Shown: in pieces, positions 1-32,000 of the stretch
Layout of the letters: each line of letters opens with the position of its first letter
How positions within the stretch are numbered: position 1 is the stretch's first letter
Origin: Pleomorphomonas koreensis DSM 23070
GTDB taxonomy: Bacteria; Pseudomonadota; Alphaproteobacteria; Rhizobiales; Pleomorphomonadaceae
Direction: 5' to 3'
Assembly: GCF_000425185.1 (NCBI RefSeq)
Contig: NZ_AULH01000005.1
Span: 307,477 to 339,476 of the forward strand
DNA length: 32,000 bases
Made by a program: the position numbers and the translations under genes
The notes under the pieces: generated by a model
Database searches by the model: none
What the model was told of the DNA's origin: nothing
Seen by the model: only the letters and a program-made list of their open reading frames with translations

Positions 1-1047
1 CGGCGTTACATCTGCCAGCGGCGAGTCCCGGAAAATCTGCCGCCAGTGATTGGGGAATCCGCCAAAGGCGTTGTCCTCGCCCTGGCCGGGGAAGACATAG
101 CTGCCCGTCGCGGTCTTGCGGCGTTCCTCTAGATACTCGACCACGGCGAGGCCGATAGGACGGATGGAGGCGCCTTCCTTACTATCCTCCAGACGCATGC
201 AGCTCGCGTCAGTGTCCGCCTCGGTCCACTTGAGACCGATCATCTCGCTTCGGCGGCAGCCGGTGAGCGCGATCTGTCGGATGATCTCGACCGTTATCCC
301 ATATTTCGGGGTTTCGGCCGCTTCGCGCAGAATCTCGCCGAGCGTGCGGTACTCCGCCTCGGTGAGACGACGGTCGCGGACATTGTCCTTGGGCTTGCGG
401 ATGCCGTGCACGGGATTGGCCGTGATGATCCCTGCCTCCATGGCGTAGGTGAAAATGCCGCCGACGAGTCCGAGCGTCCGCGTGGCCGTACCGGCGCCGC
501 CTGTCACGACGGACTTGCCGCGCAGCTTCTTGGTCTTCACCGACACTGCCGTCTTGCCCGCCATGATGTCCTTCAACACCTTGGTCATGTCGGCTTTGAC
601 GAGATCCTTTACCCGGCGCGTGCCGATCAGCGGAATGATGTGTCGATGAATGCGACCGGTATCGCTGACGATGGTCGTTGCCTTTTTCGGTCGGCCTCCC
701 TTTCCGAGAATGAGACCGGCTTCGAGGTCCTTGAGATACATCGCGCACAGTTCTTTGACGGTGATCGCCTGATGATCCAGCAGGCGTTCCTCGGAGGGGT
801 TATCACCCTGTGCGACGCGACCGAGTTGCACCTTAGCTTCCTGCCGGGCTGTCTCCGCCGTCCACACGCCATGAAGGCCGATTGTGAAGCGGCGGGTTCG
901 ACCTGCGGCGCGGTATTGGATAAGGTAGCTGCGTTTACCGGACGCGAAGATGCGAAGGCCGAAGCCGGGAAGTTCGTCGTCCCAGATGAAGTAGTCCTTC
1001 TCGCGGGCTACGGCAGCATCCACGACTCGTTTCGTGAGCTTGGCCAT
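1..1047 (-). CDS. int: Tyrosine-type site-specific integrase (P4-like, DUF4102-type N-terminus), 5' part only; C-terminus lies left of the window
   Basis: Absent from the ORF track because the frame is open to position 1. Own translation from ATG 1047: MAKLTKRVVDAAVAREKDYFIWDDELPGFGLRIFASGKRSYLIQYRAAGRTRRFTIGLHG...IALTGCRRSEMIGLKW...SYVFPG. This is the typical arm-binding N-domain plus start of the catalytic core of tRNA-targeting integrases. Confidence 0.85.
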   Translation of the reverse strand, partial: MAKLTKRVVDAAVAREKDYFIWDDELPGFGLRIFASGKRSYLIQYRAAGRTRRFTIGLHGVWTAETARQEAKVQLGRVAQGDNPSEERLLDHQAITVKELCAMYLKDLEAGLILGKGGRPKKATTIVSDTGRIHRHIIPLIGTRRVKDLVKADMTKVLKDIMAGKTAVSVKTKKLRGKSVVTGGAGTATRTLGLVGGIFTYAMEAGIITANPVHGIRKPKDNVRDRRLTEAEYRTLGEILREAAETPKYGITVEIIRQIALTGCRRSEMIGLKWTEADTDASCMRLEDSKEGASIRPIGLAVVEYLEERRKTATGSYVFPGQGEDNAFGGFPNHWRQIFRDSPLADVTP

Positions 1048-1231
1048 TACGCGATTTCCCCCTGGAGAGCGGGCTGTTTCCGCGGAAGCACCACGGAAGC
1101 AGCCGGATGAAAGTCGGAGCGAAGTGTCGGATATGGATTTCGGCGGGAAAAACCGGATTGTCCATACGTTTCAAAGCGTTGTAGTATCATGGCGTGTCCT
1201 AGCGTGCATTTCGGATAGCCAGGACAAATTG

Positions 1232-1276
1232 CTCCGAAGGCAGAGGTCACAGGTTCGAATCCTGTCGGGTGCGCCA
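1232..1276 (+). tRNA. 3' portion (anticodon loop to CCA) of a tRNA-Arg(CCG) gene; 5' half missing, so an att-type remnant rather than a functional tRNA
   Basis: Anticodon loop ctccgaa 1232-1238 (U33, CCG, A37); stem strand ggcag; variable loop aggtc; T-arm acagg/ttcgaat/cctgt 1249-1265; acceptor cgggtgc; G73; CCA 1274-1276. The complementary strands ctgcc and gcacccg are not found upstream (1150-1231). Confidence 0.75.
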
Positions 1277-2905
1277 TTTCAGAACAGAACTATGAACGCC
1301 GAACGCCGCCGGTTCTACGCTGGAAGCGGCGACCAGCGTTCGCAGCAATTCCGACTTCGATCCCATGATGCGAACCTCGTCGTCGGCGACCTCGACGCGC
1401 TGCGCCAGAGCGCGCAGATGGTCGCGTCGGTAGCCGCCATCATCGAGTCGTATCCGTTCGCGGGCTTTGCGGGCGAAGCCCTTGAGCATATCGGGGCTGA
1501 CGCCCTGATTGCCTGAACTGTCGAGCGCGAGCTGGGTGCGCTCGGCGTCGGCGGCGGCCTGATCCCGCAATGCCTTTAGGCTCACCATGCGCTCTTTCGC
1601 CATGGCGTCGTCCTTGTCCACCATGCCCGCTTCGATGGCGTCAAAGAGACGGCCGAGCCGCTGGTCGGCCTCCGTGATTCGCCGATGCAGTTCGGCAAGA
1701 TGTTCGCGGCGGCGCTCGGCGCGCTCCTGCCGCCGGTCAATGACGCTGGCGAGGACAGTTTCCAGTCGCTTGGGCTGGAGCAGCCGATCCCCGATATGAT
1801 CGGCGACAAGATGGTCCAGCTTGTCCATCGGGATCGTGCGGCCCTTGCAGCCAGTCTTGCCCTGCCGCGCCTTGGTCGAGCAGGTGTAATAGCGGTATGT
1901 CGCGCCCGTGCTGCCTTGGCCGGTGCGCAACGTCATCGCACCTCCGCACTTGGCGCAGAAGCAAATGCCGGTCAGCAGTGTGGGGCCGCTGGAGATGCGC
2001 GCAGGCGTCACCATGGGATTGCGGGATTTGAGGCGGGCTTGCACCGCATCGTAAATCTCGCGCTCGATCAGGGGCGGCACCGCCATGATGGCGACCTCGC
2101 TTTCCGGCTTCTTCTCCCGGTCCTTGTGCGAGCGCGTGTTGAACCTGTGCTCGCCGATATAGGTGGTGCGGGTCAGGATGGCGTGGATTTGCGCCAGCCC
2201 CCAGCGCCCGCCGTCGCGGGTGAAGAAACGGCGCTCGTTGAGATAGGTGGCGATGGCTTTGACGCCCATCGCGCCGGACGTGCCGTCGCCTTCAAGAAAC
2301 AGGCGATAGATCAGCCGCACGGTATCGGCGTGCAACGGATCGATCTCCAGCTTCTTCTTGATCTTCGATCCCCGCTGTTCGGCCGCAACGATGCGATAGC
2401 CGATAGGCGGCCGTGCGCCATTCCAGAAGCCTTGCCGGGCGTTCTCGTTCATGGCGCGCAGGACGTGCTTGGCGTTCTCCTTCGACTGGTATTCGTCGAA
2501 CAGCGCCATGATCTGCCGCATCATCTGGTGCATGGGATCGTCGCCCATCTCCTGCGTGATGGACACCAGCTTGACGCCGTTCTTCGCCAGTTTCCTGACG
2601 TAGAACTCCATCTCGAAGTGATCGCGGAAGAAGCGCGAGAAGCTGTGCACCACGACAATATCGAAAGGCGCGGGCTTCGAAGTGCCGGCCTCGATCATGC
2701 GCTGGAACTCGGGGCGCTTGTCGTTGGTGGCGGTTGCACCCGGCTCGACATAAGTCTCAACGAGCTGGTAGCCGCGTTGCTCGCAATAAGCTTCGCCCTG
2801 CCGCTTCTGGTCAGGGATGGAAATGTCATGCTCGGCCTGCCGGGCGGTCGAAACGCGCAGATAGAGGGCGGCGCGGGCGGTTATGGTTGGGCTGTGCATG
2901 TTCAT
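1247..2905 (-). CDS. Large serine recombinase (resolvase/invertase N-domain + recombinase domain + zinc ribbon + coiled coil)
   Basis: 552 aa. AALYLRVSTARQ catalytic-Ser motif; CAKCGG...YYTCSTKARQGKTGCKG zinc-ribbon motif; long Arg/Glu-rich coiled-coil tail. ATG 2905 overlaps the upstream stop as ATGA. The last ~10 codons are encoded by the antisense of the tRNA fragment. Confidence 0.9.
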   Translation of the reverse strand: MNMHSPTITARAALYLRVSTARQAEHDISIPDQKRQGEAYCEQRGYQLVETYVEPGATATNDKRPEFQRMIEAGTSKPAPFDIVVVHSFSRFFRDHFEMEFYVRKLAKNGVKLVSITQEMGDDPMHQMMRQIMALFDEYQSKENAKHVLRAMNENARQGFWNGARPPIGYRIVAAEQRGSKIKKKLEIDPLHADTVRLIYRLFLEGDGTSGAMGVKAIATYLNERRFFTRDGGRWGLAQIHAILTRTTYIGEHRFNTRSHKDREKKPESEVAIMAVPPLIEREIYDAVQARLKSRNPMVTPARISSGPTLLTGICFCAKCGGAMTLRTGQGSTGATYRYYTCSTKARQGKTGCKGRTIPMDKLDHLVADHIGDRLLQPKRLETVLASVIDRRQERAERRREHLAELHRRITEADQRLGRLFDAIEAGMVDKDDAMAKERMVSLKALRDQAAADAERTQLALDSSGNQGVSPDMLKGFARKARERIRLDDGGYRRDHLRALAQRVEVADDEVRIMGSKSELLRTLVAASSVEPAAFGVHSSVLKWRTRQDSNL

Positions 2906-3300
2906 GGCCGATCTCCTATGGCCTTCCTCGGCTTCGGACGGTCGATCAGGGGCAACGCCAGTTCCACGCGGTCATGCACCACCTTGGGCGCGAGCTTGCG
3001 ACCGTGGCCCGGCTCAAACCGCACAAGGCCGTAGCTCTCCATCGTTTTGAGGGTGCGTGAGAGATTGGAGCCGGCCCGGCCGGTGATTTCCGCCAGTTCC
3101 TCCAGCGACGCCGGGGCTTTCTCGGCGATGATGCGCAGCAGCTTACGGTTCCCGGCCGACAGCACCTTTGCGAAGGATTCAGTCGAAGTGAACCACACCT
3201 TCGGATCGTCGGGTGCGGGTTTTTCCTCGCCCTTGGCGATCCGCATAGTGCGGGCCTTCATCTCTTCATAGTCGGCAATCCCGACTTTCAATGTGGTCAT
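2902..3300 (-). CDS. HTH (MarR-like) DNA-binding protein, putative antitoxin partner of the DUF6516/TumE-like gene
   Basis: Internal ATG 3300 (MTTLKVGIADYEEMKARTMRIAKGE...SLEELAEITGRAGSNLSRTLKTMESYGLVRF) overlaps the upstream stop as ATGA. The longer track ORF (to 3567) is an Arg/Gly-rich extension that overlaps the upstream gene. Confidence 0.7.
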   Translation of the reverse strand: MTTLKVGIADYEEMKARTMRIAKGEEKPAPDDPKVWFTSTESFAKVLSAGNRKLLRIIAEKAPASLEELAEITGRAGSNLSRTLKTMESYGLVRFEPGHGRKLAPKVVHDRVELALPLIDRPKPRKAIGDRP

Positions 3301-3650
3301 AGGGCACCTCGCTCCTTCAACACCGCGTCCACCGCCTGCCAAAAGTCGGCCAGCAACGTGGCCGCATCCTCGTAGGCGTAGGGCTTCACGGTCTGGAGGC
3401 GATGCCGATGGTCCATCGGCTCGCCGCGTCTGCCCCGGCCGACCGGATGGGCGTTGTCGAAGCCGATCAGCCGTTCGCCCGAAGGCCCGTGAAGCGTTAG
3501 CGAGTAATCGAGACCGTGCGGCTTTTCCGGCGAGACCGGAACGCGGGTGGCGACGAACTTCACCCAATAGCCGCCCTCGGGATCGACAAAGAGCATCTGT
3601 CCGTCGAGGTCCAGAAGCGTGTCGAGGCCCGGATCACGATGCCCACTCAA
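3297..3650 (-). CDS. DUF6516 / TumE-like putative toxin
   Basis: 117 aa: ...GGYWVKFVATRVPVSPEKPHGLDYSLTLHGPSGERLIGFDNAHPV...DHRH... This resembles the TumE-family pattern as I remember it. The track start is TTG at 3650 (TTGA overlap with the upstream stop). Confidence 0.6.
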   Translation of the reverse strand: MSGHRDPGLDTLLDLDGQMLFVDPEGGYWVKFVATRVPVSPEKPHGLDYSLTLHGPSGERLIGFDNAHPVGRGRRGEPMDHRHRLQTVKPYAYEDAATLLADFWQAVDAVLKERGAL

Positions 3651-3963
3651 GTCTTTTTCCTATCAGTTTGTGATAGGAATTGCAAGCCATCATCCGGCTT
3701 TCTCGGGTTCAGAAGGTCATCGAACACATCGCCAAACCAACGCTCGAACACGTCGATCTCGGCCTCGGTGACGGGAATATCCTCTAGCCAGTCGTCGGTG
3801 ACGCGCATGATCTGCCCATCCGGACCGAGAAGCGGCGCGTCGCCGGCTCGCGCCCGGTCGTCCGGCGCTGGACCGTCCGCATAGTCGAACAGATCGTCGG
3901 GAAGTGGCTCGGGGATCGACTGTCGCGGTCGCCCTTTGCGGGCGCGACGGCGCTCTGGGCACA
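3647..3963 (-). CDS. Small acidic hypothetical protein, first gene of the recombinase operon
   Basis: ATG 3963 preceded by AGGAGG (3969-3974 on the minus strand). MCPERRRARKGRPRQSIPEPLPDDLFDYADGPAPDD...DDWLEDIPVTEAEIDVFERWFGDVFDDLL. The track ORF upstream of this ATG reads through the conserved non-coding element. Confidence 0.55.
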
Positions 3964-4016
3964 TGGAGTCCTCCTTGGTTCCGGTGGATTCCGGGGCGCT
4001 CAAGGCCCCGGAATTA

Positions 4017-4084
4017 AGCGAACCATGGAGGGCAGTCGGCGGCCTGTAGCGTGCCGCATTTGCGGTGATGCGCTGGCGGCACCC
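4017..4084 (-). promoter_or_regulatory. Conserved ~68-bp element, copy A (second copy at 25074-25141), upstream of the recombinase operon
   Basis: The 50-nt cores 4035-4084 and 25092-25141 match at 45/50, and both are preceded by a shared gcgaaccatgg. The element contains the inverted repeat gtgccgc...gcggcac. Both copies lie 54-58 nt upstream of the first ATG of a minus-strand operon. Confidence 0.6.
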
Positions 4085-4100
4085 CTGCCGCCAAGCGATC

Positions 4101-4322
4101 CTAGCGTGCGGCTCGCCGTGCCTTGGCGAAACCGCGATCCGTGGCGATGAAGCGTTGAACCATCGGCACGATGAGCTTGACGGGATCGGCGGCGGGCTGG
4201 CCGCTCTCGCGGGCCAGCACTTCGGCATAGGCGGCCAGATCGCGGTGAAGCGGCGCGGGCAACTCCACCGTGACTTTCACGGGCTTGTCGTCGGGGAGCG
4301 GGCCGAGTTTCAACTTTGCCAT
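4101..4322 (-). CDS. DUF2274 family protein (typical last gene of Trb clusters)
   Basis: MAKLKLGPLPDDKPVKVTVELPAPLHRDLAAYAEVLARE... ATG 4322 is preceded by AGGAGG; the track start at 4328 is TTG. Lies directly downstream of trbI. Confidence 0.8.
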   Translation of the reverse strand: MAKLKLGPLPDDKPVKVTVELPAPLHRDLAAYAEVLARESGQPAADPVKLIVPMVQRFIATDRGFAKARRAAR

Positions 4323-4324
4323 GG

Positions 4325-5461
4325 TCAACCTCCTGCCAGCTCGAACACAAGGTCGCGGGTGACGATGATCCTGACCGGGAAGCCGGGCCGAATGGTGAGC
4401 GTGGGTGCTACCTGCAACTGGCGCTGGACGATCTGCTGGCCTGCCTGATTGACGGTATCCTGCGCCCCGTCGCGGATGGCGCGGATCAAGCGGTCTTCGT
4501 CATCGGTCGCCAGTTCCGCGCCAATGCCGAGCAGCGTGGACAGGCCTGCGGCCTTCATCAGATCCCACCAATGATAATCAACGCCATCCTCAAGCCCGCC
4601 ATAGCCGCTGGCATCCGCGCCCGGCAGGCGTTCAAGGACAATGGATCGGCCGCCCGGCAGGATCAGTCGGTTCCACACCAACAACACGCGGCGCTGGCCG
4701 AAGGTCACGCCGTCATCATATTGGCCGATGATGCGCGTTCCCTGCGGGATCAGGAGCAGCGAGCCGGTCGGGCTGTCATAGACGTTCTCGGTCACTTGGG
4801 CTGTGATCTGGCCCGGAAGGTCGGAACGGATGCCGGTGATGAGCGCGGCCGGGATCACGGCCCCGGCTTGAAGGATATAGGGCGATGCCGGCGGCGCGAC
4901 ACGATCCGGCGAAACCGTCTGCCGGTCCACGGGTCCATTGAGGAACGCCGCGTGCCGATCCTGCGTCGCGGGCTGTCCGCCGAGGCCAAGACCGGCAAGG
5001 CCGGGCATGGCCGTCCCTGCCGGCGCTCCCGTGCGCGGGCCGGACTGGAAGAACACGTTGCTCAAGCGCGCGGCTTCTTCCTCGGCCCTACGGCGTTCCT
5101 CGGCAGGATCGACGGCAGGCGTCGCCATGGCCGGCGTGGCGACGGGCTGGCCCCGGTTCTGCGCATCAAGGATGGGGCGGCCGAGGTCGCCCGGCAGCGC
5201 GGGGCCGAGCACTGGCCCGGTATAGTCGCGCGGCAAACTGGCAAGGCCGTCCGCCGTGGGCCGGTTCTCGGTCGAATAGAGTTCTTCGCCTCCCGGCCCT
5301 GCATCGCGGGTCTGGAGCGCGTAGATCAGTGCGCCGCATATGCCGAGAAGCGCGACCGCGCCGACGCCTGCCAGCATCTTGCGCGACAGGCGGGTGACGC
5401 GCGGCGGTTCGGCACGCAGCCGCGTGGGCGCGGCGGTGTCGGTGATGGTGTTGTCTGTCAT
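4325..5461 (-). CDS. trbI: P-type conjugative transfer protein TrbI (VirB10-like)
   Basis: 378 aa with an N-terminal TM segment, a Pro-rich linker and a conserved C-terminal domain. ATGA overlap with the trbG stop. Synteny in the trb cluster. Confidence 0.9.
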   Translation of the reverse strand: MTDNTITDTAAPTRLRAEPPRVTRLSRKMLAGVGAVALLGICGALIYALQTRDAGPGGEELYSTENRPTADGLASLPRDYTGPVLGPALPGDLGRPILDAQNRGQPVATPAMATPAVDPAEERRRAEEEAARLSNVFFQSGPRTGAPAGTAMPGLAGLGLGGQPATQDRHAAFLNGPVDRQTVSPDRVAPPASPYILQAGAVIPAALITGIRSDLPGQITAQVTENVYDSPTGSLLLIPQGTRIIGQYDDGVTFGQRRVLLVWNRLILPGGRSIVLERLPGADASGYGGLEDGVDYHWWDLMKAAGLSTLLGIGAELATDDEDRLIRAIRDGAQDTVNQAGQQIVQRQLQVAPTLTIRPGFPVRIIVTRDLVFELAGG

Positions 5462-6459
5462 GACGGGGAATCTCCGGTCGCGCTGGCGGGCTGTGCGGCG
5501 GCGGCCTGCGTCGGGTTGATGCGAACGATCCTGACGACCTGCTGGCGGTTGCCGCTGCCAAGGCGCAGCTCGGCCGCGCCGAACAGGCGGTCCACGATCA
5601 GGACGTTCTGGTGGACCCGGCTGTTGACGATCTGCGGTTCGCCATTCGTGCCGAGCACGAAAATCGGCGGCATTTCGCCCTGCACGATCCCGGCCGGGAA
5701 GACGACATAGACGCGCCGGCCGTCATCGAAGACGGAAACCGGCCGCCATGGCGGGCTATCGCCCTGCACCTGCAATGCGTAGCGGTAGTTCCTCGCGGCT
5801 TCGGCCGGAATGATCGGTGCTGTCGGAACGGTCTGGCGCTGGCCTGCCGGCGGGGCGGGATAAGCCCATGCCACGGCCGGCATGTAGAGCGATTCCCGCG
5901 CGCGCAGCTCGATCATGTAGGTGCGCCGGTCGGTGGTGACGACAAGGTTGGTGGAAATGTCCGGTCGTGTCGGCTTCACAAGGATATGGACACGGCGATT
6001 TGCACCGCTACCGCTCTCGGTGTCGCCGATGATCCAGCGGGCGGTGTCGCCCGCCGCAATCGGCCCCGCGCCTGTCAGGCTTTCGCCCGGCTCCAGCGCG
6101 ATCGTCGTGATCTGCCCAACTGCGGCATAGACCTGATAGAGCGCACCTTCCGACCATGGATATATCTGGATGGCGTTGTAGTAACCTTCGCGGCGCGGTT
6201 CGACGCGAGCGGCTGCATTGGCGTTCTCGACGCGGCCGGTCGGCGTGCCGGCAGCCGTGCCGCCGCGTGCGACGGTCCATGCCGGGGGCACATGCAACTG
6301 CCGGGGAGTGTTGTCGGCTGCTGCCGCCTGCAAGGTCGGCAGCGGCGGCACGCTATCGTCATAGCTGAATTGCGGCGTCCGGTTGGTGGCGCAGCCTGCG
6401 AGCATGGTGGCCGAAAGCAGCACGGCCGCGATTGTCGGAGTGCGGGTGATCGTCCTCAT
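5458..6459 (-). CDS. trbG: P-type conjugative transfer protein TrbG (VirB9-like), lipoprotein-type signal
   Basis: Internal ATG 6459 (MRTITRTPTIAAVLLSATMLAGC...) overlaps the trbF stop as ATGA. The longer track N-terminus lies inside trbF. Confidence 0.9.
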   Translation of the reverse strand: MRTITRTPTIAAVLLSATMLAGCATNRTPQFSYDDSVPPLPTLQAAAADNTPRQLHVPPAWTVARGGTAAGTPTGRVENANAAARVEPRREGYYNAIQIYPWSEGALYQVYAAVGQITTIALEPGESLTGAGPIAAGDTARWIIGDTESGSGANRRVHILVKPTRPDISTNLVVTTDRRTYMIELRARESLYMPAVAWAYPAPPAGQRQTVPTAPIIPAEAARNYRYALQVQGDSPPWRPVSVFDDGRRVYVVFPAGIVQGEMPPIFVLGTNGEPQIVNSRVHQNVLIVDRLFGAAELRLGSGNRQQVVRIVRINPTQAAAAQPASATGDSPS

Positions 6460-7145
6460 TGGCTCATCTCCCGCGACCACGAAATTGCATTGACGTAGAT
6501 TCCTAACGGGTTGGCGCGCAGACGCTCGGCGTCGCGCGGCGGCTGGATGACGATGGTGAGGATGGCCGTCCATCGCTCCGTGCTGGAAAGCTGGCCGTTC
6601 TCGAAATGGCGTTCGGTCCACGCGACGCGGAAGCTGTTGGGGGACGCCCGGATGACGCTAGACACCTCGACGGCGACTTGCTGGCGGCCGACCTTGGCAA
6701 AAGGATCATTGGCGCGGGCGTAGTCGTTGAGCGCCGCCGCGCCGCGATCCGTGGTCCATTCATAGGCGCGAAGCCAGTTCTGGCGGACAATGATCGCGTC
6801 GGCCGGGATCGCGCGCACCTGCTCGATGAACCGGCCGAGATGGAAAGCAATCTGCGGGTCGGTCGGGCGATAATCGGCGTTGGCAGGCGCGACGGTCTGC
6901 GCCTGCCCGAGATTATCGACCTGCACCACCCACGGCACCACGGTCCCGCGTGCGGACTGCCACACCAGCGCCGAGGCGAAGCCCGCCGAAAGGATCAGGG
7001 AGCCGAAGGCCATGAGCCTCCAGTTCATCGCCTGCACGCGGGCCGAGCCGATGCGCTCGTCCCAAGCCTGCGCGGCCTTCTGATAAGGCGTCTCGGGTTC
7101 GGGTGATTTGCCGTAGTGGGTGGCTGGTCGTTTGAAGATGCTCAT
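6456..7145 (-). CDS. trbF: Conjugal transfer protein TrbF (VirB8-like)
   Basis: 229 aa with a single TM segment (MAFGSLILSAGFASALVW). ATGA overlap with the trbL stop. Synteny. Confidence 0.9.
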   Translation of the reverse strand: MSIFKRPATHYGKSPEPETPYQKAAQAWDERIGSARVQAMNWRLMAFGSLILSAGFASALVWQSARGTVVPWVVQVDNLGQAQTVAPANADYRPTDPQIAFHLGRFIEQVRAIPADAIIVRQNWLRAYEWTTDRGAAALNDYARANDPFAKVGRQQVAVEVSSVIRASPNSFRVAWTERHFENGQLSSTERWTAILTIVIQPPRDAERLRANPLGIYVNAISWSREMSQ

Positions 7146-8527
7146 GAGCGGTCACTTTCGGAAAGGTTGATGGAGGAACCGGAGCCGTGGCTGTCGCCGG
7201 AGCGGACGGCATGGGCTGTCATGGTGGTGCCGTGGTTCATGGCTTGCCGGCGCTGCATCCGCTGCGCCCACGCGGGAGGGTTCCCGGCCGCGCCGGATGG
7301 CGCGGCTACGGGATCGGCGCTTGCGCCGCCGACCGTGCCCATAGTGGAGCTGCCGCCCGTCACGCCGAAGCCGGCCTTTGCGCCAGCGGAGAAGCTGGAC
7401 TTGACGCTTTCGCTCGCTTGGGATGTTGCGCTGGTGGCTGCACGTTTGAGCGGCGAGATAGCGGCCGAGCCTGCGGCGCGTGCAACACCGCCAAGGCCGG
7501 AAGCAACGCCTGCCGCCACGGTCTGGCCGAGCGAGCCAAGGCTATAGGCAGCGGTCGCCGCGCCCGCGGCGGTCGCGCCACCGCGAACGGCCGCGGCTCC
7601 ACCGGACAGGGCAGCAGCGCCGCCCTTCGCAGCAAGCATGGCCCCGCCACCGGCCGCCGCGCCGCCGGCAAGCACCATGCCGCCGGCAGCGAGGCCGGTT
7701 CCCACGGCTGCGCCCGCGCCGAGCTGCGGGCCGCCCGAGACGATGCCGTTGGCGATGCCGGGACCGAATATCCCGAGGCCGAGCAGCGACAGGGCTGCCA
7801 GCACAATCGCCATGGCGTCGTCGATGGTCGGGGTTGCCCCGCCGAAACCGGCCGTGAATTGCGAAAACAAGGTGCTGCCGATGCCGATGATGACGGCGAG
7901 CACCAGAACCTTGATGCCGGACGACACCACGTTGCCGAGCACCTTCTCGGCCATGAAGGCGGTCTTGCCGAACAGGCCGAAGGGGATCAGCACGAAGCCG
8001 GCAAGCGTGGTTAGCTTGAACTCGATAAGGGTCACGAAAAGCTGGATGGCGAGGATGAAGAAGGCCAGCACCACCAGCGCCCATGCGAACAGCAGGCACG
8101 CGATCTGGATGAAGTTCTCGAAGAAGGCGATCCAGCCCATCAGGTCGGAAATGGAATCGAGCAGCGGGCGGCCGGCGTCGAGGCCGGTCTGCGCCACGCG
8201 GCCGGGCCGCATCAGATTGGTGACGGAAAAGCCGGTGCCCGACGCCATGAGGCCGAGGCCGGCGAAGCTCTCGAAGACGATCCGTGCGAGGTTGTTCCAG
8301 TTGGAAATGATGTAGGCGAAGACGCCGATGAACAGCGTCTTTTTGACCAGCCGCGCGATAATGTCGTCATCCGCGCCCCATGCCCAAAAGAGCGCGGCGA
8401 GCGTCACGTCTATGACGATCAGGGTGGTGGCGATGAAGGCGACCTCGCCGCCGAGCAGACCAAAACCGCTGTCGATGTAGGAGGTGAAGACTCCAAGGAA
8501 ATTGTCGATGACGCCCGTGTTGCCCAT
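7142..8527 (-). CDS. trbL: P-type conjugative transfer protein TrbL (VirB6-like), polytopic membrane protein with Gly/Ala-rich C-terminus
   Basis: 461 aa with multiple hydrophobic segments and a Gly/Ala-rich tail. Synteny. Confidence 0.9.
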   Translation of the reverse strand: MGNTGVIDNFLGVFTSYIDSGFGLLGGEVAFIATTLIVIDVTLAALFWAWGADDDIIARLVKKTLFIGVFAYIISNWNNLARIVFESFAGLGLMASGTGFSVTNLMRPGRVAQTGLDAGRPLLDSISDLMGWIAFFENFIQIACLLFAWALVVLAFFILAIQLFVTLIEFKLTTLAGFVLIPFGLFGKTAFMAEKVLGNVVSSGIKVLVLAVIIGIGSTLFSQFTAGFGGATPTIDDAMAIVLAALSLLGLGIFGPGIANGIVSGGPQLGAGAAVGTGLAAGGMVLAGGAAAGGGAMLAAKGGAAALSGGAAAVRGGATAAGAATAAYSLGSLGQTVAAGVASGLGGVARAAGSAAISPLKRAATSATSQASESVKSSFSAGAKAGFGVTGGSSTMGTVGGASADPVAAPSGAAGNPPAWAQRMQRRQAMNHGTTMTAHAVRSGDSHGSGSSINLSESDRS

Positions 8528-8529
8528 GG

Positions 8530-8796
8530 TCAGCGCGCCTCGCTGCGGTCACGGCCGAGGAAGCGGTCGCGGGATTGCGCCCATGCGGCGAGGCAGCCGG
8601 CGTCACTTGCCGCTGCCTCGCCGAGCTGCTGGCAACGGCGCAGGCTGTCGCGCAGGGGATCGGGCGGCGGCTGGAGGGCCGAGGCCGGGAGCGGCGCGGA
8701 AGGTTCATCCTTCCGCGCCATGTCGATTGCTGTCGCCGTGACGGCGATAGCGATGAACACAACGGCCGCAAGCCGCGCCAGCATCTTGCCGTCCAT
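8530..8796 (-). CDS. Small exported protein in the TrbK-alt (putative entry exclusion) position
   Basis: 88 aa with an N-terminal hydrophobic segment (LARLAAVVFIAIAVTATAI) and GGGAGG before ATG 8796. Located between trbJ and trbL. Confidence 0.6.
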   Translation of the reverse strand: MDGKMLARLAAVVFIAIAVTATAIDMARKDEPSAPLPASALQPPPDPLRDSLRRCQQLGEAAASDAGCLAAWAQSRDRFLGRDRSEAR

Positions 8797-8810
8797 GGCG
8801 AGCCTCCCGG

Positions 8811-9587
8811 TCAGTTGTTGCCGTTGTTGAACATCTGCGCGTTGCCCGGCTGGTAGCCGGTGCCGGGTGTCAGGAACCGCTCACGCTGGATGCGGCCCTG
8901 TTCGGCGGCAGTCGCGCGCTCGGCCTCGGTCAGCGCGTCGGCGCGGCCGTTCGCCGAGATGACCGCGATCAGGTCGGAAAGCTGTTGCGACTGGAGGGCG
9001 AGAAGCTGGTTGCCGGCCTGCGTCGCCTGCAATGCCCCGGTCGCGCCCTGACTCTGGCCGACAAGCGCGGCCATCTCGGCGCGGTTGGTGTCGATATTGC
9101 CGACCGCTCCCGCCTGCACGCGCATCGCGTCCTGCAACCCGCCGACCGTTTTTTCCCACCGGCTGCGCGCATCGGCGACCAGTTGGGCGTCAGTCGCCGA
9201 AAGCGAAACATTGCCATATTGCTTCTGGAACGCTTGGTCGATCTGGCCGACCTCGAAGGCGATGTTCTGTGCCTGCCCGAGAAGCTGCTGCGTGCGCTGG
9301 ACGCTCTGCTGGAGCTGCTGGAGCGACGAATACGGCAGGCTCGCAAGGTTGCGGGCCTGATTGATGAGCATCTGCGCCTCGTTCTGGAGGCTCTGAATCT
9401 GGTTGTTGATCTGCTCCAGCGTGCGCGCAGCGGTAAGCAGGTTTTGCGCATAGTTGGTCGGGTCATAGACGATCCGGCCGAAACCGAATTGCGCATGGGC
9501 CGGGCTTGCCAGCATGGGCGAAAGCGCGACAGGCACGGCGAGCGCCAGCGCGAGGGCCGAGGCCCCGACGATCTTGGGATAGGTCAT
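8811..9587 (-). CDS. trbJ: P-type conjugative transfer protein TrbJ (VirB5-like)
   Basis: Internal ATG 9587 (MTYPKIVGASALALALAVPVALSPMLASPAHAQFGFGRIVYDPTNYAQNLL...) overlaps the trbE stop as ATGA. Signal peptide followed by coiled coil. Confidence 0.9.
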   Translation of the reverse strand: MTYPKIVGASALALALAVPVALSPMLASPAHAQFGFGRIVYDPTNYAQNLLTAARTLEQINNQIQSLQNEAQMLINQARNLASLPYSSLQQLQQSVQRTQQLLGQAQNIAFEVGQIDQAFQKQYGNVSLSATDAQLVADARSRWEKTVGGLQDAMRVQAGAVGNIDTNRAEMAALVGQSQGATGALQATQAGNQLLALQSQQLSDLIAVISANGRADALTEAERATAAEQGRIQRERFLTPGTGYQPGNAQMFNNGNN

Positions 9588-12076
9588 GGAAGAATCTCCT
9601 GTGTAGGGTGGGTATCGAGCCGGGCCGACGCGGCGGATTCCGGCCGGTCGGCAAGATTGGTGAGGTTCGGGATCAGGTCGGCCGCCCAATCGACGCCGCG
9701 ATGGCGCAGCCAGCCGGCGAGGAAACCGTCGCGGCCGTGCTCGGCATGGATGCGCGCGATTTCGGTCTGGTCGGATTTGGAGGATGCGGCGCAGAGCGCG
9801 AGGCCGACTTCGGACAGGCCAAGCTCGAACAGGCGATTGCCCCTGCGTCTTTGGCAGTAATAATCCCGCTTGGGCGTGGCCCGTGCGAGGATTTCGATCT
9901 GCCTGTCATTGAGGCCGAAGCGGCGATAGATGGCCGTGATCTGCGGCTCGATGGCCCGCTCGTTCGGCAGCAGGAGCCGCGTCGGGCAGCTCTCGATAAT
10001 CGCGGGCGCGATGTTGCTGCCGTCGATGTCGGACAGGCTTTGCGTGGCGAAGATGACCGATGCGTTTTTCTTGCGCAGCGTTTTCAGCCATTCGCGGAGC
10101 TGGCCGGCGAATCCCTCGTCGTCCAGCGCAAGCCAGCCTTCATCTATGATGAGCAGCGTCGGTCGCCCGTCGAGCCGGTCGCCGATACGATGGAACAGGT
10201 AGGCGAGCACGGCCGGGGCCGCGCCGGTCCCGACAAGGCCCTCGATCTCGAACGCCTGCACATCGGCCGATCCGAGATGTTCGGCTTCGGCGTCGAGCAG
10301 CCGTCCATAGGCCCCGCCGACGCAGAACGGCCGGAGCGCCTGTTTCAGATCGTTGGATTGCAGCAGGACCGCAAGGCCGGTGATGGTGCGTTCCTCGACC
10401 GGCGCGGAGGCGAGCGAAGTCAGCGCCGTCCAAAGGTGTTCCTTCACCTCGGGAGTGATCGCCAGCCCCTCGCGCATGAGGATGGCGGCGATCCAGTCCG
10501 CTGCCCATGCGCGTTCATAGGTGTCGTGGATGCGGGCAAGCGGCTGGAGCGAGACGGACGCCTCGTCCCCTTCCGTCAGGCCACCGCCCAAATCGTGCCA
10601 ATCCCCGCCCATGGCGAGCGCGGCGGCGCGGATGCTGCCGCCGAAGTCGAAGGCGAAGACTTGGCTGCCCGCATAGCGCCGGAACTGGAGCGCCATGAGG
10701 GCGAGCAACACGCTCTTGCCCGCGCCCGTGGGTCCGACGACAAGGGTGTGGCCTACGTCGCCGACATGGAGGCTTAGCCGGAACGGGGTTGAGCCTTCGG
10801 TCTTTCCAAAGAGCAAAGGGGGTGCACCGAAATGCTCGTCCCGTTCTGGCCCCGCCCACACCGCCGAAAGCGGGATCATGTGGGCGAGATTCAAAGTGCT
10901 GATGGGCGGCTGGCGGACATTCGCGTAGGCGTGTCCGGGCAGGCTGCCGAGCCATGCGTCAACCGCGTTGACGCTCTCGGCCATGGCGGTGAAGTCGCGG
11001 CCCTGAACGATCTTCTCGACCAGGCGCAGCTTCTCGTCGGCAATGCGCGGGTCGGCATCCCAAACGGTGACGGTGGCCGTCACGTAAGCCATGCCCGCCA
11101 CGTCCGCCCCAAGCTCCTGCAAGGCCATGTCGGCGTCCAGCGCCTTGTTGGCGGCGTCGGTGTCCACAAGCGCGGACGCCTCGTTGGTCATCACCTCTTT
11201 GAGAATCGCAGCGACGCTCTTGCGCTTGGCGAACCATTGGCGACGGATGCGGGTCAGCAGCCGGGTCGCATCGGTCTTGTCGAGCAGGATCGCGCGCGTG
11301 CTCCACCTGTAGGGGAACGGCAGCCGGTTCATTTCGTCGAGCAGGCCCGGTGTCGTCGCGGTGGGGAATCCCACGATGGTCAGGACGCGCAGATGCGCGT
11401 CGCCTAGGCGCGGCTCCAGCCCGCCAGTCAGCGGCTGGTCGGCGAGCAGCGTGTCGAGGTGCATGGGCACTTCGGGCACGCGCACGCGATGCCGGTTGGT
11501 CGAGATGGTGGAATGGAGATAGGTGAGCGTCGCGCCGTCATCCAACCAACGGCACTCCGGCATGAAGCCATCGAGCAAGGCCAGCACGCGGTCTGTGCGG
11601 TCGATAAAGCCGCGCAGCAGCTCCCACGGGTTTACCCCGGATTGCTCGCGGCCCTCATAGAGCCAGCTTTCCGCCCGCGCCGCTTCCTCGGCAGGTGGCA
11701 ACCAGAAGAAGGTCAGGAAATAGCCGGATGCAAAATGCGTGCCCGCTTCCTCGAAACCGGCTTTGCGCTCCGCATCGACCAGCGCCGATGCGGGATCGGG
11801 AAAGGTGCTGTCGGGATAGGTCGCGGCTTCGCTGCGCTGCGCCTCGACGAAGATGCTCCAGCCGGAGCCGAGACGGCGCACGGCGTTGTTGATGCGGCCG
11901 GCGACAGCGACCAGCTCGGCGGCGACGGCGGAATCCAGATCGGGACCGCGAAACTTCGCCGTCCTCTGAAAACTCCCGTCCTTGTTCAACACGACGCCGG
12001 AGCTGACCAGTGCCGCCCATGGCAGATAGTCGGCGAGCCGGGTGGCGGTGCGGCGGTATTCGGCAAGGTTCATCAT
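9584..12076 (-). CDS. trbE: Conjugal transfer ATPase TrbE (VirB4-like)
   Basis: Internal ATG 12076 (MMNLAEYRRTATRLADYLPWAALV...). Walker A VVGPTGAGKS; Walker B LLIIDEGW. 830 aa. Confidence 0.92.
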   Translation of the reverse strand: MMNLAEYRRTATRLADYLPWAALVSSGVVLNKDGSFQRTAKFRGPDLDSAVAAELVAVAGRINNAVRRLGSGWSIFVEAQRSEAATYPDSTFPDPASALVDAERKAGFEEAGTHFASGYFLTFFWLPPAEEAARAESWLYEGREQSGVNPWELLRGFIDRTDRVLALLDGFMPECRWLDDGATLTYLHSTISTNRHRVRVPEVPMHLDTLLADQPLTGGLEPRLGDAHLRVLTIVGFPTATTPGLLDEMNRLPFPYRWSTRAILLDKTDATRLLTRIRRQWFAKRKSVAAILKEVMTNEASALVDTDAANKALDADMALQELGADVAGMAYVTATVTVWDADPRIADEKLRLVEKIVQGRDFTAMAESVNAVDAWLGSLPGHAYANVRQPPISTLNLAHMIPLSAVWAGPERDEHFGAPPLLFGKTEGSTPFRLSLHVGDVGHTLVVGPTGAGKSVLLALMALQFRRYAGSQVFAFDFGGSIRAAALAMGGDWHDLGGGLTEGDEASVSLQPLARIHDTYERAWAADWIAAILMREGLAITPEVKEHLWTALTSLASAPVEERTITGLAVLLQSNDLKQALRPFCVGGAYGRLLDAEAEHLGSADVQAFEIEGLVGTGAAPAVLAYLFHRIGDRLDGRPTLLIIDEGWLALDDEGFAGQLREWLKTLRKKNASVIFATQSLSDIDGSNIAPAIIESCPTRLLLPNERAIEPQITAIYRRFGLNDRQIEILARATPKRDYYCQRRRGNRLFELGLSEVGLALCAASSKSDQTEIARIHAEHGRDGFLAGWLRHRGVDWAADLIPNLTNLADRPESAASARLDTHPTQEILP

Positions 12077-12086
12077 GGCCGCACCC

Positions 12087-12368
12087 TCACACCGCCAGGA
12101 AAGCCGGGATGCGCAGATGCCTCCGCCCGACCTCGACGAACTGGGGATCGCGTTTCGCCGCCCATACGGCCGCGAAATGGCCGATGGCCCATATGGCGAT
12201 GCCGACCAGCCAGAGGCGCAGGCCGAGGCCCACAGCACCGGCAAGCGTTCCGTTCATGATGGCGATGGAGCGCGGTGCGCCGCCGAGCAGGATATGTTCG
12301 GTCAGCGCCCGGTGGACCGGGATTGAAAATCCCGGCACCGCGTCGAGTTGTTCAAGGCCGCCTGCCAT
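12087..12368 (-). CDS. trbD: Conjugal transfer protein TrbD (VirB3-like)
   Basis: 93 aa from ATG 12368 (MAGGLEQLDAVPGFSIPVHRALTEHILLGGAPR...), one membrane hairpin. Sits between trbC and trbE. Confidence 0.8.
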   Translation of the reverse strand: MAGGLEQLDAVPGFSIPVHRALTEHILLGGAPRSIAIMNGTLAGAVGLGLRLWLVGIAIWAIGHFAAVWAAKRDPQFVEVGRRHLRIPAFLAV

Positions 12369-12700
12369 CAGATGAGCGCCCCACCGCCGAACGAGAAGAA
12401 CGACAGGAAGAAGCTCGACGCCGCGAAGGCGATGGACAGGCCGAACACGATCTGGATCAGCTTGCGAAAACCGCCGCCTGTATCGCCGAAGGCCAAAGTC
12501 AGGCCGGTCACGATGATGATGATGACGGCGATGATCTTGGCGACCGGCCCCTCGATGGACTGGAGGATGCTTTGGAGCGGTGCTTCCCACGGCATCGACG
12601 AACCGGATGCATGGGCGGCCGGGGCGAGCATGAAGCTGATGGCAAGGGTGGATGCGGCGGTCGCGGCGACGCGATAGCCGCGCGAAATCATGCGGATCAT
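12368..12700 (-). CDS. trbC: TrbC/VirB2-family pilin precursor
   Basis: 110 aa with a signal peptide ending AHA and two hydrophobic helices. ATGA overlap with the trbB stop. Confidence 0.85.
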   Translation of the reverse strand: MIRMISRGYRVAATAASTLAISFMLAPAAHASGSSMPWEAPLQSILQSIEGPVAKIIAVIIIIVTGLTLAFGDTGGGFRKLIQIVFGLSIAFAASSFFLSFFSFGGGALI

Positions 12701-13680
12701 GAAGATTCTCCTGTGCTGGTTTGGATTGCGGTGGTGATGCGGTAGTCGCCGTCCGGGCCGAGACCTTCGACGCGGGCGAGTTCGGCCAGCCGGCGCGCGG
12801 AACCGCGCCCGGAAAGGACGGCAACAAGGTCGATAGTCTCCGCGATCAGGGCGCGCGGAACCGTGACGACAGCCTCCTGGATGAGCTGTTCAAGACGACG
12901 AAGCGCGCCGATGCCGGTGCCTGCATGGATGGTTCCGATCCCGCCGGGATGGCCGGTGCCCCACGCTTTGAGAAGGTCGAGGGCTTCGGAACCGCGCACC
13001 TCGCCGATGGGGATTCGGTCGGGGCGCAGGCGCAGCGAGGAACGGACCAGATCGGAAAGCGTCGCCACGCCGTCTTTCGTCCGCAAAGCGACAAGGTTGG
13101 GCGCGGCGCATTGCGGCTCGCGCGTATCCTCGATGATGACGACGCGATCCGCCGTCTTCGCCACCTCGGCGAGCAGCGCATTGGTCAGCGTGGTCTTGCC
13201 GGTCGAGGTGCCGCCTGCCACCAAGATATTGGCGCGGGACTGGACAGCGGCGCGCAGCGTATCTGCCTGATCGGCAGACATGGTGCCCGCCGCCACGTAG
13301 TCGTCGAGCGTGAACACCGCGACGGCGGGCTTGCGGATGGCGAAGGCCGGCGCGGCGACCACGGGCGGCAACAGGCCCTCGAACCGCTCCCCGCTCTCGG
13401 GCAGCTCGGCCGAGACGCGGGGGCTGCGGGCATGAACCTCTGCGCCGACATGATGCGCGACTAGCCGAACGATGCGTTCGCCATCGGCGGCGGACAGCCG
13501 CTCGCCCGTGTCGGACAGTCCTTCGGATAGCCGGTCCACCCAAAGGCGGCCGTCCGGGTTTAGCATCACCTCGACCACGGCCGGGTCTTCGAGCAACCGG
13601 GCGATTGCGGGGCCGAGCGCGGTGCGCAACATGCGCGCGCCGCGCGCAATCGCTTCCGGTTTTTGGTGGTTGGTGATCAT
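12697..13680 (-). CDS. trbB: P-type conjugative transfer ATPase TrbB (VirB11-like)
   Basis: 327 aa. Walker [10 protein letters not shown]; MLRTALGP...[16 protein letters not shown]-terminus typical of TrbB. Confidence 0.92.
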
Positions 13681-14039
13681 GTCGGCCCCGTTTCTTCATG
13701 GGGCGCGACAGGCGATCCCCGGATCGGGGTCGATTAAGAGAAGCCGAAATGCGGCCGGTTCAACAAGTATCTAGCTCTGTGCGGGGATCGGCTGCGAACG
13801 GCGGTAAATAGGATGGGTCGAAAACCGACACTCTCGGATGACTCGCTGTTGACGAAGCTCCAGCCAACACGTTACATCGCACCTGCCCAATCCATACAGA
13901 CAAGGGATTGTAGATGTTGGAGCTTGTGACCACCCGCTGATCGTCTCGATTGATCGAGACATCTAGCCGCATCGTTCGCAACGGCAAGTTTTGCCGGTGT
14001 TGAATGTTGCGCGGGTGATTTCTCTACACAGGCTTATCC

Positions 14040-14297
14040 ATGAACATCTCACGCAGCGAGCAGCGCGTCTTACACGTGCTGGCGCAAGGCGGTTATATCC
14101 GCCATCAACGGGCCGACAACGGCCGCATCATCGACGTGCTCTGCTTCACGCGCGACGGTCACGTCTTGGCCGATTGCACGCCAGAGGTCTTTGCCAAACT
14201 CCGACGCAAGCGCCTGATCGAATCCAGAGCGTCCAGCCCCTACCGGATTTCCGATAGGGGCCGCCGCTCCGTTCGCGCTCAACTCGACAATCGCTAA
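14040..14297 (+). CDS. yjhX: YjhX/TopAI-family toxin (UPF0386)
   Basis: 85 aa: [24 protein letters not shown]...[20 protein letters not shown]. Collinear with E. coli YjhX as remembered, including the C-terminal VRAQLDNR. Confidence 0.85.
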
Positions 14298-14309
14298 GGA
14301 AATAACGAC

Positions 14310-14807
14310 ATGCTGATCCGCAACGAAACGGTCGGTGACATTCCGGCTATTCGCCGCGTCGTCACCGACGCTCTCAAGATGCTTGCTCAATCCACAGGAA
14401 CTGAAGCCAAGATCGTCGACAAGCTGAGGGACGATGACGCGCTCATCCTCTCGCTGGTCGCTGAGGATGAAGGCGAGGTCATCGGCTATCTGGCCGCTTC
14501 AGCGGCACGGGTCGGGACGCAAGACGGATGGGGTCTGATCGGTCCGCTCGCCGTTCTGCCTTCAAGGCATCGTCAAGGTATCGGGTCGGCCCTGATGGGA
14601 GAAGCCGTTCGCCGACTGCGGGCGTCAAGCAGGGGCACGGCGCTGGTAGGCGACCCCGCCTATTACAGCCGGTTCGGCTTCCGGGCTTTCCCCGGTCTGG
14701 GTGTAGCTGGCTGCCCTCCCGAAGTAGTCCAAGCTTTGCCGTTCGATGGCATTGAGCCTCAAGGAGAACTGATCCATCATCCCGCATTCGGTCTGGATCA
14801 GCAGTAA
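14310..14807 (+). CDS. yjhQ: GNAT-family N-acetyltransferase, YjhQ-like cognate antitoxin
   Basis: 165 aa. Acetyl-CoA motif RHRQGIGSALMGEAVRRL. AAGGA RBS before ATG 14310, 12 nt after the yjhX stop. Confidence 0.7.
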   Translation: MLIRNETVGDIPAIRRVVTDALKMLAQSTGTEAKIVDKLRDDDALILSLVAEDEGEVIGYLAASAARVGTQDGWGLIGPLAVLPSRHRQGIGSALMGEAVRRLRASSRGTALVGDPAYYSRFGFRAFPGLGVAGCPPEVVQALPFDGIEPQGELIHHPAFGLDQQ

Positions 14808-14815
14808 TGAAAGAA

Positions 14816-14849
14816 GGCCGGGCTGCCTCCAAAGAAGTGCGGCCCGGCC
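14816..14849 (-). terminator. GC-rich hairpin between the convergent GNAT and copG genes; T-rich tail only on the minus strand
   Basis: Arms ggccgggc (14816-14823) / gcccggcc (14842-14849). On the minus strand the hairpin is followed by ttctttcatt. Confidence 0.45.
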
Positions 14850-14868
14850 GAATTGTCATGGTCGCGGA

Positions 14869-15333
14869 CTAAAGCTGATTTTTGCTAGCATCGGCAATTT
14901 CAGGTTGTGGTTGGTCACTGCGAAACAACTCTGCGTCGCGTGATAGTTCTTTGAGGAACCTGTCACCGGTCGCCAACCGCCGGCCGAGGGTCTGCATAAA
15001 TCCCTCGAAGCGCTCCGCCCCTTTCGCACGGGCGGCGGATTGTGCGGCTCCCGTAAGCGGCGGCGTGAGGGTCATCCAGAAATGGATGAACTGCGCGACC
15101 GTCTCGCCGAGGACGGCGAGATCTAGGTCGAGCGTGTCGATCTGGCGGCCGAGTTTATCCAAGCGGCGCGACATGGCAGCTTCAAGCTGGTCGTCGGTAT
15201 CGCCGGACAGGTAGGACATGACCGCCGCCTCCACGATGGCGGATTTCGAGACATTGCGGCGCAGCGCCATCGCCTCGATCTGCGGAATGAGCGCGGGGTC
15301 GAAATAGAGATTCAGGCGGGTTCTGGTTGCCAT
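14869..15333 (-). CDS. CopG/ribbon-helix-helix family regulator (conserved between traG and trbB)
   Basis: ATG 15333 preceded by GAGGA. MATRTRLNLYFDPALIPQIEAMALRRNVSKSAIVEAAV... is RHH-like. The track start at 15363 would overlap traG by 20 nt. Confidence 0.8.
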   Translation of the reverse strand: MATRTRLNLYFDPALIPQIEAMALRRNVSKSAIVEAAVMSYLSGDTDDQLEAAMSRRLDKLGRQIDTLDLDLAVLGETVAQFIHFWMTLTPPLTGAAQSAARAKGAERFEGFMQTLGRRLATGDRFLKELSRDAELFRSDQPQPEIADASKNQL

Positions 15334-15343
15334 GAGCGTATCC

Positions 15344-17332
15344 TCAAAGTTCGATTCCGTCATCGGGGTTCAATGCCACCTGCCGCGCGACCATCCTCAT
15401 GCGCTGGCGCATGGCGCGGGCTTTGGCCGCGTCAACGTCCGGCTCGTCGTCCAGAAACTCGAACTCCTGTTCGGGCGATGGCGGCGGGGCGACGATTTCC
15501 TCTTGGCTTGGCAATTCCGGCTCGCGGCGGATGCCGGCATTGGCCGGATCGCCCTCGGCCCCGTCTGCGGCGGCCGGCGCGGAACGGCTTTCCGCCGCGA
15601 CCACGCGGCCGGACCAGTCATCGGCGGATGGGCTGGGCGCCAGCGGAGCGGCGACCAGATCGGGCGGAGTCAGGATGCGTTCCTGAAACCGCGCATCCTC
15701 GAAATAGCGGGCCTTGGTGGCGCGGATCGGCGGCGTGCCGGCGACCATGACGATTTCATCGGTGGGCGGAAGCTGCATGATTTCGCCCGGCGTGAGTAGC
15801 GGCCGGGCCGTCTCCTGCCGCGACACCATCAAATGCCCTAGCCATGGCGCAAGGCGATGGCCGGCGTAGTTTGTGGAATCGCGCAGCTCGGTCGCGGTGC
15901 CGAGCGCGTCGCTCACCCGCTTGGCCGTCCGCTCGTCATTCGTGGCGAAGCTGACGCGGACGTGGCAGTTGTCGAGGATAGCGTTGTTCGGCCCATAGGC
16001 GCGCTCGATCTGATTGAGGCTCTGCGCGATCAGGAAGCCCTTGAGGCCGTAGCCCGCCATGAACGCCAGGGCGCTCTCGAAGAAGTCGAGCCGGCCGAGG
16101 GCGGGAAACTCGTCCAACATGAGTAGGAGGCGATGGCGCTTGCCGGAGGTGTGCAATTCCTCGGTCAACCGCCTCCCGATCTGGTTGAGGATCAGGCGGA
16201 TAAGCGGCTTGGTGCGGTTTATGTCGGATGGCGGCACGACAAGGTAGAGCGTGACGGGCTGGCGGCTGTCGACCAGATCGGCAATGCGCCAGTCGCAACG
16301 TGCGGTGACGCGCGCCACCACGGGATCGCGGTAAAGGCCGAGAAACGACATGGCGGTGCTCAATACGCCCGACCGTTCATTCTCGGATTTGTTCAACAGC
16401 TCGCGGGCCGACGATGCGATGACGGGATGAACACCGGCCTCGCCGAGATGCGGCGTATCCATCATGGCGCGCAAGGTCGCCTCGACCGGGCGGCGCGGAT
16501 CGGACAGGAAGTTGGCGACGCCCGCCAGCGTCTTGTCCTTCTCCGCATAGAGAACATGCAGGATCGCGCCGACCAGAAGCGAATGAGAGGTCTTTTCCCA
16601 ATGGTTGCGCTTGTCGAGACTGCCTTCGGGATCGACCAGAATATCCGCGATATTCTGCACATCCCTGACCTCCCATTCCCCTTGCCGGACCTCCAGCAGC
16701 GGGTTGTAGGCGGACGATCTGGCATTGGTCGGATCGAACAGCAAGACCCGGCCATGCCTCGCGCGAAAGCCCGCTGTCAGCGTCCAGTTTTCCCCTTTTA
16801 TGTCGTGGACGATAGCGGATGCCGGCCATGTCAGCAGCGTCGGCACCACCAGCCCGACGCCTTTGCCGCTGCGCGTCGGGGCGAAGCATAGGACATGCTC
16901 GGGACCGTCATGGCGCAGATAGTCCCGGCCGTATCGGCCGAGCAGGACGCCATCGGGGCCGAGCAATCCGGCCGCGCGGATTTCTCGGTCCTCTGCCCAT
17001 CGCGCTGAACCGTAGGTGGCGACGTTGCGCGCCTCCCGTGCCCGGATGATCGACATGAGGATGGCGGCGGCGATGGCAAGAAAGCCGCCCGATACGGCGA
17101 TGATGCCGCCCTCGACGAAGATCGCGGGCGCATAGGCGTCGAATGAAAACCACCACCAGAAGAAGGCCGGCGGGTAGTAGATCGGCAGGCTCGCCAGCTC
17201 GAACCATGGATTGCCAAGCTGGGGCTGGAAGCCGAGGCGGAACGCTACCCATTGCGTCGCCGCCCACGTCATCACCAGAACGATGGTGAAGACTACGGCG
17301 ATTTGACCCCAAAGGATTCGGCCTCCGCGCAA
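15344..17332 (-). CDS. traG: Type IV coupling protein TraG (VirD4-like)
   Basis: 662 aa. N-terminal TM segments; Walker A APTRSGKG; LLMLDEF Walker B. The start codon is TTG 17332, preceded by GGAG; there is no in-frame ATG before the conserved ILWGQ. Confidence 0.92.
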   Translation of the reverse strand: MRGGRILWGQIAVVFTIVLVMTWAATQWVAFRLGFQPQLGNPWFELASLPIYYPPAFFWWWFSFDAYAPAIFVEGGIIAVSGGFLAIAAAILMSIIRAREARNVATYGSARWAEDREIRAAGLLGPDGVLLGRYGRDYLRHDGPEHVLCFAPTRSGKGVGLVVPTLLTWPASAIVHDIKGENWTLTAGFRARHGRVLLFDPTNARSSAYNPLLEVRQGEWEVRDVQNIADILVDPEGSLDKRNHWEKTSHSLLVGAILHVLYAEKDKTLAGVANFLSDPRRPVEATLRAMMDTPHLGEAGVHPVIASSARELLNKSENERSGVLSTAMSFLGLYRDPVVARVTARCDWRIADLVDSRQPVTLYLVVPPSDINRTKPLIRLILNQIGRRLTEELHTSGKRHRLLLMLDEFPALGRLDFFESALAFMAGYGLKGFLIAQSLNQIERAYGPNNAILDNCHVRVSFATNDERTAKRVSDALGTATELRDSTNYAGHRLAPWLGHLMVSRQETARPLLTPGEIMQLPPTDEIVMVAGTPPIRATKARYFEDARFQERILTPPDLVAAPLAPSPSADDWSGRVVAAESRSAPAAADGAEGDPANAGIRREPELPSQEEIVAPPPSPEQEFEFLDDEPDVDAAKARAMRQRMRMVARQVALNPDDGIEL

Positions 17333-17515
17333 TGCAGGCTCCAGTCGGCAAAAGAGATGGAGCCGATCAAGAGAGTAGGCAAAATCGGGGCGGGCAACCG
17401 GAAAGAGGCTGCCGGAGGGCTGCCGGATACTATCGGCAGCAAATAGGACGGTTGCGGCATCTTCATCGCCTGCACCAACGGCTATTCTGGCGGATCAAGT
17501 CGAATCGCGGGGAAG

Positions 17516-18406
17516 TCAATTCGCTCGGACCAGCCGCCCCATGTCATTTGCAAGCGTCAGCAGATTGCGCAACGTCGCGCTGCGATTGAACGGCGACCAG
17601 ACAGCCGAGAAGGCAACAGGCTCCGGCTCATCGGCGAAGGGCAAGAAAACGATGCCGGTCGTCGGCAGACGTGCCGTAGCCTCGCCGACGATGGTGATGC
17701 CAAACCCCTGTCCGACCATGGACAGCAGAGTGCCACGCTCGACGTCGAAGCGCAGGATCGACGGCGTAGGCCAGCGCCCGGCATGACGTAGCACGATATG
17801 ATTATGAACCTGCGGGCCAGTGCCACCATGTCGAACAAGAAACGTCTCGCCCGCAAGTTCGGCCCATGTGACGACCGATTGCCCGGCGAGCGGATGCCGC
17901 TCCGGTAGCACCACCACAAGCGGTTCGGTCCATATGCAACGGGAATGGCAGTCGGGGAGTTCGGGCGTGCCCGCGACGAACGCCACGTCCAGCCGGTCGG
18001 CGCGAAGCTGCATGACCGCTTCGCGAGCCGTGCTCTCCGTGATTTCCACTTCGATGCCGGGATGAGCCTCCCGATACTGCGCGATCAGATCGGCAAGGAA
18101 GCTGCCGTAGATCAGGGCATGGATACCGATGCGAATCCGGCCGCTTTCTCCGGCTGCCGCCATGCCAGCCGTCTTCACCGCATGGTCGAGTTGATCGACT
18201 CCCGCCGCTATCCGCTCTACGAAGTGACGTCCGGCCTCCGTTAGTCGGACGCCCCGAGCATGGCGCTCGAAAAGAAGGATGCCAAGGTCTTCCTCTAGCG
18301 CTTTCACTCGTGCGCTGACACTGGATTGTGCGACGCCTAGCACTTTAGCCGCGTGACGGAAGTTCAAGAATTCAGCAACAGCTAAAGTCTGAATCAATGA
18401 CACCAT
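17516..18406 (-). CDS. LysR-family transcriptional regulator (TraR-like position)
   Basis: HTH LNFRHAAKVLGVAQSSVSARVKALEEDLG plus a substrate-binding domain. ATG 18406 preferred; an alternative upstream start exists at 18469. Confidence 0.88.
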   Translation of the reverse strand: MVSLIQTLAVAEFLNFRHAAKVLGVAQSSVSARVKALEEDLGILLFERHARGVRLTEAGRHFVERIAAGVDQLDHAVKTAGMAAAGESGRIRIGIHALIYGSFLADLIAQYREAHPGIEVEITESTAREAVMQLRADRLDVAFVAGTPELPDCHSRCIWTEPLVVVLPERHPLAGQSVVTWAELAGETFLVRHGGTGPQVHNHIVLRHAGRWPTPSILRFDVERGTLLSMVGQGFGITIVGEATARLPTTGIVFLPFADEPEPVAFSAVWSPFNRSATLRNLLTLANDMGRLVRAN

Positions 18407-18887
18407 TGGGATTCGCAACCCGAGGGGAGTTTTCCACTCTTGGCGGGCATCTGTCCTAGAGCGCCGCATGATGGTGCTCCGACAGATAAGAAAAAGTCGA
18501 ACTGGCTGAAATGACGTTGGCGACTAGCGCCCAAGCCAATCGCGCGGATCGAATGGCAAAATGGCGGTTTAGGTAGGCGGTGAACTGGCCTGAATAGATG
18601 CGTCCGCCCCGCAACGAGGCGTGCAGCATACGCTGCGTATTTTCTGGATTTTGCATTGGAGAAGCCTTGCAAGCGTCGCAATAACTTGCCGCATCCGCAA
18701 TCGCTTATCCGATCACGGACTCAAACCGACAAGCACGAAGCCGCTCACTGTCAGCGCGAACGGCTAGCGACGTGCCACAATCTCCAACACAAGCCTCTCC
18801 ATCGTAGGTGGAGAAAGGATAGACATCGGCGTGCCTCGTCGTCAACGCTGGAGAATTTGATTGCGATACAACCGAGGCGGGTTTGAT

Positions 18888-20942
18888 TCACAAACCAAGA
18901 CCTCTGGTTTTGCCGATCTGCCATGACACCGATCCGCCCTGCACGACGCCCATGACCTCGCGGCCGAGCTGGCGGTCGATAACCGGCCGCCACGGGACAA
19001 GCGTAAACTCGTGGGATTTCTCAACAACGGCGAACTTGCCACTGGATAGCTGCACGGTGCCGGTGAACTTGCCGCTGACGTTCTCGCTATCCGTAGCGGC
19101 ACGGAACGGCAGCCCTTTGCCCTCGGCCATCTCCCGGCCGACGCGGGCAACCTCCCGCTCGCGCAGCGTGGCGAGAAGGCTGCGCCGGTAGAAGATGCGG
19201 CCGTCCCGCGCTCGGCTGGCATCGCCCTGTTCGATATGATGCTCGCGGCGCTGCTCCATCGCCTCGCGCACCTGCTGGCCGAAGCCGGCCGGGACAAGAT
19301 CGGCGGTCTCGCCATGGATCAGCCGCCGGTCGAGCCAGGTCGCGCCGTCCGATCCGATCTGCTTGTTCAGATCGACCGGGGAAAGAACGCGCACGCTGGC
19401 CTGCCGGTCGCGGCCGGCGTCATAGGCGGCAGCCCGGCTCTCGAAATCGTCGGGGATGCGCCATTGGTCGGCGTCGATCCGCTCGACGATCCCGGCGCGG
19501 CGCAATGCCTCCAGCCGGCGGACATGAGCATCGACATAACCCTCATAGTCGCCGCCGGGAACGCGCCCCTCAAACTTGGCCTGCTCCAGATGACGACTCG
19601 GCCGATAGATGCCGTCCTCCGCGATGGCCGTGATGGTGCGGTCGGACGGCCGGGCCGTCACCTCGGCCGGGCCGATCTGGACGACGCTACCGATGCGGGC
19701 GTCCTCCAGCCGCTCGGGCGCGATGCCGGCGAGGTGGTGCGTCCGCCCGTCGATCCCGTCCACCACGATTGTCAGGTTCTCCCCTAGCTCGTCGGACAGG
19801 TGCTTGTCCACGACGCGGCCGACGATGGGCGTCTCGGGCGCTCCGTCATGGATTTGAAAGCTCATGAGATCGCGTTCGCCACCGTGCGCGCCGAGCGCCT
19901 TCTGCATGATGCGGATAATGTCGCCACGCTCGCCCAACTCGCGCAGGGCCGGCTCCATGTCCTTGCTCAATTCCCAAACGCCGGGCGCGTGCGCGGTCGC
20001 CAGCCCCATCTTCTCCAGCTTGGCGAGACGGCGAAGGCGCAGGGTCCGCTCGAACTGCCGCCTCGGCGCTGCCGGTTCATGGCGAAGGTCGAGGAAACGG
20101 GCATCGGCTTCGTCGGCCATGGCGCGGTCGATCCGGGTGAAACGGTCTTGGTCGATCTCGGCCGACAGCTTGCGGGTCTGCTCGATCTCGGTCACGGGGC
20201 CGAGTTCGAGACTGGCAAGCTCGCTGGCCCGCTCGCGCAGGCCAGCGGAAAGATAGTCGCCGTTGATGACTAGATCCCCGCCCGTGTCGTCGCGGCCGTT
20301 GACGATGATATGCACATGGGGATGGCCGGTGTTGTAGTGATTGACGGCGACCCAATCGAGTTTGGTGCCGAGGTCGGCTTCCACCTGCTTCATGAAATCG
20401 CGGGTGTAGGCCGTGAGGTCCGACAGCTCCACGCCGTCCTCGGGCGAGACGATGAATCTGAATTGGTGGCGGTCGTCCTTGCCGCGATCAAGGAAGGCGT
20501 CGCCATCGGCGCGGTCCTCGGTCGCCGAATAGAGCCGGCCGCGCTCGCCGTCGCGTGACGTGCCGTCGCGTTGGACATAGCGTAGATGCGCGCGGGCGCG
20601 ACCGCCCTTCCACGCGGCCCGGACGCTGCGCTGCTTGACGATGACGCGGCGACTGCCCGGCTGGCGATGATGCCAGTTGCCCGAGATATTGCGGGCACGC
20701 ACGAAGCTCGCGCCCCGGCCGCGCTTCACGCCCTTGCCGCTGGCGACCACGGCACGGGACCGGCCCGGCGATGACGGGCGGGCGGATGATGGCATGGAAG
20801 GATCGCGTGAGGCTGCCGCCTGATGCTGCCGGGTGATCTTTCTGACCTGCGTGAAAAAGCTCTTGGTCTTGCCAGCCTTCGGCGTGTCGGATCGGATGCG
20901 GCCGGGCTTCGGACGGAAGCGGTTTTCGTCGTCGGCGCTCAA
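18888..20942 (-). CDS. Relaxase/mobilisation nuclease with DUF3363-type C-terminal domain
   Basis: 684 aa. N-terminal DDENRFRPKPGRIRS; histidine triad NTGHPHVHIIVNG. The start is TTG 20942 with GGAG 8 nt upstream. Confidence 0.9.
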   Translation of the reverse strand: MSADDENRFRPKPGRIRSDTPKAGKTKSFFTQVRKITRQHQAAASRDPSMPSSARPSSPGRSRAVVASGKGVKRGRGASFVRARNISGNWHHRQPGSRRVIVKQRSVRAAWKGGRARAHLRYVQRDGTSRDGERGRLYSATEDRADGDAFLDRGKDDRHQFRFIVSPEDGVELSDLTAYTRDFMKQVEADLGTKLDWVAVNHYNTGHPHVHIIVNGRDDTGGDLVINGDYLSAGLRERASELASLELGPVTEIEQTRKLSAEIDQDRFTRIDRAMADEADARFLDLRHEPAAPRRQFERTLRLRRLAKLEKMGLATAHAPGVWELSKDMEPALRELGERGDIIRIMQKALGAHGGERDLMSFQIHDGAPETPIVGRVVDKHLSDELGENLTIVVDGIDGRTHHLAGIAPERLEDARIGSVVQIGPAEVTARPSDRTITAIAEDGIYRPSRHLEQAKFEGRVPGGDYEGYVDAHVRRLEALRRAGIVERIDADQWRIPDDFESRAAAYDAGRDRQASVRVLSPVDLNKQIGSDGATWLDRRLIHGETADLVPAGFGQQVREAMEQRREHHIEQGDASRARDGRIFYRRSLLATLREREVARVGREMAEGKGLPFRAATDSENVSGKFTGTVQLSSGKFAVVEKSHEFTLVPWRPVIDRQLGREVMGVVQGGSVSWQIGKTRGLGL

Positions 20943-21259
20943 GGGCGCGGCTCCGGCCCAAATCGCCGGAAAACGGCCGATCTGCGCCTATGGTGCCGCT
21001 CGAAACCCAGCAAAGCCAAGGCTTTGCGCAAAATCGCGGCACGCGGCCCCTCAAAACCATGGTGCCGGAACCGGCGACCTAACCAGTGTGCAGACAACAA
21101 CAATTTCCAGAAGCGGCCCGATATGGTGCCGTCTTCTTTAATCTTGCCCTCCGCCCTTTCTGTCTTTTCTGCCCCTCCTGCCGGGAATCCAGCCGGGCGC
21201 AAACCTGCCCGACCGGATGTCGAAACCAGCGCCGCCGAGCCCGGGAACGCCGCCCTCAT
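20939..21259 (-). CDS. Doubtful 106-aa basic ORF that exactly fills the transglycosylase-relaxase gap
   Basis: ATGA overlap with the upstream stop (21256-21259) and TTGA overlap with the relaxase start (20939-20942) favour a real gene. Against it: GC3 is only ~66% by my count, with many rare codons (TTG x7, AGG, AGA, ATA, TTA), and the ORF contains the 9-mer repeats. Confidence 0.3.
   Translation of the reverse strand: MRAAFPGSAALVSTSGRAGLRPAGFPAGGAEKTERAEGKIKEDGTISGRFWKLLLSAHWLGRRFRHHGFEGPRAAILRKALALLGFERHHRRRSAVFRRFGPEPRP
20990..21131. repeat. Three direct copies of ATGGTGCCG plus an 8-bp inverted repeat; candidate oriT/regulatory region
   Basis: Copies at 20990-20998, 21059-21067 and 21123-21131. 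Inverted repeat gcaaagcc aa ggctttgc at 21010-27. Confidence 0.5.
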
Positions 21260-22191
21260 GGCGTTCCCCCGTCGCTGGCGCTCGCCACGAAAATAATGCT
21301 GCCGTCCTGCGGCTCCGCACGGGCTGGGTCGCGCGCTGGAACGGCAGCGCGCCCGTCGCCGGATTGCACCTCGGACGGCGGCGCGGCGGCAGCTTGCGTG
21401 TCGGCCAGGCGCATGACGAATAGTGGTGCCTCGCGCCAGTCGGGCGGCGGTGCCGGTGGTTGCAACGGCGCATCCGATGGAGCCGCGCCGCCAAGGATTG
21501 GGGCGAGCGCGGCGACATAGGCGCGTGTCTCGGCGGGAAGGGGGCGGCCCGTCGCGCGGTGCTCGTCGTAGCGGCCGGGGCCGGCGTTATAGGCCGCAAG
21601 CATCGCGCCGACATTGCCGTAGCGGTCGAACATCTCGCGCAGATAGGCCGTGCCTGCGAGGATGTTGTCGCGCGGGTCGTAGGGATCGCGGCCGAGGCCA
21701 TGGCGGACGCGCAGGCCCGCCCATGTGTCGGGCATTACCTGCATCAATCCCATCGCTCCGGCCGACGAAACCGCCCGCACGTCGCCCGCGCTTTCGGCGC
21801 GCAGCACGGCGCGAATCCAGTGCTCGGGGATGCCGAAACGCTGCGACGCCTCGGCGATGTGCGCCGCATAGGGATGGGCGGCGGCCGGGCGCTCGACCGG
21901 GACGGATTGCGCGACAGCGACGCCCGATCCGATACAGACGGAAAGCGCCCCGGCCAGCAGCAGGACGGCGTAATGCCATGCCGGCCTGTCTCCGCTTCGC
22001 CGCCAGCCTGCCAGCGTGCTCGCTGCGGTCAAGGGCAAGGCGCAAGCGCCGGCCGATGGCCGCCCCTGACCTTCGCTGCGCGCGCCGGTCGTCTGGTCGC
22101 CGAGCGGGACGAAGGGATGAGACGGCTTTTCCGCGAACAAAGGGATGCCGATCTTTGACCGGATGGCGGGCCGGACGCGTGCGGCCTTCAT
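21256..22191 (-). CDS. Lytic transglycosylase (SLT domain, VirB1-like)
   Basis: 311 aa. SLT motifs AVLRAESAG...GAMGLMQVMP...AYNAGPGRY. ATG 22191 overlaps the DUF736 stop as ATGA. Pro/Ala-rich C-terminus. Confidence 0.88.
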   Translation of the reverse strand: MKAARVRPAIRSKIGIPLFAEKPSHPFVPLGDQTTGARSEGQGRPSAGACALPLTAASTLAGWRRSGDRPAWHYAVLLLAGALSVCIGSGVAVAQSVPVERPAAAHPYAAHIAEASQRFGIPEHWIRAVLRAESAGDVRAVSSAGAMGLMQVMPDTWAGLRVRHGLGRDPYDPRDNILAGTAYLREMFDRYGNVGAMLAAYNAGPGRYDEHRATGRPLPAETRAYVAALAPILGGAAPSDAPLQPPAPPPDWREAPLFVMRLADTQAAAAPPSEVQSGDGRAAVPARDPARAEPQDGSIIFVASASDGGTP

Positions 22192-22523
22192 TCCTCATCC
22201 TCGATCTTCCGGGCGTGCTTCCAACGCAGGGTCCAGACCGAAGGATCGTCGTTGGACTGGAACAGTTTGGCGCGGATCGGGAACGGGAAGATTGGCCCCT
22301 CCAAGCGCATCGACACGAACTCGCCAGCGTTCTCGCTGGAGTCTTTCCATGCCGGGCCGGCGTCCGGGCCGTCCTCGCTATCGAGGCGCACGCAATAATC
22401 GGGCGCGTTTTTCGCGTGGCTCGGCTTGGCCGGGACGATGAACAGCTTTTCGTGGAGGCCGAACGAATGAAGCTCTCCCGCATAGCCGGTTTCGGTGCGG
22501 GTGAAGGTGCCTATCTCTGCCAT
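22188..22523 (-). CDS. DUF736 family protein
   Basis: Internal ATG 22523 preceded by AGGAG. MAEIGTFTRTETGYAGELHSFGLHEKLFIVP... Confidence 0.8.
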   Translation of the reverse strand: MAEIGTFTRTETGYAGELHSFGLHEKLFIVPAKPSHAKNAPDYCVRLDSEDGPDAGPAWKDSSENAGEFVSMRLEGPIFPFPIRAKLFQSNDDPSVWTLRWKHARKIEDEE

Positions 22524-22558
22524 GGGAAATCTCCTGCGGTTGGTTTTCGGGGGTGATT

Positions 22559-23104
22559 TCAGTGCGTCGGCGCGCGCCACTCGTAGCGGCCGACGCCTTC
22601 CTCATCGGTCCAGAGCGGGACCGCCCGGCCGATGACGGAAGCTGCGGGGATGGGTCCGAAATACCGGCCGTCGAGGCTGTCGCGGACTTCCCAATTCATG
22701 AGGAAAAGCTGGCCGTCGTCGATGACGCGGCAGCCCTGCCAGACGGGCAGATCGCGGCCGAGGCTGTCGCGCTCCAGCGCCTCGCCCATCTCGATCCCGT
22801 CAACCGTGATCGTGCGGCCGGCGCGGCAAACCCGCTGTCGGGGCAGGCCCAAGACGCGCTTCAAGAGCGGGACGCCGCGCGCTATATAGCCGCGCTCGAC
22901 CATGAAGGCGGCGAGCGGTTCGGGCGGCATCACGGCGACCAGTTCGGGCACGTCGATCCGGTCTGCCGGCTCGACGGTGTAGAAGCCGACTGGCGCGCTG
23001 GCGGTGGCGTTCCATATGAGTTTCGTCGGCGTCTCGACCGCGCTTGCGGCGGCGATGCCGAGCACCACCAGCGCCGTGATCGTAAGGGTGCGGCGGCGCG
23101 TCAT
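22559..23104 (-). CDS. traF: S26-family conjugative signal peptidase TraF
   Basis: Internal ATG 23104 (MTRRRTLTITALVVLGIAAAS...) overlaps the upstream stop as ATGA. ...NATASAPVGFY...DSLDGRYFGPIP. Confidence 0.85.
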   Translation of the reverse strand: MTRRRTLTITALVVLGIAAASAVETPTKLIWNATASAPVGFYTVEPADRIDVPELVAVMPPEPLAAFMVERGYIARGVPLLKRVLGLPRQRVCRAGRTITVDGIEMGEALERDSLGRDLPVWQGCRVIDDGQLFLMNWEVRDSLDGRYFGPIPAASVIGRAVPLWTDEEGVGRYEWRAPTH

Positions 23105-23619
23105 GGGTCGATCCTTCGGCGATGAAGCCACACGGCATGTCGCTCGGGCGTGTAGGCGTGCGCCTCCAGATTGGCGGTCAAACGGTTGTGGACGTGTCGC
23201 CAATGCTCCGGTGAGGCATCGGCCGGATCGAGGCCGAGCGATTCCACGGCGTCGATGGCGGCAAGCGCGCGCTGCACCTTGGGCCAGCTATCGAGGCGCA
23301 ACAGGATTTCGCCGCCGGGGCGCACGAAGGGCAATGTCTGGAACGGCTCGCCCCGGCCGATGGCGCGCACAATGTCGATGCGCGAAACGACAGTGCCGTG
23401 CTCGCCCTTCGCCCATCGCACGAAGGCAAAGACGCTGCCCGGCGCGAAGCCGACGACACTCCGGCGACGATCGATGATCTGCTCGTAGCTCTTGCGGCCG
23501 AAGCGTATCCAGTGCTCGACCTTGCGTTTCTCGAAGGTCAGCTCAACCAATGTGGTGAAGGGCGCAGGCCCGTCCGGCAGCGGACGGCCGTGCGCGCTGC
23601 GGTGAGCGCGACGGGTCAT
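23101..23619 (-). CDS. DUF2840 family protein
   Basis: Internal ATG 23619 preceded by GGAG. ...TLVELTFEKRKVEHWIRFG... Position upstream of traF, as in related ICEs (from memory). Confidence 0.7.
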   Translation of the reverse strand: MTRRAHRSAHGRPLPDGPAPFTTLVELTFEKRKVEHWIRFGRKSYEQIIDRRRSVVGFAPGSVFAFVRWAKGEHGTVVSRIDIVRAIGRGEPFQTLPFVRPGGEILLRLDSWPKVQRALAAIDAVESLGLDPADASPEHWRHVHNRLTANLEAHAYTPERHAVWLHRRRIDP

Positions 23620-23677
23620 TGTTCGTCTCCGGTGATGTGCTGGGGGCTGCGCGGACGCAGCGCGTTGGGCGCGGCCG

Positions 23678-24754
23678 TCATGGCTCGCCCCTTCGGGCTG
23701 AACCGGCACCACGCTTCGCCCGCGCGCGCGTCAAAGAAAAAGAGTTAGATTCTCTGTTAGATAAGTTAACGGTCGGATTCCGCTTTTTAGGCCAAAGCGT
23801 TAGCTGCGGTTCATGCGCCTGATCTGCCGATAGTGGTGCGCCTGATGTGCCGATACCCCGTGCGCCTGATCTGCCGATGGCATTAACAGGGTTATCAACA
23901 GTGCCTGTTGACAGGTTTTCGGGGCGGATGCGCAGCAGCTCGCGGCCGTCTTCCCGCTCGGTCTGGAGCAGGTAGCCGGGGAGCTGCTGGCGGGCTGCGA
24001 TCCGGCGCAGGTCGAGCGCGAAGTCGGACGGCCGCGCGAGGCTGCCGGATTTCTGGTGAAGATGCGCGACCTCGAAAATCCAGCCGTGGCGCTGGTGCCC
24101 GGCGTGCTTTCTGGCGACGCGGTAAAGCCATCGCTCGATGCCGTCAGTCAGCCGGAAATAGGCCGGGTCGATGGTCAGGACCAGCGAACGGTCGATGACG
24201 CTGTTGTAGAACCATTCGGGCAGGACGAACTCCATGCCCTCGACGCGGCCGGCGCGCGTCGTCATTTCCTCCCACTCGTTGATCCATGAGAATTGCCGGC
24301 GACGCCAATGCGGGCCGTTGCGGATGGTGGTGGCGATGACGGTCGATTGCAGCCGCGCCAGCGCGGCTTTCAGAAGCCGGTATTGATGATTGCCGGTCGG
24401 CCGCCCGATGGCGCGCAACAGATGGTAAGGCGTAAACCGGACAAAGCGCGACGTGGTGAGGCCGTTGTTCTCGGCCGCGACGATCTGCGAGGCCGCCCAT
24501 ATCAGCACATCGGCATCCCAAATGGTCGCCATGCCGTGTTCGGGCATCCCGAACACCTGCACCTCTATGTCGGCGGCCTTGTAGAGAATCGGCTTGGTGC
24601 GCGGGGTCTTCGCCAGCGAGAAAAACGGCCGTTCCATCAAATCGCGCTGGTCGCGCGGCGGCGCGTCGCCCGTTGCGACCACGAAGGGGTCTAGGCGGCT
24701 GCGCTCGCTGTCCTCGGCCGGCTGCTCGGGGTCGTGATCGTCCTCGCGCAGCAT
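23678..24754 (-). CDS. repA: Replication initiator protein A (RepA/RPA family) with an atypical C-terminal tail translated through iterons
   Basis: 358 aa. ...ERPFFSLAKTPRTKPILYKA...MATIWDADVLIWAASQIV...IERWLYRVARKHAG... The last ~75 codons read through the repeats and the AT-rich block at 23740-23900. Confidence 0.8.
   Translation of the reverse strand: MLREDDHDPEQPAEDSERSRLDPFVVATGDAPPRDQRDLMERPFFSLAKTPRTKPILYKAADIEVQVFGMPEHGMATIWDADVLIWAASQIVAAENNGLTTSRFVRFTPYHLLRAIGRPTGNHQYRLLKAALARLQSTVIATTIRNGPHWRRRQFSWINEWEEMTTRAGRVEGMEFVLPEWFYNSVIDRSLVLTIDPAYFRLTDGIERWLYRVARKHAGHQRHGWIFEVAHLHQKSGSLARPSDFALDLRRIAARQQLPGYLLQTEREDGRELLRIRPENLSTGTVDNPVNAIGRSGARGIGTSGAPLSADQAHEPQLTLWPKKRNPTVNLSNRESNSFSLTRARAKRGAGSARRGEP
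23814..23879. repeat. Three 19-bp iteron-like direct repeats (period 23-24 bp)
   Basis: tgcgcctgatctgccgata 23814-23832; tgcgcctgatgtgccgata 23837-23855; tgcgcctgatctgccgatg 23861-23879. Flanked by an AT-rich stretch (23735-23800) and the inverted repeat tcaacag tgc ctgttga (~23895-23911). Confidence 0.8.
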
Positions 24755-25024
24755 CTAGCAGTCGCCTCGTTCTTTGGGCGTGAGCGGACGCGCGGGAAAG
24801 ACGGTGCCGGCGGTTTTATCGCGGGTGGATTTGCGCTCGCCCGCCGCGCTCCAGTCTTCCAGATCGCGGACGGTGTAGAGGACGCGACCGCCGACTTTGC
24901 GATAGGTCGGCCCGGTGCCATAGGTGCGATGCTTCTCAAGGGTGCGGATGGATATGCCGAGGAAGCGCGCGGCTTCCTTGGTGCGCAACAGGCGCGGCGG
25001 CAGGCCCGCAAGTGGGTTGGGCAT
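24755..25024 (-). CDS. Small MerR/AlpA-type HTH protein (excisionase-family DNA-binding domain), first gene of the repA-traF-relaxase operon
   Basis: 89 aa: ...LLRTKEAARFLGISIRTLEKHRTYGTGPTYRKVGGRVLYTVRDLEDW... GGAGG before ATG 25024. The stop abuts the repA ATG. Confidence 0.8.
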   Translation of the reverse strand: MPNPLAGLPPRLLRTKEAARFLGISIRTLEKHRTYGTGPTYRKVGGRVLYTVRDLEDWSAAGERKSTRDKTAGTVFPARPLTPKERGDC

Positions 25025-25073
25025 GGATCACCTCCAGTCTGGATTGGGCTGCCGGGGGCGGCAGCGGACTGTG

Positions 25074-25141
25074 GCGAACCATGGCGAGGGATCGGCGGCG
25101 CGTAGCGTGCCGCATTTGCGCCTATGCGCTGGCGGCACCCC
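25074..25141 (-). promoter_or_regulatory. Conserved ~68-bp element, copy B (see 4017-4084), upstream of the HTH-repA operon
   Basis: Same orientation and spacing as copy A. Followed, towards the gene, by a non-homologous hairpin (25048-25065), just as copy A is followed by hairpin 3988-4012. Confidence 0.6.
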
Positions 25142-25480
25142 CTTCGGGGGCGGTGCGCGGCCAATAGATGAGGGATTTCAGCGGCTCATTGCCTGCTGCG
25201 CCGAAAAGCCAGAGACATTCCCACGCGGTTCAGTTAAGAATCGCAGTGGAGCAGACGCGCTGCTCTGGGGCGTAGTAACCCCTCACGAATGGCCGGTGCC
25301 AGCCAGAACGGCACCAACTCCTTGACCTATGGTCGGGGAGCCTGTGGCGTATACAACAGGCTTTCCGAGCTAAAGGCCATGGGGCCGTTTCGTGACGGTT
25401 ACTAACTCCCCGATCACCAAGAGTCAGAGAGAATCGTTTGCGGGGGCGCACCGCAGACAAAGCTCTCTCGGATACGGGGA

Positions 25481-25774
25481 ATGACTATGCGGGTTCCCGT
25501 CCAACTCGATCCAGATGTGGACGATGAAGCGCCGACCGGCGACACCATAACCGTCTATGACGAACGGCATTACGTCACCTATCTGCGTTTGCTGGATGCG
25601 AAGGCCGAGGGCGCGGACTGGAAGGAAGTCGCGCGGATCGTGCTGCACCGTGATCCGGTCGCTGAGGAACTGCTGACCCGCCGTTGCTGGCAAAGCCATC
25701 TCGAACGCGCGCAATGGCTATCGCGTGAAGGCTATCGGAAGATTCTGGAGCAGGCGGCAGCCAATAGGGCGTGA
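25481..25774 (+). CDS. Stand-alone DUF2285-like small protein (QseM-like candidate antiactivator)
   Basis: 97 aa (or 95 from ATG 25487). ...YVTYLRLLDAKAEGADWKEVARIVLHRDP...WQSHLERAQWLSREGYRKIL parallels the C-terminal domain of the neighbouring gene (LSLRALDARLRAESYRTIAEVLLG...GGYRLLL). 18 acidic vs 14 basic residues. Confidence 0.65.
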   Translation: MTMRVPVQLDPDVDDEAPTGDTITVYDERHYVTYLRLLDAKAEGADWKEVARIVLHRDPVAEELLTRRCWQSHLERAQWLSREGYRKILEQAAANRA

Positions 25775-25792
25775 GGTCAATGGCCGTGCCCA

Positions 25793-26576
25793 TCAACGCT
25801 TGTCGGGCTTGATCGGATAGTGGAGCAGAAGGCGATAGCCCCCGCGCATCATCTTGATGCCGTGCGCGACCAGGCGGCGGGCTTTGTTCTTGCGCGGATC
25901 GCTCTCGAAATCCTCCTTCGTGCCGCGAAAGCCGAGCAGGACTTCCGCGATGGTGCGATAGCTCTCGGCGCGCAGCCGGGCGTCGAGCGCGCGCAGCGAC
26001 AGGATATGCCATTGCCGGAGTTGGGCGGGAACGGCCCGGAAATCGGGACCGGGCGCGCGACCATTGAGGGATCGCCAGAAACGGCGGACAGCGTGAGCGC
26101 GTAGCTCCAGAAAAGCATCCATCGGCAGCGTGACGGCGTAAAACGCGGCGGCGTCCGGCACCGCCTCGGGCAGCCAGAATTGATGTTTGACGCCATCCAC
26201 CTGCCAGATACCGTGCCAGCCATCGGCAGCGCGGTGCAGGTCGAGGCCGTCGAGGTGCGCCAACGTCAATATCGGTTCGGTGTCGTCGTCCTTGTGATCG
26301 ACCGGAGACAACATCACGGCTTGCGGTTGAAGGCGCGGACTCCAGATCGGCGATTGCCGATCATGCGGCGCGTCGGGATCGCACGGGAAATCGCAAACCC
26401 CAGCGAGCCGCGAACGTTTCCAGGTCGCGGCCGTTCGGTCCTTCAGCCAACGCCATGGTACGAAACTCCCGGCGATATTCGTCGTTGCGGCGCAGGTATT
26501 CCCAAGCGAAACCAGCGGCAGGGATGTGCTTTGTGTGCCCGTATGCCGCCGGAGATCGCCAATCGATGCTGAGCAT
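25793..26576 (-). CDS. DUF6499 + DUF2285 (FseA-like) transfer activator gene split between two frames; needs a +1 shift near 26388-26390
   Basis: Frame A runs 26576->26361 (MLSIDWRSPAAYGHTKHIPAAGFAWEYLRRNDEYRREF...ARWGLRFPVRSRRAA*). Frame B (+1) continues ...FPCDPDAPHDRQSPIW... to the stop at 25793. The joined product is 260 aa. Confidence 0.7.
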
Positions 26577-26650
26577 GGCGTCACCTCCCCAAGCCGGGAC
26601 GCTGGGCAGCGCCCGGCAAAGAGAGGTTCAAGGATCACAGGAAATATAGA

Positions 26651-26680
26651 AGCCGCTCAAAGCAGATACCTTGAGCGGCT
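26651..26680 (-). terminator. Hairpin downstream of ardA
   Basis: Arms agccgctcaa (26651-26660) / ttgagcggct (26671-26680), a 10-bp stem. On the minus strand it is followed by tctatatttcc. Confidence 0.45.
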
Positions 26681-26770
26681 AACCCGATCATTTTTGGTGT
26701 TCTCTGCTTGGCGATGGCCTGTGATTTCGCGATGCCTGCCCGTATGAGCACGGACTGGCCAGTCATGTTC

Positions 26771-27298
26771 TCATCTGCTGGAAAATACATGCACCTCGCC
26801 GTGTGCCGTCTCTATGGTGAACAAGTCACCGCTCATAGCTGCGTCGCGAGCCATCGCCTGCCAATCGACATAGTAGCGCAGCGCCTCGGGAATCGTGACG
26901 CTCTCGGTGGTCAATTCCTCCAAGTAGTCGGCGAGGCTCTCGAACTGACCATGATAACAGTCCTGCAAGGCGGTTTCGGCTTGGTCCATGCCGCCGACGA
27001 ACTGCTCCAGCAAGCCCGCACCAAGTGTGCCATGCTCTGCGATGAAAGCGCCCATACGTGCCACACTGTCGATGCCGGCATATTCGGAGACGCTAACGCC
27101 CTCGAAACCTTCATAGTCGTGGATGGCGTATTCCTCTGCGTGCTCGATGGGAGACCGTGCGAGCATAGCCGCAATCTCGTCCCTGATCTCGTCGGCATCC
27201 TGATCCGCGTCGATCCAAGCCCCATGCAAATAGCCATTATTGTAGGCGGCAAGGCAGGCGACATAGATGCGGGGATTGCTGTCGGATATGTTTGTCAT
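26771..27298 (-). CDS. ardA: Antirestriction protein ArdA (DNA mimic, anti type I R-M)
   Basis: 175 aa, very acidic. RIYVACLAAYNNGYLHGAWIDADQD...AIHDYEGFEG...YVDWQAMARD...HVF matches the ArdA family pattern. Confidence 0.88.
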   Translation of the reverse strand: MTNISDSNPRIYVACLAAYNNGYLHGAWIDADQDADEIRDEIAAMLARSPIEHAEEYAIHDYEGFEGVSVSEYAGIDSVARMGAFIAEHGTLGAGLLEQFVGGMDQAETALQDCYHGQFESLADYLEELTTESVTIPEALRYYVDWQAMARDAAMSGDLFTIETAHGEVHVFSSR

Positions 27299-27703
27299 GT
27301 CTCTGATTCTCGCGTCTGAAGGTCAGCGAAGCGGAACGCCGCGCCTGACCTTCTGGCCGTCGCCGAGACTGGGTGTGCAAACGGAGAGAGGCTTCGCGGG
27401 GAACCGGCTGCACGGAGCGCGCCACGCGCGGAGGAAGCTGGGCGGAAGCCTTTCGAATTGCGCCGAGGGCGGAGCCCTAAGTTCTAAGAATGGGCGTTAT
27501 CATAGTTCAGTATTACGCCCGCACGCTCATGCGAGGCGAATTCAACGAGGCATCACGGCGCGCAGCCGTGGGGGGCGGTGAAGGCGATGACGACAGAACG
27601 GAGCGGGTGAAGCCCCGATCCGATGACGATAATTCCCTCGCCACCAAGCAAGGCCGCCGACGCCGTACCGGCAAGGGCTTTGGCCGCGGCCGCGATTAGG
27701 CGC

Positions 27704-27752
27704 TTGACATCCGAACTATGTGTATATAAACTATACCCATAAGGTTTATATA
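27704..27752 (+). promoter_or_regulatory. Sigma70-type promoter with an overlapping operator-like inverted repeat, in front of the WYL regulator
   Basis: TTGACA 27704-27709, 17-nt spacer, TAAACT 27727-27732. Perfect 9-bp inverted repeat tatataaac 27723-27731 / gtttatata 27744-27752. Confidence 0.6.
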
Positions 27753-27770
27753 TGGAAATCGGAGACAGTC

Positions 27771-28625
27771 GTGCGTTGGGGTGTGGAAAAGCGCTTAGAG
27801 TTCATCGAGTTCCGCCTTTTCTGGGAAGGCGGGATTAATCGCGCTGATATTATCGACCACTTCGGCGTGTCCGTTCCCCAAGCCTCAAAGGATCTCACGC
27901 TTTACGAAGAAAAGGCACCCGGAAACCTGCTCTATGACAAGAGCGCAAAGAGGTACATGGCGTCGCCGCATTTCAAGCCGGTTTTTCTCGAACCGCACGC
28001 CGATATGTATCTCGCGCAGCTGCAAACAGAGCCGTTAACCGGAATTATTGAAGACAGCTGGCTTGCTGCCGTTCCGGCGTTTGACATGATGCCGGTGCCC
28101 CACCGAAGCGTGCGTGTCGATGTCCTTCGCAAGCTTGTGGGCGCGATCCGTAGCCGCCGGGCTCTCAAGATCAAATACCAGTCGATGAACACAAGGCGCC
28201 CTGACCCCGAGTGGAGGTCGATTTCTCCGCATGCCTTTGGGCATGACGGACTGCGGTGGCATGTCCGTGCGTTCTGCCATATCGACCGGAAGTTCAAGGA
28301 CTTCATTCTTTCCCGCTGCCTTGATTCAGGCGACGTCGAAGAAGCCCTCGCGACAGCTAGTTCCGACCGCTTGTGGCACGAGTTTTTCGATGTCGTACTG
28401 ACTGCAAATCCTGCCCTTAGTGATAGCCAGCGTGCGGTTATTGAGCAGGACTACGAAATGGTGGGGGGCACCGTGACCGTCCCCGTTCGGAAGGCATTGC
28501 TCTACTATTTTCAGAAGCGGTTGCGATTGGATATTGCCGACAAGGTAGATCGGCCACAGGAAATCCCCGTGGTGGTCAGCAATGCGTCCGAATTCGCCTC
28601 GGCATTAGCGGAGGCGACTGCATGA
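27771..28625 (+). CDS. WYL-domain transcriptional regulator (wHTH + WYL + C-terminal domain), BrxR/CapW-like
   Basis: GTG 27771 with GGAGA 6 nt upstream; the track ATG 27720 lies inside the promoter. VRWGVEKRLEFIEFRLFWEGGINRADIIDHFGVSVPQASKDLTLYEE...ISPHAFGHDGLRWHVRAFCH... Confidence 0.8.
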   Translation: MRWGVEKRLEFIEFRLFWEGGINRADIIDHFGVSVPQASKDLTLYEEKAPGNLLYDKSAKRYMASPHFKPVFLEPHADMYLAQLQTEPLTGIIEDSWLAAVPAFDMMPVPHRSVRVDVLRKLVGAIRSRRALKIKYQSMNTRRPDPEWRSISPHAFGHDGLRWHVRAFCHIDRKFKDFILSRCLDSGDVEEALATASSDRLWHEFFDVVLTANPALSDSQRAVIEQDYEMVGGTVTVPVRKALLYYFQKRLRLDIADKVDRPQEIPVVVSNASEFASALAEATA

Positions 28626-31600
28626 AGTCGCTCAACTTTGAGATTCTCCGCCCTAACTGGCCTGAGCTTGCTGGGCTCGGCGGATTTGCTGAATCCTACG
28701 CTCACGCTGACCCTGCTAGCGCGCTTGTGAAGCTGCGTCTATTCGCAGAGAATCTGACCAAGGACATTTATCGGGATTTGCGTCTGCCGAAACCCGAACA
28801 GCCGACTTTCGTCGATCTGCTCAAGAACGATGCATTCATCGCGATTACGCCGAAGGTCGTTCTCGACAAACTTCATGCTTTGCGAATCCACGGGAACAAG
28901 GCTGCTCATGGGGAACCTGTTCATTCTCAAGGCGCTCTCTGGCTCCTGAGGGAAGCCCACGACCTCGCACGCTGGCTCTGCGTGCAATACGGGCGAGCGA
29001 GTGCGGAAGAGCTAGGTACCTTTTCCCAGCCCCAGACGCCCGATCAAACCGACGAGAGGGACCGTCGGAGGATTCTTGAGAAGCTCGCTGCCCAGGAAGC
29101 GCAGATGGATGCGCTACTTTCGGAGCTTGAGGAGACACGTTCAAAGGCAATCGCGGCGGAGAAGGAGGCTGCTGACCTCAAAGCTATTGCGCAGTCCGGA
29201 CAGAAATCTGCTGATGAGCTGAATTTCAGTGAATCGGAGACGCGAACCCGTCTTATTGATAGCCTGTTGGCGAGCGCTGGTTGGGATGTCAGCGCAGGAT
29301 TGAAAAGCTCTGCCCAGGTCGGAAAAGAGATTGAGCTCGACAATCAACCGACAACGAGCGGTATCGGGTACGCGGACTACGTCCTCTGGGATGAGAATGG
29401 TAATCCGTTGGCCGTGATTGAGGCCAAAAAGACAGCCGTGGATGCCGATCGCGGCCGTCATCAAGCCAAGCTCTATGCAGACAGTCTGGAAAAGAAATTT
29501 GGTCACCGTCCGGTGATCTTTTACACGAATGGATTTGATATCTGGATCTGGGATGATGCGCAGGGTTACCCGCCACGCCGGTTATTCGGCTTCTATTCCA
29601 GAGACAGCCTGCAGCATCTCGCAAATTTTCAACGCCTGCAGAAGAAGCCGCTAGACAGCATCCAGGTCAACGAGGACATCGTAAACCGGCTTTATCAGCT
29701 TGAGGCCATAAAGCGCGTCGCCGAACGTTTCTCGCAAAAGCATCGAAGAGCGCTGATTGTTCAGGCTACAGGCACAGGTAAGACGCGCGTCGCAATAGCT
29801 CTCACGGATCTGCTTATTCGGGCTGGGTGGGTAAAGCGCGTTCTCTTTCTGTGTGACAGAAAAGAGCTGAGAAAGCAGGCAAAGAACGCTTTCAACGACT
29901 TCCTCTCTGAACCAACGCGTATTCTCACCTCAAGCGTCCGGTCAAACGCCAGCGAGCGTGTGTTTCTGGCGACCTATCCGGCCGTTCAGAAGGTATTTCA
30001 GTCGTTTGATCCCGGCTTTTTTGACCTCATCATCGCGGATGAATCCCACCGAAGCATCTATAACATCTACGGTGACATCTTTCATTATTTCGACTGCCAT
30101 CAGATAGGGCTGACCGCGACACCGGTTGATTTCGTTACGCGCAGCACCTTCAAGCTCTTTGGTTGCGAAGGACAGCTGCCGACGTCGAACTACGATTTAG
30201 AGCAGGCTGTCGAAGAACGTTACCTAACGCCATTCGAGGTATACGAGCACACAACGCAATTTCTGCGTGAAGGCATCACTCTCGATGGACTCTCGTCCGC
30301 TCAGATTGAGGAACTAGAGGCGCAGGGGGAAGACCCTGCGCAATACGACTTTTCATCCGAACAAATCGATAAGGTGATCTACAACATGGACACCAACAGG
30401 GCGATCCTTCGCAACCTGATGGAAAACGGCATTACCGATACGACCGGTCAAGTTCTCGGCAAGAGCATCATCTTTGCCCGCAACCATGAACACGCAATGC
30501 TGCTTCGTCAGCTCTTCGACGAAATGTACCCGCAGTACGCCGGGAAATTTTGTCAGGTTATCGACAACTACGATCCCAGAGCTGAGCAGCTCATCGACGA
30601 TTTCAAAGGCGAGGGAACGAACAACGATCTGACGATTGCTATTTCAGTCGATATGCTCGATACGGGCATCGATATACCGGCAATCGTCAATCTCGTATTC
30701 GCTAGGCCGATCAAATCGCCGGTGAAGTTCTGGCAGATGATTGGACGTGGAACGCGTCTTTGCCCTGACTTATTCGGGCCGGGCAAGGATAAACGCGTTT
30801 TCCGCATATTCGATCATTGGGGCAACTTCGCTCGTTTCGAGATGGGTTACAAACCAGCGGAACCGGCGCAGGGCAAGCCGCTCGCGCAGCTTCTATTCGA
30901 GGAGCGGCTGACGCTGGCTGAAACAGCGCTCCAAAAAAGCGAACCCGCAGTCTTCGACACGATCATCGCTTTGGTTTCTCAGGACATCAACGCACTCCCG
31001 GAAGAGTCGATCTCTGTGCGGGAAAAGTGGAAAGAAAAGCGCGCGCTTTCCAAACCTGACGTGCTCAAGGCCTTCGCTCCTGCGACCGTCGCCCGTCTCA
31101 GGCAGGAGATCGCCCCGCTGATGCAGTGGCGAAACATTCGTGGTTTGGGTGACGCTCTTGCGCTCGACCTTCTGATCGCACGTATGCAGCTCGCGGTTTT
31201 ACGGGGCTCGGGAGCTCTGGCTGATTTGAAAATCGATTTGATGGACCGCCTCGCCGCGCTTCAGATGCATCTCAATCCCGTGCGTGAAAAGGCTGAGGCT
31301 ATCAAGCGTGTGAAAGCGAACACGTTCTGGTCCGGCGTTAGTGTTGCGGACCTTGAACTGGCCCGGCTGGAACTCCGGGAGATCATGCATCACCGCGCAA
31401 AGGGCGGCTCCCAGGGTGTTCCGCCAAAGATTATCGACGTCACCGAAGATGCCGGTCAGGTGCAATACGCGCGCCGATCAGCCAGTCTGAAATCGGTAGA
31501 CATGAGGGCCTATCATCAGATCGTGGAATCTGAGCTCAAGAAGCATTTCGATAGCAATCCGGTGCTCAGAAAGATCCGGGCAGGGCATACGGTATCGGAC

Positions 31601-32000
31601 AAGGAGATCGATGCTCTTGTATCGCTGATCCTTACCCAAAACCCGGATGTCCGGCGCGAGCATCTTGAGGAGTTTTTCAGCGAACTGGCAGGCCCGCTTT
31701 ATCTCGCCATCCGCATGATCGTGGGGATGGACCCCGAAGCGGTCCGCGAAAAGTTCACCGCCTTTGTGCAGTCGCATCCAAAGCTGAGCGCAAAGCAGAC
31801 CCGCTTCCTGTCTCTTCTGCAGAATCACATCGCCCGGTACGGCACGATCGAGGTTGAACGTCTCTACGATGATCCATTCACCGTGATTGACGCGGATGGT
31901 CCGGACGGCGTTTTCGAACAGGAAAGCGATCTAATCGATCTAATTGAAATTGTGCGTTCTTTTGGCCCGAAAGCGGAAAAGCGCGTTGAAGAAAACCCGA
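28622..32000 (+). CDS. Large DUF4145-like + PD-(D/E)xK nuclease + SF2 (DEAD/DEAH, ResIII) helicase + EcoEI-R-C-like protein (type I restriction R-subunit-like); 3' end beyond the window
   Basis: Absent from the track because it has no stop. I checked the frame in multiple blocks from ATG 28622 to 32000 (1126 codons) and found no in-frame stop. Motifs: GYADYVLW...AVIEAKK, QATGTGKTR, IIADESHRS, LTATP, QMIGRGTRL. ATGA overlap with the WYL gene stop. Confidence 0.85.
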   Translation, partial: MKSLNFEILRPNWPELAGLGGFAESYAHADPASALVKLRLFAENLTKDIYRDLRLPKPEQPTFVDLLKNDAFIAITPKVVLDKLHALRIHGNKAAHGEPVHSQGALWLLREAHDLARWLCVQYGRASAEELGTFSQPQTPDQTDERDRRRILEKLAAQEAQMDALLSELEETRSKAIAAEKEAADLKAIAQSGQKSADELNFSESETRTRLIDSLLASAGWDVSAGLKSSAQVGKEIELDNQPTTSGIGYADYVLWDENGNPLAVIEAKKTAVDADRGRHQAKLYADSLEKKFGHRPVIFYTNGFDIWIWDDAQGYPPRRLFGFYSRDSLQHLANFQRLQKKPLDSIQVNEDIVNRLYQLEAIKRVAERFSQKHRRALIVQATGTGKTRVAIALTDLLIRAGWVKRVLFLCDRKELRKQAKNAFNDFLSEPTRILTSSVRSNASERVFLATYPAVQKVFQSFDPGFFDLIIADESHRSIYNIYGDIFHYFDCHQIGLTATPVDFVTRSTFKLFGCEGQLPTSNYDLEQAVEERYLTPFEVYEHTTQFLREGITLDGLSSAQIEELEAQGEDPAQYDFSSEQIDKVIYNMDTNRAILRNLMENGITDTTGQVLGKSIIFARNHEHAMLLRQLFDEMYPQYAGKFCQVIDNYDPRAEQLIDDFKGEGTNNDLTIAISVDMLDTGIDIPAIVNLVFARPIKSPVKFWQMIGRGTRLCPDLFGPGKDKRVFRIFDHWGNFARFEMGYKPAEPAQGKPLAQLLFEERLTLAETALQKSEPAVFDTIIALVSQDINALPEESISVREKWKEKRALSKPDVLKAFAPATVARLRQEIAPLMQWRNIRGLGDALALDLLIARMQLAVLRGSGALADLKIDLMDRLAALQMHLNPVREKAEAIKRVKANTFWSGVSVADLELARLELREIMHHRAKGGSQGVPPKIIDVTEDAGQVQYARRSASLKSVDMRAYHQIVESELKKHFDSNPVLRKIRAGHTVSDKEIDALVSLILTQNPDVRREHLEEFFSELAGPLYLAIRMIVGMDPEAVREKFTAFVQSHPKLSAKQTRFLSLLQNHIARYGTIEVERLYDDPFTVIDADGPDGVFEQESDLIDLIEIVRSFGPKAEKRVEENP

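Follow-up and report, generated by a model that had tools for sequence, protein, structure and literature searches.

Within the window, by which we mean the whole 32,000-nt stretch of DNA that was analysed, the minus strand carries two overlapping reading frames that each encode one half of a DUF6499-DUF2285 protein (Table 1). The first, ORF A, runs from an ATG at 26576 to a TGA at 26363-26361 and encodes 71 aa ending in ...FAARWGLRFPVRSRRAA*. Its residues 5-64 match the full-length Pfam profile PF20109 (DUF6499 / Trans_reg_dom; profile positions 1-60 of 60, E 1.3e-24), and an AWEYLRRN motif, which resembles the AWEFLRRN helix, is found at residues 24-31. The frame offset by +1 from ORF A is open throughout the region, has its stop side at 25793 and reads ...CDFPCDPDAPHDRQSPIW... 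When frame A is translated up to the UUU codon at 26390-26388, C 26387 is skipped and the +1 frame is read onward, a 260-aa protein is obtained, with ...ARWGLRF-PCDPDAPHDR... across the junction. Residues 150-252 of this fused protein match PF10074 (DUF2285 / RovC_DNA-bd; E 1.3e-28), and its +1-frame part comprises a linker, a middle beta-rich region and a basic DUF2285 helix-turn-helix domain, the net charge of residues 150-260 being +13. An R233-R234 pair, invariant within the clade, is a candidate counterpart of FseA R247/R248. Both halves of one known architecture lie side by side in two frames, an arrangement far too unlikely to have arisen by chance. The two-frame arrangement described in the first-pass annotation was present when ORFs, frames and Pfam domains were checked, and the seamless 260-aa product that it had derived from a UUU to UUC slip was reproduced by translation.

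The putative frameshift cassette opens with a Shine-Dalgarno-like UGGGG (26402-26398) that codes for W59-G60 and ends 7 nt ahead of the slippery UUU, which is immediately preceded by CGA (26393-26391). The C at 26387 would be re-paired as the third base of UUC, and the zero-frame A-site codon after UUU is CCC. The 21 Pfam-supported genes in the window use CGA for 7.4% of their Arg residues, UUU for 19% of Phe and UUG for 13% of Leu. The low share of CGA bears out the earlier expectation that the codon before UUU would be rare. A hairpin proposed by RNAalifold, with the slippery site in its loop, was considered as a stimulatory structure and rejected, as its pairs are all invariant and show no covariation, and the folding z-score, computed on a single sequence, was -0.5.

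Gene neighbourhood and non-coding elements

The fseA gene is convergent with a gene whose 97-aa, DUF2285-only product matches the NMR structure of QseM (PDB 7UQT, E 3.6e-17), and the two are separated by 18 nt from the fseA stop codon. This QseM-like protein is acidic (pI 5.3) and the DUF2285 part of the activator is basic, which corresponds to the published charge dichotomy. Divergent from the qseM-like gene lies a gene for an HTH_17 protein that matches the crystal structure of RdfS (PDB 8DGL, E 4.3e-10) and heads the string repA-DUF2840-traF-SLT-rlxS. By analogy with characterized elements, the activator would be expected to drive transcription of this gene. The backbone identified with Pfam (trbB-I, traG, rlxS, traF, an msi107-like SLT gene and rdfS) is of the ICEMlSymR7A type, and the presence of a replication initiator and DUF2840 between rdfS and traF is known from non-symbiotic Mesorhizobium ICEs and Tn4371-like elements (PMC8627217). 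With its QseM and RdfS homologues and this shared backbone, the element is a relative of ICEMlSymR7A, and the earlier impression of an unrelated-looking ICE was not borne out.

Directly beyond trbI (1247-3567, minus strand), the window encodes a 552-aa serine recombinase (Resolvase + Recombinase + Zn_ribbon_recom) and a winged-helix protein; no tyrosine integrase is visible in the window, despite the RdfS-type excisionase. Towards the other end, between 27700 and 32000, the GC content drops from about 65% to 52-56%, and the WYL-domain regulator gene is followed by about 3.4 kb in which no ORF of at least 150 aa lies wholly inside the window. This is probably a cargo or degraded region.

Table 1. 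Positions of genes and sequence elements in the window
Feature	Position	Strand	Basis
Serine recombinase	1247-2905	-	Pfam
trbI to trbB	4325-13680		Pfam
GNAT acetyltransferase	14310-14807	+	Pfam
CopG-like	14869-15363		Pfam
traG	15344-17332		Pfam
LysR-type regulator	17516-18469		Pfam
Relaxase with DUF3363 (rlxS)	18888-20942		Pfam
SLT transglycosylase (msi107-like)	21256-22191		Pfam
S26 peptidase (traF)	22559-23203		Pfam
DUF2840	23101-23712		Pfam
repA	23678-24754		Pfam
rdfS-like excisionase / recombination directionality factor gene, 89 aa, HTH_17	24755..25024	-	PDB 8DGL
Candidate FseA box GCATAG-N16-CTACGC, 28 bp	25100..25127	-	Inverted hexamer geometry
QseM-like antiactivator gene, 97 aa, DUF2285 only	25481..25774	+	PF10074; PDB 7UQT
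fseA	25793-26576	-	Pfam
+1-frame part (msi171-like), fused residues 64-260	25793..26386	-	PF10074 and synonymous pattern
ORF A (msi172-like), complete DUF6499, zero-frame product	26361..26576	-	PF20109
Putative +1 frameshift cassette U GGG GU UUG CGA UUU C CCG	26384..26402	-	Sequence and conservation
Ribosome-binding site GGGGAGGTGA, 5' of the ORF A start codon	26581..26590	-	Sequence; kept in related loci
13-bp-stem hairpin with T-rich tail, between ardA and fseA	26651..26680	-	Kept in related loci
ardA	26771-27298		Pfam
WYL-domain gene	27720-28625	+	Pfam

The 456-bp region between the divergent rdfS-like and qseM-like genes (25025-25480) contains no plausible ORF and has no Rfam match, as is the case for the window as a whole, in which no Rfam family was found. 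Most of its columns are conserved at 90% or more among 57 unique loci, and it is rich in short inverted repeats, such as GGTGCC-N9-GGCACC and GAGAGA...TCTCTC. It could contain promoters and operators, an oriT-like region or a non-coding RNA. In the published FseA box, two inverted hexamers separated by 15-16 bp lie upstream of rdfS. A candidate box, located at -103 to -76 relative to the rdfS start codon within a nearly invariant stretch, has the same 6+16+6 geometry. A nested inverted repeat, GTGCCGC-N18-GCGGCAC, is located at -114 to -83 from the same start codon, and a conserved GC hairpin, GCTGCCG-CCCC-CGGCAGC, is found on the minus strand at 25054-25071 (about -47 to -30), in the presumed 5' leader.

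Upstream of fseA, the minus strand between 26595 and 26680 contains a terminator-like hairpin followed by a conserved CTTGAAC and then by a second GC hairpin (GCCGGGCGCTG...CAGCGTCCCGGC) directly 5' of the ribosome-binding site, both hairpins being kept in relatives. The first is a candidate for either the ardA terminator or an operator, and the arrangement suggests that expression of fseA may be controlled by read-through or by a structured leader. Scanning for promoters revealed none that resembled a sigma-70 promoter in the vicinity of fseA or rdfS.

Conservation of the split and selection at the junction

To survey related loci, one genome per species (species representatives) was scanned, which yielded 80 loci from more than 35 named genera, mostly Alphaproteobacteria. 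The set also includes Parapusillimonas, a betaproteobacterium, and a few MAGs whose taxonomic labels are odd. When each half was searched separately with tblastn, the +1 offset was found in 77 of 79 loci with both halves present. The junction reads TGG-GGN-YTR-CGA-TTT-CCC in 76 loci and CGA-TTT-TCC in two others (L076 and L077), and ORF A encodes 71 aa in most of the 78 loci in which an out-of-frame junction is kept. The comparison with sister elements that the first-pass annotation had called for thus revealed a conserved split with a nearly invariant slippery site. The outcome that it had named as refuting, closest homologues that are single ORFs differing by one nucleotide, was absent, since the relatives at 84-94% identity are themselves split. 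In-frame variants among the relatives are rare or more distant. One locus (L001) is brought into frame by a different one-nucleotide deletion (TGG GGG TGC GAT TTC, reading WG-CDFP), and another (L015) keeps the site and has a second indel about 40 nt downstream, being probably degenerate or affected by a sequencing error.

Protein databases contain both architectures. In a protein search, 114 of the best 120 matches contained PF10074 only, were 169-305 aa long and covered 63-78% of the fused query, which identifies them as gene calls for ORF B only. An exhaustive search of cluster representatives with the fused protein returned 1099 proteins at E <= 1e-3; the best 150 of these included about 32 full-length single ORFs (29-39% identical), about 18 C-terminal calls whose match begins at query residues 55-66 and about 12 N-terminal calls ending at residues 63-71. 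Single-ORF and split architectures are thus both common, and the cluster-representative search agrees with the published survey (PMC10359603).

Four single-ORF DUF6499-DUF2285 homologues (P0003, P0008, P0009 and P0021), 61-74% identical to the fused protein, align without gaps over the junction, where they read RWGL(R/Q)FP, followed by CDP in P0008 and P0021. The alignment to uninterrupted homologues locates the shift where the predicted product places it, and F63 and P64 are invariant across split and single-ORF homologues. At the nucleotide level, the single-ORF locus L081 reads CGA TTT CCG TGC, that is, the frameshift site minus one C of the CCC run. Two further single-ORF loci (L083 and L084), 61% identical to the query, read TGG TGC TTG CGC TTC CCA; the G-run is gone and the Arg and Phe codons have shifted to common synonyms. 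In L083 and L084, frameshift signals that are no longer required have been lost, and the unusual codons are retained only where translation needs a shift.

Selection at the junction was analysed in 61 unique ungapped sequences with a mean pairwise nucleotide identity of 87%. Up to gene nt 183, the variants, at third positions of frame A, are silent in that frame; from nt 193 onward, it is in frame B that they are silent. The nine intervening positions (nt 184-192, CGATTTCCC) show zero variation. Over the rest of the gene, synonymous variants greatly exceed non-synonymous ones in frame B and the reverse holds for frame A, whereas frame B shows no sign of coding constraint 5' of the junction. 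The CGA (R62) and UUU (F63) codons are invariant in all 61 sequences. A single codon is used in just 7 of the 96 columns with an invariant degenerate amino acid, R62 and F63 being two of the seven, and synonymous drift is seen in each of the other 15 invariant Arg columns. The fixation of R62 and F63 on minor codons, while other Arg columns drift, shows that the site is under selection at the nucleotide level beyond the coding need.

Considering that a tRNA-Phe slip (UUU to UUC) and a tRNA-Pro slip (CCC to CCG) would yield the identical junction peptide RFPCDP, ...WGLRFPCDPDAPHDR..., codon conservation alone can indicate which tRNA slips. At the wobble position of UUU, T is invariant despite the 81% genomic preference for UUC; this is required by a Phe slip only and not by a CCC_N slip, which favours tRNA-Phe. 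The UUU-UCC variant of L076 and L077 is likewise compatible with a Phe slip only. The codon pattern points to tRNA-Phe, in agreement with the assignment for FseA, which is made by a +1 shift of tRNA-Phe from UUU to UUC at a UUUC near the end of msi172 (PMC4755241). In UUU-CCC-N, two codons prone to a +1 shift stand next to each other, and it may be the invariant rare CGA that actually causes the pause; the effect of this CGA could come from slow I:A wobble decoding or be exerted in the E site.

The two halves have diverged to different degrees: identity between loci is 67-92% for the DUF6499 half (residues 1-64) and 88-94% for residues 65-260. Variation in the DUF6499 half is concentrated at residues 31-58, from the AWEYLRRN helix to WGL. 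QseM identity between elements is 86-98% in most loci, compared with 67-92% for the DUF6499 half, and the rdfS-like product is 94-100% identical.

The gene order ardA-fseA-qseM-rdfS-repA is kept in related loci. The qseM-like gene was found in 75 of the 80, the other five either offering hardly any sequence past fseA or carrying a larger insertion there. In many of the loci (L001-L080), an additional 0.5-4.5 kb separates fseA from the convergent qseM, so that this gap is an apparent hot spot for cargo insertion. In a further locus (L085, Haematobacter massiliensis plasmid pOT1-2; locus positions 1-3753), a gene pair for an ATP-dependent endonuclease and a UvrD-helicase lies 5' of ardA and may be Gabija-like defence cargo. 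A possible co-occurrence of frameshift and QseM was also considered, but the sample was too small: the in-frame L001 and the single-ORF L081 have qseM, and L083 and L084 lack it.

Proposed mechanism and alternative explanations

The locus very probably encodes an FseA-family activator of ICE excision and transfer whose full-length form would be produced by a programmed +1 frameshift. The suggestion of the first-pass annotation that the same translational gate operates here as in FseA is supported by the observed anatomy, the conserved split, the invariant site, the frame-specific selection, the homology of the partner genes and the match with the literature. For this element, we infer the slip itself, its efficiency and its regulatory consequences; ICEMlSymR7A is the only element in which the frameshifted full-length product has been shown in vivo (PMC4755241). 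Readings of the locus as a pseudogene, an assembly error or two separate proteins are poorly supported because of the conserved split and site, the frame switch and the occurrence of RWGLRFPCDP in single-ORF relatives; together with transcriptional slippage, they retain a small share of the probability.

The best surviving of them, although very unlikely, is that the 71-aa DUF6499 peptide and a DUF2285 protein translated from an internal start, such as Met88, are two separate proteins acting in trans. Public records do list separate genes, one for a 71-aa 'DUF6499 domain-containing protein' and others for 'DUF2285 domain-containing proteins' that are 169-232 aa long, and the window has an ATG at residue 88 of the fused protein. 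However, the constraint on frame B, absent 5' of the junction, starts right after UUU-C, 24 codons before Met88, and P64, P67, D72, W78, P80 and P84, which all precede this ATG, are invariant in single-ORF and split homologues. At position 88, homologues have L, V, R or T; the start is therefore not conserved, and the annotated start positions are inconsistent. In ICEMlSymR7A, moreover, the active species is the fused polypeptide (PMC4755241).

It is still less probable that a one-nucleotide insertion has inactivated a formerly single-ORF activator. Single-ORF homologues do exist and L015, with its second indel, looks degenerate, but the same extra nucleotide is shared by nearly all loci across many genera, each half is under purifying selection in its own frame, and the site is more conserved than the neighbouring synonymous positions. 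Slippage of RNA polymerase, rather than of the ribosome, at the T3C3 run would restore the frame at the mRNA level and yield a similar protein. The homopolymer runs here are only 3 nt long, however, and transcriptional slippage usually needs runs of roughly 6-9 nt. The invariant rare CGA and the Shine-Dalgarno-like UGGGG suit a ribosomal mechanism, and the FseA literature assigns the shift to tRNA-Phe (PMC4755241), all of which makes polymerase slippage extremely improbable. The chance of an assembly or sequencing indel in the window is negligible: nothing specific speaks for it beyond the short homopolymer context of T3C3, and the identical junction recurs in independent isolate and metagenome assemblies made on different platforms.

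Under programmed frameshifting, most ribosomes would translate ORF A and stop at 26361, releasing the 71-aa DUF6499 peptide, and a presumed minority would pause at UGG-GGU-UUG-CGA-UUU-C. There, the peptidyl-tRNA-Phe would re-pair from UUU to UUC and the ribosome would continue in the msi171-like frame, producing the 260-aa DUF6499-DUF2285 activator. From homology with ICEMlSymR7A, the full-length activator would be expected to bind an inverted repeat 5' of the adjacent rdfS-like gene and to turn on rdfS and the downstream transfer genes, and the convergent QseM-like protein to bind the DUF6499 domain and block activation. The frameshift would thus attenuate expression at the level of translation and hold the activator at a low level.

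If the efficiency here is like that in R7A (4-13%), the free 71-aa DUF6499 peptide, which consists of the domain bound by QseM, would be the main product of the mRNA. A further idea, which we regard as unlikely, is that the frameshift does more than attenuation: in this element, where neither quorum-sensing genes nor qseC are seen, the free peptide could titrate the adjacent QseM-like antiactivator and that this, together with co-translational capture at the pause site, could generate an ultrasensitive ICE switch that depends on the level of transcription.

For annotation, a single recoded gene, fseA, should replace the two ORFs. In public records, they appear as separate 'DUF6499' and 'DUF2285' proteins or one of the two is missing, and the label 'DUF6499 domain-containing protein' is given to the 71-aa ORF in a RefSeq plasmid record. 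Neither the fused protein nor ORF A nor the QseM-like protein matched a model in NCBIfam, and the plasmid search gave partial matches only. The misannotation of split FseA-family genes is routine (PMC10359603).

Comparison with known systems

Both the recoding event and the protein family have been described before, and the published picture is unchanged by the present data, which contain no new biology. Single-ORF and two-ORF variants of FseA are known from many putative ICEs, some of which lack quorum sensing (PMC4755241), and among 4709 curated homologues from Proteobacteria, about 61% are split at a conserved +1 site adjoining the WGL encoded by UGGGGG (PMC10359603). What the present analysis adds is that selection changes reading frame inside a 9-nt window, that fixation of the rare CGA and UUU is confined to split loci and that the frameshift signals have decayed in a single-ORF relative.

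A mechanistic parallel outside this family is prfB (release factor 2) of Escherichia coli, in which a P-site tRNA is likewise re-paired in the +1 direction on YUU-N, with a Shine-Dalgarno-like G-rich element upstream. In prfB, the slow A-site codon is an in-frame UGA stop and the Shine-Dalgarno spacing is 3 nt. Here, by contrast, the zero-frame A-site codon is a sense codon, CCC, and a rare CGA precedes the slippery codon; the spacing of about 7 nt, compared with that of prfB, makes a stimulatory role of the G-run uncertain.

RovC, the activator of type VI secretion in Yersinia (PDB 6XZ5), and the single-ORF FseA homologues share PF10074 and the DUF6499-DUF2285 fold family with the protein studied here (PMC10359603). 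They are encoded in one ORF and need no recoding, unlike the two-frame fseA of the window. A PDB sequence search with the fused protein gave no match, RovC being too distant. An AlphaFold2 model of the fused protein, built from a 25-row alignment, was of low confidence (mean pLDDT 65.5, pTM 0.45), and Foldseek found no PDB match to this model with E <= 0.001.

The nearest known system is FseA of ICEMlSymR7A from Mesorhizobium japonicum R7A, which shares with the present locus the DUF6499 and DUF2285 domains, the AWE(F/Y)LRRN motif and, according to the published description of R7A, a +1 slip at UUU-C just after WGL (UGGGG), where a conserved G-rich region lies upstream and the frameshift efficiency is 4-13% (PMC4755241). 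The QseM and RdfS partners and the trb/traG/rlxS/traF/msi107-type backbone are also common to both elements. In contrast with ICEMlSymR7A, the window shows neither traR/traI quorum-sensing genes nor qseC, fseA is the neighbour of ardA with qseM convergent to it, and repA and DUF2840 are placed between rdfS and traF, as in the non-symbiotic ICEs and Tn4371-like elements (PMC8627217). The locus identifies the window as belonging to a conjugative element that is related to ICEMlSymR7A/Tn4371 and equipped with an FseA-QseM-RdfS control module, a type of element that is widespread over many alphaproteobacterial genera.

Follow-up and report, generated by a model that had tools for sequence, protein, structure and literature searches.

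A CapW/BrxR-family regulator gene coupled to hsdR at the predicted start of a type I restriction-modification operon in Pleomorphomonas koreensis DSM 23070

Described systems and the region analysed

The closest described relatives of the regulator considered in this work are CapW from the CBASS system of Stenotrophomonas maltophilia (structure 7tb6) and BrxR from the BREX system of Acinetobacter (7t8k), which share a wHTH-WYL-WCX architecture. Published CapW operators are palindromes of 19–24 bp lying across the -10 element (PMC9122588), and the role of an RWHVR motif has been described for CapW-type repressors in a work stating that CapW/BrxR proteins are often associated with restriction-modification systems (PMC11662680). 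The association of BrxR homologues with type I restriction is already published: in the 50-kb neighbourhood survey of Picton et al. 2022 (PMC9122601), type I restriction represented 34 of the 210 BrxR-associated systems, although neither a six-gene cassette such as that reported below nor its operator was described there. As for the restriction enzyme itself, the system used for comparison is EcoKI (type IA) of E. coli K-12, with the gene order R-M-S. Accessory gene pairs located inside hsd loci, such as RloA/RloB of Campylobacter, are also known and may act independently.

The window analysed here is a stretch of 32,000 nucleotides of P. koreensis DSM 23070 (contig NZ_AULH01000005.1), of which the region from 27704 to 32000 is discussed. 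According to its sequence, this region is very probably the beginning of a type I restriction-modification operon (promoter, predicted operator and the two initial genes), which is carried as cargo by a conjugative element. The GC content is 0.646 over positions 1–27300 vs 0.542 over 27704–32000, in agreement with the drop (from about 65% to 50–55%) that the first-pass annotation had estimated by eye; its proposal of conjugative-element cargo was likewise supported, and each of the features that it listed was found where it had been placed.

Promoter, operator and regulator

A predicted sigma-70-type promoter is located on the + strand at 27704–27732 (TTGACA, a spacer of 17 nt, and TAAACT as the -10 element at 27727–27732); it matches the consensus at 10 out of 12 positions, in keeping with its earlier description as near-consensus. 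Promoter matches alone are within chance (two sites vs 1.0 expected in 2 kb). TTGACA and a TATAAA-like -10 element recur 5' of related regulators and, in the extended contig L002, the site at 27704 is the sole strong + strand promoter preceding six packed genes.

The same region harbors the predicted operator of the regulator (27723–27752, no strand assigned), a 30-bp imperfect palindrome, TATATAAACTATA-CCCA-TAAGGTTTATATA, whose arms pair at 11 out of 13 positions each and whose core, AAACTATACCCATAAGGTTT, occupies positions 27728–27747; it spans the -10 element and the likely transcription start. The perfect 9-bp inverted repeat previously noticed across the -10 (27723–27731/27744–27752) is indeed present, but its extent had been underestimated, since it represents the outer part of this longer conserved element. 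Conservation of the core motif AAACTATA-N4-TATAGTTT extends to the sequences 5' of related regulators, and the window contains a single copy of it, lying on the -10; the best core match reached at least 12 out of 16 positions in 51 of 78 upstream regions vs 9 of 780 control windows. Moreover, probing the 32-kb window with the consensus derived from the other loci, AAACTATANNNNTATAGTTT, and allowing up to three mismatches, retrieved a single match, at 27728–27747, whereas 100 shuffles gave none (0.00 expected). The inverted repeat exceeds chance, and the operator is real as a conserved element. Three observations count against this reading: two positions of the window's right half-site mismatch the family core, the 95%-identical variant L004 has an additional change in the outer arm, and no clear palindrome was found for the Methylocella homologue.

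The regulator gene (27771–28625, + strand) has a GTG start preceded, 5 nt upstream, by the ribosome-binding site GGAGA (27761–27765), both read directly from the sequence as in the first-pass annotation, and the same ORF is called in public assemblies. The protein, of 284 residues, matches Pfam WYL (1.5e-8), and precomputed matches comprise WHD_BrxR, WYL and BrxR_CTD; its full length matches CapW (7tb6, 1.7e-58) and BrxR (7t8k, 3.2e-45). Residues R24, S34, Q37 and S39 are the counterparts of the DNA-contact residues R32, S42, Q45 and S47 of the S. maltophilia CapW, and the RWHVR motif, the ssDNA-binding signature of CapW-type repressors, is located in the WYL domain (aa 162–166, 28254–28268, + strand). 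On the basis of this homology, the regulator is a CapW/BrxR-family wHTH-WYL-WCX repressor, which upholds its earlier assignment as WYL/BrxR-like. It resembles CapW and BrxR in architecture, in the residues retained and in the palindromic site over the -10. It differs from them in that it heads a type I restriction-modification operon rather than CBASS or BREX, in that it lies in the same operon as the first structural gene, to which it is translationally coupled, and in that its predicted operator was derived in the present analysis. Relatives of this regulator also precede BREX, Hma, Zorya and type III restriction-modification systems.

By homology, a dimer of the regulator would bind the palindrome at 27723–27752; since the operator covers the -10, the bound repressor would keep the expression of the operon, its own gene included, low. 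Single-stranded DNA arising from DNA damage or from invading DNA would then bind the WYL domain through RWHVR, freeing the repressor from the operator. A different role, either as a DriD-type WYL activator or in the control of its own gene only, with hsdRMS on other promoters, appears very unlikely to us. Activators do exist among WYL regulators, BrxR is dispensable for BREX defence in Acinetobacter, and two Rhizobium loci have a gap of 178 nt between the regulator gene and hsdR; on the other hand, among solved structures the nearest relatives, with full-length matches, are two repressors, CapW and BrxR, an operator predicted over the -10 is a repressor arrangement, the regulator stop and hsdR start overlap here and in most relatives, and the one other + strand promoter-like site within the operon is weak (9/12).

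The second gene codes for an EcoKI-like HsdR

The second gene, hsdR (28622–32000, + strand), codes for a type I restriction subunit and overlaps the regulator stop codon as ATGA at 28622–28625. As the first-pass annotation reported, the reading frame remains open for 1126 codons up to base 32000; these represent 1126 of 1130 codons, since in contig L002 the gene extends 14 nt beyond base 32000, its product ending in NERS*. HsdR matches the PADLOC model REase_I PDLC03047 over its full length (1.3e-284), and the crystallised HsdR fragment of Vibrio vulnificus (3h1t) matches it with an E-value of 1.5e-36.

The domain order proposed earlier (DUF4145, nuclease, helicase, EcoEI_R_C) was correct according to Pfam, all coordinates referring to the + strand. 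The N-terminal domain (aa 23–110, 28688–28951) belongs to DUF4145 (1.7e-6), of the HEPN superfamily, and carries R88-x3-N92-x3-H96. It is followed by a charged helical linker (aa 151–187, 29072–29182), probably a coiled coil judging from its composition only, and by the PD-(D/E)xK nuclease core D252/E267/K269 (29375–29428), which aligns with GFADYVLF...VVEAKR of EcoKI and falls in an HSDR_N match (aa 250–314, 2.5e-10). The SF2 translocase motor (29684–30757) comprises ResIII (aa 355–502, 1.5e-36) and Helicase_C (aa 613–712, 2.6e-6), with the Walker A motif ATGTGKT at 29765–29785, DESH at 30038–30049 and QMIGRGTR at 30734–30757; the C-terminal domain (aa 964–1110, 31511–31951) is EcoEI_R_C (5.8e-19). 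The nuclease residues and the three helicase motifs lie exactly where they had been annotated.

The HsdR of EcoKI shows the same layout. BLASTP aligned the two proteins from residue 1 (27% identity over residues 1–731, E 3e-53); in this alignment, a longer charged segment of EcoKI HsdR corresponds to the linker. The Pfam domains matched by EcoKI HsdR are likewise the same, including EcoEI_R_C (2.6e-30) and, at the same position, DUF4145, the latter sub-threshold (7.7e-4, below the curated cutoff). Given this shared domain order (DUF4145-like, charged linker, PD-(D/E)xK, SF2 motor, EcoEI_R_C), the N-terminal domain of the HsdR described here does not represent a new sensor. The layout is EcoKI-like and not EcoEI/EcoAI-like, as had been suggested, the EcoAI model aligning only from aa 203. 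Nevertheless, the NCBIfam equivalog cutoffs were missed for both the EcoKI type (337 vs 729 bits) and the EcoAI type (263 vs 550), so that, by sequence, none of the named type I families can claim the system at the equivalog level.

DUF4145 is a HEPN domain whose fusions to REase and SF2 modules are known (PMC3710099), and it might be asked whether it gives this HsdR, and EcoKI-like HsdRs in general, a second, RNase activity. Of 41 HsdR N-termini, that of EcoKI included, 31 retain R88, 39 retain N92 and 39 retain H96; moreover, R88 and H96 are spaced as are the catalytic residues R146 and H154 of RAZR, an RNase of the DUF4145 type. However, no RNase activity of HsdR was found in the literature searched, nine sequences from hsdM-first loci have K at position 88, and the conservation may instead reflect a structural or assembly role; we regard such an activity as improbable.

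Downstream genes and linkage in related loci

Contigs encoding an identical 284-aa regulator are 98.4–99.8% identical in DNA to the window up to base 32000, and they continue with four more hsdR codons, hsdM and hsdS. The hsdM product matches MTase_I of PADLOC (1.9e-176) and HsdM_N and N6_Mtase of Pfam, that of hsdS matches Specificity_I (6.7e-82) with two Methylase_S stretches, and the genes are tightly joined (hsdR to hsdM by TAATG, with a 1-nt overlap at the hsdM ATG in L002, and hsdM to hsdS by ATGA). Both genes lie outside the window, and the linkage is inferred from these near-identical contigs, which possibly are not the same molecule. The same gene block is present on a Methylocella tundrae plasmid. 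Among 80 genome loci of related regulators, 39 have hsd genes directly downstream, and hsdM and hsdS follow in every judgeable related locus in which hsdR comes directly after the regulator.

The first-pass annotation had left two alternatives, namely, a type I R gene whose M and S genes would lie past 32000, or an undescribed regulator-gated nuclease-helicase acting as a single polypeptide, with DUF4145 as a new sensor and neither methyltransferase nor specificity subunits. The latter could appeal to the lack of hsdM and hsdS in the window itself and to the HEPN type of the N-terminal domain, since HEPN domains serve stand-alone defences such as RAZR. It fails because hsdM and hsdS adjoin hsdR in the near-identical contigs, as they do in the relatives, which is the arrangement that the first-pass annotation had itself named as pointing to an ordinary type I system; besides, the DUF4145-like N-terminal domain, the putative coiled coil and the layout recur in EcoKI HsdR, an enzyme that depends on HsdM and HsdS. 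Gene context thus refutes the stand-alone enzyme, which we hold to be almost certainly wrong, and what stands is the first alternative: an ordinary type I operon begins in this region, with a repressor gene ahead of that of the cutting subunit, and not a new single-protein defence.

In the type I reading, HsdR, whose gene is translationally coupled to that of the regulator, would form the usual complex with HsdM and HsdS, methylating the target sites of the host; at unmethylated sites the SF2 motor would pull DNA in and the PD-(D/E)xK centre would cut it. The locus shares the order R-M-S with EcoKI, but hsdR and hsdM overlap here, whereas the K-12 record has a 200-nt gap between them; moreover, a CapW/BrxR-type regulator precedes hsdR, none being annotated beside the K-12 gene, and two additional genes follow hsdS. 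In contig L002, where hsdR and hsdM overlap, no promoter dedicated to modification was evident. With one promoter and hsdR placed before hsdM, the escape of a new host from self-restriction is unaccounted for, a point against the type I reading.

The two genes following hsdS, beyond the window, occur in 17 of the 18 related loci that could be judged and in which hsdR immediately follows the regulator, on the Methylocella plasmid and on two further contigs found via distant homologues of the second protein; locus L030 has hsdRMS without them. They are closely spaced, with one gap of 9 nt and one overlap of 1 nt, and a strong promoter is lacking inside the operon. The first codes for an ATPase with AAA_15/AAA_21 and a DUF3696 tail, matching NsnB of Menshen (PADLOC, 1.5e-38) and AriA (1.5e-19). 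The second codes for an unannotated protein of 307 residues, matching no model of Pfam, NCBIfam or PADLOC, with an invariant H239-x-R241; part of its predicted structure (pLDDT 93) resembles the phospholipase D fold, with modest Foldseek E-values of about 1e-4. Among the NsnC effectors of Menshen there is a PLD-like class that carries an HDR motif (PMC12065111); an inactive PIN domain is also part of NsnC. The pair recalls Menshen (NsnABC) in coupling a DUF3696-tailed ABC ATPase with a small two-domain putative nuclease, although the gene for NsnA (ParB-DUF262) is absent from the locus; it recalls RloA/RloB in its position inside a type I locus, but RloB is a Toprim protein and the putative 307-aa effector has a predicted PLD-like fold.

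The recurrence of the pair, its packing and its matches might suggest a six-gene composite in which both proteins act with the type I enzyme, the latter either replacing the sensor NsnA or, in a PARIS-like manner, triggering the pair when blocked by DNA-mimic anti-restriction proteins. Adjacency is no proof of functional coupling, however, and gene pairs residing within hsd loci, RloA/RloB for instance, may act alone; considering also L030 and the modest Foldseek values, we judge the composite unlikely. This pair of an NsnB-like ATPase and a protein with a PLD-like fold is the only element of the locus that is possibly new.

The nuclease-helicase gene and its downstream partners

The reading frame beginning at 28622 stays open for 1126 codons, up to base 32000, and the motifs previously read from its translation are exactly placed: a PD-(D/E)xK core (D252/E267/K269, nt 29375-29428) and the SF2 motifs ATGTGKT (29765-29785), DESH (30038-30049) and QMIGRGTR (30734-30757). 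The domains proposed for the protein, i.e., DUF4145 (aa 23-110, 1.7e-6), HSDR_N, ResIII, Helicase_C and EcoEI_R_C, were all supported by Pfam, and the PADLOC type I restriction endonuclease model REase_I PDLC03047 covers residues 1-1114 (1.3e-284). Motifs, Pfam and PADLOC agree on the two features of a type I R subunit: its nuclease is of the PD-(D/E)xK type, and its ATP-dependent translocase is a DEAD-like SF2 motor.

The first-pass annotation had left two readings for this gene: the R gene of an EcoEI-like type I system with its M and S genes lying beyond base 32000, or a single-polypeptide nuclease-helicase defence that would be undescribed. We compared the window with contigs encoding an identical regulator, which are 98.4-99.8% identical to it up to base 32000 (a further variant is more diverged, at 95%). 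In the related contigs hsdR encodes 1130 aa and ends in NERS* 14 nt past the window end; in the near-identical ones its TAA overlaps the ATG of hsdM (509 aa; MTase_I 1.9e-176, with HsdM_N and N6_Mtase), which in turn is joined by an ATGA overlap to hsdS (394 aa; Specificity_I 6.7e-82, with two Methylase_S stretches). In these contigs, separate HsdM and HsdS genes thus lie directly beyond the stretch covered by the window, as the first of the two readings had anticipated. Conversely, hsdM and hsdS immediately downstream was the arrangement that the annotation itself had set against a single-polypeptide defence, and this context rules that reading out. The same block occurs on the Methylocella tundrae plasmid NZ_LR536452, whose HsdR is 71% identical. 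A MADS system was also considered and rejected, the matches to MAD2, MAD3 and MAD5 being far below the cutoffs (e.g., 122 bits vs. 720). An Rfam scan of 26500-32000 gave no match.

In the second of these readings, the N-terminal region would be a sensor domain, followed in the translation by a coiled-coil-like linker. Since a phmmer search of the Protein Data Bank did not return EcoKI HsdR (only 3h1t, SauUSI and RadD were found), the EcoKI hsdR was taken from the E. coli K-12 genome for a direct comparison. The BLASTP alignment of the two proteins starts at residue 1 and extends across the motor domain, with 27% identity (E 3e-53), and EcoKI HsdR matches the same Pfam domains, including a sub-threshold DUF4145 at aa 30-107; therefore, the supposed sensor and coiled coil are what an EcoKI-like HsdR normally has at its N-terminus. 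DUF4145 is a HEPN-superfamily domain, and a 2013 paper already described it as fused to modules of the restriction-endonuclease and SF2-helicase kinds (PMC3710099).

The EcoEI-like part of the earlier assignment did not hold either. The alignment with the EcoAI-type equivalog NF046051 begins only at aa 203, and its score of 263 bits (cutoff 550) is below that of the EcoKI-type equivalog NF008521 (337 bits, cutoff 729), and the domain layout matches that of EcoKI, so that an EcoEI/EcoAI-like (type IB) HsdR was discarded. The protein shares the EcoKI layout but stays below the equivalog cutoff of that (type IA) family; judging from its sequence, it probably works like a type IA enzyme, yet belongs to no named type I family.

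The DUF4145 domain carries a HEPN-type motif, R88-x3-N92-x3-H96 (HsdR aa 88-96, nt 28883-28909). Among 41 HsdR N-termini, including that of EcoKI, the R is kept in 31, the N in 39 and the H in 39, and R and H are spaced as in RAZR, a DUF4145 RNase in which the catalytic pair is R146/H154. Among the titles and abstracts listed by one literature search on HsdR with HEPN, none dealt with what this N-terminal domain does in HsdR.

Overall, the locus is very probably a type I restriction-modification operon regulated by a CapW/BrxR protein and carried on a conjugative element, the ordinary one of the two alternatives initially proposed.

The regulator, its predicted operator and its relatives

The regulator gene (27771..28625) opens with the GGAGA and GTG start proposed for it, spans 284 codons and overlaps hsdR as ATGA at 28622-28625. 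Its assignment as a WYL, BrxR-like protein was borne out by Pfam (WYL 1.5e-8; WHD_BrxR, WYL and BrxR_CTD in the precomputed annotation, i.e., the wHTH-WYL-WCX architecture of the CapW/BrxR family) and by full-length alignments with the solved structures 7tb6, 7tb5, 9c5g and 7t8k, where 7tb6 is the S. maltophilia CapW (1.7e-58), 7t8k the Acinetobacter BrxR (3.2e-45) and the remaining two are other CapW structures. Residues R24, S34, Q37 and S39 align with R32, S42, Q45 and S47, the wHTH residues through which S. maltophilia CapW contacts DNA (PMC9122588), and aa 162-166 are RWHVR, the motif that contacts single-stranded DNA in repressors of the CapW type (PMC11662680). The identical 284-aa protein is encoded on 11 public contigs.

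The promoter TTGACA(27704)-17 nt-TAAACT is present and matches the consensus at 10 of 12 positions. The perfect 9-bp inverted repeat noticed across its -10 (27723-27731 / 27744-27752) corresponds to the outer arms of a longer palindromic site at 27723-27752, with the full predicted operator TATATAAACTATA-CCCA-TAAGGTTTATATA (11 of 13 positions per arm); the region 27715-27760 includes the elements AAACTATA and TAAGGTTT. This site spans the -10 and the likely transcription start (expected near 27739), which is the arrangement of a repressor, and would provide the palindromic operator of about 20 bp that CapW/BrxR members have in their own promoter region. Published CapW proteins bind palindromes of 19-24 bp overlapping the promoter -10 (PMC9122588). 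Architecture, contact residues and putative palindromic operator together point to a CapW/BrxR-family wHTH-WYL-WCX repressor.

A genome scan using the regulator yielded 80 loci with regulators 49-71% identical, whose upstream regions share a motif with the clearest forms AAACTATA-N4-TATAGTTT; two loci (L022 and L029) hold perfect copies, and in a third, L085, the arms reach 17 bp. The best match within 150 nt upstream of the regulator reached at least 12/16 in 51 of 78 loci vs. 9 of 780 control windows, a contrast somewhat inflated because the controls, taken from the same loci, are mostly coding and GC-rich; the shared sequence is nevertheless plain by eye. With up to three mismatches, the consensus, derived from loci other than the window, matched once in the 32 kb, at 27728-27747, and never in 100 shuffles. 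The Methylocella homologue has no palindrome of at least 8 bp near its promoter, and regulators of this subgroup seem to have a diverged operator box.

As for the neighbouring genes, the one directly downstream of the regulator is hsdR in 28 of the 80 loci, hsdM in 11 and other cargo in 41. Ten first genes of the latter group were sampled, and for nine of them the match was to a model of a known or candidate defence system (BREX BrxA, Hma HmaA, Zorya ZorA, a type III methyltransferase and PDC-M45). The same modular behaviour has been published for BrxR, in a survey where 34 of the 210 associated systems were type I restriction (PMC9122601); therefore, the association of such regulators with type I systems was already known. 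In five loci (L013, L015, L042, L049 and L073) an intact regulator gene is directly followed by only a partial hsdR match, and since no more than 51-82 hsdR codons match in L013 and L073, the data suggest that these two kept the regulator and exchanged the cargo downstream of it.

By analogy with the family, a regulator dimer on 27723-27752 would limit transcription of its own gene and of the coupled hsd genes; single-stranded DNA from damage or from invading DNA would then bind the WYL domains and free the regulator from the operator. HsdR would join the HsdM-HsdS methyltransferase core, translocate DNA from unmethylated sites and cut it. The first hsd gene transcribed is hsdR, from the same promoter as hsdM and hsdS, and the search for an internal hsdM promoter gave only a weak 9/12 site inside hsdR. 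In the EcoKI and EcoAI families, self-restriction in a naive recipient is avoided post-translationally by ClpXP.

The conjugative element and ardA

Bases 1-24000 hold, mostly on the minus strand, a conjugative backbone. Its Trb-type conjugation proteins are TrbI, a CagX-family protein, TrbL, a T2SSE-family secretion ATPase and, probably, a TrbE-type ATPase; it also encodes a large serine recombinase (1247-2905), a coupling protein (15344-17332), a LysR regulator (17516-18469) and a DUF3363 relaxase (18888-20942). An IS110 insertion present in the related contig L001 is absent from the window.

Some 470 nt separate the type I operon from the antirestriction gene ardA (26771-27298, minus strand; Pfam 2.3e-42), which lies upstream of it and is transcribed divergently, so that the element carries both a type I inhibitor and a type I enzyme. 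A single-strand promoter hairpin was looked for ahead of ardA (27299-27700, minus strand), but folding there was no better than that of shuffles (z = -0.82). Between ardA and the promoter there is also a 69-codon ORF (27490-27699, plus strand), called as a gene in public assemblies; neither an NCBIfam match nor a precomputed Pfam hit is recorded for it, and it may not be a real gene.

The similarity to other conjugative elements ends near 27530, and at the same place the GC content drops, from 0.646 in the backbone to 0.542 in the operon region, in agreement with the decrease earlier estimated by eye. The operon is cargo set beside the ardA of the backbone.

The gene pair downstream of hsdS

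Two further genes follow hsdS in 17 of 18 judgeable loci having hsdR directly after the regulator. The Methylocella plasmid has the pair too, and so do two contigs to which distant homologues led. The pair (7391-10005 in the related contig L002, corresponding to 16964-19578 in L001) lies 5.4-8 kb past the window end and is tightly packed, with a 9-nt gap after hsdS and a 1-nt overlap between its genes. The first encodes a 563-aa ABC ATPase of the AAA_15/AAA_21 type (AAA_15 4.2e-18) with a DUF3696 tail (aa 517-562, 9.7e-6), whose best PADLOC matches are PDC-M55A, Menshen NsnB (1.5e-38) and HEC-03B. The second, of 307 aa, matched nothing in Pfam, NCBIfam or PADLOC; 199 homologues were found and, among the 120 matches listed, all are unnamed or "hypothetical". 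Its AlphaFold model is confident (pLDDT 93), and one part of the model matches members of the phospholipase D superfamily, among them PLD3 and the restriction endonuclease SauUSI (E about 1e-4). D160, H193, H239 and R241 are invariant.

In Menshen, the ABC ATPase NsnB holds NsnC by its DUF3696 tail, and NsnC consists of an inactive PIN domain and a variable effector, one class of which is PLD-like with an HDR motif (PMC12065111). The 563-aa protein has the NsnB combination of an AAA_15 ABC ATPase and a C-terminal DUF3696 helix and part of its partner is PLD-like, as is one class of the Menshen effectors; therefore, the pair looks like an NsnB/NsnC-type module. It differs from Menshen in the sensor, no DUF262/ParB gene corresponding to NsnA (ParB-DUF262) being present among the called genes of six contigs (L001-L004, and L092 and L093, which were reached through homologues of the 307-aa protein). 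PARIS, the other ATPase-effector system considered, was rejected: the ATPase matches the AriA models only partially (1.5e-19), and the 307-aa partner, with no Pfam or PADLOC match and a PLD-like matched part, is not a Toprim/DUF4435 (AriB) protein.

That the pair acts together with the type I enzyme seems unlikely. A related reading, also unlikely, is that the six genes form one composite immune unit under one ssDNA-sensing repressor, in which the pair, a Menshen-type effector module with its NsnA sensor lost, would read the state of the type I enzyme and might fire, for instance, once ArdA, Ocr or another DNA mimic has blocked that enzyme.

Another box resembling the operator, AAACTATATGGGTCTATTAT, with three mismatches to the family consensus, lies past the window end, at 19732-19751 of L001 (about 10159-10178 of L002). 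It sits between the -35 and the -10 of a strong promoter (11/12) preceding a DUF2188 gene (PADLOC PDC-S16) and a ThsB-like TIR gene, and suggests that these two genes may be under the same control as the operon. Moreover, since a DUF2188 gene adjoins the regulator divergently in ten related loci, eight of which have hsdM as the first gene, the DUF2188 gene and the regulator may be co-regulated.

In the main, the outcome is clearly negative: what had been described as a "giant DUF4145-nuclease-helicase" is an ordinary HsdR of the EcoKI style, whose partners lie immediately outside the window, and, therefore, is not to be pursued as a new defence. Only the appended ATPase and PLD-like pair, outside the window, may be new; with it, an NsnB-like ATPase and an unannotated family of PLD-like proteins are added to type I restriction-modification in a recurrent cassette of six genes. 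Furthermore, one CapW/BrxR clade now has a defined and conserved predicted operator sequence, which eases the design of binding and ssDNA-release experiments, and a type I operon with a repressor translationally coupled to hsdR can be used to study the establishment of restriction genes after conjugative transfer.
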